Source of the DNA: Dehalococcoidia bacterium
Lineage (GTDB): Bacteria > Chloroflexota > Dehalococcoidia > UBA2979
DNA length: 64,000 nt
Direction of reading: 5' to 3'
NCBI GenBank assembly: GCA_965247895.1
Contig: OZ252046.1
Coordinates: forward strand, 3,319,155-3,383,154
Of this stretch, positions 1 to 64,000 are shown piece after piece. The translations under genes and the position numbers were made by a program. How positions within the stretch are numbered: the stretch's first letter is position 1; each line of letters opens with the position of its first letter. A model generated the notes under the pieces. It made no database searches. It saw only the letters and a list, made by a program, of their open reading frames with translations, and was not told the DNA's origin.

Positions 1-231
1 GATGTCCTCGCGCTGGTAGTGGTGGCCGAGGATGACGGCGCGATCGCCGAGGCTGGCGCGCGCCTCGCGCACCCGCGCCACCAGCTCGTCGCTGCCGAGC
101 TTCCAGTACGCCTCGGGAATCTCGCGCTGCCAGGAGCCGAAGGACGCCTCCTGCGAGAGCGGCAGCGTCTCGATGCCGACATCAGACTCACACTGCAACT
201 GCGGGACGGGGCGGGCGATCGAGGAAACCAT
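1..231 (-). CDS. nadA: quinolinate synthase NadA, N-terminal portion; gene runs off the window start
   Basis: Minus-strand translation from ATG ~231 gives MVSSIARP...ARVREARASLGDRAVILGHHYQREDI, matching the conserved N-terminal NadA region. Not in ORF track because it has no stop in window. Confidence 0.5.
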   Translation of the reverse strand, partial: MVSSIARPVPQLQCESDVGIETLPLSQEASFGSWQREIPEAYWKLGSDELVARVREARASLGDRAVILGHHYQREDI

Positions 232-366
232 GGGGGAGGACCTCTCTGCGGCGCTGCGGACGCGAGAGCGCCGCGGCAGCGCGCTACACTTCGTGTACGA
301 AGTACGCGAAGTGACGGTGTACATAGTACGCGAACTCTCCGCGGGGCGTCAAACCTGCGGTATGAA

Positions 367-1230
367 CTACTCGGGCGAGTCGTCAAGCATGAGAGCGCCT
401 GCCGTCGGCGAAGATCGCCGCAGAGGCGCTAGAGGTGCCGTGTCGCGGACCCACTCTGTCGTCAATATGCGCTCGAACTCGTCTGGTCGCGACCAGATTG
501 CGATTCGAGAGACACCCTCGACGAGCGCAAAGTCCTCTTCCCGCCACACGTTAGTGGTGTCGTCGAACAGCGACACAAAGGACGTGGTTGGATGGCTGAC
601 CGTCAAGTGACTGAGGTCGGTGCACTCTGCGACAACGCGCTCGCTCAGGCGCCTCGCCCAGGATTGCGTGCCAGTGCTCAGGAGGAACACCAGCGATGTC
701 TTGGAATCGGCGACGATCTGGTAGTCGACCGTCCAGACGCGCCCCGACCTTCCGTTACGCCTAATGCTCCTCTCAAAGTCGAAGCTTCGCCCACGAAGCC
801 ACTCGTCTACATCGTCAGCGATCGTCCCGACCGTGCGCGTTTGCAGCGTGAACCAGATGTCCGAGACGCGGACACCAGCCTGGCCGAGACGTTGGACGGC
901 TTCACCAAGAGCGGAGGCCTCCGCGCAGCGGAGCGTCAACTGCCCACGGTCCACTTCTATGCCGAGCGTCAGACACACGTCCTCAACGAGACGGCGCTGA
1001 CTTGGTGTCAACTCGTCGCTGAAGGACTGCATCTGCAGCCAGCCCAACGCCTCCCCGTAATCAGTTAGGAGGTATTCAGTGCCGCGCTCCTCCACGAAGA
1101 CATCAACGATGTCGCCATCGGGGTACATGAACGGAGTCCGCACCTGCACCGCTCCCCCTGGCGCGATAGAGCATCGGAAGAGAGTCGGGAGACTGCCACG
1201 GAGCGACTCGCACAACTCGGAGGGGTTCAT
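367..1230 (-). CDS. hypothetical protein (~288 aa) in a low-GC islet; family not recognised with confidence
   Basis: ORF 367..1365; preferred start is the internal ATG at ~1230, preceded by AGGAGGAG SD. It overlaps the upstream gene stop as ATGA (translational coupling). GC visibly lower than surroundings. Confidence 0.5.
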   Translation of the reverse strand: MNPSELCESLRGSLPTLFRCSIAPGGAVQVRTPFMYPDGDIVDVFVEERGTEYLLTDYGEALGWLQMQSFSDELTPSQRRLVEDVCLTLGIEVDRGQLTLRCAEASALGEAVQRLGQAGVRVSDIWFTLQTRTVGTIADDVDEWLRGRSFDFERSIRRNGRSGRVWTVDYQIVADSKTSLVFLLSTGTQSWARRLSERVVAECTDLSHLTVSHPTTSFVSLFDDTTNVWREEDFALVEGVSRIAIWSRPDEFERILTTEWVRDTAPLAPLRRSSPTAGALMLDDSPE

Positions 1231-1679
1231 AGCGACAACTCCTCCTGCCAGTTCGGCAGTTGCAACTCGCCATCGTGCCGAATCGTGACCTCGTTCAAGA
1301 ATTCTTGCCACACCTCTACAGGCCGATCCCAGGGGGCAGTGATGTCCGAGGGGGCGTAAGCCCACTTGTCCATGAGCGCATCGGTCCAGCGGTGCTTGTG
1401 GACCGAACCAACGGACTCCCCACTCGGGTTCGTGTGCAACCTCCCAAGATCGAGCGCGTAGATGCGTCCCGTTCCTCGACGCAGAAGGACATAAGAGAGC
1501 TTACCAGCCTTCGGATTCCAGCGACCGGCGATCTCGAGAGAGTGCTCTGTAGATGAAAGTACGGCCACTCGGAACGTGCAGGCGGGCCAGCGATTCGCGT
1601 CCTCGCGCCAAGCGATATTGCCGTCGATCCGCTTCGTCGCGTCATTGAGGATAGTTTCAAACTCCTGCTGCGTGATCAC
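1227..1679 (-). CDS. hypothetical protein (150 aa), first gene of a 2-gene coupled module
   Basis: ORF 1227..1679 with non-biased composition (MITQQEFETILNDATKRIDG...). Its stop overlaps the start of the downstream ORF. Confidence 0.5.
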   Translation of the reverse strand: MITQQEFETILNDATKRIDGNIAWREDANRWPACTFRVAVLSSTEHSLEIAGRWNPKAGKLSYVLLRRGTGRIYALDLGRLHTNPSGESVGSVHKHRWTDALMDKWAYAPSDITAPWDRPVEVWQEFLNEVTIRHDGELQLPNWQEELSL

Positions 1680-1861
1680 GCGCCAGCCGTCTCCCTATCC
1701 GCCACCGGCAGGTTCCTCCACAACAACCTGGGCACCAGCACTTCGTCCAAGCGACCAAGTGCGGGACTGACGCCCCGTGATGCTACGAGATGGTCGGGTG
1801 TGGCAACAAGTTGGAGCCCCCGCCTTGCCGCCCGCAGGCCCGCCCCCCTACGATCGATCGT

Positions 1862-1950
1862 GGAGGGGTCGCATAGTGGCCTAGTGCGGGCGCCTGCTAA
1901 GCGCTTATCCCTTTTCGGGATCGCGGGTTCGAATCCCGCCCCCTCCGCCA
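1862..1950 (+). tRNA. tRNA-Ser (anticodon GCU), class II with long variable arm, CCA encoded
   Basis: GGAGGGG acceptor stem pairs with CCCCTCC. Anticodon loop CUGCUAA gives GCU. T-loop GGTTCGAATCC. Long variable arm UAUCCCUUUUCGGGAUC. 89 nt. Confidence 0.85.
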
Positions 1951-2030
1951 TACGCACCGCACCCGCCCCCGGGCCCCGCCCCGAGGCGAGATGCGCGCGC
2001 GGCGGCCCGCACGCCGGACGGAGTAGCCAC

Positions 2031-3365
2031 GTGCCCACCTTCCACATCTGGACGCTCGGCTGCCAGATGAACCAGGCCGACTCCCTGCGCCTCGCCGCCG
2101 GCCTCGAGCGCACCGGCTACACGCCGGCCGAGGACCCCGCGCGCGCCGACCTTGCCGTCGTCAACACCTGCGCCGTCCGACAGCACGCCGAGGACCGCGC
2201 CGCCGGACGCCTCCACGCGCTCAACCAGCGCCGCAAGCGCGGCGAGAGCTTCCAGATCGCGGTCATGGGCTGCATGGTCGGGCCCGAGGGCGACAGGGAG
2301 CGCGTCGCCCTCGCGCGCCGCTTCCCCTGGGTCGACGTCTGGGCGCGACCGCAGGAGTTCGACCCGATCCTCGAGGTGGCCGGGCAGGCCCGGGACGTCT
2401 CCGAGGGCGAGTTCTGGACCGAGACCTTCGGCGAACCGACCGGCCCGACGGCCTACGTGCCCGTCGTGCACGGCTGCGACAAGTTCTGCACCTACTGCAT
2501 CGTGCCGCTGCGCCGCGGCCGTGAGCGCTCGCGGCCCGTCGCCGAGGTGCTCGGCGAGGTGCGCCACCTCGCCGCCCGCGGGGTGCGCGAGGTCACGCTG
2601 CTCGGCCAGACCGTCGAGGCCTACGGCCACGACCTCGACGAGCGCGCCGACCTCGCCACGCTGTTCGAGGGCATTGAGGCGATCGAGGGCATCGCGCGCA
2701 CGCGCTTCCTCACCTCGTACCCGAAGGACATGACGGACCGCATCATCGACGCGGTCGCGGAGCTGCCGAAGGTCTGCGAGCACTTCAACATCCCCGTGCA
2801 GTCCGGCGACGACCGCATGCTGGAGCGGATGCGGCGCGGCTACACCGTCGCCGAGTACGAGGAGCGCGTCGAGCGCATCCGCCTGCGCATGCCGGACGCG
2901 GCGATCGCGACCGATGTGATCGTCGGCTGCCCGGGCGAGACGGACGAGGAGTTCGCGAGCACCGTCGCGCTGCTCGAGCGGATCGGCTTCGACGTGATTC
3001 ACGTCGCCGCCTACTCGCCGCGGCCCGGCACCTTCGCCTACCGCAAGCTCGAAGACGACGTGCCGCGCGAGGTCAAGAAGGCGCGCCTCAAGGTGATCGA
3101 GGCGATCCACGCGGAGAGCGCGGGCGCCCGCAACCGCGTGCTGCTCGGCCAGACCGTCGAGGTCCTCGTCGAGCGCGAGGAGGACGGCCACGCGAGCGGC
3201 CGCACGCGCGGCGGGCGGATCGCGCACTTCGACTCCGCAGGGCCCGTCGGCGGACTCGTCGGTGAACTCGTCGACGTGCAGATCGCGGAGGCGACCTCCT
3301 GGTCGCTGCGCGGGCAGCGCGCGGGGGCGCGTCGCGACGGCGATCTCCTGCTCACGGTCGTCTAG
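2031..3365 (+). CDS. miaB: tRNA-2-methylthio-N6-dimethylallyladenosine synthase MiaB (radical SAM methylthiotransferase)
   Basis: ORF 1800..3365. Conserved region begins at in-frame GTG 2031 (VPTFHIWTLGCQMNQADS...), preceded by GGAG. CxxxCxxC motif CTYCIVP and TRAM-like C-terminus present. Confidence 0.85.
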   Translation: MPTFHIWTLGCQMNQADSLRLAAGLERTGYTPAEDPARADLAVVNTCAVRQHAEDRAAGRLHALNQRRKRGESFQIAVMGCMVGPEGDRERVALARRFPWVDVWARPQEFDPILEVAGQARDVSEGEFWTETFGEPTGPTAYVPVVHGCDKFCTYCIVPLRRGRERSRPVAEVLGEVRHLAARGVREVTLLGQTVEAYGHDLDERADLATLFEGIEAIEGIARTRFLTSYPKDMTDRIIDAVAELPKVCEHFNIPVQSGDDRMLERMRRGYTVAEYEERVERIRLRMPDAAIATDVIVGCPGETDEEFASTVALLERIGFDVIHVAAYSPRPGTFAYRKLEDDVPREVKKARLKVIEAIHAESAGARNRVLLGQTVEVLVEREEDGHASGRTRGGRIAHFDSAGPVGGLVGELVDVQIAEATSWSLRGQRAGARRDGDLLLTVV

Positions 3366-3408
3366 GCGCCACGATGATCGCGGCCGTGGCCGGGACGCGA
3401 GCGGGGCG

Positions 3409-4053
3409 GTGACGAACGCGCCGGCCGTCGCCACGATCCTCGTGATCTTCGCCATCATCGAGGAGCGGCTGCAGGTGCTGCTCGTCTACCGCGACGAGCC
3501 GCCCGAGGCCGAGCTCTGGGCGCTCCCCGGCGGGCTCTGGGACGGCGGCCGCACGCTGGAGCAGGCGGCGCAGGCCAAGCTCTTCGAGGAGACCGGCGCG
3601 CGCGACGTCTACCTCGAGCAACTGTTCACCGAGTCCGGCCTCGACCCGACGCAGCAGGGCGTCGCGATCGCCTACTTCGCGCTGGTTGAGGCGGAGGCGG
3701 TGCGGCTGCGCGAGAGCGCGGACGACGCCTGGCGCCCGGCCTGGCTGCCGGTGGACGCGCTGCCGCCGCTGGCGTTCTCCAACGGCCGCGTGATCGCGCA
3801 GGCGGTGGAGCGGGTGCGCGCGAAGCTGGACTACACGAACATCGCCTACGGCCTGCTGCCGGAGCGCTTCACGCTGCGCGAACTCCAGGCCGCCTACGAG
3901 GCAATCCTCGCGGCGCGCCTCGACCGCCGCAACTTCCGCAAGCGCATGCTCTCGACCGCCGTGATCGAGGCCACCGAGGACGTGCGCCGCGAGGGCGCCC
4001 ACCGCCCCGCGCGCCTCTACCGCTTCACCAGCCGCGAGCCCGTCTTCCTCTAG
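3409..4053 (+). CDS. nrtR: NrtR-type regulator: Nudix hydrolase domain fused to C-terminal winged-helix DNA-binding domain
   Basis: Nudix box GGLWDGGRTLEQAAQAKLFEETG. C-terminal LPERFTLRELQAAYEAILAARLDRRNFRKRML...RPARLYRF is typical of NrtR. Start taken at in-frame GTG 3409. Confidence 0.7.
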   Translation: MTNAPAVATILVIFAIIEERLQVLLVYRDEPPEAELWALPGGLWDGGRTLEQAAQAKLFEETGARDVYLEQLFTESGLDPTQQGVAIAYFALVEAEAVRLRESADDAWRPAWLPVDALPPLAFSNGRVIAQAVERVRAKLDYTNIAYGLLPERFTLRELQAAYEAILAARLDRRNFRKRMLSTAVIEATEDVRREGAHRPARLYRFTSREPVFL

Positions 4054-4058
4054 CTGCT

Positions 4059-4099
4059 ACCCCCTCGCCCCTCGCGGGAGAGGGTTGGGGTGAGGGGGT
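4059..4099. terminator. GC-rich imperfect hairpin between convergent nrtR and lipoprotein genes; no U-tract
   Basis: ACCCCCTC...GAGGGGGT 8-bp stem plus inner CCCC/GGGG stem. Located between stops at 4053 (+) and 4125 (-). Confidence 0.3.
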
Positions 4100-4124
4100 C
4101 CGTTGCCCCATCGCGCGAGGCAGC

Positions 4125-6626
4125 CTAGTCGAGCTCGATGAAGCCGATGATCCGCAGCCAGCGCCCCTCCCCGACGACCTCGCCGTCGAGCAGGATCTTG
4201 CAGGGTTGCCCGGGGTTCTCGGGGCAGTCGGTGGTGGCGCGGGGAGGCGGGTGGAAGCGCGCGAGGTAGTCGGCGCTGTCCATCATCTCGGTCTCGCCCG
4301 TGTTCACGTCGAGGACGGAGACATCGGCGCGCTCCGCTTCGTGATCGAGGCGCTGGACATCGAAGCGAAACAGGTCGGGCCAGGCTCCACTCGACCAGGC
4401 GAACTGGTCAGCGGAAGCCCACTCCCAGTGGTAATCCTGCAAGGATGCAGCAGTCTCTACCGACCGGAGGACACGATCGGTCTCGAAGTCGCGGATGTCG
4501 AAACTCCGCCAGCTCCGGTCCGTGTATTCGTCGGAGCCCTCAGCTTGCCCGAGGACGATGTAGCGGGCGTCTGGCGAGAGGCAAGAGAGCGCAGCACCTT
4601 TGCTCGTGTACAGGTCCGTGACGCAGGGAACCAGGCGAAGCCTGCCGTCGAGCGTGCCGATCACGCCGTTGGCATACCCGTCTTCCCCAGCCGCCTTGAT
4701 GAGCCACAGCAGCACCGCTTCGGAGTCCGAGGTCCACGCGTTCTCACCCCAGTCACCCAACTGCACGTCCCAGTAGAAGCTGTCGCTGCGAAGTTTCAGA
4801 CCCAACGCGGAGGGGAGGTCGTCGTCCTCATGACGCAGAGTCTCGTCGCCGGAAGGAAGGCGGAGAACGGTGGTGTGGGCAGGATGATCCGTCGTGCCGT
4901 CATGGAGCCCGTGGAAGGTCACCACTACCTTGCGACCGTCGGGCGATACCCGGAACGCGTTCGGCCACGGTCGCCCTTCGTGCAGCGTTTCAATTTGGCC
5001 GTCCGGGGCAATCCAAACCAGCTCCTGGTCGATTGCCGCGACGAGGCCACCGTACGCGGCCTGTACGGAAGTGCCGCCTCGATAGTTCACGACGAGCCAG
5101 TCCCTGCCCGTGCCCTCGTCATAGGCGATCGCCAGCCTCGGCGTGGTTGGATGGGGCCTGTATACCTCATAGAGCAGGAGCGGGCCCACCATCTCTTCGC
5201 GAGGTGGCGGAGGCGGCGGGTCGGGCTCCACTGCGACGCTAATCGGTGAGATGCCTCGGACCTCGAGGTCACCCGCAGGCTCGATGAAGCCAAGATACCC
5301 GAACCACCCAGCTGCTCCTTCCCAGATGACCCGGCCGTCGTAACAAATCCGGCGCACGGAGGACCACGGGCCACAGTCGCTCCCGATAGGCCCCCGCAGC
5401 AGTGCTTCGACTTCGGAGGTGAGGGGCTGGACTTCCCCGGTGGCGACATCGAGAACCTTGGGAACGCCAAGGCCGGACTGAAAACCCACGCTCCAATCAG
5501 GTTCGGGAGGCAGTTCGTTGAAGAAGACGTGGCGCCGGTCCTCCCAGACCGGCTCCTTCGGGAGGCCCGGGCCCCACCAGCTGTCGCCTGCGTAGTCCCC
5601 GTGCTGATACAGGCCGCCGCCGTCCTGGGCCTGGACCGTCCAGAGCACATCCCCCGTCTCGAGATCGAACACGTCCAGGCTGGCCCACACGCTCCGGTCG
5701 TGGTGGGGGTTGAGCGAGATGGCGCCAACCGCTTCTCCAACGCGCAGGGCGTAGCGCAAGTCAACGGACACATGCCAGTCCTCCGGCAGCACATCGAACG
5801 TGCCGTCCAGCCGGAGGAGCCCGGGCCGCCTCCGTTCTTCTACCAGGAGTGCGGTACCGTCCCCATGCCAACGCTGCCGGAGGTCTTCTGATGAACCGAC
5901 GGAGATCGGGTCAAAACGCCTCCCGGTGTCCAGGAGTTCCTCGCCAGTGGCGATGTCGACGACGAGCACAGCAGCGTGGCGGGTGCCCCCGGAAGGGTTG
6001 ACGCCGTACACGATGGCTACTTTCGTTCCATCGGGTGAGACTTCGAGCCAGGAGATCTGGTCGTATTCGAAGAGGACGCTCTCCGTCTCGCCTTCGAGGC
6101 TGACGCGGCGGACTTCGTCTTCAGCCCAGACGACGAGACTCTCGCCCGCCACCTGCGCAGCGGACCGTTCCAGACCGCTCCCCAGGACGGTGTGCGGGTA
6201 GTCGAAGGCGACCCAATACCGGTCGGCGCTCAGATCGTAGACGTAGACAAGTCTCGTCTCCGTCCGCCCCCACGGTGGTCGGCTCCTGTCTACCTCCGAT
6301 ACTTCGTAGAAGACGAGCAGCGGGCCACTCACGGTCACGGGTGTGGGCGCCGGTTCGGGGGTCGGGGTCGGCGTGACTGTCGCCGCGGGTGTCGGGGTGG
6401 CCGTGGGCGTGGGGGTCGGCGGCGCGGTGGCGGACGGCGTCGGGGTCGGTGTGGGCGTCGTGACGAGGGTGGGCGTCTCCCTCTGAGTGGGACTTGGAGT
6501 GGCGGTCGTCGTTTGGGTGACTTGCGGCGTGGTAACGGGGACGGGCGCGATGCCCTCGTCGCCACTGCACGACAACGCTACTAGCAGCATCGGTATCGCC
6601 AGCGATCCGAGGAGTCCGCGCATCAT
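4125..6626 (-). CDS. secreted lipoprotein with Pro/Thr-rich linker and two tandem copies of a ~380-aa beta-propeller-like module
   Basis: ORF 4125..6689; likely start MMRGLL (6626). Lipobox LVALSC. PT linker TPTPTPTPSATAPPTPTPTATP. Two halves both begin GPLL(V/L)(F/Y)EV and end C..DG.V.GEG.W..I.GFIE(P/L). No HExxH or other catalytic motif recognised. Confidence 0.7.
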   Translation of the reverse strand: MMRGLLGSLAIPMLLVALSCSGDEGIAPVPVTTPQVTQTTTATPSPTQRETPTLVTTPTPTPTPSATAPPTPTPTATPTPAATVTPTPTPEPAPTPVTVSGPLLVFYEVSEVDRSRPPWGRTETRLVYVYDLSADRYWVAFDYPHTVLGSGLERSAAQVAGESLVVWAEDEVRRVSLEGETESVLFEYDQISWLEVSPDGTKVAIVYGVNPSGGTRHAAVLVVDIATGEELLDTGRRFDPISVGSSEDLRQRWHGDGTALLVEERRRPGLLRLDGTFDVLPEDWHVSVDLRYALRVGEAVGAISLNPHHDRSVWASLDVFDLETGDVLWTVQAQDGGGLYQHGDYAGDSWWGPGLPKEPVWEDRRHVFFNELPPEPDWSVGFQSGLGVPKVLDVATGEVQPLTSEVEALLRGPIGSDCGPWSSVRRICYDGRVIWEGAAGWFGYLGFIEPAGDLEVRGISPISVAVEPDPPPPPPREEMVGPLLLYEVYRPHPTTPRLAIAYDEGTGRDWLVVNYRGGTSVQAAYGGLVAAIDQELVWIAPDGQIETLHEGRPWPNAFRVSPDGRKVVVTFHGLHDGTTDHPAHTTVLRLPSGDETLRHEDDDLPSALGLKLRSDSFYWDVQLGDWGENAWTSDSEAVLLWLIKAAGEDGYANGVIGTLDGRLRLVPCVTDLYTSKGAALSCLSPDARYIVLGQAEGSDEYTDRSWRSFDIRDFETDRVLRSVETAASLQDYHWEWASADQFAWSSGAWPDLFRFDVQRLDHEAERADVSVLDVNTGETEMMDSADYLARFHPPPRATTDCPENPGQPCKILLDGEVVGEGRWLRIIGFIELD

Positions 6627-6692
6627 GAAGCGAGCACAGCGACGGGAGTCGCGAAAACCGCCGTTCGCCTGTGGGGGCAAGTTCGGCATCGT

Positions 6693-8246
6693 CTAGTTGC
6701 TCCGACCATCCTCGCAGGCAGGGAGGTCGAGAGCCGCGACACTGCGGTACCAGGTGAGCCCCTTCGGGATACAGCCGGTGAACTGGTTGTCCTGGAGATA
6801 CAGGAACGCCAGGTTGGTGAGGTCGCCCAGCTCCGGGGGGATCGGCCCGCTCAACTCGTTCTCACGGAGGTCCAACTGCCGCAGGTTAGCGAGGCGACCC
6901 AACTCCGGGGGGATCGGTCCGCTCAACTCGTTCTCAGCCAGCGACAGGTTCTCCAGACTTGTGAGGCGGCCCAGTTCCGCCGGAATTGGTCCGCTCAACT
7001 CATTCTCACTCAGCCACAGGCTTTCCAGATTGGCAAGGCCGCCCAGTTCCGCCGGGATCGGTCCGCTCAACTCGTTCCGACCGAGGCTCAACGTCCTCAG
7101 GTTAGCGAGTCGCCCCAGCTCCGGAGGGATGGGCCCGCTCAGCGCATTGCCACCGAGCCACAGGTACTCCAGATTGGAAAGTCCGCCCAACTCCGCCGGG
7201 ATCGGCCCGGCCAACGTGTTGCCAGCGAGGTTCAACCGCGTCAGGTTGGCAAGGCGGCCCAGCTCCACCGGGATCGGCCCGCTCAACGAGTTGGCACCAA
7301 GGGACAGGTGCTCCAGATTGGCGAGTCGGCCCAGCTCCGCCGGGATCGGCCCGCTCAACTCGTTCCCACCGAGGCTCAGGCGCTCCAGATTGGCAAGGCG
7401 CCCCACCTCTGCCGGGAGTGGTCCACTGAGCCTGTTGGTCCCGAGCTGCAGGTCGCGGAGGTTGACGAGGCGCCCCAATTCCGGCAGCGGGCCGCTCAAT
7501 TCGTTGTGGTTGAGATACAGGTACTCGAGCCTGGAGAAGTCTCGCAGCTTCGCCGGGATCGGCCCGCTGAGCTTGTTGCCCTGTAGCCACAGGGCGCGGA
7601 GGTTGACGAGGAGGCCCAGTTCCACCGGGATCGCGCCGCTCAGTTCGTTCTCGTTGAGATAGAGGTACGTCAGCGCAGAAAGGCGCCCCAGGTCCGCGGG
7701 GAGCGTGCCGCTCAACCCGTTCTCATCAAGGCCAAGTTCCGTGACGCGGCCCGTCCTCGATGTCCCCACGCCATACCACTCACTGAGCGGTCCGCTGGTG
7801 AGCCAGTTCGTGCTGTTGCGCCAGTTCGCACCGTCCGTGGCCTCGTAGAGCGCCACAAGAGCCGCCCGGTCGGAGGCTACGGCACTCTCCGGTGCGGTCA
7901 CCGTCGGGGTGGTGGGTGTGGTCGCAGCGGCGGTGGTCGCGACCTCAGTTGGGGCGGCGGTCGGCGTCGGCGCGGCGTCGGGGGCCGGCGTCGGCGTTGG
8001 CGTGGGCTGCGGCGTGGCCGTCGCACGAGGCGTCGCGGTAGCGGCAGGCGTGGCTGTTGTGGACGGCGTAGCGGTAGCGGCGGGTGTTGGCGTGGCCGTC
8101 TCGCGAGGCACAACGGTTGGCGTCGCGGCGGGCGTGGTGGTCGCAGCCACGGTGGGCGAGGGAGCCACGCGGTCCTCGCCGCCCTCGCAGGCGAGCGTCA
8201 GCAGGGCGAGCAGGACGAGCAGCACTCCCGCGAGTCCGCGTGCCAT
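6693..8246 (-). CDS. leucine-rich-repeat lipoprotein with ~14 tandem 24-residue plant-specific-type LRRs
   Basis: Signal/lipobox LLALLTLAC, PT-rich linker, then repeated NELSGPIPAELGRLANLExLxL units. C-terminal Cys-containing cap (CIPKGLTWY...PAC). Its stop lies 4 nt from the downstream lipoprotein start, so probably an operon. Confidence 0.8.
   Translation of the reverse strand: MARGLAGVLLVLLALLTLACEGGEDRVAPSPTVAATTTPAATPTVVPRETATPTPAATATPSTTATPAATATPRATATPQPTPTPTPAPDAAPTPTAAPTEVATTAAATTPTTPTVTAPESAVASDRAALVALYEATDGANWRNSTNWLTSGPLSEWYGVGTSRTGRVTELGLDENGLSGTLPADLGRLSALTYLYLNENELSGAIPVELGLLVNLRALWLQGNKLSGPIPAKLRDFSRLEYLYLNHNELSGPLPELGRLVNLRDLQLGTNRLSGPLPAEVGRLANLERLSLGGNELSGPIPAELGRLANLEHLSLGANSLSGPIPVELGRLANLTRLNLAGNTLAGPIPAELGGLSNLEYLWLGGNALSGPIPPELGRLANLRTLSLGRNELSGPIPAELGGLANLESLWLSENELSGPIPAELGRLTSLENLSLAENELSGPIPPELGRLANLRQLDLRENELSGPIPPELGDLTNLAFLYLQDNQFTGCIPKGLTWYRSVAALDLPACEDGRSN
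6761..7751. repeat. ~72-bp tandem nucleotide repeats encoding the LRR units
   Basis: Near-identical 72-nt periodicity visible in the sequence. It generates the spurious + strand ORFs 6697..7662 and 7308..7586. Confidence 0.8.
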
Positions 8247-8393
8247 CCGCGGGGCGATGCGTTCGATGAGGAGGCGTGCGTCGTCCAGGGCAGCCCCTCC
8301 GATCCGCCGGGCACCGTGTACGACTGTAGGACGTTTCGCGGGTTCGGAGAGTTCCGCCGGGCCGGGATCAGCCCGCCGGTTGGGCCTGCGCCG

Positions 8394-9155
8394 CTACAGG
8401 TCGATCAGGCCGCCGTCGACGCCGAGCTCGACGCCCAGCACGTAGGAGGAGTCGTCCGAGGCGAGGAAGAGCACCGCCTTCGCGATCTCGTCGGGCTGGC
8501 CCTCGCGACGCATCGGGATGAGGTGGCGGCGGATGTACTCGCGCGTCCGCTCGTCCATCGTGGTGTCGAGGATCGGCGTGTCGATCAGGCCGGGGCGGAT
8601 CGCGTTGACGCGGATGCCGCGCCGCAGCAGCCCCGCGCCCAGCGAGCGCGCGAGCGACCGCGCCGCCGCCTTCGAGGCGCCGTAGACCGCGCCCGCGGCG
8701 TAGCCCGTTTCGGACGCGGCCGAGGTCATGATCACGATCGACCCGCCGTCGTTCATCCTCGGAGCGGCCTTCTGGACCGTGAAGAACACGGACTTGAAGT
8801 TGAGCGCCGCGACCGCGTCGAAGTCCTCCTCGGTCACCTCGAGGAAGGGCTGCGGCGGACTGTCCCCGCCCGCGTTCACGACCACGATGTCGATCGGCCC
8901 CAGCTTCGCGGCGGCCTCTGTGAACAGCGAATCGAGGTCGTCGACCGAGGTGACGTCGCAGGGGATGGCGATCGCCCGCTCACCGAGGGCAACCGAGGCC
9001 GCGTCTATCCTCCGGGGATCACGCCCGCAGACGGCGACGCGCGCGCCCTCGGCAAGGAACAGTCGGGCGACGGCGAGGCCGATCCCGCTCGTGCCGCCGG
9101 TAACGACGGCGACCTTGCCCTCGAGCTTGCCGCCTCGTGCGCGTTCGGTCGTCAT
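8394..9155 (-). CDS. SDR-family NAD(P)-dependent oxidoreductase
   Basis: TGGTSGIG glycine-rich motif, NAG motif, and catalytic YxxxK (YGASKAA). Confidence 0.85.
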   Translation of the reverse strand: MTTERARGGKLEGKVAVVTGGTSGIGLAVARLFLAEGARVAVCGRDPRRIDAASVALGERAIAIPCDVTSVDDLDSLFTEAAAKLGPIDIVVVNAGGDSPPQPFLEVTEEDFDAVAALNFKSVFFTVQKAAPRMNDGGSIVIMTSAASETGYAAGAVYGASKAAARSLARSLGAGLLRRGIRVNAIRPGLIDTPILDTTMDERTREYIRRHLIPMRREGQPDEIAKAVLFLASDDSSYVLGVELGVDGGLIDL

Positions 9156-9236
9156 GGTTACTGCGGCCTCCTCTGCGGTCGGAGCGTAGGCAGGGGTGCG
9201 GGGGGCGGCAACCGTGCGCGGGCGGGGTGGCTGCTG

Positions 9237-9797
9237 CTATTGCGCGGTCCTCTCTCGGAGTAGGTTCGCGACGTATGCCATGAAGCGCGTGGTGCGATCG
9301 CCCGCGGTAGCGGACGGCGGTGGCGCGGACCCTTGCCGGACCTCGGAGAGTTCGTCGTGGGCGAGCGAACTCCTCCACTTCCGGAGACGTTCGTCCGTCC
9401 AGGTAGCGCGGGCAGCCCGCTTCTCGATCCAGAGTGCGCTCGCGTCCCGGCTGAGGCGGTCGTCGGCGACGCGGAGCGCGAAGTCCACGAGACGATCGTT
9501 CGTCGTGAACAGCACGAAGCCATTGCGGAACAGGAACCACGCCATGGCGGTGACCGCCAGCCGTTTGTTCCCGTCTACGTACGGGTGGTTCTTGTTCAGG
9601 CTGTAGTGCAGCGCCGCCGCCTTCTGTTGAGCGGTGCGGTGGTGCGGCCAGTGCGGCTGAGCGAGGGCCGACTCCAGACGCGCGGTTCCCTGCGGCCCGG
9701 CCAGCTGGAAGGCTGGGGTTCCGGGAAACTGATCCTGCGTCAGCGCCTCGACGATGCTGTGGATCTCTCCCTCGTCGAGGTAGTGGAGGCGGCTCAT
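9237..9797 (-). CDS. doc: Doc (death-on-curing) / Fic-fold toxin, 186 aa with C-terminal extension
   Basis: Doc-type motif HPYVDGNKRLAVTAMAWFL. AAGGAAG SD 5 nt upstream of ATG 9797. Confidence 0.8.
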   Translation of the reverse strand: MSRLHYLDEGEIHSIVEALTQDQFPGTPAFQLAGPQGTARLESALAQPHWPHHRTAQQKAAALHYSLNKNHPYVDGNKRLAVTAMAWFLFRNGFVLFTTNDRLVDFALRVADDRLSRDASALWIEKRAARATWTDERLRKWRSSLAHDELSEVRQGSAPPPSATAGDRTTRFMAYVANLLRERTAQ

Positions 9798-9919
9798 TTC
9801 TTCCTTGGTCGATTGCCACCAACGAGCGTGGGGCTATGGACGGCGTACCCGATGGGGTTGTGGTCAGCACGAATCGTCGGCACCGGCCCCGCGAGTGTCA
9901 GGACTGGCGCCTGCGCCTG

Positions 9920-10078
9920 CTAGTGTTTATCGAGTTCCTTGAGGGCAGGCGCCCACCGCGCGATCAGGGCGCGCAAATCCTCGCGCAGTTCCGCGCTGAG
10001 TCCGTTGCGCTTCTGCCCGGAGCCAGAGGTGGGCTCGGCGCTATCACGGCGTTGTGGCTCGGTCTGCTGCTTCACCAT
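9920..10078 (-). CDS. small ORF (53 aa) upstream of doc; possible N-terminal part of a disrupted antitoxin
   Basis: Hand translation: MVKQQTEPQRRDSAEPTSGSGQKRNGLSAELREDLRALIARWAPALKELDKH, then TAG. The same frame continues 40 more codons and ends in a TGA overlapping the doc ATG (ATGA). Below the ORF-track length cut-off. Confidence 0.2.
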   Translation of the reverse strand: MVKQQTEPQRRDSAEPTSGSGQKRNGLSAELREDLRALIARWAPALKELDKH

Positions 10079-10115
10079 GGCCCTACCAGCGTACACCACG
10101 GCAGGGCTCGAATCG

Positions 10116-10997
10116 CTACAGCAGCCCGGCGTCCCGGAGCTGCTGCAGACACGTCTCGCCGATCTGCGAGGGGGAGTCGGCGACCATCGCGCCGGCGGCG
10201 CGGAGGGCGGCCTTCTTCGCGTCGGCGGTGCCCGCCTTGCCGGCGATGATCGCGCCGGCGTGGCCCATGCGACGGCCGGGCGGCGCGGTCGCGCCGGCGA
10301 TGAAGGCCGTCACCGGCTTCGACATCTGCGCGACGTAGGCCGCGGCCTCCTGCTCGGCGGTGCCGCCGATCTCGCCGATCAGCACCACCGCCGCCGTGTC
10401 CGGGTCCGCCTCGAACAGCGCCAGCGCCTCGGCCTGCGTGGTGCCGATGATCGGGTCGCCGCCCACGCCGACGCTCGAGGACTGGCCGACGCCGGCCCGC
10501 GTCAGCTGGTCGACCGTCTCGTAGACGAGCGTGCCCGAGCGCGAGATCACGCCGACGCTGCCTTCGAGGTAGACGTCGGTCGGCATGATGCCGGCCCGCG
10601 CGCGGGCGGCGGGCGTGATGACGCCGGGGCAGTTGGGGCCGATCAGCGTCGTCTCCATGCCCTGCAGCGCGCGCTTCACGCGCACCATGTCCAGCACCGG
10701 GATGCCCTCGGTGATGCAGATCGCGACGGGGATGCCGGCGTCGGCGGACTCGAGGATGGCGTCCGCGGCGAAGGGTGCGGGCACGAAGATCAGCGAGACG
10801 TTCGCGCCGAACTCCTCGACGGCCTCGCGCACGGTGTTGCGGATCGGCGTGTCCTCGAGGACCTGGCCGCCGCGGCCGGGCGTGACGCCGCAGACGATCT
10901 GCGTGCCGTACTCGCGGCTGGTCTTCGCCTCGCGCTGGCCGGCGCCGCCGAAGCCCTGGATGACGACGCGGCTGTTCTCGTCCATCAATACGCCCAC
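10116..10997 (-). CDS. sucD: succinyl-CoA synthetase alpha subunit
   Basis: [11 protein letters not shown]... and CoA-binding/His-phosphorylation region GHAGAIIAG. Start may be the internal Met at 10985. Confidence 0.9.
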
Positions 10998-11028
10998 GTG
11001 TACGCTCCCTCGCCCTGGCCTGCTCGGC

Positions 11029-12186
<1,158 letters not shown>

Positions 12187-12273
12187 CGCGGGCTCCCGGT
12201 GCGGATGCGAGTGGGCGCGCCTCGGGGTTCCGAGGCGGCGCGGCGGATGGTAGCACCTGCCGGGGCGGGGGGC

Positions 12274-12597
12274 TCAAGGCAGGGACGCGTCGTCCGAGTC
12301 CAACCCCTCCGCGCGGAGTTCGCGTCCGCGGAACCACGTTCCGTAGATGAACATGCCGACGACGCTGGCCAGATCCGCAGTGCCGATGATCGTTCCCGGC
12401 ACAGGGTGACCCGCGAGCACCATGGCCGTCGCTGCCCCGAGGAACGCCACCGCGACAACAGCGCCGAGCCAGAGGCCCCAGCGCGAGCGGGATACGCCGG
12501 CCTCGACCACGCTCGCGACAAGATCGCGCCGGTGCGCCGACTCTTGCTCTGCTAATTGACAGGATGCGTTCGGCGGAGCCCGGAAGCACGCTCTCAT
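12274..12597 (-). CDS. possible small membrane protein (2 predicted TM helices); uncertain
   Basis: ORF with hydrophobic stretches WGLWLGAVVAVAFLGAATAMVLAG and IIGTADLASVVGMFIYGTWF. Lies in a region crowded with overlapping spurious ORFs. Confidence 0.25.
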   Translation of the reverse strand: MRACFRAPPNASCQLAEQESAHRRDLVASVVEAGVSRSRWGLWLGAVVAVAFLGAATAMVLAGHPVPGTIIGTADLASVVGMFIYGTWFRGRELRAEGLDSDDASLP

Positions 12598-13064
12598 AGC
12601 CCGCGAGGATGTCAGGCGGTGGCAGCGGTCCCTCGAACGAGTGCGCGACGGCGACTACGGCACTTGACACCGATTGCTGCTGGTCTGCGCCGCCGTTGTC
12701 ATCAGGAGTATCGGGCAACTGCGTATCACGCCTCGTCTGCTGGCGTCGGCTCCGGCTTCACTGCGCCGATCGCCGCCCAGAGATCGTTCCCCACGGCTTC
12801 CCAGTCCGCCGCGAGCGCTTCGGCGTCGGACCTGCCCGGCCGACTGATGCGAACGCGCGGAGAGAAGACTCCCGCGAAGTCGAACAGGCTCGCGGCGCCC
12901 CCCAGGAGCGAGGGACGAACAACGGACACTCTCCGGTAGGCGTCCGCGCGAAGTTGCTCGGCGCTTCCCGCGTAGCGCCGCTTCCGTCTGCCCGATCCCG
13001 ATCGTACGGCCATGCGAACCTCCGGTGAGCAAGCAGTATAGCGTCAGGGCGCGGCTCGGTGCGG

Positions 13065-13106
13065 ATGTCACGGCTCTTCGGACGCACACCGCGCCAGCGC
13101 CCCGCC
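13065..13106 (+). repeat. partial duplicate of the proS 5' end located ~255 bp upstream of the real proS start
   Basis: atgtcacggctcttcggacgcac (13065-13087) matches atgtcacggctgttcggacgcac at 13326-13348 at 22 of 23 positions, then a more degenerate match. It opens a 22-codon mini-ORF MSRLFGRTPRQRPALTRYFPSR*. Confidence 0.5.
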
Positions 13107-13136
13107 TTGACACGGTATTTCCCGTCTCGCTAGCGT
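13107..13136 (+). promoter_or_regulatory. putative sigma70-like promoter upstream of proS (TTGACA-N18-TAGCGT)
   Basis: Perfect -35 hexamer, rare in this GC-rich genome. 18-nt spacer, then a -10-like TAnnnT. Confidence 0.3.
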
Positions 13137-13319
13137 TCTTCTCCTAACTTGGCCAGTGACAAGAGCCCCCGGGCTCTTCCGGCGGAAGCCGGATAGCTGG
13201 CCTTTTCTCATGCCTGCTCCGATGTCAGGCGTGTCGCTTCCTCTGCGGAAGAGCCGGGCGCTCGCGAATGCCGCCGCCCGCCTTTGCCGTCGCCGCCCTG
13301 CCTGCGTACCCTCCGAGGC

Positions 13320-15077
13320 ATGCGAATGTCACGGCTGTTCGGACGCACGTTGCGCGAGGCGCCCGCCGATGCGGAGACGGCGAGCCATCGGCTGCTGCTG
13401 CGCGCGGGCTGCATCGACCAGCTCATGGCCGGCGCCTACAGCTACATGCCGCTCGGCCGCCGCGCCCGCCTCAAGACCGAGGCCGTCGTCCGCGAGGAGA
13501 TGGACGCGGCGGGCGGGCAAGAGGTGCTGCTGCCCGCCATCCAGCCCGTGGAGATCTGGCGGCAGAGCGGGCGCGAGGAGGCCTTCGGCCCCGTGCTCTT
13601 CCACCTCAACGACCAGCGCGGGCGCGAGCTCGTGCTCGGGCCGACGCACGAGGAGGTGATCACCCGCCTCTTCGCCGACCACTCCAGCTCCTACCGTGAC
13701 CTGCCCGTCACGCTCTACCAGATCCAGACCAAGTTCCGCGACGAGGGACGGCCGCGCGGCGGCCTGGTGCGCGTGCGCGAGTTCACGATGAAGGACGCCT
13801 ACTCCTTCGATGCCGACGAGGACGGCCTCAGCGCCTCCTACGAGGCGATGTTCCAGGCCTACCGGCGCATCTTCGCGCGCTGCGGCGTGCCGACCGTCCC
13901 CGTCGAGGCGGACTCGGGCGCGATCGGCGGCAAGGGCTCGCAGGAGTTCATCTTCCTCAGCGAGGCCGGCGAGGACACCGTCGCGCTCTGCTCCGACTGC
14001 GGCAACGCCGCCAACACGGAGAAGGCCGCCTTCGTGCGCCCGCCCGCCGAGCCGGCGGACCCGCTCCCCCTCGAGGAGGTCGCGACGCCGGGAGCCACGA
14101 CGATCGAGCAGCTCGCCACGTTCCTCGATGTTCTCGAGGCGCAGACCGCGAAGGCCGTCTTCTACATGGCCGAGGGCGGCGGCGAGGCCGACGAGCCGAT
14201 CTTCGCCGTCGTGCGCGGCGATCTGCAGATCAACGAGGTCAAGCTCGCCAACGTTCTCGGCGGGCGCTCGCTGCGGGCGATGAGCGACGCCGAGGTGGAG
14301 CAGTTTGGCCTCGTCGCCGGCTCCGCTTCGCCGGTCGGGCTGGGCGATCGGATGACGGTGATTGCCGACACTTCCATCCCCGACTCGCCGAACCTCGTCG
14401 CCGGGGCGAACCGGCCCGACTTCCACCTGATCAACGTCAACCACGGCCGCGACTGGCAGGCGAGCGAGGTCGCCGACATCGCCCTCGTCGAGGACGGCCA
14501 CAGCTGCGGGGTCTGCGGCGAGGGCGTGATCGGGCTGCACCGCGGCATCGAGATGGGGCACGTCTTTCGCCTCGGGCAGATCTACTCCGAGGCCTTCAGC
14601 GTCGACGTGCTCGGGCCGGATGGTGTGGGCGTGGTGCCGACGATGGGCTGCTACGGCATCGGCGTCGATCGGATCGTCGCCGCGGCGGTCGAGGCGAACC
14701 ACGACGAGGACGGCATCAGCTGGCCGGCCTCGGTCGCGCCCTACGACGTGCACATCGTCGCGCTGGGTATGGACCGCGACCCGCAGGTCGCCGAGGAGGC
14801 CGAGGCGCTCTACGCCGAGCTGGCTGCGGCCGGCCTCGAGGTGCTGTTCGACGACCGCGACGAGTCGCCGGGCGTGAAATTCAACGACGCGGACCTGATC
14901 GGCCTGCCCTGGCGGCTCACCGTCTCCGCGCGCAACCGGGAGCGCGGCACCGTCGAACTGCGCACGCGCGCCACGGGCGAGGTGGAGCACGCGCCGCGTG
15001 GCGAGATCGTCGCCCGCGTGAGCGCTCTGCGCGCGGCCGCGATCGAGGCCCTCGACCCCGACATCGGAGCTGACTGA
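13320..15077 (+). CDS. proS: prolyl-tRNA synthetase (bacterial type with editing insertion domain)
   Basis: ORF 13284..15077; start at MRMSRLFGRTLRE (13320). Class II motifs and anticodon-binding domain present. Confidence 0.9.
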   Translation: MRMSRLFGRTLREAPADAETASHRLLLRAGCIDQLMAGAYSYMPLGRRARLKTEAVVREEMDAAGGQEVLLPAIQPVEIWRQSGREEAFGPVLFHLNDQRGRELVLGPTHEEVITRLFADHSSSYRDLPVTLYQIQTKFRDEGRPRGGLVRVREFTMKDAYSFDADEDGLSASYEAMFQAYRRIFARCGVPTVPVEADSGAIGGKGSQEFIFLSEAGEDTVALCSDCGNAANTEKAAFVRPPAEPADPLPLEEVATPGATTIEQLATFLDVLEAQTAKAVFYMAEGGGEADEPIFAVVRGDLQINEVKLANVLGGRSLRAMSDAEVEQFGLVAGSASPVGLGDRMTVIADTSIPDSPNLVAGANRPDFHLINVNHGRDWQASEVADIALVEDGHSCGVCGEGVIGLHRGIEMGHVFRLGQIYSEAFSVDVLGPDGVGVVPTMGCYGIGVDRIVAAAVEANHDEDGISWPASVAPYDVHIVALGMDRDPQVAEEAEALYAELAAAGLEVLFDDRDESPGVKFNDADLIGLPWRLTVSARNRERGTVELRTRATGEVEHAPRGEIVARVSALRAAAIEALDPDIGAD

Positions 15078-15147
15078 GGGGCCCCAGGACGCGCGAGCGC
15101 GAGGGTGCGTGCTACACTGACCGAGACACCAGCGCCTCCTTGCGAGA

Positions 15148-15172
15148 CGTGGGCCAGCGCCCACGTTTTTTT
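15148..15172 (+). terminator. Rho-independent terminator after proS
   Basis: CGTGGGC-CAGC-GCCCACG (7-bp stem, 4-nt loop) followed by TTTTTTT. A U-run is unusual in this genome. Confidence 0.7.
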
Positions 15173-15220
15173 GTAGCAAGGGCGGCTCCAGCCGGGGCAC
15201 CCCAGGAGCGGCGGCAGCAT

Positions 15221-16891
15221 ATGAAGAGCGAATTCGTCACCGCGATCGCGCAGCTTTCTGCGGAGAAGAACCTCGATAGCGGCACGGTCTTCGAGGCCGT
15301 CGAGGCGGCGATGGCCTCCGCCTTCAAGAAAGACGAACTTCAGTACGCCGAAATCGAGGTCAAGATCGATGTCGAGTCAGGCGACATTGAGGCCTGGCGC
15401 GTCTGGGACGTGATGCCCGACGAGGAGATCGAGGACGACGAGATCCAGGTCTCGCCCGAGCGCGCGGGCGAGATGGGCCATTCCGGCGCGGCGGAGGGCG
15501 ATCGCATCCGCGAGCCGCTGGAAGCCTCGCTCGATGCGGGCCGCATCGCCGCGCAGACGGCGAAGCAGGTGGTGCTGCAGCGGCTGCGCGAGGCCGAGCG
15601 CGAGGCGGTCTTCGACGAGTTCACGACGAAGCAGGGCGAACTCGTCTCCGGCACCGTGCTGCGTGTCGAGGCCGGCCGCCGCAACATAATCCTCGACCTC
15701 GGGCGGACCGAGGCCGTGCTGCCCTCCGCCGAGCAGGTGCGCCCCGAGCACTATCGCGTCGGGCAGCGGCTGCGGGTCTACGTCAAGGAGGTCTACCGCG
15801 CGGCGAAGGGGCCGCAGGTCGTCGCCTCGCGCTCGCATCCGGAGCTGTTGACGCGGCTACTTGAGCTTGAGTCGCCGGAGATCGCGAAGGGCACCGTCGA
15901 GATCGTCATGATGGCGCGCGAGCCCGGCTACCGCAGCAAGGTCGCCGTGATCTCGCGCCAGGACGGGATCGACCCGATCGGCGCGGTCGTCGGCGTGCGT
16001 GGGGCGCGCATCCAGAACGTGGTCAACGAGCTCGGCGGAGAGCGCATCGACGTGATCCGCTGGGATCCGAACGAGGCGGGCTTCGTCGCGAACGCGCTGA
16101 GTCCCGCCGAGGTCGTCTCGGTGCGCATCGACGGGGAGACGAACACCGCATTCCTCGCGGTGCCGGACAAGCAGTTCAGCCTTGCGATCGGCAAGGAGGG
16201 GCAGAACGCGCGGCTGACCGCGCGTCTGACCGGCCGCCGCATCGAGATCAGCCCAGAGAGCGTGCTGATCCGCAACGGCGACGATCTGTACCCGCCGCCC
16301 GAGCCGAACATGGACGCGCTCCCGCTGGCGCCCACCCCGACGCTTCCGACGCTTCCGGCGCTGCCGGACGTGGTCGCGCCCTCGCAGGCCGGCTACGCGC
16401 GGCCCGGGCTGCCCGGCGAGCACGAGCCGCTCGAGGCGCCTGCCGAGCCCGCCCCGCTCACGCCAGAGCAGGAGGTGCTCGCCGAGTTCGCCGAGCCTGC
16501 TGCCGCCGACGCGGCCCCGGCTGCGGCCGAGGTCGCCGTCGAGGAGGCTGCGACGGCCGAGGCGGCGTCCGCTCCCGCGCCGGTCGCGCCTCGATCCGCG
16601 CCCGGCGGGCTGCGCTTCGCCGAGGAGATCGGGGAGCTGCGCGACATCGACGACGAGCCGGACCGGCCGGCGCGGCCGGGCCGCGGCCCCGCACGCCGCC
16701 GCCGTCGTGGGGCGGAGCCGGCGCGCGAGCGCCAGCCGCGCGGTGGCCGCCGTCGCTTCGAGATCGCCGAGGAAGATATCGAGGAGGGGCTCAGCGAACT
16801 GCACGGCGACCTCCCGTACGACGCCGCCGACGCCGACGATGACGAGGATGACGAGGATGAGTACGGGGAGTACGACGAGTCCGAGGACTAA
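15221..16891 (+). CDS. nusA: transcription termination/antitermination factor NusA with long Ala/Pro-rich linker and acidic C-terminal tail
   Basis: ORF 15140..16891; start MKSEFVTAIAQL at 15221 with AGGAG upstream. S1 and two KH domains. Tail ends DADDDEDDEDEYGEYDESED. Confidence 0.9.
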   Translation: MKSEFVTAIAQLSAEKNLDSGTVFEAVEAAMASAFKKDELQYAEIEVKIDVESGDIEAWRVWDVMPDEEIEDDEIQVSPERAGEMGHSGAAEGDRIREPLEASLDAGRIAAQTAKQVVLQRLREAEREAVFDEFTTKQGELVSGTVLRVEAGRRNIILDLGRTEAVLPSAEQVRPEHYRVGQRLRVYVKEVYRAAKGPQVVASRSHPELLTRLLELESPEIAKGTVEIVMMAREPGYRSKVAVISRQDGIDPIGAVVGVRGARIQNVVNELGGERIDVIRWDPNEAGFVANALSPAEVVSVRIDGETNTAFLAVPDKQFSLAIGKEGQNARLTARLTGRRIEISPESVLIRNGDDLYPPPEPNMDALPLAPTPTLPTLPALPDVVAPSQAGYARPGLPGEHEPLEAPAEPAPLTPEQEVLAEFAEPAAADAAPAAAEVAVEEAATAEAASAPAPVAPRSAPGGLRFAEEIGELRDIDDEPDRPARPGRGPARRRRRGAEPARERQPRGGRRRFEIAEEDIEEGLSELHGDLPYDAADADDDEDDEDEYGEYDESED

Positions 16892-16943
16892 CCGCGGCGC
16901 AAGCGCGGCGAACGCGATCAGCGAATGGGACGGATACAAGGCA

Positions 16944-17282
16944 ATGGCCGCGGCCCGCACACGGACGCCCCCGCAGCGTAGCTGCCTGAGCTGCCGCGAG
17001 CGGCGAGATCAGCGATCGCTGACGCGGCTCGTGCGCGGCGCGGACGGCTCGGTCGGCGTGGACGAACGGGGACGCGCGCCGGGACGCGGCGGCTACCTCT
17101 GCGAATCGCCCGCCTGCTGGCAGCAGGCGATCGAGGAGGGGCGGCTGGATCGGGCGCTGCGGACCACTGTGAACGCCGCAGACCGCGCTACACTGCGTGC
17201 ATACGCGCAGCAGCGCGAGGCCAACCGGAGCGCCAGTACCGCGGCCGCCGGGACCGCACGGAACGGGGAACACGAGCGATGA
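16944..17282 (+). CDS. ylxR: YlxR/RnpM family RNA-binding protein (DUF448)
   Basis: RSCLSCRERRDQRSLTRLV...GRGGYLCESPAC motif. Start at internal Met 16944 of ORF 16707..17282. Stop overlaps the infB ATG. Confidence 0.75.
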   Translation: MAAARTRTPPQRSCLSCRERRDQRSLTRLVRGADGSVGVDERGRAPGRGGYLCESPACWQQAIEEGRLDRALRTTVNAADRATLRAYAQQREANRSASTAAAGTARNGEHER

Positions 17283-19087
17283 CCCAGGCTCCGGACCAGA
17301 CTGTTTCAGCGGCCGAGGCGCCGCGCGTCACGATTCCCCCGGTGGTCGTCATCAGCGACCTCGCGGGCCTGCTCGGCATCACGCCCGTCGACGTGATCAA
17401 GGAACTGATGAAGAACGGCGTGATGGCGACCATCAACCAGGTCGTGGACTTCGACACGGCCGCCGTCGTCGCCGCCGACCTCGGGTACTCGCCCGAGGAG
17501 GAAGGCGGCGAGGAGGCCACAGCCGCTCCCGGCGAGGACGAGCCCGCTTCAACGTCGCGCCGCATCATCGAGGAGGGCGAAGACGCGCAACCGCGCGCAC
17601 CCGTAGTCACCGTGCTGGGCCACGTCGACCACGGCAAGACGACGCTGCTCGACACGATCCGGCGCGCCAGGGTCGTCGAGGGCGAAGCCGGCGGCATCAC
17701 CCAGCACATCGGCGCGTATCAGGCCGCCGCCCCGGACGGCCGCATGCTCACCTTCATCGATACGCCGGGCCACGCGGCGTTCACGGAGATGCGCGCGCGC
17801 GGCGCGCAGGTCACGGACATCGCGATCATCGTCGTCGCCGCCGACGATGGCGTGATGCCGCAGACGCGCGAGGCGATCGCCCACGCGCGGGCCGCCGGCG
17901 TGCCGATCGTGGTCGCGGTCAACAAGACGGACCTGCCGAACGCCAACCCCGACCGCGTCAAGCAGGAGTTGATGGGCGCCGAGCTCGTGCCCGAGGAGTT
18001 TGGCGGCGACACCGTCGTCGTGCCGATCTCCGCGCTCGCCGGCGACGGCATCGACGACCTGCTCGAGAACGTGCTGCTCGTCGCCGAACTCGAGGAGTTG
18101 AAGGCCAACCCCGATCGCAGTGCGATCGGCGTCGTGCTTGAGGCGGCGACCGACCCGCGGCGCGGCATCGCGGCGACGATCCTCGTGCAGACGGGCACGC
18201 TGCGCCGCGGCGACGTGATCCGCGCCGGGCTGGCCTACGGCCGCATCAAGGCGATGACGGACTCGGGTGGGCAGCAACTCAAGGAGGCGGGCCCCTCGAC
18301 GCCCGTGACGGTGCTCGGACTGAGCGAGGTACCGGCCGCGGGTGAGGGCTTCATGGCCATCAAGGACGAGCGCAGCGCCCGCGCCGAGAGCGAGGAACTG
18401 CGCCGCGCAGCCGACCGCGAGGGCAACGTCCGCACCGGCGTGACCCTCGACACGCTCTTCGGGGAGATCCACCGCGGGATGGTGCAGGACTTCAACATCG
18501 TGCTCAAGACGGACGTGCAGGGCTCGATCGAGCCGCTCGTGCGCGCCATCGAGGCCCTCGCCGTAGACGAGATCAACGTCAAGGTGATCCACGCCGCCGC
18601 CGGGACGGTCAACGAGTCCGACGTGAACCTCGCGGTCGCCTCGCAGGGCGTGATCATCGCCTTCAACACCCGTCCCGAGACCGGCGCGCAGCGCCTCGCC
18701 GACGCGGAGCACGTCGAGATCCGCGAGTACCGCGTGATCTACGAGGTGATCGAGGACATCGAGCAGGCCGTGCGCGGGATGCTGCAGCCGATCTACGAGG
18801 AGCGCCGCGACGCAGTCGTCGAGGTGCGCCAGATCTTCCGCCGCGGACGGCGCAACTCGATCGCCGGCTGCCTCGTGCGCGACGGCCCGGTCACGCGCGG
18901 CTCGCTCGCGCGGGTGATGCGCGGCGGCGAGGTGATTCGCGAGGCGCGCATCGATTCGCTCAAGCGCTTCCAGGAGGACGCGCGCGAGGTCGCCGCCGGC
19001 CTCGAATGCGGCATCACCGTGGACGGCTTCGAGGCCTTCGAGGAAGGCGACGAGATCGTCACCTACCACATGGAGCAGGTGCGCTAG
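17279..19087 (+). CDS. infB: translation initiation factor IF-2 (short N-terminal form, 602 aa)
   Basis: G-domain [21 protein letters not shown]. Confidence 0.9.
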
Positions 19088-19168
19088 CGCGGCTTGCGCC
19101 GTCAGCGCGCGGGCGCCTGGCCCACCACTCCCCCCACGATCGGATTCGCCTGTGAGGACCTCGCCACG

Positions 19169-19531
19169 ATGAGCCGCCGCATGGAGAAGGTCAACGACCT
19201 CATGCAGTCGGAGCTGGCCGAGCTGCTGCAGCGCCGCGTCAAGGATCCGGTGCTGGTGGACGCCTTCCTCTCGATCCTGCGCGTCGATGTCGCGCCCGAC
19301 CTCTCGACGGCGCGTGTGCACGTGAGCGTGATGGGCGCCGACGACGGCGGCGCCGAGGTACTCGTCGCGCTCGAGCGCAGCTCCTCGTTCCTGCACCGCG
19401 AGCTGATGAAGCGGATCCGCATCAAGCGCGTGCCCCGGCTGCGCTTCGTGCTCGACGAGTCGATCGCCGAGGCGGATCGCATGACCGTGCTGATGCGCGA
19501 CCTCGCGCGCTCCGAGGGGCGCGAGCTTTGA
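19169..19531 (+). CDS. rbfA: ribosome-binding factor A
   Basis: MSRRMEKVNDLMQSELAELL...RVPRLRFVLD; start at internal Met of ORF 19094..19531. Confidence 0.85.
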   Translation: MSRRMEKVNDLMQSELAELLQRRVKDPVLVDAFLSILRVDVAPDLSTARVHVSVMGADDGGAEVLVALERSSSFLHRELMKRIRIKRVPRLRFVLDESIAEADRMTVLMRDLARSEGREL

Positions 19532-20460
19532 GCGCCGCCGCGCGCGCGGAGGCCCCGGCGCTGAGCGGCTTCCTCAACATCGACAAGCCCCCGGACATGA
19601 CCTCGTTCGATGTGGTGCGGGTGGTGCGGCGCGCGGCCGGCATCCGCCGCGTCGGCCACGCGGGCACGCTCGACCGCCCGGCCACCGGCGTGCTGCCGAT
19701 CGCCCTCGGGCCCTCGACACGGCTGATCGACTCGCTGATGGACGCGCGCAAGCGCTACCGCGCGCGGATCACGCTCGGCGTCGAGACCGACACCTACGAC
19801 GCCGTGGGCGAGGTGCAGGCAAGCTGCGACGCCTCCGGCGTCACGTGCGCCGACGTCGGAGACGCCCTCGACGCCTTCCGCGGCGAGCTGATGCAGACGC
19901 CGCCCGCCTTCAGCGCCGTCAAGCTCGACGGCGAGCGCGCCTGGCGCGCGGCCCGGCGCGGCGAGCAGCCGCAGCTCGAGCCGCGTCCGGTCACCGTCTA
20001 CGAGCTGACGCTCGACTCGTGCGAGCCGCCGGAGCTGGAGATCGAGGTCGAGTGCAGCAAGGGCTTCTACGTGCGCGCGCTCGCGCACGATCTTGGCAAC
20101 GCGCTCGGCGTCGGCGGGCACCTCGCGAGCCTCAGTCGCACCGCCGTCGGGCCGTTCCGCCTCGAGCACGCGACGACGCTCGATGACGCGGTGCTGCGCC
20201 TGGAGGCGGGGCTGAGCGATGAGCTGGTGCACGCCCCGGACGCGGTGCTGTACGACTGGCCGGCGGTGATCCTCGGCAAGCGCTCGATCGCGCTGGCGCG
20301 GCAGGGCCGCGATCTGCGCCCGCGGCCGATCGACGGGCGGCCCCCGGCGCGCGTCGGCGTGAAGGCGCGCGGCTACGGCGCGCACGGCAGGCTCGTCGCG
20401 CTGCTGGAGTGCGGGCCGATCCCCGGCACCTGGCACCCCTACCGTGTCTTCGCGGACTGA
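19528..20460 (+). CDS. truB: tRNA pseudouridine(55) synthase TruB
   Basis: GFLNIDKPPDMTSFDVV...HAGTLD catalytic Asp motif. TTG start overlapping the rbfA stop. Confidence 0.9.
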   Translation: MSAAARAEAPALSGFLNIDKPPDMTSFDVVRVVRRAAGIRRVGHAGTLDRPATGVLPIALGPSTRLIDSLMDARKRYRARITLGVETDTYDAVGEVQASCDASGVTCADVGDALDAFRGELMQTPPAFSAVKLDGERAWRAARRGEQPQLEPRPVTVYELTLDSCEPPELEIEVECSKGFYVRALAHDLGNALGVGGHLASLSRTAVGPFRLEHATTLDDAVLRLEAGLSDELVHAPDAVLYDWPAVILGKRSIALARQGRDLRPRPIDGRPPARVGVKARGYGAHGRLVALLECGPIPGTWHPYRVFAD

Positions 20461-22039
20461 GGCGGCCCCTTCCCGAGCACCGTGGGAGGGACTCGCGCGC
20501 TGGCTGCGGCGCGCTCCGCTGCTGCTGCTCGTGACTGCCGTGCTGCTGGCCGCCTGTGAAGGAGGCGGCGAGGGCGGCGAGGACTGCGAACCGGCAGCGG
20601 CGCCGGTTACGGGCCCGGCGCCGGAACTCGCCTCCGAGGCGCGGGCCTGGCCGCACGCGAACCGTGACCTCGCAGGCACGCGCGCGACCTTCGACAGCGG
20701 CATCAACTCGAAGACCGTCCAGCGGCTCGAGGTCGCCTGGGAGTACCGGCTGGACCAGAGCGGCAGCCCCAACGGGTCCGCCGCGACGAACCCGCTGATC
20801 CTCGACGGGACCGTCTACGTCTCCGACCTCGACAGTGACATCCACGCAATCGACCTCGGGACGGGGGAGCGGCGCTGGCGCGTCATCAACGACGCGCCGG
20901 TGTTCGGGCCGAACGGCGTGGCCGTCGGCTGGGGGCGCGTGTTCGCCTCCACCGGCGGCGTCTCGATCACGGCCTACGACGCCGCCTGCGGGGAGCGCCT
21001 CTGGGAGACGAAGCTCACCGGGGAAGGCCGCGGCGCCGTCAACTTCCAGCCGCTCGTCGCGGGCGATCTGGTGCTGGCGGCGACCTCGTCACTCTCGATC
21101 CCCGGCAGCCGCGGCTTCCTGTACGCCCTCGATCCCGCGACCGGCGAGGTCGCCTGGTCGTTCGACACGATCGAGTCGCCCGACCTGTGGGGGCATCCGG
21201 AGCTGAACAGCGGCGGCGGCGCCTGGTACCCGCCGGCCGTCGACACCGACGCAGGTCTGGCGTTCTGGGGCACGTCCAGCCCGTATCCGTTCCCCGGCGC
21301 GAGGGGTTTTCCCAACGCCGGCAGCCGGCCGGGTGACAACCGCTGGACGGACTCGGTGCTCGCGCTGGACCTCGAGAGCGGCGCGCTGCGCTGGGGCTAC
21401 CAGCAGATTCCGCACGACCTCTTCGACCGCGACAGCATCGTGACGGCGATCGCGACGATCGAGGGCCCGGACGGTCCGCGGCCCGTGGTGATCAACACCG
21501 GCAAGCACGGGCTCGTCGCCGCCTTCGATCCGTCCGACGGCACGCGGCTCTGGAGCACCCCGGTCGGCATCCACAAGAACGACGAACTGACCTCCTTCGA
21601 GGGCGAGCTGTGGGTGCTGCCCGGCGCGGTGGGCGGCGTGATCACGCCGATCGCGACGGCGCAGGGCGTCGTCTACGCAGTCGCCGTCAACGCCGCCACC
21701 TACTACGAGTCGCCCGAGGAGACCTCCTTCGGCTACACGACGGCGCTGGGCGAGCTGCCCTCGCAGGTCGTCGCCCTTGACGCGGCGAGCGGCGAGGTGC
21801 TGTGGGATGTCGAGCTGCGCGGCGACTCGTTCGGAGGCGCCACCGTCGTCAACGACCTGCTGTTCGTCTCGCTGATCCACGGTCAGGTGATCGCGCTCGA
21901 TCGCTCCACGGGGCGGCAGCTCTGGTCGCTGCAGCTGGAGGGCGGGATCAACGGCTCGCCCGCGGTCGCCGGCGACACGATCGTCGTGCCCGTCGGCCTC
22001 AGCGAGGAGCCGGCGATCGTGGCGCTACGCCTCGACTGA
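20444..22039 (+). CDS. PQQ-like beta-propeller repeat lipoprotein (BamB/quinoprotein-like fold)
   Basis: Signal peptide with lipobox LLAAC. Repeated motifs such as DGTVYVSDLDSDIHAIDLGTGERRWR and ALDPATGEVAWSF. Confidence 0.6.
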   Translation: MSSRTEAAPSRAPWEGLARWLRRAPLLLLVTAVLLAACEGGGEGGEDCEPAAAPVTGPAPELASEARAWPHANRDLAGTRATFDSGINSKTVQRLEVAWEYRLDQSGSPNGSAATNPLILDGTVYVSDLDSDIHAIDLGTGERRWRVINDAPVFGPNGVAVGWGRVFASTGGVSITAYDAACGERLWETKLTGEGRGAVNFQPLVAGDLVLAATSSLSIPGSRGFLYALDPATGEVAWSFDTIESPDLWGHPELNSGGGAWYPPAVDTDAGLAFWGTSSPYPFPGARGFPNAGSRPGDNRWTDSVLALDLESGALRWGYQQIPHDLFDRDSIVTAIATIEGPDGPRPVVINTGKHGLVAAFDPSDGTRLWSTPVGIHKNDELTSFEGELWVLPGAVGGVITPIATAQGVVYAVAVNAATYYESPEETSFGYTTALGELPSQVVALDAASGEVLWDVELRGDSFGGATVVNDLLFVSLIHGQVIALDRSTGRQLWSLQLEGGINGSPAVAGDTIVVPVGLSEEPAIVALRLD

Positions 22040-22057
22040 CCGAGGGCGCTCGTGAGC

Positions 22058-22990
22058 CTACGCCGCCGGTGACGCAGCGCGCTCGGTGACGAGGCGCAGG
22101 AAGGCGGCGACGCGCGCGTCGTCCGGCGCGTGCGCGCGGCGGACCGCGAGCAGCGTGCGCTCGGCGACAAGCTCGCGCCGCTGCGGGCGCAGCGAGGGCG
22201 TCCCGGCCTCGGCGATCTCGGCGGGCAGCACGCTCCAGCAGAGGCCGAGCGCCACCATCTGGCGCAGCACGGCCGGGTTGTCGCTCTCCAGCGTCACGCG
22301 TGGCCGCAGCCCGCGCAGCGCGAAGCCTTCGTCGATCAGCAGGCGCGTGCGGCGTCCCTGCGGAAAGAGCGCCCACTCGCCCTGATCCGGCGCCTCTTCC
22401 GTGTCCGGCGGCGCGTAGACGTAGAGCGGCTCGCGCAGCACCTCGGTCGAGCGGTAGCCCTCGGGCGGCGGCCCGACGACGAAGGCGACGTCCAGCTCGA
22501 AGCGCGCCAGCCGATCGAGCAGGACGGCGCTGCGATCGACGATCAGCCGCACCTGCACGCCGGGGCGGGCGTCGCGGAAGGCGCGCACGGTCTCCGGCAG
22601 CACGTAGAGGCTCGCCGCGTCGATCATCCCGATCCGCAGCACTCCGCCGCCGCCGGCCTCCAGCTCCTGCAGCCATTCCCGCAGCTCGGCGGCGCGGCCC
22701 AGCACCTCCGAGGCGAAGCGGGCGACCTCGGTGCCCGCTTCGGTCAGCCGCCGCCCCCGTCCCGCGCGCTCCAGCAGCGCCGCGCCGAGCCGCCGCTCCA
22801 GCTGCGCGATCGCCTGCGAGAGCGCGGGCTGGGTGACGCCGAGGCGGCGCGCCGCCTCCGTCAGCGAGCCATGCCGCTCCACAGCGCGGAGATACGCGAG
22901 CTGCTGCATGTGCACGTTGAGCGGCGCCGCCTCGATGGCCTCGATGGGTTCTGCTGCGTCGCCATCGGCGACCTCGGGGGGAAGTGTCAT
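22058..22990 (-). CDS. LysR-family transcriptional regulator, divergent from ino1
   Basis: HTH LTEAARRLGVTQPALSQAIAQLE. The start could instead be the Met at 22909 (MQQLAYLRAVE...). Confidence 0.8.
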   Translation of the reverse strand: MTLPPEVADGDAAEPIEAIEAAPLNVHMQQLAYLRAVERHGSLTEAARRLGVTQPALSQAIAQLERRLGAALLERAGRGRRLTEAGTEVARFASEVLGRAAELREWLQELEAGGGGVLRIGMIDAASLYVLPETVRAFRDARPGVQVRLIVDRSAVLLDRLARFELDVAFVVGPPPEGYRSTEVLREPLYVYAPPDTEEAPDQGEWALFPQGRRTRLLIDEGFALRGLRPRVTLESDNPAVLRQMVALGLCWSVLPAEIAEAGTPSLRPQRRELVAERTLLAVRRAHAPDDARVAAFLRLVTERAASPAA

Positions 22991-23125
22991 GGGGGCAGTA
23001 TAGATAAGCACGGCTTCTGTGTCTCATCATCGATTCGTATTGGAGTAATGGACGCGGCGCGCCTATCGTAGTTTGGAAGACCGCGCCGCGCTCCCGCGCG
23101 GAGTGGCGCGAACGGAGGTTGCTCG

Positions 23126-24220
23126 ATGGGCGATCCGATCAACGTAGCGATCATCGGCGTGGGGAACTGTGCCTCCTCGCTGGTCCAGGGCATCGAGTTC
23201 TACCGTGACGCGCGCGCGGACGAGACGATTCCGGGGCTGATGCACCCGCAGCTCGGCGACTACCACATCCGCGACATCCGCTTCAGCGCCGCCTTCGACA
23301 TCGACGTGAACAAGGTGGGCCACGACATCTCCGAGGCGATCTACGCGCCGCCGAACAACACCTTCCGCTTTGCCGACGTGCCGGCCACGGGCGTCACCGT
23401 GGACCGCGGCATGACGCACGACGGCCTCGGCAAGTACCTCTCCGAGGTGATCACGAAGGCGCCGGGCTCGACCGCCGACATCGCCGGCATCCTGCGCGCG
23501 ACGAACACCCACGTCGTCGTCAACTACCTGCCGGTCGGCTCCGAAGAGGCGACGAAGTGGTACGTGGAGCAGGTGCTGGCGGCCGGCTGCGCCTTCATCA
23601 ACTGCATCCCCGTCTTCATTGCCAAGGAGGGCCACTTCCAGCAGCGCTTCATCGACGCGGGCCTGCCCGTGATCGGCGACGACATCAAGTCGCAGGTCGG
23701 CGCGACGATCCTGCACCGCCTGCTGGCGCGGCTCTTCCTGGACCGCGGCGTGCGCGTGGACCGCACCTACCAGCTCAACTTCGGCGGCAACACGGACTTC
23801 CTCAACATGCTCGAGCGCGAGCGGCTGGAGTCCAAGAAGATCTCCAAGACCAACGCCGTCACCTCGCAGATCGACTACGAGCTGCCGGGCACCGACGTGC
23901 ACGTCGGGCCCTCCGACCACGTGCCGTGGCTGGAAGACCGCAAGTGGTGCCACATCCGCATGGAGGGCACGACCTTCGGCAACGTCCCGCTCAACCTGGA
24001 GTGCAAGCTGGAGGTCTGGGACAGCCCCAACTCCGCCGGCGTCGTGATCGACGCCATCCGCTGCGCGAAGATCGCGCTCGACCGCGGCATCGGCGGCCCG
24101 CTGCTCGCCCCCTCGGCCTACTTCATGAAGTCGCCGCCGGAGCAGTGGGTGGACCACGTCGCACGCGACGAGCTCGAGGTCTTCATCGCCGGGGAGGCGG
24201 AGGCGGCCGCGGCCGGATAG
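23126..24220 (+). CDS. ino1: myo-inositol-1-phosphate synthase (Ino1)
   Basis: Strong similarity by recall to mycobacterial Ino1: [86 protein letters not shown]. Confidence 0.9.
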
Positions 24221-24272
24221 CAGGCGCGCGAAGGCGCCCCGTCACGCGATCCGCGGGGTAGACTGCGCGCCG

Positions 24273-25151
24273 ATGGCCATCTACTGGGGGTTCCGGATCG
24301 CGGCCCTGCTCGTGCGTGCGATCCCGCTGCGTGCCTCGTATGCGGTCGCGCGGCTGGGCGGGCTGTGCGTCTTCTACCTCTGGCGCGGCGGCCGGCGGCG
24401 CTGCATCGCCAACATGCGCCGCGTCACCGGCGGGGACGAGGCGCGCGCGCGGCGGCTGGCTCGCCGCTCCTTCGGCTACTACGGCCTCTACCTCGTCGAC
24501 TTCCTTGGCATCACCGCCGTCTCCGGCCCGGAAGTCCGGCGGCGCATCATCTTCGACGAGTGGGCGCAACTTGATGAGGCGCGCGCCGGCAACGGCGTGC
24601 TCCTCGTGACCATCCACTTCGGCAACTGGGATCTCGGCGCCGCCGCGATGACGGAGCACGGCTACCCGATCTCCGTCATCGCCGATACGTTCGCCGACCC
24701 GCGGCTCGACGACCTCGTCTTCTCCTCGCGGCGGGGGATTGGGCTGCGCATCCTGCCCGCCGGGCGGCTCACGATGCAGCTCGTGCGCGCCCTGCGCGAC
24801 AACGAGATCGTGGCCGTGCTCGCCGACGTTCCGCAGCCCACGGGCGGCGTCGGCGTCGAGTTCTTCGGTGCGACGATCTCGGTCCCGGACGGGGCGGCGC
24901 GGCTGGCCCTGCGCACGGGAGCCAACGTGGTCGCGGCCACCGTGCCGCGCCTCGGGCCGTGGAGCGACGAGTTCACTGGTGACTTCCGGCGCATCGAGAT
25001 CGAGCGCAGCGGCGATCGCGATGAGGACGCGCGCGCGCTGACCCAGGCGATGTTCAACGCCTTCGAGGAGATGGTGCGCGCGCGGCCGGAGCAGTGGTAC
25101 ATCTTCCGCCCGCTCTGGCTGGACGACGCTGTGGCGGAGGCTGCGAGCTAG
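24273..25151 (+). CDS. LpxL/HtrB-family lysophospholipid acyltransferase, PatA-like (copy 1)
   Basis: HFGNWDL (HX4D-like) acyltransferase motif and N-terminal membrane-association helix. Same family as mycobacterial PatA. Confidence 0.75.
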   Translation: MAIYWGFRIAALLVRAIPLRASYAVARLGGLCVFYLWRGGRRRCIANMRRVTGGDEARARRLARRSFGYYGLYLVDFLGITAVSGPEVRRRIIFDEWAQLDEARAGNGVLLVTIHFGNWDLGAAAMTEHGYPISVIADTFADPRLDDLVFSSRRGIGLRILPAGRLTMQLVRALRDNEIVAVLADVPQPTGGVGVEFFGATISVPDGAARLALRTGANVVAATVPRLGPWSDEFTGDFRRIEIERSGDRDEDARALTQAMFNAFEEMVRARPEQWYIFRPLWLDDAVAEAAS

Positions 25152-25154
25152 CCC

Positions 25155-26045
25155 GTGCCTGGCTTCATCCTGCTGTGGTGCTGGGTGCGCCTCTTCGGGC
25201 GGCTGCCGCAGCGTGTGCTCTACCTCATCGCCGATCTCGGCGCGGCGGTTGCCTGGTACGCCTCGCCACGGTTGCGCAACGTCGCCCGCTCGCACATGCG
25301 CCGCGCCTGCGCACCGGAGGCGACGCCGCGAGAGCGCACCCGCGCCGCGCGCGGCTGCCTGCGCAGCGCCGCACGCTACTGGGCCGACCTCGCCTGGTCG
25401 GCCCACCGCCCGCCCGAGCGGGCGATCGATCGCCTCGAGGCCGTCGATGGCTTCGAGCACTTCTTCGCCGCGCACGACCGGGGTTGCGGCGTGGTCCTCG
25501 TCTCCGCGCACCTCGGCAGCCCGGAGCACATGATCCGCACCGTGGGTGCGCTGGGACTCGACGTGGTGGTGCTCACGGAGCCGCTCTCGCCGCCCGCGCT
25601 GCACCGCCTCGTACACGAGGTTCGGGCCGCGCCCGGCGTGCGCTTCGTGCCGGCGGACCTCCGCGGCGTGCGCGCCGCGATCGAGCAGCTGCGCAACGGG
25701 GGGATGCTGGCCATTCTCGCCGACCGCGACGTGCTCGGCAGCGGCCAGTTGCAGCAGTTCTTCGGCGAGCCGGCGCGCCTGCCGCGTGGGCCCGTCGAAC
25801 TGGCGTTGCGCGCCAACGCGGACATCGTCGTCGGCTTCGTGCGGCGTACGGAGCGGGGAGGCGTGCGCCTCAGCCTCGATCCGCCGCTCGCGCTGCCGCG
25901 CAGCGGGAACCGCGAGGCGGACGCGGCGGCGGGCATGGACCTGCTGCTGCGCGCGCTGGAGCGCGGCATCCGCGAGTCCCCGGATCAGTGGTTCGCACTG
26001 CACCCCGTCTGGGATGACACGACCCCGGCCGGGTCTGCCTCGTAG
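25155..26045 (+). CDS. LpxL/HtrB-family lysophospholipid acyltransferase, PatA-like (copy 2, paralog)
   Basis: Same architecture as copy 1 (VSAHLGSPEHM, ILADRD). Begins 4 nt after copy 1. Confidence 0.7.
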   Translation: MPGFILLWCWVRLFGRLPQRVLYLIADLGAAVAWYASPRLRNVARSHMRRACAPEATPRERTRAARGCLRSAARYWADLAWSAHRPPERAIDRLEAVDGFEHFFAAHDRGCGVVLVSAHLGSPEHMIRTVGALGLDVVVLTEPLSPPALHRLVHEVRAAPGVRFVPADLRGVRAAIEQLRNGGMLAILADRDVLGSGQLQQFFGEPARLPRGPVELALRANADIVVGFVRRTERGGVRLSLDPPLALPRSGNREADAAAGMDLLLRALERGIRESPDQWFALHPVWDDTTPAGSAS

Positions 26046-26074
26046 GCGCTGCTCGATGTGCGTAGAATGCCGCC

Positions 26075-26854
26075 ATGACCGATGACGCTTCCTCGGTCAT
26101 CCGCTTCGGCCAGGCCGACCTCCAGATCCATACGGCGCACGGCGATGGCATGGCGGATGCGCGCGCACTGCTCGACCACGTCGAGCAGCACACGGATCTC
26201 GACGTGCTGGCGGTGACCGACCACGACGACGTGCGGGGCGCGCTGATCGCGCGCGAGCTGCACGCGCAGGGCCGCTACCGCTTCGAGTTCGTCCCCGGCA
26301 TCGAGCTCACGACCCGCTCCGGCCACCTGCTCGCCCTCTGGATCGACGAGCCGCTGCCGACGCTGCGGCCGCTCGAGGAGTCCGTGGCGGCCGTGCACCG
26401 GGCCGGCGGGCTGGCCGTCGCGCCGCACCCGTTCTCCTGGCTCACGCGCTCGATCGGTCAGCGCGCGCTCGAGCGGCTGCTGGCGATCGACGACCCCGCG
26501 GCGCACCTCGACGGCATCGAGGTCGCGAACCCGACGATCGCGGGGCGCGTGACCGGCGCCAAGGCGCGGCGGCTCAACGCCGAGCGCTACGGCCTGGCGG
26601 AGACCGGCGGCAGCGACGCACACTTCCTCGAACACGTCGGCAGTGCGACGACGCTGTTCGAGGGCTGGACGGCGGCGGCCCTGCGGCGAGCGATCGAGGA
26701 GCGGCGCTGCTCCGGGGTCACGCACGGCGCGCCCGGACTGCGGACGCTCGGCGTGCGGCAGCTGGCCGCGCAGCAGGTGCGCGGGCTCGCCGTGACGCCG
26801 CGCAAGGTGGTTGGCGAGCGCTGGCGGCGGCTGCGAGGGGAGACGGCGCGATGA
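26075..26854 (+). CDS. PHP-domain metal-dependent phosphoesterase
   Basis: PHP motifs DLQIHTAHGDG, VTDHD, GIE, APHP, GGSDAH. Its stop overlaps the pimA start. Confidence 0.8.
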   Translation: MTDDASSVIRFGQADLQIHTAHGDGMADARALLDHVEQHTDLDVLAVTDHDDVRGALIARELHAQGRYRFEFVPGIELTTRSGHLLALWIDEPLPTLRPLEESVAAVHRAGGLAVAPHPFSWLTRSIGQRALERLLAIDDPAAHLDGIEVANPTIAGRVTGAKARRLNAERYGLAETGGSDAHFLEHVGSATTLFEGWTAAALRRAIEERRCSGVTHGAPGLRTLGVRQLAAQQVRGLAVTPRKVVGERWRRLRGETAR

Positions 26855-28026
26855 AGATAGCCCTCGTCTCGCCCTACGACTGGCTCACGCCCGGCGGCGT
26901 CAACAAGCACATCGAGCAGCTCTCGTCGCGCTTCGAGGAGTACGGCCACGAGCCGATCATCCTCGCGCCGGCCAGCGCTCCGGTGGACGACCCGCGCGTG
27001 CGTGTGCTCGGCCGCCCGACGTCCGTGCCCGCCTCGGGCTCGATGGCGCGCATCGCGCTCTCGCCACGACTGGGGCGGCGGGTGCGCGAGGTGCTGGAGC
27101 AAGAGGCCTTTGACGTGGTGCACGTGCACGAACCGCTGATGCCGACGCTGCCGATCCAGGTGCTGCGCAACTCGCGCGCGGCCAACCGGGACGTCGTCAA
27201 CGTCGGCACCTTCCATGCGACGAAGGACGGCGGCAACCGCCTCTACTCCTACGGGCGGCGGCTGCTCAAGCGCTGGTATCGTGAGCTCGACGGCAAGATC
27301 ACCGTCTCGCCACCCGCCGGGCGCTATGTGGGGCGTTACTTCCCCGGCTTCTACAACATCATCCCAAACGGCATCGAGGTGGAGCGCTTCGCCGATCCCA
27401 CGCTTGAGCCGATCGAGGGCCTCGACGACGGGCGCGTCAACATCCTCTACGTCGGCCGCGCCGAGAAGCGGAAGGGGCTCGCGCACCTGCTACGCGCCTT
27501 CGGCATCGTGAACGCGCGCGACCCGGGGACGCGCCTCGTGGTCGTCGGGCCGGACTCGCGCGGCAAGCGCCGCTACCGCGCCTCGATGGAGCACGCGGGC
27601 CGCCGCGGCATCCGCTTCGTCGACGACGTATCCGACGAGGATCTGCCCCGCTACTACCGCAGCGCCGACATCTTCTGCTCGCCGGCGGAGGGCCACGAGT
27701 CGCAGGGCTACGTGCTGCTGGAGGCGCTCTCCTCGGGCGTGCCGATCGTCGCCTCGAACATCGACGGCTACGCCTCGGTGGTCACGGACGAGGTCGAGGG
27801 GCTGCTCGTGCGCCCCCGCGATCCGATGGCGCTGGCGGACGCACTGACGCGGCTGGTGCGCAGCCGCGGGCTGCGCGAGGAGCTGGCGAAGGCGGGCCGT
27901 CAGCGCGTCGAGGTCTACTCCTGGCCGCGAGTCACGCGGCGGGTGCTCTCCTACTACGAGCGACTGCGCTACGATCGCGCTACCCACAGCCGCGCCGTGC
28001 GGGACGCCGCGCGGCGTCCCGACTAG
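26851..28026 (+). CDS. pimA: GT4 glycosyltransferase, phosphatidylinositol alpha-mannosyltransferase PimA-like
   Basis: N-terminus KIALVSPYDWLTPGGVNKHIEQL aligns with mycobacterial PimA RIGMVCPYSFDVPGGVQSHVLQL. Also VHVHEP and the C-terminal GT-B E-x7-E region. Confidence 0.8.
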   Translation: MKIALVSPYDWLTPGGVNKHIEQLSSRFEEYGHEPIILAPASAPVDDPRVRVLGRPTSVPASGSMARIALSPRLGRRVREVLEQEAFDVVHVHEPLMPTLPIQVLRNSRAANRDVVNVGTFHATKDGGNRLYSYGRRLLKRWYRELDGKITVSPPAGRYVGRYFPGFYNIIPNGIEVERFADPTLEPIEGLDDGRVNILYVGRAEKRKGLAHLLRAFGIVNARDPGTRLVVVGPDSRGKRRYRASMEHAGRRGIRFVDDVSDEDLPRYYRSADIFCSPAEGHESQGYVLLEALSSGVPIVASNIDGYASVVTDEVEGLLVRPRDPMALADALTRLVRSRGLREELAKAGRQRVEVYSWPRVTRRVLSYYERLRYDRATHSRAVRDAARRPD

Positions 28027-28071
28027 GCGCGGGTCCGCATTGAGGACGAGCGCGACGAGGAGCACGCGGCG

Positions 28072-28683
28072 ATGACGATGCTCCCGCGCCTGCTGCCCTC
28101 GCGCGTCCCGGCGCTGATCCTCGACCCGATCGTGCGGCTGCTGATCGCGCTGCGCATCACGCCGAACGTGATCACGGTCGCCGGCTTCCTCGGCGCCGTG
28201 GCTGGCGCCGCGCTGATCGCGAACGGCGAACTGCTGATCGGCGGCATCGTGGTCCTGATCGCGGGCGCCCTCGATCTGTTCGACGGTGCGCTGGCGCGGG
28301 CGACGGGCCGCGCCGGCCCGGTCGGCGCGCTGCTCGACTCGACGCTCGACCGCTGTTCCGAGGCGGTCGTGCTGTTCGGCGTGATCCTCTACGAGCTGGA
28401 TCGAGGCAACAGCGAGGAAGCCGCGCTGGTCTTCGTCGCGCTCGCGGGCTCGTTCCTCGTCTCCTACGTGCGCACGCGCGCGGGGGAGCTGGGCTCCGAC
28501 GTCTCGGCGGGGCTGGCGACGCGCCCGGAGCGCGTGCTGCTGCTGTCGGTGGGGTTGATGACGGGCTGGCTGCGCGTGACGCTGTGGATCCTCGCGATCG
28601 CCACGGTGCTGACGGCGCTGCAGCGGCTGGTGATCGCAATCGGCGCGCTGCGGCGCGCGCAGTCAGCGGAAGGCGGCGATTGA
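28072..28683 (+). CDS. CDP-alcohol phosphatidyltransferase, phosphatidylinositol-phosphate synthase (PgsA1/PIPS-like)
   Basis: DG..AR...G.....D...D motif (DLFDGALARATGRAGPVGALLDSTLDRCSE). About 6 TM helices, ~200 aa, typical for PIP synthases. Confidence 0.75.
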   Translation: MTMLPRLLPSRVPALILDPIVRLLIALRITPNVITVAGFLGAVAGAALIANGELLIGGIVVLIAGALDLFDGALARATGRAGPVGALLDSTLDRCSEAVVLFGVILYELDRGNSEEAALVFVALAGSFLVSYVRTRAGELGSDVSAGLATRPERVLLLSVGLMTGWLRVTLWILAIATVLTALQRLVIAIGALRRAQSAEGGD

Positions 28684-28684
28684 G

Positions 28685-29512
28685 GTGGTGAGCAGCGAAC
28701 CGGTCATCCCGCGCGAACAACGGCCAGCGATCGCGAACTACCTCTCGCAGCGCCTCGCCGGACCCGTCTCGGTCGAGACCTGGACGCAGCGCGAATCCAG
28801 GCTCGTGCGCACGGACCGCGACCCCTGCATGTTCTGCGAACCGGTCACCAGCGCCGCGAGGCAGCTCGCCGCGCTGCACCCGCTGATCTCGCTCACGCCC
28901 TACGACATCGACAAGCACGCCGACCGCGCCGCCGAGGCCGGCATCGAGCGCCCGCCCGTGACCGTGCTGCGAGGCCGCAACGGCCGCGAGGTCCGCTTCA
29001 CGGGCCTCTGGTCCGGCCTGCTCTTCACGGCCTTCATGGACGCCGTGGTCTACGTCGGCGCGGGCGTCGCGCCGATCAACCCGGAGACGCGCGAGGCGCT
29101 GCAAGCGATCGAGGAAGAGCTGCGGCTCGAGCTGCTCGTCGCGCCCTACGACCCGTACTCGGCCTACACGCTGCGGGTCGCCGCGGCGTTCGCCGTCGAG
29201 GCGCGTCGCGTGCGCCTCGAGGTGATCGAGATCTCCGAGTTCCCGCGGCTGGCGCAGACGCGGATGGTCACCGAGGTCCCGGTGCTGCTGGTCAACGGTC
29301 GCCGCTTCACGGGCGCCTGGGACGAGAACGACCTGCTGGAGCAGTTGAAGCGCGTCGCCGCCAGCGACTCGGAGCCGGTGATCCGCGAGCGCATCCTCGT
29401 CTCGCCCTTCATGGACGTCGACCAGGCGCAGGCGTTCGCCGCCCGCGAGGCGCAGGGCGTCGCCCGCCAGCCGCCCACGACCCCGGGCGGCCTCATCATC
29501 CCCGGCCGCTAG
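28685..29512 (+). CDS. thioredoxin-fold protein with two TRX-like domains (CxxC only in the first)
   Basis: CMFC redox motif; second domain ...VPVLLVNGRRF... lacks cysteines. The last 5 codons lie in a 44-bp sequence repeated at 31526. Confidence 0.5.
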   Translation: MVSSEPVIPREQRPAIANYLSQRLAGPVSVETWTQRESRLVRTDRDPCMFCEPVTSAARQLAALHPLISLTPYDIDKHADRAAEAGIERPPVTVLRGRNGREVRFTGLWSGLLFTAFMDAVVYVGAGVAPINPETREALQAIEEELRLELLVAPYDPYSAYTLRVAAAFAVEARRVRLEVIEISEFPRLAQTRMVTEVPVLLVNGRRFTGAWDENDLLEQLKRVAASDSEPVIRERILVSPFMDVDQAQAFAAREAQGVARQPPTTPGGLIIPGR

Positions 29513-29541
29513 CCGGGGCGGCGAGCGATGTAGATCGCGAT
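29498..29541. repeat. 44-bp direct repeat, copy 1 (relic of the metalloprotease gene 3' end)
   Basis: catccccggccgctagccggggcggcgAgcgaTgtagatCgcg matches 31526..31569 with 3 mismatches. Contains a 7-bp stem hairpin CCCCGGC-cgcta-GCCGGGG. The minus strand encodes ...IAIYIARRPG*, like the metalloprotease C-terminus GGAIYVARRPG*. Confidence 0.6.
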
Positions 29542-31528
29542 CACGGAGTAGTGAGTTCGAACGTCCCGCAGTTGCTGGTGCTGATGCTGGACCACTCCGC
29601 TTGTACTTCGAAGGCGACTCGTCCGGGGCCTGATGCGACGCGGTGGCTGTTGTCGCGGTAGACGCGGCACAGGTTGCCGGTGTTGGTGGCGGCGTACGTG
29701 CCCGGAGCGAGTTCGGAGGGCACGAGGTAGACGCCGTCACCGAAGGAGGCGAGGCGGCTGGGAGTGTGGAGTTCGAACGTACCGCAGTCCCTGACGCGGA
29801 TGCTAGGCTACTCGGGCATTACCTCGAAGGTTATCCGTCCGGGCCCGGACGCCACGAGGCGGCTGTTCTCGCGGTAAACGCGGCATGAGTTGTCTGGGTC
29901 GGCGGCGCGGTACGTTCCCGGTGCGAGTTCGGAGGGCACGAGGTAGACGCCGTCACCGAAGGAGGCGAGGCGGCTGGGAGTGTGGAGTTCGAACGTACCG
30001 CAGTCCCTGACGCGGATGCTGGGCCACTCGGGCATTACCTCGAAGGTTATCCGTCCGGGTCCGGACGCCACGAGGCGGCTGTTCTCGCGGTAAACGCGGC
30101 ATGAGTTGTCTGAGTCGAGGGCGCGGTACGTTCCCGGTGCGAGTTCGGAGGGCACGAGGTAGACGCCGTCACCGAAGGAGGCGAGGCGGCTGGGAGTGTG
30201 GAGTTCGAACGTACCGCAGTCGCTGACGCGGATGCTGGGCCACTCGGGCATTACCTCGAAGGTAATCCGTCCGGGCCCGGACGCCACGAGGCGGCTGTTG
30301 TCGCCGTAAACGCGGCATGAGTTGTCCGTGTCGGTGGCGCGGTACGTTCCCGGCGCGATCTCGGAAGGCACGAGGTAGACGCCGTCACCGAAGGAGGCGA
30401 GGCGGCTCGGAGTGTGGAGTTCGAACGTTCCGCAGTCGCTGACGCGGATGCTGGGCCACTCGGGCACTACCTCGAAGGTTATCCGTCCGGGGCCTGATGC
30501 GACGAGGCGGCTGTTGTCGCCGTAGACGCGGCATGAGTTGTCCGTGTCGGTGGCGCGGTACGTTCCCGGCGCGATCTCGGAAGGCACGAGGTAGGTGCCG
30601 TCACCGAACGCTGCGGGAGCCGCAGCCGTTGGTGTGGGTGCGGGCGTCGCCGCCGCTGCGGATGTTGGCGTAGGAGTGGGCGCGGCCATCGCCGCCGTGG
30701 GCGTGAGCGTAGGTGTGTGCGCGTCGGCCCCCGCCGCCGTGGGCGTGGGCGTGGGCGGGGCCGTCGCTGCCGCTGCGGACGTTGACGTAGGAGCGGGCGC
30801 GGCCGTCGTCGCCGCCGCGGGCGTCGGCGTAGGTGTGTGCGCGTCGGCCCTCGACGCTGTGGGCGTCTCTGTCCTCGCCGCCACAGGCGTGGGCGTAGGT
30901 GAGGGGATGGCGACCCTCGCTGCAGCGGGCGTTGGCTTTGGTGTGGGTACAGACGGAGCCGCGCGTTGAGCGCGGGTTGGTGTTGCGGTTACGGCGTTCG
31001 AGCGGCTGAGAGTCGGCGCGGGAGTCGATCGGCGCAGGGGTGTCGTCGTTGCAGTGCGGGGCGCCACCGTGGCGCGCGCTGTGGCCGGTGGTGTTGAACT
31101 GTCGTCCGACTGCATTTGTCCGACGATGGCTCGACCGACAATGCCGACCGCGAGGACAGCGAGTAGCAGAGTCCACGGCCCGATCCTCGATCGTGAGCGG
31201 CTTGGTGGTGACTCAGGGCTGGCTTGTCGCGGCCTGCTCCGGGTGCCCTGCGTGCCGATCGCGGTTCAGATCCCGAGGTGCGGCCACCCGTATCAGCACG
31301 CGGCGTTCCGGCCCGCCACATGTCGTACGCGCGCCGCTGCTCTGCCCTCGACAGAGTCTCGAACGCGGCGTTGAGCCGTACCATGCGGGTGGCATCCGGC
31401 TCGGAGCTGCTGTCCGGGTGGTACTTGCGGGCGAGGCGACGGTAGGCGGCTTGAATGACCTCGGGCGAGGCGTTCGTGGAGACCTCAAGTTCCTCGTAGA
31501 GATCGAAGTCGGGAAAGCCCTCGCTCAT
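29541..31528 (-). pseudogene. disrupted gene: N-terminal J-domain, TM helix, Pro/Thr-rich linker, 5 x ~60-aa Cys-containing tandem repeat domains
   Basis: Frame 1 (ORF 30989..31528) carries a DnaJ J-domain DFDLYEELEV...YRRLARKYHPD, then garbage-like R-rich text. A different frame holds the TM helix IGPWTLLLAVLAVGIVGRAIVG, the PT linker and repeats (ORF 29808..31115), with no start codon before the TM helix. The last repeat is cut by TAG at 29808-29810, where the other repeats have TGG (Trp). ORF 29541..29723 is the remaining tail. Confidence 0.55.
29545..30600. repeat. ~180-bp near-identical tandem repeats (about 5.8 units) encoding the repeated extracytoplasmic domain
   Basis: Repeated peptide FGDGVYLVPSE(I/L)APGTYRA.D.DNSCRVY(G/R)(D/E)NSRLVASGPGRITFEVMPEWPSIRV(S/R)DCGTFELHTPSRLAS. 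Units differ by only a few nucleotides. Confidence 0.8.
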
Positions 31529-31569
31529 CCCCGGCCGCTAGCCGGGGCGGCGCGCGACGTAGATGGCGC
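31526..31569. repeat. 44-bp direct repeat, copy 2 (true 3' end of the metalloprotease gene, overlapping the J-domain gene start codon)
   Basis: Same sequence as 29498..29541 with 3 mismatches. Confidence 0.6.
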
Positions 31570-32956
31570 CGCCGGCGAGCGCGCCCGCCAGCAGCAACGC
31601 AACGAGGCCGACCGCGATGCCCACGACGGTGTTCGAGCCGCCGCCGCCGGCGCTCGCTGCCGCGGCCGTCGGCTCGGCGCTGTCCGTGCCGGCTCCGGCG
31701 GCAGGGGACGCCGCCTCGCTGGTCGCGGTCGGCGAGGCCTCGTCACGGTCGCCGGAGCCGCCGCTGGCGCCGATTGAGGTCGGGATTGCGAGGGGGGCGC
31801 GGGTCGCCTCGGCGACCGGGGCAGCGGTGGCCTCGGTGCGCGGCGCGTAGTCGATCGGGTCGAGGCCCTTGGCCACGCGCCAGAGGTTGTAGAGCCCGTC
31901 CAGGTCGACTCCGTAGACCTGCTCAAGGCCGCTGTCGGTGGAGGAGCCCTCGCGGATGACGCGGAACAGATCGGCGAATTGCTGCTCGCCGAACTCCTCG
32001 ATCATGTAGTCCACCACGGACCAGGATTGGCCGTATTGGATGTTGATCAGGTTCGGGTTGTTGCTGGGAGACTCCAGGTTGCGCAGGCGCAGCGTGCGGT
32101 CCGCGGCGATCGCGAAGGCGACCGCGTCGTCGTACTCCAGCCGCGAGCTCTGCATGTAGACCGCCGTGCCCTCGTCGAGCCACGAGGGGATCCGGGTGAA
32201 GGGGCCGTCGCCGGCGACGGCGGTAACGATGTGCGCCGCCTCGTGGCGCACGACGTCGATCGTGGCGTGGAAGACGAACAGGAGATCGGGGCTGACCCGC
32301 TGGCCCCCGGTATTCACGAGCCGGTCGAAGACCGCGCCCCGCGAGCGCATCGCCAGCTCGCCGTCGTCCTCGGAGGCCCAGACCATCACGCGCACCGGGT
32401 ACGGAACCTTCACCTGCAGCAGCCGCTCGGTGGCTTCGAGGGACGAGCGGGTGCCCTCCAGCACGCGTTCGGCGCGGTCGTGGTTGGTGCCGTAGTAGTA
32501 GACGGTCACGTCGCCGCCCTGCACGAAGACCCAGGGGTAGCGCCCGTCCAGGAAGAGGTAGCTCTGCTCCTCGGTGACGAAGCTCTCGTCGTCGGCGCCG
32601 GTGAAGCGCCAGTGGTAGCGGAACTGCGACCCGACCGGGATGTAGCGCCGCGACGTCCGCGTCTCGAGGGTGAGCGAGATGTCGAACTCCACGCCGCCCT
32701 CGAAGTCCTCGCGGACCACGCTCCCGCCGACGTCCCCTTCCTTCGGGTTGAGCACGCGATAGACGAGTTCCGCCTCTTTGAGCCCGGCGGAAGCGGCGAC
32801 GCGCACGCTGAAGGTGACCGAGGTCGGATCCTCGCTGCGCACGCGCAGGTTGGACGCCTCGATGCCCTCCGCGCGTGTCGCGCCCGGCCAGGCGAGCGCG
32901 AGGGCGAACGCTGCCGCAAGGCCGACGGAGGCCGCTGTTCGCAGCGCGAGCGTCAC
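31538..32956 (-). CDS. secreted zinc metallopeptidase (HExxH, MA-clan-like) with C-terminal TM anchor
   Basis: Signal peptide, HEAAHIV zinc motif, Ala/Gly/Ser-rich linker, and C-terminal helix VVGIAVGLVALLLAGALAGGAIYVARRPG. Confidence 0.65.
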   Translation of the reverse strand: MTLALRTAASVGLAAAFALALAWPGATRAEGIEASNLRVRSEDPTSVTFSVRVAASAGLKEAELVYRVLNPKEGDVGGSVVREDFEGGVEFDISLTLETRTSRRYIPVGSQFRYHWRFTGADDESFVTEEQSYLFLDGRYPWVFVQGGDVTVYYYGTNHDRAERVLEGTRSSLEATERLLQVKVPYPVRVMVWASEDDGELAMRSRGAVFDRLVNTGGQRVSPDLLFVFHATIDVVRHEAAHIVTAVAGDGPFTRIPSWLDEGTAVYMQSSRLEYDDAVAFAIAADRTLRLRNLESPSNNPNLINIQYGQSWSVVDYMIEEFGEQQFADLFRVIREGSSTDSGLEQVYGVDLDGLYNLWRVAKGLDPIDYAPRTEATAAPVAEATRAPLAIPTSIGASGGSGDRDEASPTATSEAASPAAGAGTDSAEPTAAAASAGGGGSNTVVGIAVGLVALLLAGALAGGAIYVARRPG

Positions 32957-34081
32957 TTGCGGGCGCCCTCCTCGACGCCCACCTGCTCGCGCAGCCAGGC
33001 GTAGATGAAGTCGTCGATCTCGCCGTCGAGGACGGCGTTGGTGTCGCTCGTCTCGAGGTTCGTGCGCAGGTCTTTGGCCATGCGGTAAGGGTGGAGGACG
33101 TACGAGCGGATCTGGTTGCCCCAGCCCGGTTGCACGTGCACGCCCTTGATGCGGGCGAGCTCCAGCTCGCGCTTCTCCAGCTCGATCTCGAGCAGACGTG
33201 ACTTGAGGACCTGCATGGCGGATTCGCGGTTTCGAAGCTGGGAGCGCTCGTTCTGACAGGTCACCACGATACCAGTCGACAGGTGTGTGAGCCGCACGGC
33301 GGTGTCGTTCTTCTGCACGTTCTGCCCGCCGTGGCCGCTGGCGCGGTAGGTGTCCACGCGCAGCTCGTCGGGGCGGATCTCGATCTCGATGTCCTCGTCC
33401 TGCGCCTCCGGCATCACCTCGACGAGGGCAAAGCTGGTGTGGCGGGAGTTCGAGGCGTCGAAGGGCGAGATCCGCACCAGCCGGTGCACGCCTCGCTCCG
33501 ATCGCAGCAGCCCGTAGGCGTCCTCGCCGATGATGCGGATCGAGACGGACTTGATGCCCGCCTCGTCACCGGGGGAGATCGAGACCACCTGGGTGCCGTA
33601 CTCGCGGCGCTCGCCCCAGCGCAGGTACATGCGCAGCAGCATCTCCACCCAGTCCTGCGCCTCGGTGCCGCCGGCCCCGGCGTGGATCGCCAGCACGGCG
33701 CTGTGGTCGTCGTAGGGGCCGCCGAGGGTGAGCGCCACCTCCAGCTCGGTGAACTGCGCCTCAAGGCCGCCGAGTTCGTCCTCGATGTCGCCTTCGAGCG
33801 CGTCGTGATCCTCGCCGTCCGTGTCGTCGGCGAGCTCAACGAGATCGGCGAGGTCGGCGGAGCGCTGTTCGAGTGTTCGCCAGGTCTCGACCTGACGCTC
33901 GAGGCGGGCGACGCGCTTCATCAGCGCCTGTGCGCGTTCGGAGTCGTTCCAGAGGTCGGGGGCGGCGGCCTGGGTGCGAGCCTCGGTCAGCTCGCGCTCG
34001 CGTGCGGGCAGGTCAAAGCCGCACCTGCACATCGCGCACGCGCTCGAGCAGTTCGGCCAGTCGCTGCCGCAGGTCGTCCAT
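32953..34081 (-). CDS. prfB: peptide chain release factor 2, requiring programmed +1 frameshift
   Basis: Frame 0: ATG 34081, MDDLRQRLAELLERVRDVQVRL, then TGA inside the canonical CTT TGA C shift site (34013-34019) with an AGGUG SD-like element upstream. The +1 frame continues DLPARERELTEA... through SPF and GGQ motifs to 32953. Confidence 0.9.
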
Positions 34082-34201
34082 ACCTTGATGTTCGCACGGG
34101 TAGGCGCAGAGCGCGAAGGGGCGCGCAGGGTGGTACGCCTTGGCGCGGGCGCTCGCCCGTATACTGCTGTGCAGGACGTGCGCACGGGGAGCGGCGCGGC
34201 G

Positions 34202-34882
34202 ATGAAGAAGCGGCTCACGGTCAACGTGGACGCCGAGGTGATCCCGGCGGCGAAGCGCTACGCCCGAGACCGCGGCGTCTCGTTGTCTTCGCTTGTCGAG
34301 CGATCGCTGCGCGAGCTGGCTGCGGAGGACGGGGCGGCGGCGAGCGATGCGGAGCCCACGACGGCCGCCGAATGGGAAGCGAGACGAGCAGCGTGGTTCG
34401 CAGGCCTGCGCCGCAATCGCAGGCCCGCGGGCCCCAACGCCGACGGCCTCCACGACTTCCGCGCCGGGACGGGCGATGAGGATTCCGAAGAGGTCGCCAG
34501 GGCCTGGGCTACGCGGTGGCGCGCCTGGTTCAACGGCGAACTCCCGCCTCCCCGGCGCAGCAAGGATCCGCGGTACCGCTACCTCGACGAAGGTCTTGGG
34601 AAGACGTACGGCATCCGTTGGACGGAGGATGATGAACCGTCGGCCGCGGAACCGCCCGCGGGACGCGACGCCAGGCGGCCGGGAGGCGACCACACGGATG
34701 ACGATCGGGGATCGTGGCTTGACCGCTGGCTTGAGCAGGCAGGTCCGCCCACCGGCAAGCTCAAGCCCCCCACGGGCGACGACCCTCGCTACGAGTATTA
34801 CTGGTACAAGTACCGCCTCTGGGAGGGGAACGAGGAGGAAGCGTCGGTCGCGGACGACCAGCACGCCCGGGCGACTCGCTGA
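34202..34882 (+). CDS. vapB: VapB-like ribbon-helix-helix antitoxin with unusually long (~170 aa) Trp/Arg/acidic-rich C-terminal extension
   Basis: N-terminus MKKRLTVNVDAEVIPAAKRYARDRGVSLSSLVERSLRELA is typical of VapB/RHH antitoxins. Its stop lies 3 nt before the PIN gene. Start taken at internal ATG 34202 of ORF 33974..34882. Confidence 0.55.
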   Translation: MKKRLTVNVDAEVIPAAKRYARDRGVSLSSLVERSLRELAAEDGAAASDAEPTTAAEWEARRAAWFAGLRRNRRPAGPNADGLHDFRAGTGDEDSEEVARAWATRWRAWFNGELPPPRRSKDPRYRYLDEGLGKTYGIRWTEDDEPSAAEPPAGRDARRPGGDHTDDDRGSWLDRWLEQAGPPTGKLKPPTGDDPRYEYYWYKYRLWEGNEEEASVADDQHARATR

Positions 34883-34885
34883 CCC

Positions 34886-35287
34886 GTGATCCTCATTGAC
34901 AGTGACGTCCTGCTTGATGTCGTGCTCCGGAGGGAACCGCACATCGGGCCATCTCTGGCCTTCCTCACCCAGACCCGGGAAGCCGACGAACTCGCCTCCG
35001 TCGCCTGGCACTCCATCGCGAACGTCTACTACGTCGCGGACCGGCATCACGTGGACGCGAGGGACTTCCTCCTCCGCTTGCTGGACTGGGTCGACATCGC
35101 GCCGACCGATGCGGATTCCGTGCGCTACGCCGCAGCGCTGCCGATGGCGGACTTCGAGGACGCGCTGCAGGCGGCCGCCGCCCGCGCCTGCGACGCCAGA
35201 CACATCGTCACGAGGAACCTCGCGGACTTCGCCGACTCGCCGATTCCGGCGATCAGCCCGCGCGAGGCGCTCCGCAACCTGTCCTGA
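34886..35287 (+). CDS. vapC: PIN-domain ribonuclease toxin VapC
   Basis: MILIDSDVLLDVV... with conserved acidic residues. GTG start. Confidence 0.8.
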   Translation: MILIDSDVLLDVVLRREPHIGPSLAFLTQTREADELASVAWHSIANVYYVADRHHVDARDFLLRLLDWVDIAPTDADSVRYAAALPMADFEDALQAAAARACDARHIVTRNLADFADSPIPAISPREALRNLS

Positions 35288-35305
35288 CGACCGGGGGCCC
35301 GGCCC

Positions 35306-36184
35306 CTACGCCACCCCCGCAGCCCGCAGCGTGTTCACCAGCAGCATGGCGATCGTCATCGGGCCGACGCCGCCGGGGACCGGCGTGATCGCCGAGGCGA
35401 CCTGCGAGACGCCCTCGAAGTCCACGTCGCCGGCGAGGCGCCAGCCGCGCTTGCGCGTGGCGTCGTCGACGCGGTTCGTGCCGACGTCGATGACTACCGC
35501 ACCGGGGCGCACCATCTCTGCCGTCACCGTGTGCGGCCGGCCGGCCGCGACGACGAGGATCTCGGCCTCGCGGGTGACGGCCCCGAGGTCGCTCGTGCCG
35601 GTGTGCGCCAGCGTGACGGTGGCGTTCGCGCCCTCCGCCTTCTGACCGAGCAGCAGCGCTAGCGGCTTGCCGACCAGCGTCGAGCGGCCGACGACGACGA
35701 CGCGCTTGCCGGCGGGGTCCACGCCGGTGCGCAGCAGCAACTGCTGCACGCCCGCCGGGGTGGCGGGCACGAGGTGCGGCTCGCCCTGCACGAGCCGCCC
35801 GAGGTTCACCGGGTGCAGCCCGTCCACGTCCTTCAGCGGATCGACCGCCTCGGTGACGGTGCGCTCGTCGAGCTGCGGCGGCAGCGGGAGCTGAACGAGG
35901 ATGCCCGAGACCGTCGGGTCGGCGTTGAGCCCGCGCACGATCTCCAGCAGCTCGTCCTGCGAGATGTCGGCGGGCGGCGTGAGCGTCTGCGCGTCGAGGC
36001 CGACCTCCTCGCAGGCGCGCGCCTTGTTGCGGACGTAGGTGGCGGAGGCGGGGTCGTCGCCGACGAGGACCGCCGTGAGCTGCGGCGCTACGCCGCCGCC
36101 CTCGAGGTGCGCGCGCACGCGGTCGGCGACCTCGACGCGGATGTCCGCGGCGATCGCGGCGCCGCTGATGACCTGGGCAGTCAC
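35306..36184 (-). CDS. folD: bifunctional methylenetetrahydrofolate dehydrogenase/methenyl-THF cyclohydrolase
   Basis: YVRNKARACEEVG, GRSTLVGKPLALLL, PGGVGPMTIAML. Confidence 0.9.
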   Translation of the reverse strand: MTAQVISGAAIAADIRVEVADRVRAHLEGGGVAPQLTAVLVGDDPASATYVRNKARACEEVGLDAQTLTPPADISQDELLEIVRGLNADPTVSGILVQLPLPPQLDERTVTEAVDPLKDVDGLHPVNLGRLVQGEPHLVPATPAGVQQLLLRTGVDPAGKRVVVVGRSTLVGKPLALLLGQKAEGANATVTLAHTGTSDLGAVTREAEILVVAAGRPHTVTAEMVRPGAVVIDVGTNRVDDATRKRGWRLAGDVDFEGVSQVASAITPVPGGVGPMTIAMLLVNTLRAAGVA

Positions 36185-36223
36185 GCTTGAATCCTCACGA
36201 GCGGAGAGTATAGCGGTCCGCGC

Positions 36224-36685
36224 GTGCTAGAATCGCGCGCCGTGAGTACGCACGCCGTTGGCGTCGACATGATCGAGATCGCTCGCGTCGCGCGCGTGCT
36301 GCAGCGCCACCCCCGTCGCTTCCTGGAGCGTGTCTACACGCCCGAGGAAGTCGCGTTCTGCCGGGGCCGCGTGCCGGAGCTGGCAGCCCGCTTCGCGGCG
36401 AAGGAGGCGGTGATGAAGGCGCTCGGCACGGGCGCGCGCTCCGTCGCCTGGCGCGACATCGAAGTGCTCCCGGACCGGCGCGGCAAGCCGCTGGTCTATC
36501 TCTACGGGGGCGCGGCGGCGCGCGCGGAAACGATCGGGCTGGACGCGATGGACATCTCGCTCAGCCACCTGGCGGAGTTCGCCATTGCCGTCGTGGTCTC
36601 CTCGCAGGAGCGCCGCGAGCAGGAGCCCGATGTTGCGCGCGCGCGGCTCGTCGAACGGCTGCGCGCCTCGGGGCGGCTCCAGTAG
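36224..36685 (+). CDS. acpS: holo-ACP synthase (4'-phosphopantetheinyl transferase AcpS)
   Basis: VGVDMIEIARV...FAAKEAVMKALG. The start could be the GTG at 36242. Confidence 0.8.
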   Translation: MLESRAVSTHAVGVDMIEIARVARVLQRHPRRFLERVYTPEEVAFCRGRVPELAARFAAKEAVMKALGTGARSVAWRDIEVLPDRRGKPLVYLYGGAAARAETIGLDAMDISLSHLAEFAIAVVVSSQERREQEPDVARARLVERLRASGRLQ

Positions 36686-36751
36686 GCCGAAGTACGGTGA
36701 AACGAACGCTCGCGGCGAGGCGCCTGCGAGCGTAAGCGAGGGGAAGTATTC

Positions 36752-38299
36752 ATGAAACTGGTCACGGTCGAGCAGATGCGCGCCCTGGAGGCGGCCGCCG
36801 TCGAGGCGGGAACGAGCGAAGCGGAGTTGATGGAGCGCGCCGGGGTCGTCATCGCGCAGGAGACCTGGATTAACATGGGCGCGGTCGAGGGTCGCACCGC
36901 GATCGTCCTCGTGGGGCCCGGCAAGAACGGTGGCGATGGGCTGCTGACGGCGATCAGCCTCAAGGAGTGGGGCGCCGATTCCGCCGTCTACCTCGTGGGC
37001 GATCGCCGCGACGACGATCCGCTGCTGCAGCGTGCCGTCGAGGCCGGCGTCGAGACGCTGAGGGCTGCCGACGATCCGGACTGCGAGCAGCTGGTGGAGG
37101 CGATGCGCGGCGCGCAGGGCATCGTCGATGCGCTGCTCGGCACGGGACTGAGCCGCCCGATCGACGGGCCGATCAAGGACGTGCTCGACCGCCTCGCCGA
37201 GGCGCGCGCCGACCGCACGCTGCGCCCGCATCTCGTCGCCATCGACGTGCCCTCGGGCGTGAATCCGGACACGGGGACGGCGGACCCGGCGGTGGTGCGC
37301 GCGGACACGACGGTCGCGCTCGGCTTCGCCAAGGTCGGGCTCTTCGCGATGCCTGCCCGCGCGATCGCCGGGAACATCGCGGAGGTCGAGATCGGGCTGC
37401 CGGAGGGCGCGGGCGACGGGCTCCCCTACGAGGAGATCCGGATGCGCGATCTCCAGCCGCTCATGCCCTTCCGTTCCGACGATGCGCACAAGGGGGTCTT
37501 CGGCACGGCCGTCGTCGCCGCCGGTTCGAAGTTCTACCCCGGCGCGGCGCGGCTCGCCTCGGAGGCGGCGCTGCGGGGTGGGGCGGGGCTGGTCGTGCTC
37601 GCCGCGCCGGAGTCGATCCAGCCGATGTTCGCCGCGCTGTCGCCGGAAGTCACGCACCACCCGCTGTCGGCGGGTGGCGCCACGGCTGCCGCGGAGCTGC
37701 TGGGCGCGCTCGCGGGCCGCGAGGCCCTGCTGATCGGCCCCGGCCTCAGCGACACGCCGGACACGGTCGAGTTCGTGAGCGGCGTGCTCGAGGGCCTCGA
37801 CGCGGTCGAGGGGCTGAGTGCGGCCGTATTCGACGCGGACGCGCTGAACGCGCTGGCGACGATCCCGGACTGGCACGAGCGGCTGTCCCTGCCTCGTGTG
37901 CTCACGCCGCACCCGGGCGAGATGGCGCGGCTGCTCGGTGTGAGCGTCGAGGACGTGCAGTCCGACCGGCTGCGGCACGCCACCGGGTACGCGCAGCGCA
38001 CGGGCAGCGTGGTGGTGCTCAAGGGCGCGGGCACGATCGTCGCCCACCCGGACGGGCGTGCGCGGCTCTCCGAGTTCGCCAGCGCCGTCCTCGCGACGGC
38101 CGGAACGGGCGACGTGCTGGCGGGCTTCATCGTCTCGCTGCTCGCGCAGGGGATGGACCCCTTCGACGCGGCCGCGGCGGCGGTCTACATGCACACTGAG
38201 TCCGGTCGAGCGCTGGAGTCGGCGATGGGTCTGTCGACGGCGATCGCCCAGGATCTGCTGCGCGTGCTGCCCGATACGCGGAAGGCGCTCGACGGCTAA
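36752..38299 (+). CDS. nnr: bifunctional NAD(P)H-hydrate repair enzyme Nnr (YjeF-N epimerase plus ADP-dependent dehydratase)
   Basis: N-terminal YjeF_N (GPGKNGGDGL) and C-terminal carbohydrate-kinase-like domain (GTGDVLAG). Confidence 0.85.
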   Translation: MKLVTVEQMRALEAAAVEAGTSEAELMERAGVVIAQETWINMGAVEGRTAIVLVGPGKNGGDGLLTAISLKEWGADSAVYLVGDRRDDDPLLQRAVEAGVETLRAADDPDCEQLVEAMRGAQGIVDALLGTGLSRPIDGPIKDVLDRLAEARADRTLRPHLVAIDVPSGVNPDTGTADPAVVRADTTVALGFAKVGLFAMPARAIAGNIAEVEIGLPEGAGDGLPYEEIRMRDLQPLMPFRSDDAHKGVFGTAVVAAGSKFYPGAARLASEAALRGGAGLVVLAAPESIQPMFAALSPEVTHHPLSAGGATAAAELLGALAGREALLIGPGLSDTPDTVEFVSGVLEGLDAVEGLSAAVFDADALNALATIPDWHERLSLPRVLTPHPGEMARLLGVSVEDVQSDRLRHATGYAQRTGSVVVLKGAGTIVAHPDGRARLSEFASAVLATAGTGDVLAGFIVSLLAQGMDPFDAAAAAVYMHTESGRALESAMGLSTAIAQDLLRVLPDTRKALDG

Positions 38300-38505
38300 G
38301 GCGGCGGCTGCCGGTGGCGCCGTGGGCTCGGCGCTTGACGGGCAGAGGCGGGTAGCCACTACCATGTCGGGGATACGCGTAGACGCGGTAGCGGAACTGA
38401 GCCGCAAGGGGGGCGTCGCGCGGTGATTGCTCACCTCGTTCCATGGCTGTCACACGGGCTCTGTGGAGTTGACGCGCGCGCGCGCGTCGCGCCGGAGCTG
38501 GCGCC

Positions 38506-39513
38506 GTGAGCGCCGGTCCGGGTTCGTCGCAGTACGACCCGGTCGCGATCGTCTTCCCCGGCCAGGGCTCGCAGGCGCCCGGTATGGGCCGCCTCGTGCA
38601 CCAGCACTCGGCGCAGGCGCGGCTCGCCTTCGAGGAGGCGAGCGACGTCACCGGCATCGATGTCGCGCGCGTCTGCTTCGAGGGCGACGCCGACGAGCTG
38701 GCGGAGACGCGCTTGACGCAGCCCGCGGTGCTGACCACCTCGACGGCGATCTTCCGCGGCATGTGCGAGAAGCTGGGCGAGGTGCGGCGCTCGATCCAGC
38801 CGCGCCTCTTCGGCGGCCATTCGCTCGGCCTGTTCGGCGCGGCCGTCGCCAGCGAGGCGCTGACCTTCCGCGACGCGCTGCTGGTCGTGCTGGAACGCTC
38901 GCGCCTGATGAGCAGCTTCAACGAGGGCCGCCCCGTCGGGATGGCCTCGATCATCGGCCTCAACGGCGAGCTCGTGCAGGAGATCTGCGAGGGCGCGACG
39001 CACTCGCCCGCGGACCGCGTCGATGTCGCCAACCACAACCTGCAGACGCAGACCGTGATCAGCGGCGACGTCTCCGCCCTCGAACGCGCGATGGAGCACG
39101 CGCGCGAGCTGCAGGGGCGCGTGATCCGGCTGAAGGTCAAGGTCTCCAGCCACACCCCGCTGCACAACGAGCAGGCCGAGGAGTTCGCCGCGATCATCAA
39201 GGACGTGCCGATCAGCGACCCCGTGCGCCCGATCGTCTCGAACCGCAACTCACGCCTGCTGCACACCGCGGCGGAGCTGCGGGAGGAGTTCTCCGAGCAG
39301 TTGCGCGCGCCGGTCTTCTGGGAAGGCAACGTGCGCGCGATGACCAACCAGGGCGTGCACACCTTCATCGAGGTGGGGCCCGGGCACGTGCTCTCGCGCA
39401 TGGTGCGCCGCATCTCCAACCGCGTGGTCGCCGTCTCGCTCGACGACGCCGAGGTTGAGCCGATCCCGATCTCCGTCCTGCCGCTCGACGCTCTCGAGGC
39501 GCCGCAGGGCTGA
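38506..39513 (+). CDS. fabD: malonyl-CoA:ACP transacylase
   Basis: FPGQGSQ and GHSLG motifs. Confidence 0.9.
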   Translation: MSAGPGSSQYDPVAIVFPGQGSQAPGMGRLVHQHSAQARLAFEEASDVTGIDVARVCFEGDADELAETRLTQPAVLTTSTAIFRGMCEKLGEVRRSIQPRLFGGHSLGLFGAAVASEALTFRDALLVVLERSRLMSSFNEGRPVGMASIIGLNGELVQEICEGATHSPADRVDVANHNLQTQTVISGDVSALERAMEHARELQGRVIRLKVKVSSHTPLHNEQAEEFAAIIKDVPISDPVRPIVSNRNSRLLHTAAELREEFSEQLRAPVFWEGNVRAMTNQGVHTFIEVGPGHVLSRMVRRISNRVVAVSLDDAEVEPIPISVLPLDALEAPQG

Positions 39514-40763
39514 TGGCTCAGGCGCCGCGGCGAGTTGTGGTCACGGGCCTCGGGCTGCTCACGCCCCTGGGACTCGATGCCGAATCGACCTGGGACGGCC
39601 TGATCGAGGGCCGCTCCGGTATCGCCCCGATCACAGCCTTCGACACCTCCGCGTTCGAGTGTCCGATCGCCGGTGAGCTGCGCGGCTTCGACCCCGCCAA
39701 GCACGTCGATCCGAAGCTCGCGAGGCGCATCGACCGCTCCTCGGTGCTGGCGATCGCGGCCTCGAAGCAGGCCGTGCAGGACGCGCAGCTCGATCTGGAG
39801 CGGCAGCCTCCGGGCAGCGTCGGCATCGTGCTCGGGACGGGCATCGGTGGGGCGCACCTGCTGATCGAGAACCAGCAGCTGCTGGATCAGCGAGGGCCGC
39901 GCCGGGTCAGCCCCTTCATGATCACCAACTCGCTGCCGGACACCGCCTCCGGCCTCGTCGCGATCGCGCTCGGCGCGGGCGGGCCGAACATGGCCATCAC
40001 CGCCGCCTGCGCGACGGGCGGCGCGGCCGTCGGCGAGGCCGCGGAGATCATCCGCCGCGGCGCAGCCGACGTGATCCTCGCCGGCGGTTTCGAGGCCCCG
40101 TTGCATCCGATCTACTACGCCGGCTTCCAGGCGATGCGCGCCCTCGCCGTGCACGACGACCCGACGCAGGCCTCGCGACCCTTCGACGCCGATCGCAACG
40201 GCTTCGTGATCTCCGAGGGCGCCAGCGTGCTGATCCTCGAGGAGCTCGACCACGCGCTGGCGCGCGGCGCGCGCATCTACGCCGAGTGGGAGGGCGCGGC
40301 CACCGCCAGCGACGCCTTCGACATGGCCGCCGCCGCCGATGACGGGCGTGGCGTCGTGCGCGCAATGCAGCAGGTGTTCGCCGACAGCGAGGTGCCGCCG
40401 GGCGAGGTGGACTACCTCAACGCCCACGGCACGAGCACGCCGCTCAACGACCGCGTCGAGACCCGGGCGATCCGCACCGTCTTCGGCGAGGCTGCGGACC
40501 GCCTCGCGGTCTCCTCAACCAAGTCGATGCTCGGGCACATGATGGGCGCCGCGGGCGCGGTGGAGGCGGCGGTGGCGGTGCTCGCCTGCGATCGGCAGAT
40601 CGTGCCGCCCACGATCAACTATCGTACGCCCGACCCGGATTGCGACCTCGACTACGTGCCGAACGAGGCGCGTCCGATGGAGGTGCGGCACGCGCTGAGC
40701 ACCTCGGTTGGACTCGGGGGGCATAATTCGGTCCTGCTCTTCGGACGCTGGGAGGGTGTGTAA
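39513..40763 (+). CDS. fabF: 3-oxoacyl-ACP synthase II (KAS II), copy 1
   Basis: Active-site Cys (AACATGG) and His (NAHGTSTPLND, GHMMGAAG). Confidence 0.9.
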   Translation: MAQAPRRVVVTGLGLLTPLGLDAESTWDGLIEGRSGIAPITAFDTSAFECPIAGELRGFDPAKHVDPKLARRIDRSSVLAIAASKQAVQDAQLDLERQPPGSVGIVLGTGIGGAHLLIENQQLLDQRGPRRVSPFMITNSLPDTASGLVAIALGAGGPNMAITAACATGGAAVGEAAEIIRRGAADVILAGGFEAPLHPIYYAGFQAMRALAVHDDPTQASRPFDADRNGFVISEGASVLILEELDHALARGARIYAEWEGAATASDAFDMAAAADDGRGVVRAMQQVFADSEVPPGEVDYLNAHGTSTPLNDRVETRAIRTVFGEAADRLAVSSTKSMLGHMMGAAGAVEAAVAVLACDRQIVPPTINYRTPDPDCDLDYVPNEARPMEVRHALSTSVGLGGHNSVLLFGRWEGV

Positions 40764-42061
40764 TGGGCGGCCTCGATCCGAACGCGATGAGTACCCCCGC
40801 CGCCGGCGCGGCCCTGGCGGGGCAGCGCCGCATCGTCGTCACCGGCGTCGGCCTCGTCACCTCCGTCGGGATTGGCCGCGAGGCGACGTGGGACGCGCTG
40901 CTCGCGGGCGAGAACGGCATCGGGCCGGTCACGCTCTGCGAGTCCTCGGACCTCGGCTCGCGCATCGCCGGCGAGGCGCCGGACTTCGACCCGCTGAACT
41001 ACATCGACCGCAAGGCCGCGCGGCGCATGGACCGCTTCGTCCAGCTCTCGATCGCCGCGACACAGGACGCGCTCGAACAGTCGGAGCTCGACATCGCGCC
41101 GATCGCCGACGAGGTCGGGGCGATGATTGGCTCCGGCATGGGCGGCCTCACCTGGCTCGAGGATCAATTCAAGGTGATGTTCGAGAAGGGGCCGCACCGC
41201 GTCTCGCCCTTCCTCGTGCCGGCCTTCATCTCCGACATGGCCGCCGGCCAGGTCTCGATCCGCTTCGGCGCGCGCGGGCCGAACTTCAACACCGTCTCCG
41301 CCTGCGCCTCCGGCGCCGACGCGATCGGCACCGCGCTCGAGGTGATCCGCCGCGGGGACGCGCGCGCGATGATCACCGGCGGCAGCGACGCCTGCGTGAC
41401 GCGCATGGGCCTCGCCTCCTTCCACGCCTCGCGGGCGCTGTCCACGCAGCGCAACGACGACCCCGAGCACGCCTCGCGGCCGTTCGACATGGAGCGCGAC
41501 GGCTTCGTGCTGGCCGAGGGCGCGGGCACGCTGATCCTCGAGGAGCTCGAGTTCGCGAAGGCGCGCGGCGCCACGATCCTCGCCGAGGCCGTCTCCTACG
41601 GGCAGTCGGCCGACGCCTTCCACGTCACGCAGCCGTCCGCGAACGGCGAGGGCGCCGCGCGCGCGATGAAGATCGCGCTGCGCAAGGGCGGCGTCGCCGC
41701 GAGCGACGTCGGCTACATCAACGCGCACGGCACGAGCACGCCGCTCAACGACAAGTTCGAGACGATGTCGATCAAGGCCGTCTTCGGCGAGTCCGCGCTC
41801 GGCATCCCCATCTCCTCGACGAAGTCGATGCTCGGCCACACGCTCGGCGCGGCGGGCGGCATCGAGTCCGCCGTCACCGTGCTCTCGCTCCGCGACCAGC
41901 GGCTGCACATGACGCGCAACCTCGAAGTCCCCGACCCCGACTGCGACCTCGACTACATCGCCGAGGGCGCGCGCGACGTGGACATCGAGTACGCGATGAT
42001 GAACTCCCTGGGCTTCGGCGGTCACAACTCCTCCCTGATATTCCGGAGGTACCACGACTAA
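40763..42061 (+). CDS. 3-oxoacyl-ACP synthase II paralog, copy 2 (catalytic triad intact)
   Basis: Cys in VSACASG plus NAHGTSTPLND and GHTLGAAGG. Not a chain-length-factor type, since the Cys is retained. Confidence 0.9.
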   Translation: MGGLDPNAMSTPAAGAALAGQRRIVVTGVGLVTSVGIGREATWDALLAGENGIGPVTLCESSDLGSRIAGEAPDFDPLNYIDRKAARRMDRFVQLSIAATQDALEQSELDIAPIADEVGAMIGSGMGGLTWLEDQFKVMFEKGPHRVSPFLVPAFISDMAAGQVSIRFGARGPNFNTVSACASGADAIGTALEVIRRGDARAMITGGSDACVTRMGLASFHASRALSTQRNDDPEHASRPFDMERDGFVLAEGAGTLILEELEFAKARGATILAEAVSYGQSADAFHVTQPSANGEGAARAMKIALRKGGVAASDVGYINAHGTSTPLNDKFETMSIKAVFGESALGIPISSTKSMLGHTLGAAGGIESAVTVLSLRDQRLHMTRNLEVPDPDCDLDYIAEGARDVDIEYAMMNSLGFGGHNSSLIFRRYHD

Positions 42062-42077
42062 CCCGACCGCCCCGCCA

Positions 42078-43772
42078 ATGGACGCGCGGCTGATCGAGGG
42101 CTCCGGTGGACGCCGCTGGCGCATTCGCGCCGCGCCCGACATCGGCGCATTCGAGGGCGCCGAATGGCCGCCGCTGATCTCCGCCCTGCTCGCGAACCGC
42201 GGCGTGCGCAGCCTCGACGAGGCGATCGCGTACCTCGGCGAGCCGGGGGAGCTGACTGACCCCGCGCTGATGCCGGACCTCGACATCGCCGTCGAGCGGC
42301 TGGAGCGGGCCTGCGCCGGGGCCGAGACGGTCGCGATCCTCGGCGACTTCGACGTCGACGGGCTGACCTCGACGGCGATCCTCAGCGAGGGCCTGCGCGA
42401 CCTCGGCGCGCATCCGCTGCCCTACATCCCGGACCGCTTCAGCGAGGGCTACGGCCCCAACCCGCAGGCCGTCCGCACGCTGCACGCGCAGGGCGCCAGC
42501 GTGCTGGTGACGGCGGACTGCGGCACCTCGGCGCTGCGCGAGGTGGAGCTGGCCAACGAGCTGGGCATGGACGTGATCGTGATCGACCATCACACCGTGC
42601 CGGACGAGCTCCCCGATGCGCTCGCGCTCGTGAACCCGAAGCTCGGCGGCTCGCAGTACGGATCCGAGCCCGCCGCCGTCGGCGTCGCGCACAAGGTCGT
42701 CGACCAGCTCTACGTGCGGGCGGGCCGCGACGGATCGCCCGAGGAGCACCGCGCGCTCGTCGCCCTCGGGACGATCTGCGACCTCGCGCCGATGCTGGGC
42801 GAGAACCGCGACCTGGTGCGCATCGGGCTGCGCGCGCTGGCGCGCTCGCGGCGTCCCGGCCTGCGTGCGCTGGCGGCGGTGGCGAAGGTCGTCCTCGCCG
42901 AGGCTGATCCCGACCTCTGCGGCTGGCAGCTCGGCCCTCGGATCAACGCCGCCGGGCGGATGGCGCACGCCAGCACGGCGCTCGAACTGCTGCTGACCGG
43001 CGACGAGGATGAGGCACAGCGCCTCGCGGCCGAACTGGACCGGCTCAACCTCGAGCGCCGCGAGGAGACGACGGCCGCCCTCGATCTGGCCGGCGAGCTG
43101 CTGACGCCCGGGGAGCTGGAAGCGCCGCTGCTGATCGTCGCGAGCGAGCAGTTCTCCTCGGGTATCGTCGGCCTCGTCGCCGGGCGGCTCGCGGAGGCGC
43201 ACCACCGGCCCGCGATCGCGCTCCAGATCGCCGAGGGGGAGTGCCGCGCCTCGTGCCGCTCGATCGACGCCTTCGACATCACGGCGCTGCTGCGCCGCCA
43301 CGCCGACCTCTTCCTGCGCTTCGGCGGCCACCGCGCCGCCGCCGGCTTCAGCATCGAGGCGCATCGATTGCCCGAGCTGCGCGAGCGCCTCGTCGCCGAC
43401 GCCGCCGAGCAGCTGACGCCCGCCGACCTCACGCCGACGATCGACATCGAGGCCGAACTACCGGTCGCCGCCGTCAACGGTGAGCTGCTGCGCCACCTCC
43501 AGCAGCTCGGCCCGCACGGCATCGGCAACCCGACGCCGCGCTTCCTCGCGAGGGCGGTGCGCATCCTCAACAGCCGCGTCGTGGGCAGCGACCGGTCGCA
43601 CCTCCAGTTCACGCTCAAGGAGGGCCGCGTCACCTGGCGCGCCATCGCCTTCGGCCTCGCGGAGCACGCGGTCCCCGACGGCGAGGCGGCGGACATCGTC
43701 TACACGTTCAGCAAGGACAACTTCCGCGGCACCCTCCAGCTCGAGGTGCTGGACCTGCGGGCGGCGGGGTAG
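42078..43772 (+). CDS. recJ: single-stranded-DNA-specific exonuclease RecJ
   Basis: DHH motifs (GDFDVDGLTS, VIDHH) and DHHA1 region. Confidence 0.85.
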   Translation: MDARLIEGSGGRRWRIRAAPDIGAFEGAEWPPLISALLANRGVRSLDEAIAYLGEPGELTDPALMPDLDIAVERLERACAGAETVAILGDFDVDGLTSTAILSEGLRDLGAHPLPYIPDRFSEGYGPNPQAVRTLHAQGASVLVTADCGTSALREVELANELGMDVIVIDHHTVPDELPDALALVNPKLGGSQYGSEPAAVGVAHKVVDQLYVRAGRDGSPEEHRALVALGTICDLAPMLGENRDLVRIGLRALARSRRPGLRALAAVAKVVLAEADPDLCGWQLGPRINAAGRMAHASTALELLLTGDEDEAQRLAAELDRLNLERREETTAALDLAGELLTPGELEAPLLIVASEQFSSGIVGLVAGRLAEAHHRPAIALQIAEGECRASCRSIDAFDITALLRRHADLFLRFGGHRAAAGFSIEAHRLPELRERLVADAAEQLTPADLTPTIDIEAELPVAAVNGELLRHLQQLGPHGIGNPTPRFLARAVRILNSRVVGSDRSHLQFTLKEGRVTWRAIAFGLAEHAVPDGEAADIVYTFSKDNFRGTLQLEVLDLRAAG

Positions 43773-43779
43773 GGGCCCG

Positions 43780-44058
43780 TCACGCGCGGGTGGGCTCTGC
43801 CTCCAGGCGGCTTGCGCAGCGGCGGGCCTCGGCGGCGAAGGTGTCCTCGTCCGCCGCCCCGCTCACGACGGTCTCTGCAATCAGGGCGAGGCGCTCGACC
43901 ATCTCCGCCTCAGCAGGACCGATCTCGCGGCTGTCCGTAACTGAGACTTCCCAGCCGCGAACCGCGTCAAGATCCATCTCGCCGGCGAGGTAGGCGTTCA
44001 AGGTGAGCAGAAGCTCGTTCTGGAGTAGCGTCAGAGGCATCAGAGGACTTCCCGCCAC
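43780..44058 (-). CDS. hypothetical small protein (92 aa)
   Basis: ORF with balanced, non-Arg-biased composition in an otherwise empty convergent gap. No family recognised. Confidence 0.35.
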   Translation of the reverse strand: MAGSPLMPLTLLQNELLLTLNAYLAGEMDLDAVRGWEVSVTDSREIGPAEAEMVERLALIAETVVSGAADEDTFAAEARRCASRLEAEPTRA

Positions 44059-44195
44059 GAACCGGTACCCTTGCCGCAGATCGTACTACCTGTCTACCAC
44101 GCCGCCACAGTCCCCAACGCCTGACCCCACCTGCCCTCGCGCGCCCGTGCGGTGTAACATCCCGCCACCACGTGCGCGCGGGGGGTGCCGACACG

Positions 44196-46247
44196 ATGAA
44201 CGCCTACACGTCCGAACAGCTTCGCAACGTCGTCCTGCTGGGGCACAGCGGGGCGGGGAAGACGATGCTGGGCGAGGCGATGCTCTTCGCCTCCGGCGTC
44301 ACCAACCGCCTCGGCCGCGTCGAGGACGGCAACACCGTCTCCGACTACGACGCCGAGGAGCACGCCCGCACCTACTCGATCTCGCTCTCCGTGCTGCCCG
44401 TCGAGTGGGCCGGGCAGCGCCTCAACATCATCGACACGCCGGGCTACGCCGACTTCATCGGCGAGGTCGTCAGCGGCCTCGCCGCCGCCGACTCCGCGCT
44501 CATCACCGTCGACGCCTCCAGCGGCATCGAGGCCGGCGCGGAGCTCGCCTGGGATCAGGCGGAGGCGCGCGGCCTGCCGCGCTTCATTGCCGTCACGCGC
44601 ATGGACCGCGAACACGCAAACTTCGAGCAGGTGCTCGACGAGGTGCGCGATCGCTTCGGCGTGAAGGTCGTCCCGCTGGCGATCCCGATCGGGTCCGCCG
44701 ACTCCTTCGAGGGCATCGTCCACCTCGCCAGCGGCGACGCGCGCATGGGCGCCGACGCGACGGCCGGCCCGGCTCCCGACGACCTCGCGGACGCCATCGA
44801 GGCCGCGCGCGAGCAGCTGATCGAGTCGATCGCCGAGACCGACGATGAGCTGCTCGAGCTCTACCTTGAGGGCGAGGATCTGCCGCCCGAGCGTGTCGCG
44901 GCGGTGCTGGCGGCGGCGGTCGCGGCCGGCGACGTGGTGCCGGTGCTGCCGGTCTGCGCCGTCAGCGGCGTCGGCGTGCGGACGCTGCTGAACGAGCTTG
45001 CGAGGCTGCTGCCCTCGCCGCTCGGCAGGGAGCACGAGCTGGCCGACGGCTCCTGCACCACGGACCCCTCGGGCCCGCTGGTGGTGCACGTCTTCAAGAC
45101 GGCCGCGGACCCCTTCGTCGGCAGGCTGACGTTCATGAAGGTGCTGAGCGGGGTGCTCACGCCCGATGCGAACCCTTACAACCCGGAGCGGCGTACCAAC
45201 GAGCGGCTGGGGCATCTCTTCATCCAGCGCGGCAAGGAGCAGATCGAGACGCCGCAGCTGGCCGCGGGCGACATCGGCGTGGCCGCCAAGCTCGCCGAGA
45301 CGATGACCGGCGACACGCTCCTCGGCAGCGACGCGCAGAACGAGCGCGTGCCGGCCCTCCCGTTCCCGGAGGCGACGTTCCGCTCCGCGCTCCACCCGAA
45401 GACGAAGGCCGACGTCGACAAACTCTCCTCGGCCCTCCAGCGGCTGGTCGAGCAGGATCCGACGCTCGCGGTCGTCCGAGACGCGAATACGAGCGAGACG
45501 GTGATGTCGACGATCGGCGACGCGCAGGCCAACATCACCGCCGCGCGCCTCGAGAAGAACTACGGCGTCGAGGTAGACGTGACGATCCCGGTGGTGGCCT
45601 ACCGCGAGACGGTCACGACCAAGGCAAAGGCCGAGTACAGGCACAAGAAGCAGACTGGCGGACACGGCCAGTACGGCCATGTCGTCATCGAGGTCGACGC
45701 GGCCGAGCGCGGTGCGGGGTTCACCTTCGAGCAGAAGGTCGTGGGCGGGAACGTGCCGAGGCAGTTCATCCCCGCGGTCGAGAAGGGCCTGATGGAGACG
45801 CTTCCGGATGGGCCGCTCGCGCACGCGCCGATCGTCGATGTACGCGTGACGCTGCTCGACGGCTCCTCGCACTCGGTGGACTCCTCGGAGATGGCGTTCA
45901 AGCTGGCCGCCGCGCAGGCGCTGAAGCAGGGCTTCCTCGACGCAGGGCCGATCCTGCTGGAGCCGATCGTGCGGCTCGTGGTGCGCGTCCCCGGCGACCG
46001 CGTCGGCGACGTGATGAGCGACCTCAACGGCCGTCGCGGCCAGGTCCACGGCGTGGACACCGAGGGCGACTACAGCGTGATCCAGGGCGAGGCCCCGCTC
46101 GCCGAGATCCAGCGCTACGGCCCCGACCTGCGCTCGATGACCAACGGCCGCGGCACCTTCACCGTCGCCGTCGACCGCTACGCCGAGGTGCCGGTGCACG
46201 TGCAGGAGCAGGTGCTGAAGGAGCTGCAGGCCGCCGCCGAGGCCTAG
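44196..46247 (+). CDS. elongation factor G paralog (EF-G2-like GTPase)
   Basis: GHSGAGKTML, DTPGYADF, plus EF-G domains II-V. Start at MNAYTSEQL (internal Met of ORF 44172..46247). Confidence 0.85.
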   Translation: MNAYTSEQLRNVVLLGHSGAGKTMLGEAMLFASGVTNRLGRVEDGNTVSDYDAEEHARTYSISLSVLPVEWAGQRLNIIDTPGYADFIGEVVSGLAAADSALITVDASSGIEAGAELAWDQAEARGLPRFIAVTRMDREHANFEQVLDEVRDRFGVKVVPLAIPIGSADSFEGIVHLASGDARMGADATAGPAPDDLADAIEAAREQLIESIAETDDELLELYLEGEDLPPERVAAVLAAAVAAGDVVPVLPVCAVSGVGVRTLLNELARLLPSPLGREHELADGSCTTDPSGPLVVHVFKTAADPFVGRLTFMKVLSGVLTPDANPYNPERRTNERLGHLFIQRGKEQIETPQLAAGDIGVAAKLAETMTGDTLLGSDAQNERVPALPFPEATFRSALHPKTKADVDKLSSALQRLVEQDPTLAVVRDANTSETVMSTIGDAQANITAARLEKNYGVEVDVTIPVVAYRETVTTKAKAEYRHKKQTGGHGQYGHVVIEVDAAERGAGFTFEQKVVGGNVPRQFIPAVEKGLMETLPDGPLAHAPIVDVRVTLLDGSSHSVDSSEMAFKLAAAQALKQGFLDAGPILLEPIVRLVVRVPGDRVGDVMSDLNGRRGQVHGVDTEGDYSVIQGEAPLAEIQRYGPDLRSMTNGRGTFTVAVDRYAEVPVHVQEQVLKELQAAAEA

Positions 46248-46253
46248 CCGCCC

Positions 46254-46334
46254 GACCCTTGGGCCGCCTCAGGCCGGCGCGGGGCCGAGTTCCGGGTTGC
46301 GCCAGATCGTCTCGTACTGGCGGCTGCGGATCGC
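46254..46334. repeat. 81-bp direct repeat, copy 1 (orphan duplicate of the 3' end of gene 46984..47442)
   Basis: cccttgggccgcctcaggccggcgcggggccgagttccgggttgcgccagatcgtctcgtactggcggCTgcggatcgcg is identical to 46971..47050 except 1 nt. The minus strand encodes ...AIRSRQYETIWRNPELGPAPA*. Confidence 0.7.
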
Positions 46335-46406
46335 GCCGGGGTTTCTGTATTGGGCGCCCGTAACCTGTGGCACGTATTCCGCACGGTTCCGGCGAGGAGG
46401 CTGGAG

Positions 46407-46964
46407 ATGACGACTGCGGGGACGAGGCTCCTGACTGCCGACGATCTCCTGCGGCTCCACGATGAGGGCGTCCGCGGTGAACTGATCCGGGGAGTGCTTT
46501 CCGAGACTCTGCCGGCTGGACATGCACACGGCAGAATCGTGATGAAGCTGGGCTTCGAGCTGATGAGCTTCGTCGAGCCGCGGCAGCTGGGAACACTTGT
46601 TGGCTCGGACGCCGGTGTCTGGCTGGAGCGTGACCCCGACACCGTGCGCGAGCCCGACTTTGCCCACACCTCGGCTGAGAAGATCCCGTTGGACGCGTGG
46701 ATTGATGGCTACGCCGAGGTGGCGCCGGACCTCGTGGTGGGGGTCGCTTCACCCAGCGACAGCCGGCGCGAGGTCAACGACAAGGCGCTGATGTGGCTGA
46801 GCTACGGCGTGCGCCTCGTATGGGTCGTACACCCGGATACACGGACGGTCGACATACACCGGGAGGGCCGCACGGTCTCGACGCTCGCCGGTGACGACGA
46901 TCTCGACGGCATGGATGTGCTTCCCGGGTTCACCTGCCCGGTGCGCGCCGTGTTCGGGGGGTAA
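46407..46964 (+). CDS. Uma2-family (DUF820) putative restriction-endonuclease-like protein
   Basis: MTTAGTRLLTADDLLRL...PDLVVGV...; GGAGG SD before ATG 46407 (internal Met of ORF 46350..46964). Confidence 0.75.
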   Translation: MTTAGTRLLTADDLLRLHDEGVRGELIRGVLSETLPAGHAHGRIVMKLGFELMSFVEPRQLGTLVGSDAGVWLERDPDTVREPDFAHTSAEKIPLDAWIDGYAEVAPDLVVGVASPSDSRREVNDKALMWLSYGVRLVWVVHPDTRTVDIHREGRTVSTLAGDDDLDGMDVLPGFTCPVRAVFGG

Positions 46965-46970
46965 GGCGAA

Positions 46971-47050
46971 CCCTTGGGCCGCCTCAGGCCGGCGCGGGGC
47001 CGAGTTCCGGGTTGCGCCAGATCGTCTCGTACTGGCGGCCGCGGATCGCG
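46971..47050. repeat. 81-bp direct repeat, copy 2 (functional 3' end of gene 46984..47442)
   Basis: See copy 1. Confidence 0.7.
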
Positions 47051-47442
47051 TTGCCGAGTTCCTGCTGCTCGAGGGCGTAGAGCTCCGCGAGACAGTCCCG
47101 GGCGCGCGCCAACTCGGCCTCGCCCCCTGTCGCGCCGAGGCGCGCGACCACGTGCTCCCAGACGCCGGCCTCCTCGAGCGCTCCGACGCGCCGCGTCCAG
47201 GGGATCAGCGTGATCGAGTCCGGGCGCGGGAGCCGGGGGCGCAGTCGCTTCAGCGACTCGAAGCGCTCCCTCGGGTTGCGCACCATCGGCACGACGCCGA
47301 TGTAGGGGCGGACGAACTTGCCGGATCGCGTGTCCAGCAGCAGCGTCCGGCGCAGCATCGGGAAGTAGATCGAGACGACCGAGGCCTCCTCGATGTTCTC
47401 GCAGATGCCCTCGATGTCGATTTCGAAGCCTCCGTCAAGCAT
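46984..47442 (-). CDS. hypothetical protein (152 aa) immediately downstream of tyrS
   Basis: ORF with an 8-nt overlap onto the tyrS start. Its C-terminus ...GRQYETIWRNPELGPAPA is duplicated at 46254..46334. Confidence 0.5.
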   Translation of the reverse strand: MLDGGFEIDIEGICENIEEASVVSIYFPMLRRTLLLDTRSGKFVRPYIGVVPMVRNPRERFESLKRLRPRLPRPDSITLIPWTRRVGALEEAGVWEHVVARLGATGGEAELARARDCLAELYALEQQELGNAIRGRQYETIWRNPELGPAPA

Positions 47443-48679
47443 CGCTTGCTCCTGACTCCTTCACTCCATCGGGGTTCGCGACCAGCCGCAGGAAGCGCCG
47501 GCGCCCCACGCGCAGCTCGTCGCCCGGGTGGACCGTGCAGTCGAACGCCGAGACCGGCTCGCCGTTGACGCGCACCGCGCCCTGCTCGACGAGCCGTCGC
47601 ACCTCGGCGCCGCTCTTCGCAAGTTCGGCGTCCACCAGCACGCGGTCGAGGCGTCCCGATGGCGCGAGCGCGCCGTCCGGCGCGAGCGCGTACACCGGCA
47701 TCTCGTCCGGAGTCTGGCGGCGCTGGAACGTCGACTCGAAGTAGTCGCGTGCGGCCTCGGCCGCGGCGGCATCGTGCAGCCCGGAGGTGATCTCGAAGGC
47801 GAGCCGCTTCTTTGCCTCCATCGGCGAGCCCGCGAGCAGCGCCGCGATCTCCACGCCCGAGAGGTCCGTGAGCAGCGTGAAGTAGTTGCGCAGCGAGGAG
47901 TCCGGGATCGACATCACCTTGCCGAACAGGTCGTTCGGCGGCTCGTCGATGCCGATGTGGTTGCCGAGCGACTTCGACATCTTCTCGTGGCCGTCGGTGC
48001 CGGCGAGGAGCGGCAGCGTGATCGCGATCTGCGGACGTTGGCCGTACTCGCGCTGGAGCTGGCGGCCGGCCATCAGGTTGAAGAGCTGGTCGCTGCCGCC
48101 GATCTGCACGTCGGTCTCCATCGCGACCGCGTCGTAGGCCTGCATCAGCGCGTAGAGGAACTCGCTGACGTGGATCGGGTCGTGGCGCTCGAAGCGGCGC
48201 GCGAGATTGTCGCGCTCCAGGAACTGCGCCACCGTGAAGTGCGAGGCGAGGCGCAGCACCTCGCCGAAGTTGAGCTTGCCGAGCCAGTCCGCGTTGCGCC
48301 GCACGATCGTGCGCTCCCGGTCCAGGATGCGGAACACCTGGTCCACGTAGGTGCGGCTGTTCGCCTCGATCTCCTCCGGGGAGAGCATCGGGCGGGTCTT
48401 GTTCTTGTCCGAGGGGTCGCTGACGAGGCTGGTGAAGTTGCCGATCAGGAACGTCACCTCGTGGCCGAAGTCCTGGAAGGTGCGCAGCTTGCGCATCGTC
48501 AGCGTGTGGCCGAGGTGCAGATCGACCGCCGTCGGGTCGTAGCCGCAGTAGACGCGCAGCGGACGGCCCTCGGCGAGCCGCTCGCGCAACTCGCGCTCCA
48601 TCGTGCGGCGCGTCGCCTCGTCCCCGAACTCCGCGCCGCGCATGATCGCGGCGAACTGCTGCTCGATCGTTGCGCTCAT
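47435..48679 (-). CDS. tyrS: tyrosyl-tRNA synthetase
   Basis: HIGH-type motif DLHLGH, KMSKSLGN, C-terminal S4 domain. Confidence 0.9.
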   Translation of the reverse strand: MSATIEQQFAAIMRGAEFGDEATRRTMERELRERLAEGRPLRVYCGYDPTAVDLHLGHTLTMRKLRTFQDFGHEVTFLIGNFTSLVSDPSDKNKTRPMLSPEEIEANSRTYVDQVFRILDRERTIVRRNADWLGKLNFGEVLRLASHFTVAQFLERDNLARRFERHDPIHVSEFLYALMQAYDAVAMETDVQIGGSDQLFNLMAGRQLQREYGQRPQIAITLPLLAGTDGHEKMSKSLGNHIGIDEPPNDLFGKVMSIPDSSLRNYFTLLTDLSGVEIAALLAGSPMEAKKRLAFEITSGLHDAAAAEAARDYFESTFQRRQTPDEMPVYALAPDGALAPSGRLDRVLVDAELAKSGAEVRRLVEQGAVRVNGEPVSAFDCTVHPGDELRVGRRRFLRLVANPDGVKESGASDA

Positions 48680-49656
48680 GCGAACCAGGCCCGGGTCTCT
48701 TCGACGTCGCGGCGGATCTGCGCGATCAGCGCCTCGGGACCGTCGAATTTCTGCTCCGGGCGCAGGCGGTGCAGCAACTCCACCGAGGCGATCCGGTCGT
48801 AGAGGTCGCCCTCGAAGTCCAGCAGGTGCGTCTCCACCGAACGCCGCACCCCGTCGAAGGTGGGGCGCACGCCGATGTTCGTGCAGCTCTCGAGACTGCG
48901 GCCGCCGACCTCGGTGCGCGAGGCGTAGACGCCGTCGGCGGGAAGCGCGAGGTCGGGGCTGAGGCCGAGGTTGATCGTCGGGAAGCCGATCGTGCGGCCG
49001 CGCTCGTCGCCGTGAACGATCGGGCCGCGCAGCGCGAACGGGCGGCCCAGCAGGTCTTCCGCCTCCGCCATCAATCCGGCCGCCAGCGCTTCACGCACGC
49101 GCGTCGAGGAGACCGGCGCGCCGTCCTCCGGCAGCAGCTCGATCGGCTGCACCTCGAAGCCGAGGTCGAGCCCGAGTTCGGCGAGGCGCTCCGGCGTGCC
49201 CTCGCGGTTGCGTCCGAGGGCGAAGTCGCGCCCGATGACGATCAGCTTCAGCTCGGTCTCCTCGACGAGGATGCGCGCGAAGTCCTCGGCGGAGACCTGC
49301 GCGAGCTCGGAGGTGAACTGCACGACCGCGACGAAGTCGACGCCCGTGGTGCGGAGTTGTTCGACGCGCGTTTCGAGGGAGGTGAGGTAGGAGATCTCGA
49401 TGTCGGGGCGGAGCACGGTGATCGGGTGCGGGTGGAAGGTGACGATGCCGGCGCCGAGCTGGCGGGCGGCGGCCTCCGCGCGCAGACGCTCGACGAGCAT
49501 CCGGTGGCCTCGGTGGACCCCGTCGAAGACGCCAAGCGTCAGGGCGTGCGCACCCGGCGTGACAGCGCGGCGCAGTTCCTCGCGAATGAGTAGCACGTGG
49601 TGGACTGGCCCCCTCATGGCCGCCGTCGGCGCGACCGCGAGTGTCGATCGTAGCAC
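48676..49656 (-). CDS. ribF: bifunctional riboflavin kinase / FAD synthetase
   Basis: GVFDGVHRGH and the flavokinase C-terminal domain. The start may be the internal Met at ~49617. Confidence 0.85.
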   Translation of the reverse strand: MLRSTLAVAPTAAMRGPVHHVLLIREELRRAVTPGAHALTLGVFDGVHRGHRMLVERLRAEAAARQLGAGIVTFHPHPITVLRPDIEISYLTSLETRVEQLRTTGVDFVAVVQFTSELAQVSAEDFARILVEETELKLIVIGRDFALGRNREGTPERLAELGLDLGFEVQPIELLPEDGAPVSSTRVREALAAGLMAEAEDLLGRPFALRGPIVHGDERGRTIGFPTINLGLSPDLALPADGVYASRTEVGGRSLESCTNIGVRPTFDGVRRSVETHLLDFEGDLYDRIASVELLHRLRPEQKFDGPEALIAQIRRDVEETRAWFA

Positions 49657-49697
49657 CGGCCGGATCGCAGCTTCAAACGGCAGGGCCCGGCGCGCCC

Positions 49698-49766
49698 CTA
49701 TCCGTCGCCGGGTTCCTCCGTCACGGGCAGCGCGGGCTGCGGCGAGGCGCCCTCGATGCGCGCGAG
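49698..49766. repeat. ~69-bp direct repeat, copy 1 (orphan duplicate of the scpA 3' end)
   Basis: ctatccgtcgccgggttcctccgTcacgggcagcgcgggctgcggcgaggcgccctcgatgcgcgcgag matches 51114..51182 with 1 mismatch. The minus strand encodes ...[21 protein letters not shown]. Confidence 0.7.
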
Positions 49767-49779
49767 CGAGCGTCGCCTG

Positions 49780-50448
49780 CTATCCGTACCTATGGGCCAG
49801 GGCATAGGCCAGCCGGTCAGCCAGTGGGTGCTCATCGATCCTGCGCAGTTGGTCAACGAGTTCAGGCCGCGACTGCGGCAAAACGCCAGCATCGCTCAGG
49901 GCTGCGCGGGCGAGGTGCGTCAGCATCGAGACACTGAGTTCGGCGGCGGCGTCATGATCGCCGGCCGTCCGCATCTCGTCGTAGAGGCGTTGTGTCCTGT
50001 TCGCGCGCTCCCGTGCTTCGGTCGCCGACGGCAACACGAGTCGGTGGTTCCAGTTAGCCCGAAGTAGCGACCACCAGCCATTGCGCTCGAACAGCACCCG
50101 ACCGTAGCGCACCGTCCAGGAGAGGTAATCGTGACCGGCCTTGAGCTTTCGCGCGACGCCGGCCTGCTCGTACTGCCGCAGGTCTACATCGATCGGCGGC
50201 CGCGGCAGGCCGGGCCGACGTCCCCAGTACACCAGCACGATGTCGAGGTCGTCGCTGTGGTCGACGGCGCGGATGGCTGAGCCGGAGACGACGATCGCCT
50301 GAACCGCCAAGTTTCGGCTGGCGCCCGCCAGGGCGTCGAGCGTCCACGCTCGTGCGCCAGTGCTCGGCCACGACCGTACAGCAGTGAGCACGTCGCCCAG
50401 CGCTTGCGGTGGGCATGCTGACCGATCCGTCGTTTGCCGCTGCGTCAT
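49780..50448 (-). CDS. nucleotidyltransferase (Pol-beta superfamily) protein, possibly with a fused HEPN-like C-terminal half
   Basis: GS-x9-13-DxD nucleotidyltransferase motif (VVSGSAIRAVDHSDDLDIVLV). The C-terminal half contains RTAGDH, which fits the HEPN Rx4H pattern. Confidence 0.55.
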   Translation of the reverse strand: MTQRQTTDRSACPPQALGDVLTAVRSWPSTGARAWTLDALAGASRNLAVQAIVVSGSAIRAVDHSDDLDIVLVYWGRRPGLPRPPIDVDLRQYEQAGVARKLKAGHDYLSWTVRYGRVLFERNGWWSLLRANWNHRLVLPSATEARERANRTQRLYDEMRTAGDHDAAAELSVSMLTHLARAALSDAGVLPQSRPELVDQLRRIDEHPLADRLAYALAHRYG

Positions 50449-50636
50449 TCTGCGAGTAACGTTCCCACGGAGTCGACGTACTCCTCGATCGCGGCGGCAG
50501 TCTCCTCCGGACTCAGGTTCTCGGGGGGATAGATATCTCCGTATGCCTCGTGCTTGCGCGTCTCGTTCAGGTCGACAAGCAGGCCGTCTATGTATGGCAA
50601 GCCGTGCCCCTCGCTGAGGAGTTCGGCCATCTCCAC
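50445..50636 (-). CDS. small ORF (63 aa) translationally coupled upstream of the nucleotidyltransferase gene
   Basis: ATGA-type overlap with the downstream gene and acidic composition. Possible antitoxin or partner protein. Confidence 0.3.
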
Positions 50637-50666
50637 CTTGGCGTGGTGGGAGAGTGTAGCAGGGAA

Positions 50667-50701
50667 CCGTTGAGGCGCATGATGCCGATGCGCCTCAACG
50701 G
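50667..50701. promoter_or_regulatory. perfect 12-bp inverted repeat (CCGTTGAGGCGC-N11-GCGCCTCAACGG) just upstream of the small-ORF/NTase pair; candidate operator
   Basis: Seen directly in the sequence, about 30 nt upstream of the 50636 start codon on the minus strand. Confidence 0.35.
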
Positions 50702-51113
50702 TCGTCGCACTTCTGGGCAGGCCCCAGACTCACGGTCACCGTACCGAGGCCCCGTCATGCTCGCGTCGCCGATGACGCCGCCAGAAGTCTTCTGCGCTCG
50801 GACCAGATCGCTGCCCGGCGACTCGCGCCCGCCTGCGGCAGTGTCCGGCCCAGCATCGAATAGCAGGTGGTGGGTGGCGCGAGACGAGGCTATCGGGTCG
50901 GGTTGCTCGTGGCTGGCGACGCACACCTTGGCCTGCCCCCACAGGCGGTTGCTCGCTGAGGGCTTTTCGGACACCGAGACCGAGCGGCGTCTCGGTAGGA
51001 CGCGCCGGGCGTGCAGTCGCTTCAAGCTGCCGCGGGAGGTCGAAGAACTTGAGGCTCGCCCTGTTCGAACTCAGGGCGCCGGAGGTCGCTGCAGCGTTCG
51101 CTCGCAGCCCTCG

Positions 51114-51182
51114 CTATCCGTCGCCGGGTTCCTCCGCCACGGGCAGCGCGGGCTGCGGCGAGGCGCCCTCGATGCGCGCGAG
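51114..51182. repeat. ~69-bp direct repeat, copy 2 (true scpA 3' end)
   Basis: See copy 1 at 49698..49766. Confidence 0.7.
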
Positions 51183-51974
51183 GGTGATCTCGCCGAAGGC
51201 GCCGTCCTGGCGCGCCTCCAGGTAGCCGCGGCGGACCAGATCCAGCACCGCGAGGAAGTCCACGATCACGACCAGCCGCGAGGTGGCCGCGCCGATCAGC
51301 TCGCGGAAGGAGACCGTGCGTTCCCGCTCGAGGCGCGCCATGAGCAGGGAGACGCGATCGCGCAGCAGCACGGGCTCGCGCGCCAGCTCCGGCTGCGGCT
51401 CCTCCGCGGGGAGCCGTTCCAGCACCTCGCGGAACAGCGTGTAGAGCTGGTCGGTGTTGACGCCGTCGAGCCCGCTCGCCGGCGGCAGCTCCGGCGGTGC
51501 GGCCTCGCGGCGGTAGGCGCTGCGGTGCTCGTCCTCCAGATCGCGCAGGTGCTGGGCGGCGCGGCGGTAGCGGCGGTACTCGACGAGCGCGTCGAGCAGC
51601 GCCTGCGGGTCGCGATCGTCCGCATCGTCGTCGCGGTCCTCGGGCTCGGGCGGGAGCAGGGCGCGCGACTTGAGCAGCAGCAGCCGCGCACCCGTGGAGA
51701 TGAACGCGGCGAGCGCGCCGAGGTCGATGTGGTCGCCGGTGCGCACGTGGGCCAGGTACTGCTCCGCGACGGTGACGAGCGAGACCTCGGTGATGTCGAG
51801 CTCGCGCCGCTCGATCAGGTGCAGGAGCAGTTCGAGTGGACCCTGGAACTTCGGCAGATCGAGGGCGAACGCGTCCTCCTCCTGCACCTCGGTCGCCTCC
51901 GAGGGAGCGTCCGTGGCGGAGGCGGGCGGCGCCTGGCCTTCGGCGGGATCGTCGGCGCGGTGAGGTGCGGTCAT
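51114..51974 (-). CDS. scpA: segregation and condensation protein A
   Basis: [39 protein letters not shown] plus a C-terminal winged helix. Start at internal Met 51974 of the 673-aa ORF 51114..53135. Confidence 0.75.
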
Positions 51975-51988
51975 CGGGCTCGCCGGGC

Positions 51989-53029
51989 TCAGGCCACGAC
52001 CCGCGGGCGCTCGGCGAGCGGGCGGCCGATCGCGCGGGCGAGCGCCGAGGCCTCCTGCATCAGCTCGTCGAAGTGCTCCGGGGTGAGCGACTGCGCGCCG
52101 TCCGAGAGCGCCTGGTCCGGGTCCGGGTGCACCTCGATCATCAGTCCGTCCGCGCCGACCGCCAGGCCGGCGGCCGCCATCGGCCGCACCAGGTACCAGT
52201 GCCCCGTCCCGTGCGAGGGGTCGACGATCACGGGCAGGTGGCTGAGCCGCTTCACGAGCGCGACGGCGTTGAGGTCGAGCGTGTTGCGCGTCGCGGTCTC
52301 GAAGGTGCGCACGCCGCGCTCGCAGAGGATCACGTTGCGGTTGCCCTGCGTGAGCACGTACTCGGCGGAGAGCAGCCACTCCTCGATGGTGGCGGCGAGC
52401 CCGCGTTTCAGCATCACGGGCTTGCCGCTCTTGCCGGCCTCGGAGAGCAGTACGTAGTTCTGCATGTTGCGCGCGCCGATCTGCAGCACGTCCGAGTGCT
52501 CCGAGACCACATCCACGTCGCGCTCGGAGAGCAGCTCCGTGATCACGGGCATCTCGAATTCGCGGCCCGCGCTGTGCAGCATCTCGAGCCCCTCGAGGCC
52601 GAGTCCGCGGAAGGAGTAGGGCGAGGTGCGGGGCTTGAAGGCTCCCCCGCGCAGGACGTGCGCGCCGGCCTGCCTGACCGCCGCCGCGGTCTCCCGCAGC
52701 TGCTCCTCCGATTCGATCGCACACGGGCCCGCCATCACCACCGGTCGCCCGGCGCCGACGCTGACGCCGTATCCGAGGTCGACAACGGTGTCGCTCTCGC
52801 GCACCTCGCGGCTGGCGAGCTTGTAGGGCCGTGAGACGCGCAGCACCTGGTCCACGCCGTCCATCGTCGCCAGCTCGTCGAGCAGGTCGGGGAAGACCTG
52901 CCCGAGGACGGCGATGACCTTGCGCTGCTCCCCGTGAATCACGTCGCCCTGCAACCCGAAGGACTCGATGCGCTGGAGCACGCCGGCGCTCTGTTCCTCG
53001 CCGCTGTCGATGCGCATGACGACGATCAC
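51989..53029 (-). CDS. 3-deoxy-7-phosphoheptulonate (DAHP) synthase, type I-beta with N-terminal regulatory domain
   Basis: [32 protein letters not shown]. Confidence 0.85.
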
Positions 53030-53427
53030 GCGGCGCCACCCTCCGTACCGGCCGTCCCACCAGCGGTCCCGGCGATGTCGGGACGCAGCGCGGTGGCTTC
53101 GTGCAGGTAGATGTGCTGGATCTCATCGGGACCACGGTCCGTGTTGACGTGCATCAGCAGCCGCAGGCAGCGCGGCAGCCCGCCGGGTACGGCCATCTCG
53201 TGCCCGCACAGCAGCGGCACGTCGACCCAGCCGACCTCACGCGCGGCGACGGCGGGGAACTCGGCGTTGAGGTCCTGCGTCGTCGTGAAGAAGACCGAGG
53301 CGATGTGCGAGCGCTCGACGTCGTTCGCCTCGACGACGGCGTGCAGCAGCTCCCTGGCCGCCTCAAGGATCGCCTCGCGCGTGTTCGCGCTCACGGACGT
53401 GGCGCCCCGGATGCCGCGAACCATCAT
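53026..53427 (-). CDS. aroH: chorismate mutase, AroH class
   Basis: VRGIRGATSV...ASVFFTTTQDLNAEFPAVAAR. Confidence 0.8.
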   Translation of the reverse strand: MMVRGIRGATSVSANTREAILEAARELLHAVVEANDVERSHIASVFFTTTQDLNAEFPAVAAREVGWVDVPLLCGHEMAVPGGLPRCLRLLMHVNTDRGPDEIQHIYLHEATALRPDIAGTAGGTAGTEGGAA

Positions 53428-54236
53428 GATGCCGCTGCCTCCGCTACCCGGCCGCTCAGCCGCTCCATCAGGCCGCGCACCGCCTCGTGACGCCGCTCGC
53501 GGGGCGCCTCCTGGATCGCTTGCACGACCGCGCTGCCGACGATCGCGGCGTCGGCGATGCGGCCGACCTCCTCGACATGCTCGCGCGCCGAGATGCCGAA
53601 GCCTACCGCGAGCGGGAGCGAGGCGCGCTCGCGCACCCGCGCGATGAACGCTGGCAGGTCCTCCGGCAGCTGCGCGCGCGCTCCCGTTACGCCGGTCACG
53701 CTCACGCAGTAGACGAAGCCGCTGCCGCGCTCGCCGACCGCCGCGATGCGCTCCGCGGTGGAGGTCGGCGCGAGCAGGTAGACGAGATGCACGCCGTTCG
53801 CCCTCGCGGGCTCCGCCAGCTCGTCCGCCTCCTCGACGGGCAGGTCGACGACGATCAGGCCGTCGACTCCGGCTTCCGCGGCCGCCCGCGCGAACGACTC
53901 CGTCCCCGGAGCGAGCATCGGGTTGAAGTATCCCATCAGCAGCAGCGGCGCGGAGACGCCGTCCTCGCGCAGCGTGCGGACACTCGCGAGCACGTCGTCC
54001 TGCGTCACGCCGGCGTCGAGCGCCTGCTGGTAGGCGGCCTGGTTGGTGACGCCGTCGGCGAGCGGGTCGCTGAAGGGCACGCCCAGCTCGACGGCGTCCG
54101 CGCCGCCCTCGAGCAGCGCGCGCACGATTCCCGGCGTCGCGTCCGGCTCCGGCCAGCCGCCGGGCACGAAGGCGATCAGCGCCGGGCGGCCCTCGGCCCG
54201 CGTGCGCTCGAACAACTGCGCGATGCGATCACTCAT
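53424..54236 (-). CDS. trpA: tryptophan synthase alpha chain
   Basis: LIAFVPGGWP, ELGVPFSDPLADG, GFGIS. Confidence 0.9.
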   Translation of the reverse strand: MSDRIAQLFERTRAEGRPALIAFVPGGWPEPDATPGIVRALLEGGADAVELGVPFSDPLADGVTNQAAYQQALDAGVTQDDVLASVRTLREDGVSAPLLLMGYFNPMLAPGTESFARAAAEAGVDGLIVVDLPVEEADELAEPARANGVHLVYLLAPTSTAERIAAVGERGSGFVYCVSVTGVTGARAQLPEDLPAFIARVRERASLPLAVGFGISAREHVEEVGRIADAAIVGSAVVQAIQEAPRERRHEAVRGLMERLSGRVAEAAAS

Positions 54237-54262
54237 GGGCGGTGCTCACTCGGGGCTTCACC

Positions 54263-54979
54263 TCAATCGAGGAAGATCAGTGTAGCGGCGAATGCGACGC
54301 CGTTGACGCCGGCGTGCGCCGCGATCGTGGTCCAGAGCGAGCCGGATTCCTCGTAGGCCCACGCCCACAACGCGCCGATGGCGGCGAAGGGCACGAGCAC
54401 GGCGAGGTTCACGTGGAAGATGCCGAACAGCGCGCCGCTCAGCGCCATCGCCGGGAGCGCACGCCAGTAGCCGCGCAGCCCGCGGAACAGCAGCCCGCGG
54501 AACAGTAACTCCTCGCTCAACGGCGCCCCGATGACGGTGGCGATGGCCAGCACCACCACGAGGGCGATGCGGTCGCGGTCGAACTCGATCGTGTTGCCAC
54601 CCTTGAACGCCTCGACGGGCAGTCCGAGCGTATCGAGCAGCGCGATCGCCGCGACGTAGCAGACGAGGATCACGTAGGCGCCGGCCCAGGCGATCGCCAT
54701 CGGGCCCCAGACGCGCGGTCGCACGAAGCCGAGCTCCGCCAGCGTGATCCCGCGCCGCGCTGCGAGCAGCAGCACCGTGGCCACGAGGATCAGGTTGAAG
54801 CCGACGATCGCGGCTGCGCCCGCGGCGTTGACGCCCACGCCTCGCTCCACCGTGGTGGCGAAGAGGCCCGCAAGCACGGCGAATGCGATGACGACGACGG
54901 CAAGGGCGGAGACCATGTCGCGCACGCGCCACAGCGGCGGAAGCGTCGCGATCCCCGGTTCGGCACGATCAGCGATCAC
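54263..54979 (-). CDS. CPBP-family (CAAX-protease-like) intramembrane metalloprotease
   Basis: SEELLFRG and FGIFH motifs; multiple TM helices. Confidence 0.75.
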   Translation of the reverse strand: MIADRAEPGIATLPPLWRVRDMVSALAVVVIAFAVLAGLFATTVERGVGVNAAGAAAIVGFNLILVATVLLLAARRGITLAELGFVRPRVWGPMAIAWAGAYVILVCYVAAIALLDTLGLPVEAFKGGNTIEFDRDRIALVVVLAIATVIGAPLSEELLFRGLLFRGLRGYWRALPAMALSGALFGIFHVNLAVLVPFAAIGALWAWAYEESGSLWTTIAAHAGVNGVAFAATLIFLD

Positions 54980-55031
54980 GTTGCGAGCGTAACAGGCGGC
55001 CTGCGCTGCCGCACCGCTGCCTGCGGTGAGC

Positions 55032-56246
55032 CTAGAGCGTGACGCCGAGCGCGTCGGCGACCGTGCCCATGTCCTTGTCGCCGCGCCCGCTGAGGTTGAC
55101 GAGCACCAGCTCGTCCTCGCCCAGAGCGGGGAGCAGCTTCGCGAGGTAGGCGAGCGCGTGCGCCGGCTCCAGCGCGGGGATGATGCCCTCGGTCTCGCTC
55201 AGCTGCCGGAAGGCAACCAGCGCCTCCTGGTCGGTGACGGAGACGTACTCGGCGCGCTCGCTGACCTTCAGCCAGGAGTGCTCCGGTCCGACGCCGGGGT
55301 AGTCGAGGCCGGCCGAGATCGAGTGCGCCTCGGTGACCTGTCCGTGCGCGTCCTGCAGCAGGTAGGAGCGCGAGCCGTGCAGCACGCCGGGCGTGCCCGC
55401 CGCCAGCGGGGCCGCGTGCCGCCCCTCCAGGCCCTCGCCCGCGGCCTCGACGCCGATCAGGCGCACGGGGTCGTCGATGAAGGCGTGGAAGAGCCCGATC
55501 GCGTTCGAGCCGCCGCCGACGCAGGCGAGCGCGATCGAGGGCAGCCGCCCCTCGGCCTCCAGCACCTGCGCGCGCGCTTCATGGCCGATCACGGCCTGGA
55601 AGTCGCGGACGAGCAGCGGGTAGGGGTGCGGCCCCACGACCGAGCCGAGCAGGTAGTGCGTGTTGCGCACGTTCGTGACCCAGTCGCGGATCGCCTCGTT
55701 GATCGCGTCCTTGAGCGTGCGCGAGCCGGAGTCGACGGTGCGCACCTCGGCGCCGAGCAGCTTCATGCGGAAGACGTTGAGCGCCTGTCGCCGCACGTCC
55801 TCCGCGCCCATGTAGACGACGCACTCGAGGCCGAGCAGCGCGCAGGCGGTGGCCGTCGCGACGCCGTGCTGCCCGGCCCCGGTCTCGGCGACGATGCGCG
55901 GCTTGCCCATGCGCTGTGCGAGCAGGCCCTGGGCCAGCGCGGCGTTGATCTTGTGCGCGCCGGTGTGGGTCAGGTCCTCGCGCTTGAGGTACACGCGAGG
56001 CGCGCGATCGCCCGCGATCCGCCGCGCGAGGCGGTCCGCGCGCGTGATCGGCGTGGGCCGGCCTACGAAGTCACGCAGCAGCCGCTCGAGCTCCTCGCGG
56101 AAGGCCTCGTCCTCGCGGGCGGTGGCGTAGGCCTCCTCCAGCTCGCTGAGCGCGGGCATCAGCGTCTCCGGCACGTAGCGCCCGCCGAAGGCGCCGAAGT
56201 AGCCGCGCTCGTCGGGCAGGGCGGAGCGGCCCACGGTGGTGGTCAT
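55032..56246 (-). CDS. trpB: tryptophan synthase beta chain
   Basis: HTGAHKINA (PLP lysine) and GGGSNA. Start at internal Met (MTTTVGRS...) of ORF 55032..56318. Confidence 0.9.
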
Positions 56247-56409
56247 GCTGCTGCCCGGGTTTGACGATCGGCGAGGGCCGCCGGCTCGATCACTGTCCGG
56301 AGCGTCTCCACGTGGCACCCTCTTCGCCGCGCGCGGTGTCTGTCGATGATAGCGCCGCCTCGGCTCAGCGGCTGTGGGGGTGCAGGGAGCTTCGGTGGTG
56401 GGCTGGCGG

Positions 56410-58587
56410 CTACTCGAAGCCGGGGTGGGCTGCCAGCACGGCCCTGTCCGGCTCGGGCGGCCGCTCCAGCGGCAGACCGATGGTCATCTCGGTGAACTCA
56501 CCCGGCTCCGACTCGACACGGATCGATCCTCCGTGGCGACGCACGATGTCGGCGGAGATCGCGAGCCCGAGGCCCGTGCCCTGGTCCGTCGGCTTGGTCG
56601 TGAAGAAGGGGTTGAAGATCTTCTCGATGACGTCGTCCGGGATGCCGGAGCCGTTGTCCCGGATGCGGATCTGGACCTCGTCGTCCTCCCGCCGCGTGAT
56701 CAGCGTGAGCATTGGGTGGTACTGTCCGCCTCCCGCTGCGCTGGCGAGGCGCCTCTCGTTGGTCGCGTGACAGGCGTTGCTGACCATATTGAGGAAGACG
56801 CGTCCCAGATCCTGCGGGATGACCTCGAGCTCTCCCGTCTCCGGGCCGAATTCCCGCTGGATATCGAGCTGGAAGTCGGGGTTGGTGGCGCGGGCGCTGT
56901 GGTAGGCGAGCAGCGCGTGCTGATCCACCAGCGCGTTGATGTCCATGGACTGCCACTCCTGCGAGCCACGACCCATGCTCAGCATGTCCTGCACGATCCG
57001 GTTCGCGCGCTCGCCGTGGGAGCTGATGCGCTCGACGTTGCTGGTCAGATCGCCGGTGATGTCGTCGACGAGGTCGCGCTGCTCGTCCGTGAGTTCCACG
57101 CCCTCCTCTTCGAGGATCTCCTTCAGTTCTTCCACCAGCTCGCCCGAGGCCTCGGAGAAGTTCTTCACGAAGTTCAGCGGGTTGCGGATCTCGTGGGCCA
57201 CCCCTGCCGTGAGTTCACCGAGCGCGGCCAGCTTCTCGCGCATGACGATCTGGTCTTGCGCCTGTTGCAGCTGGGCCAGCACGTCCTCGAGTTCGTCGTT
57301 CTTGCCCTGGAGTTCCTCCGCGAGCTCCTCGACGAGGTTGAGGCGCTGCACTTCCAGGGCGTGACGCCGGAACACGTCGAGGGCGGCGGCCATCTCCGCG
57401 ACCTCGTCACGTCCGCCGATGTCGGCCCGGATCTCCAGGTCGCCCTGGGCCATGTTGCGCATCCACTCGGAGAGCATCCCGATGCGCCGCAGCAGCACCC
57501 GTCCGATGAACAGCCAGGTGATCAGCAGCGCGCCCGTGATGCTGATCGCGAGGATGGCGAGCAGCAGCACGCGGCCCGTGAAGATCGCCTGGGTGGATGC
57601 CTGCGTGGCTTCCTCGGTGCTCGCCTGGGCCGCGCTGACCAGGCCGTTCACCTCCGCAACCAGCTCAACGGAGAGATCGCGATTGAGGTCGAGCAGCTCC
57701 GCCTGGCGTTCGGCGATCCGCAGTTCCGCGGCGAACAGATCGAACACAGTGTCCTCGCCCGAGCCGAGCGCGAAGAGACGCGCGAAGACCGGTGCCGCTT
57801 CGGCGTGGAAGGGAGAACCGACCAGCGCCGACAGGTTCCTGTCGACACGGCTGACCGTGGATTCGAAGCGCTCCCGCAGCGGCTCGATCAGCGACGCGTC
57901 GGGCAGGGTGAAGGCGTTGGCCAGGAGCTCGGTCGCGATGTTCACGTCCGCCTGCAACTCGGCGAGCCGCCGGTAGCGGACGAACTGGTCCTCGGAGAGA
58001 TGCTCCTCGCGCGGCGCCGGGGCCGCCGTGAGGCTGCGATACCCGGTCAGTGCGAAGAAGAGCTGGTCGTCGATGGCGGGGGCCAGGGCGTCGTCCAGGC
58101 TGGCCCGCACCTCCGTGAGTTCCAGTTGCAGCGCTTCCCGGCGCGTGGTCAGTTCGAACACGCCGGATGTCTCGCGCTCGAGAGCCTCGATGTTCGCGAT
58201 GATCGTGTCGGGGCGCTCGCGGATGCGCAGGACGCGCTCCTGCTCGCTGTCGCCCTGCTCCAGGGTTGCCATCTGCTGCTCGAACGAGACGTAAGCCTGG
58301 TCGATGTCGAGGACGACCTGGTCGAACTCTTCCGGACTGGCTGCGACGGTGAGGTTGGGAGCCGCGGCGACCAGGTTGCCGCTGTACTGGGCGACGCCGA
58401 ACGCGGCCGCCAGTTCCGGCACGCTGCCCTCGTTGACCTGGCTCTGGACGGCCCCCACCTGGTTGAACGAGAACCAGCCGACCAGACTGGCGGCGAGGGT
58501 GAGGAGGACCGCGCCGCCTATCGCCAGGTACAGCTGGGTCGAGATCCGGAAGCGGCTTTCGAGCAGGCGCTTCAGTTTGTCGACCAT
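56410..58587 (-). CDS. sensor histidine kinase (N-terminal TM, large extracytoplasmic/coiled-coil region, second TM, HAMP, HisKA, HATPase_c)
   Basis: H-box [12 protein letters not shown]-box [11 protein letters not shown]-boxes DNGSGIP and GTGLGLAI. Confidence 0.85.
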
Positions 58588-59843
58588 GTCTCCACATCCC
58601 GCAGCGTCTCAATCGGGTGGTAGCGGCCGTCGGCGCCGATCACCGTGATGAACACGGTGTCCGAACCCTGGTTGTCGCCTTCGCCGAAGCTGAGCACGAA
58701 GCCCTCGATGTCGATGGAGTCCATCCCGAGGATCGCGTTCACGAAGCAGGCCCGGTCGAGCTCACGACCGCAGCCCTCGAGTCCCGCGATGGCGAGCCGC
58801 CCCGCGAGGTAGCCCTCGAGCGAGACGAAGCCGGGGGTGGCGTCGGGCGAATAGAGCGCCAGGGCGCGCTTGTAGGCGGCGATCACCGGGAGCGAGTCGT
58901 CGTCCGGGAAGGGGACGACCTGGGTCACGACCACGCCTGCGCCGTCAGGGCCAAGCTCGCGCGCCAGCGCGTTGCTGCCGACGAACGAGACGTTCAGGAA
59001 GACCGGGTTGAAACCGGTGGTCCGGCCCCACTTGATCAGCGCAGCCATCGGCTCATAGGCGCCGATCATGATCACGGCCTCGGGTGCGCCCTCGCGAAGG
59101 TCCAGGAGCGCCGTCTTCACGGCCGTCGTGTTGCGGGGATACAGGCCGACGGCGACGGGTTCGAGCCCTCGCCGCTGCAGTGCGGCCAGCGACCCCTGGT
59201 AGCCGGCGCGGCCGTAGGAGTCGTCCTGGTACATGATGCCGATGCGCTCGATCCCGAGGTCGCCGATCAGGCGGGCCACCATTTCCTCGGTTTCCTGGTT
59301 GTAGGAGGCGCGCAGGTTGATGATGTTGTCCCACCCCGGGTCGCGCAGGAAGGCGGCGCCGGTGAAGGGTGCGATGTATGGGACGCCTGCCTCCGCGGCA
59401 ATAGGTGTGGCTGAGCGCGAGGTGGGAGTGCCCACGGCGCCAATCAACGCGAATACCCCATCTTCCTCGATCAGGTAACGGGTATTGGCGATCGCGGCCT
59501 CCGGCTCGTAGGAGTCGTCGAGGGAGGTGAGTTCGAGTATGCGCCCGTGCACGCCCCCGGCGAGGTTGGCCTCGTAGAACGCGGCCTCGATCCCGATCCG
59601 CATGTTCTTGCCGAGCTCCTGCGCGGGTCCGTTGAACGCCGCGGACTGGCCGAACAGGATCCGGTCCCCGGTGACCCCTGGCGTTGTGGCCTCGACGGTC
59701 GCGGTCGGCTCCGGGGTAGCGTCGGTGACGACACCGTCATCCCCGTCGTCGCCGCCCCAGAAACAGCCTGCCAGGAGCGACGCTGCGAGCACCACACAGA
59801 CCCCAGCCAGCCTCACGACTCGCACGGGCCGATCCCGTCTCAT
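58572..59843 (-). CDS. periplasmic substrate-binding lipoprotein (LivJ / branched-chain amino acid binding fold)
   Basis: Lipobox LLAGC. Type I periplasmic binding fold. No ABC permease or ATPase genes adjacent. Its stop overlaps the kinase start. Confidence 0.8.
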   Translation of the reverse strand: MRRDRPVRVVRLAGVCVVLAASLLAGCFWGGDDGDDGVVTDATPEPTATVEATTPGVTGDRILFGQSAAFNGPAQELGKNMRIGIEAAFYEANLAGGVHGRILELTSLDDSYEPEAAIANTRYLIEEDGVFALIGAVGTPTSRSATPIAAEAGVPYIAPFTGAAFLRDPGWDNIINLRASYNQETEEMVARLIGDLGIERIGIMYQDDSYGRAGYQGSLAALQRRGLEPVAVGLYPRNTTAVKTALLDLREGAPEAVIMIGAYEPMAALIKWGRTTGFNPVFLNVSFVGSNALARELGPDGAGVVVTQVVPFPDDDSLPVIAAYKRALALYSPDATPGFVSLEGYLAGRLAIAGLEGCGRELDRACFVNAILGMDSIDIEGFVLSFGEGDNQGSDTVFITVIGADGRYHPIETLRDVETWSTN

Positions 59844-60259
59844 CTGACCTTGCGGGTGACCATCTTCAGACGATTCTTGCCCGACGAGCGCTCGTACTGC
59901 ACGTCGTCCATCAGCGTGCGCACGAAGTGGACGCCGAGGCCGCCCAGGCGCCTGTTTGCCACGCTCGACGTCAGATCGGGTGCGGGAGCGTCGTTCAGGG
60001 GGTCGAAGGGCCGCCCGCCGTCGACGATCTCGATCGTCACCGAGTCCCCTTCGGATGTCAGGGAGATCTCGAACTCGTGGGTATCGTCATCGTGCCCGTA
60101 GTCCATGATGTTCAGGCCCAGCTCCTCGAGCACCAGATTCACGCGGAAGAGCAGGTCGGGCGGCCAGTCGTCCTCTTCCGCCAGGTTCTCGATGGCGGCG
60201 ACAATCCGCTCCAACTCGTGGTGGGCGGTCTTGACGGTGAGTGAGAGTTCCGCGCTCAA
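59840..60259 (-). CDS. RsbW-like anti-sigma factor / serine protein kinase (GHKL ATPase)
   Basis: LVLEELGLNIMDYG and GLGVHFVRTLMD motifs. 139 aa. Confidence 0.75.
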   Translation of the reverse strand: MSAELSLTVKTAHHELERIVAAIENLAEEDDWPPDLLFRVNLVLEELGLNIMDYGHDDDTHEFEISLTSEGDSVTIEIVDGGRPFDPLNDAPAPDLTSSVANRRLGGLGVHFVRTLMDDVQYERSSGKNRLKMVTRKVR

Positions 60260-60263
60260 CTGC

Positions 60264-61415
60264 TCACTCCTGTCGGAGGGTCAGGCAGGTGACGTCGTCG
60301 TGCTGTGGCGCCTCTCCGGTGAAGTCGTTGACCACCTTCATGACTTCCATGCCGGTCGTTCTAGCGTCTTCGGCCAGGTGCCCGGGCCCGAAGTACTCGC
60401 GCAAGCCGTCGATTCCGAGCAGTTCGTCGTCGGTGTTGGTGGCCTCGGTCACGCCGTCGGTGTAGAGGATGATCGTGTCCCCGGGCGCGAGCGTGTAGCT
60501 CTCCTGGCGGTACTCGATGCCCGGAACCACGCCCAGGGCGATGCCGCCGGTGAGCGGCAGCAGGGTGGAGCTGCCGTCGGCGTGGATGACGAGCGGCGCG
60601 TCGTGGCCGCCGCTGGCGTACGTGAAGGTCCCGGTCGCGGGACTGTAGGTGGCGTAGAGCATGGTGACGAACATGCCCGCCGTGTCGTCTTCCTGGAGCA
60701 GGCTGTTGACCTCGGACAGGACGGGGCCGGGTTCCTGGAAGCTGATCGCCGCGCCCTTCAGCAGCGTGCGGCTGGACATCATGAACAGCGCGGCGGGGAC
60801 GCCCTTGCCGGACACGTCCGCGATGGCAAGGCCGATCTGGTCGTCCTGGAGGCGGATGGCGTCGAAGAAGTCACCACCGACGTTTCGGGCCGGCTGCATG
60901 GTTCCGAAGGTCTCGTAACTCTCGCTGCTGGGAAAGGCGGTCGGAAGGATCGACTGCTGCATCTTGCTGGCGACATCCAGCTCGTTCTGCAGCGTCACCA
61001 GCCGGTCGCGGCTCTTGAGTGCCTCGCGCCACTCCTCGACATGTTGCAGCGTGCGGTCGACGGTAATCCGCAGGTCGTCGAAGTCCAGCGGCTTGGTCAC
61101 GAAGTCGAACGCGCCGCGGTTCATGGCCGTGCGGATGTTCTGCATGTCACCGTAGGCGGAGATGATCACGGCGCGGATGTCCGGGTTGACCGAGGGGATC
61201 TGCTCCAGCAGCGTCAGGCCGTCCATCTCGGGCATGTTGATATCCGAGAGGACCATGTCGATTCCGTCGTCCTCGTTGAGCTTCTGCAGCGCCTCCACTC
61301 CGTTCCGGGCGAAGACGAACTCGTAGACGCCCTGCCTGATGTCGCGGCGCATGCGCTGGAGCATGAGGGGTTCGAGGTCAGGCTCGTCGTCAACAACCAG
61401 GATTTTGTGGGTCAT
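60264..61415 (-). CDS. response regulator receiver fused to PP2C/SpoIIE phosphatase (RsbU-like)
   Basis: REC (ILVVDDEP...DMVLSDINMP) followed by PP2C motifs GGDFFD, DVSGKG, YTDGVTEA. Confidence 0.85.
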   Translation of the reverse strand: MTHKILVVDDEPDLEPLMLQRMRRDIRQGVYEFVFARNGVEALQKLNEDDGIDMVLSDINMPEMDGLTLLEQIPSVNPDIRAVIISAYGDMQNIRTAMNRGAFDFVTKPLDFDDLRITVDRTLQHVEEWREALKSRDRLVTLQNELDVASKMQQSILPTAFPSSESYETFGTMQPARNVGGDFFDAIRLQDDQIGLAIADVSGKGVPAALFMMSSRTLLKGAAISFQEPGPVLSEVNSLLQEDDTAGMFVTMLYATYSPATGTFTYASGGHDAPLVIHADGSSTLLPLTGGIALGVVPGIEYRQESYTLAPGDTIILYTDGVTEATNTDDELLGIDGLREYFGPGHLAEDARTTGMEVMKVVNDFTGEAPQHDDVTCLTLRQE

Positions 61416-61464
61416 CGCGTGGTCTTGGGGGTGATCGTGTTTCGTTCAGGCTGGGTGACGCGGG

Positions 61465-61803
61465 CTACCCGCTGACGGCAGCCAGCGCCTCGTCGCGGGT
61501 GGCGTGAATCGGGATGATGGTGTCGAAGCCACTGATCGCGAAGACCTCGCGGATCGGGGCGTCGAGCGAGCAGAGGGCCATTGAGCCGCCATTGCCCTGG
61601 AGGGTTCGGGCCGTGAGCAGGATGACGCGGAGTCCCGCGCTGCTGATGTAGGAGATGTCCTCGAAATCAAGGACGAGGCCGCGATCGCTCTCCTCGATCG
61701 CCCCCTCGAGGGCTTCCTGGAACTCGCTCGCGTTGGAGCCGTCAAGGCGCCCCATCGGCTTGGCGATGACGGTCGCGCCCTCACGCTCCGCGTTGATCTC
61801 CAT
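61465..61803 (-). CDS. STAS-domain anti-sigma-factor antagonist (RsbV/SpoIIAA-like)
   Basis: LDFEDISYISSAGLRVIL with the conserved phosphorylatable Ser. Confidence 0.8.
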   Translation of the reverse strand: MEINAEREGATVIAKPMGRLDGSNASEFQEALEGAIEESDRGLVLDFEDISYISSAGLRVILLTARTLQGNGGSMALCSLDAPIREVFAISGFDTIIPIHATRDEALAAVSG

Positions 61804-62091
61804 AGGTCCGTCTCCTGACCCCTCGCTCCCGATTGGTGACAGGGCCGCAGTATAGGCCCCGCCGGGGTATAAAGGGGTGGCTCAAGCTGGCCGGCCAGCC
61901 TTGGACTCCCGCACTCCGCCCATCGTCGCCGACGAGCGGTCCGGAACACTCTCCGCTCGATCAGACTCTACGGCGGTCCGCCCTCCAGTGACACACTAAT
62001 GCCAGCCTGGACAACATCTTGCCGGATGTCGATATAACGTACCAGTGAGTTGTCCGCCCATCTTGCATAGGAGGTCACCAGCACCTGGAGG

Positions 62092-62157
62092 ATGGCGGTG
62101 GTACAGGCAACTCACGACATGCCCGAGTGCGACGACCACGAGCACCACTCCCACTAG
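62092..62157 (+). CDS. 21-codon His/Cys/Asp-rich mini-ORF (MAVVQATHDMPECDDHEHHSH) followed by an imperfect hairpin; speculative
   Basis: GGAGG SD immediately upstream. It lies upstream of the IS630 insertion and the His-rich CDF transporter gene. Hairpin AACCCCTTGTAAACAAAGGGTT follows. Confidence 0.15.
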   Translation: MAVVQATHDMPECDDHEHHSH

Positions 62158-62307
62158 CAGGGTGCTGAAAACCACCGAGGGCGCAGAAATGGAGCGTTTG
62201 GAGCACTGCGGAGTTACAAAAACCCCTTGTAAACAAAGGGTTTCTCATGCCCCGCAATCAGCCGATTCAGGGCCGAGACCGCCCGGGAAGACTTTTTCAG
62301 CAGCCTG

Positions 62308-63408
62308 CTAGTGTCCTGAGTTGGGAATGCGATTGAGATATCCGGTGAGGTTGTCGAAGATTTGGTCGGCGGTCTTGTGCCAGATGAAGGGGCGCGGGTG
62401 CTCGTTCCAGTCGGCGACCCAGGCCTCCACTGCACGGATCAGGTCAGCGGCGCCGTGATGAGTGCCGCGCCTGAGCCATTTGGTGGTGAGCTCCGCGAAC
62501 CAGCGCTCCACGAGGTTCATCCAAGAGCTGTAGGTCGGGGTGAAATGAAACGTGAACCGGGGATGACGCCGGAGCCAGCGCTGGATCTCCGGGGTGCGGT
62601 GCGTGGCGACGTTGTCCAACACGACATGCACCGCGAGTTCGTCGGGCACGCTGCGGTCGATGAGGGTGAGGAACTGCTTGAACTCCCGGGCACGGTGTCG
62701 CGGGGTCATGTCCGCGATCACGTGGCCCGAGGCGACGTCAAGCGCCGCGTAGAGATTGGTGGTGCCGTGACGGACGTAGTCGTGGGTCTGGCGTCGCGGA
62801 ACGCTCGGCATCATCGGCAGCATCGGGGCGGTGCGGTCGAGTGCCTGGATCTGGGTCTTCTCGTCAACACACAAGACGACCGCTGCCTCCGGTGGGTTGA
62901 GATAGAGTCCAGCCACGTCGCGCACCTTGTCGATGAATTGCGGGTCCGGCGACAGCTTGAAGTGCTCCACGAGGTGTGGCTTGAGGCCAAAGGCGCGCCA
63001 GATCTTGGAGATCGCCGTCTGCGACATCCCCACCGCGGCGGCCATCGATCTGGTCGACCACTGCGTCGCGTTGTGCGGTTGTTCTTCCAGTGTCTTGACG
63101 ATCACCGCTTCAATCTGGGCGTCGCTGATCGTGCGCGGTGCACCGGGGCGCGGCTCATCGCTCAGTCCATCGAGCCGCCGCTGCGCAAAGCGTCTGCGCC
63201 ATTTGCCCGCGGTCACCGGATGGCAACCAAGCGCCGCGGCGATCTCGGTATTCGGGGTCCCTTCTGCCGCAGCGAGCACGATCCGGCAGCGCAGCGCCAA
63301 CGCCTGAGCCGATGTCGGTCGGCGCGCCCACCGTTCCAGCGTCTCACGCTCATCGTCGCTCAGTACAACCGCCACCGTCGGCCGGCCAAGTCGGGTACTC
63401 ATGGACAC
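62308..63408 (-). CDS. IS630-family DDE transposase (366 aa, single ORF)
   Basis: N-terminal HTH (GRPTVAVVLSDDERETLERWAR), DDE region (CVDEKTQIQAL...VLDNVATH...SWMNLVERWF). Confidence 0.85.
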   Translation of the reverse strand: MSMSTRLGRPTVAVVLSDDERETLERWARRPTSAQALALRCRIVLAAAEGTPNTEIAAALGCHPVTAGKWRRRFAQRRLDGLSDEPRPGAPRTISDAQIEAVIVKTLEEQPHNATQWSTRSMAAAVGMSQTAISKIWRAFGLKPHLVEHFKLSPDPQFIDKVRDVAGLYLNPPEAAVVLCVDEKTQIQALDRTAPMLPMMPSVPRRQTHDYVRHGTTNLYAALDVASGHVIADMTPRHRAREFKQFLTLIDRSVPDELAVHVVLDNVATHRTPEIQRWLRRHPRFTFHFTPTYSSWMNLVERWFAELTTKWLRRGTHHGAADLIRAVEAWVADWNEHPRPFIWHKTADQIFDNLTGYLNRIPNSGH

Positions 63409-63490
63409 TCCAGCGTCTGCCCCACACGGGCAACACCCCGCTGTACCAACATCATACCCGCTTGTTTATCGCGTTAACAACTCAGGACAC
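62311..63490. mobile_element. IS630/Tc1-mariner family insertion sequence (~1180 bp) with ~24-bp imperfect terminal inverted repeats and TA target-site duplication
   Basis: Left end GTGTCCTGAGTTGGGAATGCG; right end reverse complement GTGTCCTGAGTTGTTAACGCG. Flanking dinucleotides are TA/TA (forming CTAG on both sides). Confidence 0.8.
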
Positions 63491-63665
63491 TAGGAGCGGG
63501 GTCCCGGCTCCACCAGCCTGGTCCGCCACTGGCGGACCAGGTCGCTGGACTGGTAGGACGAACCCGAAGGCCCATTCTTGAGGATGGTGTCTTCGGGTAT
63601 TGTTCGCCTCATGGGCTCGTCGATCGGGGCCCGAGGTTACCCGGCAGGGAGATGACTCAGCAGCC

Positions 63666-64000
63666 ATGTCCTCAACGCTGAGACCACCATCCGACACCCA
63701 CGACGACCACGCCGGGCATGACCACGACGACCACGACGACCACGCCGGGCATGACCATGACGACCACGGCCACGACGACCACGACCACGAGGGCCACGAC
63801 CACAGCCAACACCATCACGCTCACGATCTGCGGGGCCTCAGCCGTCGCAGACTGAGCCTCAGCCTGCTGCTGATCGCCGGCTACATGCTGGCCGAGGTCA
63901 TCGGCGGCCTGATTTCAGGCAGCCTCGCGCTGCTGGCCGACGCCGGGCACATGGCCACGGACGCGGCCGCGATCGGCCTCGCGCTATTGGCGATGTGGTT
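63666..64000 (+). CDS. cation diffusion facilitator (CzcD/ZitB-like) transporter, N-terminal part; truncated by window end
   Basis: His/Asp-rich N-terminus ([35 protein letters not shown]), then TM region with the CDF signature [14 protein letters not shown]. No stop in window, so not in ORF track. Confidence 0.7.

What the first reader, a model, noticed from the sequence alone, without database searches (positions are those of the whole stretch)
46254..47050. Cassette 2: Uma2-family endonuclease gene inserted with an 81-bp duplication of the neighbouring gene's 3' end
The 81-bp copies (1 mismatch) both begin right after a stop codon. Copy 1 follows the EF-G2 stop and copy 2 follows the Uma2 stop. 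The simplest history is a 152-aa gene convergent on EF-G2, followed by cassette insertion. The orphan copy still encodes the last 21 residues plus stop of the host protein.
Basis: seen in the sequence. Interest (0 to 1): 0.55.

Follow-up and report, generated by a model that had tools for sequence, protein, structure and literature searches.

The report
Uma2 gene cassette with duplicated target
A single foreign nuclease gene has been slotted between two core genes of an uncultured Dehalococcoidia bacterium, flanked by two copies of the last 81 bases of the target site. Related strains show the intact empty site, and the pattern fits integration by ordinary homologous recombination rather than a transposase or integrase.

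Summary
There are two 81-nt copies (46255-46335 and 46970-47050) with one mismatch, found nowhere else in the window. Eight related Dehalococcoidia genomes have EF-G-like and the 152-aa gene convergent, about 21 nt apart, with one copy of the segment. Eight independent assemblies carry Uma2 plus the duplication.

The 634-bp insert holds only a Uma2-family PD-(D/E)XK gene and is compositionally foreign (GC3 0.81 against 0.91-0.96). It has no inverted ends, no transposase or integrase, and no tRNA.

The window holds two more cassettes built the same way, with 44-nt and 69-nt duplications. Both comparable sites are multi-allelic hotspots.

For the 69-nt cassette, the foreign DNA is the cargo, 20 nt of another strain's intergenic allele, and at most part of the right repeat copy. 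So the exchange was confined to the repeat.

Best reading, by analogy for Uma2: Campbell-type single-crossover or one-ended homologous integration of DNA carrying a short arm. Recombination between the repeats afterwards would give precise loss.

Four other Uma2 loci lack repeats, so Uma2 is cargo, not the agent. Moderately interesting; the mechanism is inferred, not proven.

The parts
44172..46247 (+). EF-G-like GTPase gene, left neighbour; its stop lies 7 nt before repeat copy 1
   Evidence: Pfam GTP_EFTU, EFG_III, EFG_IV and EFG_C. NCBIfam NF009381 at 847 bits; the EF-G2 equivalog is below its cut-off.
46255..46335 (.). Repeat copy 1, the orphan: 14 nt of native intergenic DNA plus a detached copy of the stop and last 21 codons of the 152-aa gene (46269-46335 on the minus strand)
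   Evidence: It carries the derived T at 46325. Between the window and L007 it diverges faster (7/81) than the functional copy (2/81) (sequences).
46336..46406 (+). Cassette 5' non-coding leader (71 nt) with a GGAGG ribosome-binding site. It is homologous to the leader in L007 and L016, and over about 50 nt in L017.
46407..46964 (+). Uma2-family (PF05685) PD-(D/E)XK nuclease gene, 185 aa. This copy has Gly at the otherwise invariant Glu112 of the PDLVVEV motif.
   Evidence: GC3 is 0.81 against 0.91-0.96 in neighbours.
46965..46969 (.). 5-nt spacer (GGCGA) between the Uma2 stop and repeat copy 2; right end of the insert
46970..47050 (.). Repeat copy 2, the functional copy, contiguous with the body of the 152-aa gene
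46984..47442 (-). Target gene: conserved 152-aa protein of unknown function. Its start overlaps the tyrS stop by 8 nt. The C-terminal motif NAIRGRQYETIWRNPE is invariant in 12 lineages.
   Evidence: no Pfam or NCBIfam family
47435..48679 (-). tyrS (tyrosine-tRNA ligase), upstream operon partner of the target gene
49698..51182 (.). Sister case, 'cassette 3'. 69-nt repeat at 49698-49766 and 51114-51182, which is the last 69 nt of scpA. The insert is 49767-51113 and carries a 222-aa and a 63-aa gene on the minus strand. Bases ~51092-51113 are a foreign allele of the scpA-proximal intergenic DNA.
29496..31568 (.). Sister case, 'cassette 1'. 44-nt repeat at 29496-29539 and 31525-31568 (93 %). It duplicates the CTAG-overlapping ends of a thioredoxin-like gene (+) and a Peptidase_MA_2 gene (-). 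The insert carries a DnaJ-domain gene and a 435-aa repeat protein.
   Evidence: No comparative data could be obtained.

Best explanation
Shown: a 634-bp, compositionally foreign, single-gene cassette has been inserted between the convergent ends of an EF-G-like gene and a tyrS-linked 152-aa core gene. The cargo is a Uma2-family PD-(D/E)XK nuclease, a candidate defence gene. The insertion comes with a duplication of 81 nt of the target (14 nt of spacer plus the last 67 nt of the 152-aa gene), so both host genes stay intact.

Inferred mechanism: the cassette entered on a small DNA molecule that already carried a short arm homologous to the 3' end of the 152-aa gene. Such a molecule could come from a relative in which Uma2 lies next to that gene, as in L017. 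It integrated by one homologous crossover through that arm, either Campbell-type integration of a circle or one-ended homologous repair with an illegitimate join on the other side. This automatically leaves the arm as a direct repeat on both sides of the cargo. No transposase or integrase is involved, only host recombination.

Once formed, the two copies can recombine (precise loss, restoring the empty site) or convert each other. That would explain the patchy distribution among close relatives and the host-specific alleles shared by both copies. Uma2 is cargo, not the agent.
For: Insertion and duplication: empty sites in 8 relatives and filled sites in 8 assemblies.

Foreign composition of all three repeat-flanked cassettes: GC3 0.71-0.81 against 0.91-0.96.

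No transposon or integrase hallmarks. There are no terminal inverted repeats or shared end motifs. There is no recombinase within +/-10 kb in the called genes of L001-L003. Repeat lengths vary: 44, 69, 81 and 102 nt, and about 11 nt in L008. Different inserts at the same hotspot join at different positions. There is no special fold (z +1.06), no Rfam family or credible tRNA, and no viral carrier.

Direct clue from the sister cassette 3. The 20 nt just left of its right repeat copy match the native intergenic allele of other strains (L006 18/20, L004 16/18; 0 of 1000 shuffles). The window's own allele sits beside the left copy and is identical to that of the 99 %-identical empty strain L001. 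Differences from L001 return to background (about 1 %) immediately right of the repeat, with 2 mismatches inside it. So the foreign tract is bounded by the repeat copies, as a single crossover through a 69-nt arm predicts.

Experimental precedent: single crossover of circular molecules carrying partial homology gave inserts flanked by 109-950-bp duplications in 56 of 60 E. coli clones (PMC3240628).

A donor-type arrangement exists: L017 has Uma2 with its own stop 27 nt from the stop of a 152-aa-gene homolog, without duplication.

Concerted alleles in both copies: G in the window clade and T in L007; 'TT' in both window copies and 'GC' in both L002 copies.

The distribution is patchy, with filled and empty sister lineages.
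Against: For the Uma2 cassette itself there is no significant donor-allele extension next to the right copy (670 of 2000 shuffles as good). The mechanism is therefore carried over from cassette 3 by analogy.

In L016 the duplication (102 nt, significant at 2/2000) runs through the EF-G stop, and Uma2 there uses the duplicated EF-G stop. A simple donor of the L017 type does not explain this.

The window and L016 cassettes share the same core limits but differ at both junctions. Uma2 dS (0.72) is far above the flanks (0.21-0.28). So one old event cannot be told apart from repeated events.

The cassette-3 evidence could also come from a double crossover with both exchanges inside pre-existing repeats. 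That would leave the first origin of the duplication unexplained.

A 44-nt arm (cassette 1) is short for RecA-type recombination (my knowledge of minimal processing segments, not tested).

No circular form, no donor for the window clade and no recombination genes could be examined.
Confidence: 0.45

Rival explanations
1. True target-site duplication from a staggered double-strand break. Two nicks 40-100 nt apart are filled in and a captured DNA fragment is ligated between the ends. The agent could be end-joining, or a transposase acting in trans that makes long, variable duplications like IS1549/IS1634.
For: Both copies are nearly identical and of host type in every genome. Repeat lengths vary. 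IS1549/IS1634 are documented to make 8-514-bp duplications with no known mechanism (PMC2266710). A DDE transposase sits in the neighbouring hotspot in L015. This model would explain the very first origin of a duplication without needing a donor that already carries the arm.
Against: The cassettes have no terminal inverted repeats or shared ends. The cassettes contain no transposase. In cassette 3 the sequence next to the right copy is a foreign allele of the target locus, which a fill-in of recipient DNA cannot give. Whether the lineage has Ku/LigD is unknown.
Confidence: 0.22
2. Site-specific integration by a tyrosine integrase whose attachment site overlaps the 3' end of the 152-aa gene, as phage 21 and e14 do at icd. 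The Uma2 cassette would be a satellite mobilised in trans, or the last remnant of a larger element.
For: Duplication of a target gene's 3' end that keeps the gene intact is the classical signature (my knowledge of phage 21/e14-icd). Uma2 paralogs are cargo of elements with relaxase and serine recombinases (L019-L024) and of a Rad52/McrB-type island. The same cassette core occurs at the same site in lineages 14 % apart.
Against: No integrase in the cassette or within +/-10 kb. Three cassettes use three unrelated targets and repeats. Other inserts at the same hotspots join at other positions, so there is no common core. No viral or mobile contig carries the arm. No tRNA is involved.
Confidence: 0.1
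3. Replication-based template switching (microhomology-mediated break-induced replication). A broken fork copies about 630 nt from a foreign or ectopic template and switches back 81 nt upstream of the break, giving an insertion plus a flanking duplication.
For: It produces an insertion flanked by a variable duplication without any mobile-element features. The native Uma2 3' end (TTCGGCCCATAG in L018) and the EF-G 3' end (GCCGAGGCCTGA) share a loose 10-nt resemblance at the L016 junction.
Against: No donor sequence is available, so junction microhomology cannot be measured. The test is uninformative by construction. It does not explain the foreign allele next to cassette 3's right copy. The template would have to be foreign DNA present in the cell.
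Confidence: 0.1
4. The Uma2 nuclease mobilises its own gene, like a homing endonuclease, by cutting the 152-aa gene's conserved 3' end.
For: Uma2 lies next to the 152-aa gene in three lineages (window clade, L016, L017). The family is huge and densely paralogous, with 6848 hits at E<1e-20. It has a PD-(D/E)XK nuclease fold.
Against: Four independent Uma2 loci (P0005, P0006, P0037, P0021) and L017 have no flanking repeats. Two cassettes with the same architecture carry no Uma2. The duplication preserves every sub-sequence of the empty site, so insertion gives no immunity to cutting. The window copy has lost the invariant Glu112.
Confidence: 0.05

Closest known systems
Campbell-type single-crossover integration of a circle carrying partial homology (seen among E. 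coli conjugation recombinants, PMC3240628) and homology-facilitated illegitimate recombination
   Same: Foreign DNA ends up flanked by a direct duplication of the chromosomal segment that served as the homology arm. The duplication length is variable. No dedicated recombinase is needed. In cassette 3 the foreign tract is bounded by the repeat copies.
   Different: Those are laboratory events with arms of 109-950 bp, on plasmids. Here the arms are 44-102 nt, the products are natural single- or two-gene cassettes fixed in wild populations, and no circle or donor has been observed. Classical HFIR usually deletes recipient DNA rather than duplicating it (PMC3240628 introduction).
Neisseria 'minimal mobile elements' (Saunders & Snyder 2002; used in PMC1797815)
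   Same: Small gene cassettes without mobility genes sit between conserved flanking genes, with alternative cassettes at the same site in different strains. Restriction-modification or defence-type cargo is common. Here there are at least 4 states at EF-G|152-aa and at least 5 at ribF|scpA.
   Different: Minimal mobile elements are thought to move by double crossover in the flanking genes and are not defined by duplicated target ends. Natural transformation is not known for this lineage.
Prophage integration into the 3' end of a protein gene with a substitute 3' end (phage 21 / e14 at icd; my knowledge)
   Same: The 3' end of the target gene is present twice, so the gene stays functional and an orphan copy lies on the far side of the insert.
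   Different: Those elements encode their own integrase and use one fixed core. Here there is no integrase, three different targets, and variable junctions.
IS1549 / IS1634 insertion sequences (PMC2266710)
   Same: Long direct repeats of variable length (8-514 bp) flank the insert.
   Different: Those are autonomous DDE-transposase elements with defined ends. The cassettes here have neither.
Transposed non-transposon genes flanked by 30-433-bp repeats of the target site in Arabidopsis and Drosophila (PMC2869330)
   Same: Ordinary genes are flanked by long direct repeats that match the single-copy orthologous target site. A circle-excision and homologous re-insertion model was proposed there too.
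   Different: Those are eukaryotic, intragenomic moves. Here the setting is bacterial and the event is probably between strains.

Membership tests
Uma2 family (Pfam PF05685, PD-(D/E)XK fold) | Full-length match to the family profile above the gathering score | tested here: met
   E 1.7e-30, 106.2 bits against 27, profile positions 2-171 of 172. PDB relatives 9y1l, 6okh, 1wdj and 3ot2.
Uma2 family (Pfam PF05685, PD-(D/E)XK fold) | Conserved acidic residue of the PDLVVEV strand (Glu112), presumed catalytic | tested here: not met
   The window copy has Gly. All 20 other aligned homologs have Glu, including sister strains L001 and P0001. The gene family assignment stands, but this copy may be inactive.
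DDE transposon / insertion sequence (including non-autonomous derivatives) | Terminal inverted repeats or conserved ends, a transposase, and a target duplication of characteristic length | tested here: not met
   TIR scores are at the shuffle mean for all three cassettes, with no shared ends. The only ORF is Uma2. Duplications are 44, 69, 81 and 102 nt.
Integrase-mediated integrative element (attL/attR at a gene 3' end) | Duplication of the target gene's 3' end flanking the element | tested here: met
Integrase-mediated integrative element (attL/attR at a gene 3' end) | Integrase in or near the element, and one fixed crossover core used by inserts at that site | tested here: not met
   No recombinase among the called genes within +/-10 kb. 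L005, L009 and the window join at different positions. No viral contig carries the arm.
Integron gene cassette | attC-type imperfect palindrome at the cassette end and an intI/attI platform | tested here: not met
   The repeat is simply the host gene's 3' end, single-copy in empty sites. Its fold is no better than shuffles (z +1.06). No integrase nearby. No dedicated attC model was run.
Single-crossover (Campbell-type) or one-ended homologous integration product | The flanking repeat equals a contiguous segment of the intact target locus | tested here: met
   Empty sites in 8 relatives contain the segment once.
Single-crossover (Campbell-type) or one-ended homologous integration product | One repeat copy, with adjoining bases, is donor-derived, and the foreign tract ends within the repeat | tested here: inconclusive
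   Met for sister cassette 3. For the Uma2 cassette the adjoining 24 nt show no significant foreign-allele match.
Single-crossover (Campbell-type) or one-ended homologous integration product | Existence of a circular or linear intermediate carrying cargo plus one arm; dependence on host recombination | not testable with these tools
   This needs raw reads or experiments.
Minimal-mobile-element-type hotspot | Conserved flanking genes with alternative cassettes in different strains and no mobility genes | tested here: met
   States at EF-G|152-aa: empty; Uma2; MTase-HNH plus Uma2 (L017); a 285-aa ORF (L009); another gene (L005). States at ribF|scpA: empty; cassette 3; a 765-bp insert; an epimerase-like gene with an ~11-nt repeat; a 3.3-kb insert that does hold a DDE transposase (L015)..
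PADLOC candidate defence system PDC-S03 | Similarity to the candidate-system protein models | tested here: met
   PDLC04833 E 1.6e-14; PDLC04832 E 6.4e-12. This is similarity only; no function was tested.

The most novel reading that the evidence does not exclude
In this Dehalococcoidia lineage, small accessory or defence cassettes may travel as integrase-free units. Each would carry a 40-100-nt copy of a core gene's 3' end as a portable homology arm. Host recombination would insert them by a single crossover and excise them again through the resulting repeats. This would be a reversible 'homology-arm cassette' system operating at many operon boundaries (three cases and three hotspots in this one window).
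Probability: 0.25. Interest if true: 0.65.

Novelty: new variant of a known kind. Interest (0 to 1): 0.4.

Why it matters
Most horizontally acquired genes in bacteria sit in hotspots that lack any recognisable mobile-element machinery, and how they get there is mostly inferred. This locus gives a clean natural example with the empty site, several filled states and alternative occupants all available.

For a sister cassette in the same window there is sequence evidence that the duplicated target end came in with the donor DNA, and that the exchange was confined to that short repeat. If this is general, short duplicated gene ends would mark recombination-driven, reversible gene gain. They could then be used to find young acquisitions and their donors in metagenome-assembled genomes.

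It also warns annotators that such orphan 3' gene ends are scars, not genes. It shows that Uma2 genes, although hugely expanded, behave here as cargo.

Tried and rejected
- Dispersed-repeat idea: rejected. There are 2 copies only, and relatives have a single copy.
- Assembly artefact: rejected. Eight independent assemblies show the structure.
- Terminator, promoter or structured RNA in the repeat: none found.
- Terminal inverted repeats or common ends of the three cassettes: none. The junction-microhomology count in that call is meaningless, because repeat limits are defined by the first mismatch.
- Imported divergent tract beside the Uma2 cassette: not seen. The 152-aa gene's middle is variable in all pairs.
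- My impression that the window's right junction (GGGGGGTAAGGCGA) is a diverged EF-G end: not significant. An earlier version of that test used a bad anchor and was discarded.
- Relation between the 151-aa gene upstream of Uma2 paralog P0037 and the 152-aa target: none.
- tRNA-SeC call by ARAGORN inside cassette 3: not supported by Rfam even at E<=10 and not called in L025.
- Two metagenome scans for the 152-aa protein (single sequence and alignment): no relatives.
- Viral scans: nothing.
- Exact-protein look-ups for Uma2, the thioredoxin-like gene, the 222-aa gene and the DnaJ gene: not on record. Cassette 1 therefore has no comparative support.
- Donor-type arrangement for cassette 3: not found. 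L025 has the same event.

Full report
**Observation.** The window contains an 81-nt direct repeat at 46255-46335 and 46970-47050, with a start-to-start distance of 715 nt and one mismatch. A search allowing three mismatches finds only these two copies, and none is expected by chance.

The genes around it are as follows:
- recJ, 42078-43772 (+)
- a 92-aa ORF
- an EF-G-like gene, 44172-46247 (+)
- a 185-aa Uma2-family gene, 46407-46964 (+); PF05685, E 1.7e-30
- a 152-aa gene without family, 46984-47442 (-)
- tyrS, 47435-48679 (-)

Copy 1 starts 7 nt after the EF-G-like stop. Copy 2 starts 5 nt after the Uma2 stop. Copy 2 is the real end of the 152-aa gene: 14 nt of spacer, the stop and 21 codons. 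Copy 1 is a detached duplicate that still reads AIRSRQYETIWRNPELGPAPA*.

**Is it an insertion?** Yes. Exact-protein look-up and a scan of species-representative genomes place the window in a high-GC Dehalococcoidia (Chloroflexota) lineage known only from metagenomes.

In L006, L008 and L010-L015 the EF-G-like stop is followed by a short spacer (22 nt in L006, up to about 40 nt in others) and then the stop of the convergent 152-aa gene. They have one copy of the segment and no Uma2. The L006 site is almost base for base the predicted ancestral state.

Filled sites with the repeat occur in L001-L004, L025 (97-99 % identical strains from several samples) and L007 (95 %). L016, a lineage about 14 % diverged, has a homologous filled site.

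The single mismatch is a derived T in the orphan copy. The cassette is compositionally foreign, with Uma2 GC3 0.81 against 0.91-0.96 for all neighbours.

**Anatomy of the insert.** The 634 bp comprise a 71-nt leader with a GGAGG site, the Uma2 ORF and 5 nt. The insert has:
- no terminal inverted repeats
- no other ORF
- no promoter or terminator consensus
- no fold better than shuffles
- no Rfam family
- no recombinase within 10 kb in the called genes of sister contigs

**The pattern is not unique.** The same window has two more high-identity, locus-specific repeats.

One is 69 nt, at 49698-49766 and 51114-51182, and equals the last 69 nt of scpA. It flanks a 1347-bp insert with a 222-aa and a 63-aa gene.

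The other is 44 nt, at 29496-29539 and 31525-31568. It duplicates the CTAG-overlapping ends of two convergent genes. It flanks a DnaJ-domain gene and a 435-aa repeat protein.

All cargo genes have low GC3 (0.71-0.78). In the 44-nt case the duplication is what allows both overlapping host genes to survive.

**Hotspots.** The EF-G|152-aa junction has at least five states:
- empty
- Uma2
- MTase-HNH plus Uma2 without repeat (L017)
- a 285-aa ORF (L009)
- a different gene in a 97.7 %-identical strain (L005)

The ribF|scpA junction is empty in eight loci. Elsewhere it holds cassette 3, a 765-bp low-GC insert, an epimerase-like gene with an ~11-nt repeat, or 3.3 kb with a DDE transposase. The recJ|EF-G spacer varies from 112 to 2401 nt. 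Junction positions differ between inserts, so there is no common attachment core.

**Mechanistic clue from cassette 3.** The 20 nt immediately left of its right-hand repeat copy (CAGCGTTCGCTCGCAGCCCT) match the native scpA-proximal intergenic allele of other strains: L006 18/20 and L004 16/18, with 0 of 1000 shuffles reaching this. The window's own allele lies next to the left copy. It is identical to that of L001, a 99 %-identical strain whose site is empty.

Differences between the window and L001 fall back to the background of about 1 % immediately to the right of the repeat, with two mismatches inside it. The foreign DNA is therefore the cargo, 20 nt of donor spacer and at most part of the right repeat copy. 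The exchange was confined to the repeat.

That is what a single crossover between the chromosome and a molecule carrying cargo plus a short homologous arm produces. A staggered cut filled in from recipient DNA would not produce it.

The same outcome is documented experimentally. Single crossovers of circles with partial homology gave inserts flanked by 109-950-bp duplications in 56 of 60 E. coli clones (PMC3240628).

There is a caveat. A double crossover with both exchanges inside pre-existing repeats would look the same and would push the origin of the duplication back to the donor.

**The Uma2 cassette itself.** The same test is not significant for the window clade, so the mechanism is inferred by analogy. 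Several observations fit it:
- Both copies share host-specific alleles (G in the window clade, T in L007; TT in both window copies, GC in both L002 copies). This points to gene conversion or repeated recombination between copies.
- The distribution on flank trees is patchy. L016 (filled) is sister to L011 (empty), and the window clade (filled) is sister to L015 (empty). Precise repeat-mediated loss would give this.
- L017 shows a donor-type arrangement: Uma2 with its native stop 27 nt from the stop of a 152-aa-gene homolog, with no duplication.

Two things remain unexplained. In L016 the duplication is 102 nt and runs through the EF-G stop (significant, 2/2000), so Uma2 there ends with EF-G's last codons. 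Also, Uma2 dS between the window and L016 is 0.72 against 0.21-0.28 for EF-G, the 152-aa gene and tyrS, although ribF reaches 0.52 and codon bias differs. The two cassettes share the same core limits but differ at both junctions. I cannot decide between one old event with conversion and at least four losses, and two or three events.

**Is Uma2 the agent?** Probably not:
- Four independent Uma2 loci (P0005, P0006 in an element with relaxase and serine recombinases, P0037 beside Rad52/McrB-like genes, P0021) and L017 have no flanking repeats.
- Two cassettes of the same architecture lack Uma2.
- The duplication preserves every sub-sequence of the empty site, so it gives no protection from a site-specific cut.
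- The window's copy has Gly at the invariant Glu112, plus two further changes next to the EPD motif, and dN exceeds dS against sister strains.

The family is very large, with 6848 hits at E<1e-20. It resembles PADLOC candidate PDC-S03.

**Comparison with known systems.** The closest matches are Campbell-type single-crossover or homology-facilitated integration for the mechanism, and Neisseria minimal mobile elements for the hotspot behaviour (PMC1797815).

Integrase elements that duplicate a gene's 3' end (phage 21/e14 at icd, from my knowledge) share the signature but not the machinery. IS1549/IS1634 make long variable repeats but are autonomous elements (PMC2266710). Plant and fly genes flanked by 30-433-bp repeats of the target site are a eukaryotic parallel (PMC2869330).

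**Verdict.** The structure is an integrase-free, repeat-flanked single-gene cassette at a multi-allelic hotspot. It is one of three in the window. It most likely arose by homologous single-crossover integration; this is moderately supported, and only by analogy for this cassette. I rate it a new natural variant of a known kind, of moderate interest.

Noticed in passing
window 49698-51182: A second repeat-flanked cassette. The 69-nt duplication is the scpA 3' end. The cargo is a 222-aa gene (GSxxx...DLDIVLV nucleotidyltransferase-like motif, no Pfam) and a 63-aa gene, possibly a toxin-antitoxin pair. The site is empty in L001, L004, L006 and L010-L014. The 20 nt left of the right copy are a foreign allele of the target spacer.
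   Followed up: yes
window 29496-31568: A third repeat-flanked cassette. The 44-nt duplication (3 mismatches) covers the CTAG-overlapping ends of a thioredoxin-like gene and a Peptidase_MA_2 gene. The cargo is a DnaJ-domain protein, whose ATG lies inside the right repeat copy, and a 435-aa protein with five 72-aa Rv1352/Rv1906c-type repeats (216-nt tandem DNA repeats at 29545-30708).
   Followed up: partly
window 46740-46742 (codon 112 of Uma2): The window's Uma2 has Gly where all 20 aligned homologs, including 97-98 % identical sister strains, have the Glu of the PDLVVEV strand. It also has L85F and Y87H beside the EPD motif. dN (0.012) exceeds dS (0.007) against L001/L002. This copy may be decaying.
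   Followed up: partly
L004 ~3374-4048: In strain L004 one extra C before the Uma2 stop (GGGGGGCTAGGG) shifts the frame. The called gene is 224 aa and reads into the repeat and the 152-aa gene's end.
   Followed up: no
window 43772-44172 and the same spacer in L001-L015: The recJ|EF-G spacer holds a 92-aa ORF without family in the window. It is a third variable spot, with spacer length from 112 nt (L011) to 2401 nt (L015) among relatives.
   Followed up: partly
window 50990-51085: ARAGORN calls a 96-nt tRNA-SeC (anticodon TCA) inside cassette 3, 28 nt from the right repeat. Rfam finds no tRNA there even at E<=10, and the 94 %-identical ortholog in L025 is not called. It is probably a false positive.
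   Followed up: yes
window 50657-50735 (minus strand): A near-perfect ~16-bp GC-rich hairpin (AACCGTTGAGGCGCATGATGCCGATGCGCCTCAACGGT) lies just upstream of the 63-aa gene of cassette 3. It gives only a weak chance match to the Rfam gyrA RNA (14 bits).
   Followed up: no
window 46984-47442 and alignment A1: The 152-aa target protein has no Pfam or NCBIfam family. Its start overlaps the tyrS stop by 8 nt. It has an invariant C-terminal motif NAIRGRQYETIWRNPE in 12 lineages, while residues ~100-112 vary in every pair.
   Followed up: partly
L017 1334-2611: In a more distant lineage a fused N6_N4 methyltransferase-HNH gene sits between EF-G and Uma2, so the hotspot can hold two defence-type genes in series.
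   Followed up: no
L019-L024 and L026-L029: Uma2 paralogs 73-78 % identical to the window's are cargo of mobile or defence neighbourhoods. One is next to a Replic_Relax protein and one or two large serine recombinases whose arrangement differs between contigs. Another is between a Rad52_Rad22 gene and a McrB-like AAA gene.
   Followed up: no
window 6685-7721: A long array of 72-nt tandem repeats (12 or more units at 62-75 % identity), probably coding for a leucine-rich-repeat-type protein on the minus strand.
   Followed up: no
window 40153-41884: Two adjacent ketoacyl-synthase (fabF-like) paralogs are 72-78 % identical over parts of their length. They account for the 35-nt 'repeat' seen in several loci.
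   Followed up: no
window 63689-63814: A short-period (9/15-nt) CCACGACGA-type repeat tract at the window's end, likely coding for a His/Asp-rich low-complexity segment.
   Followed up: no
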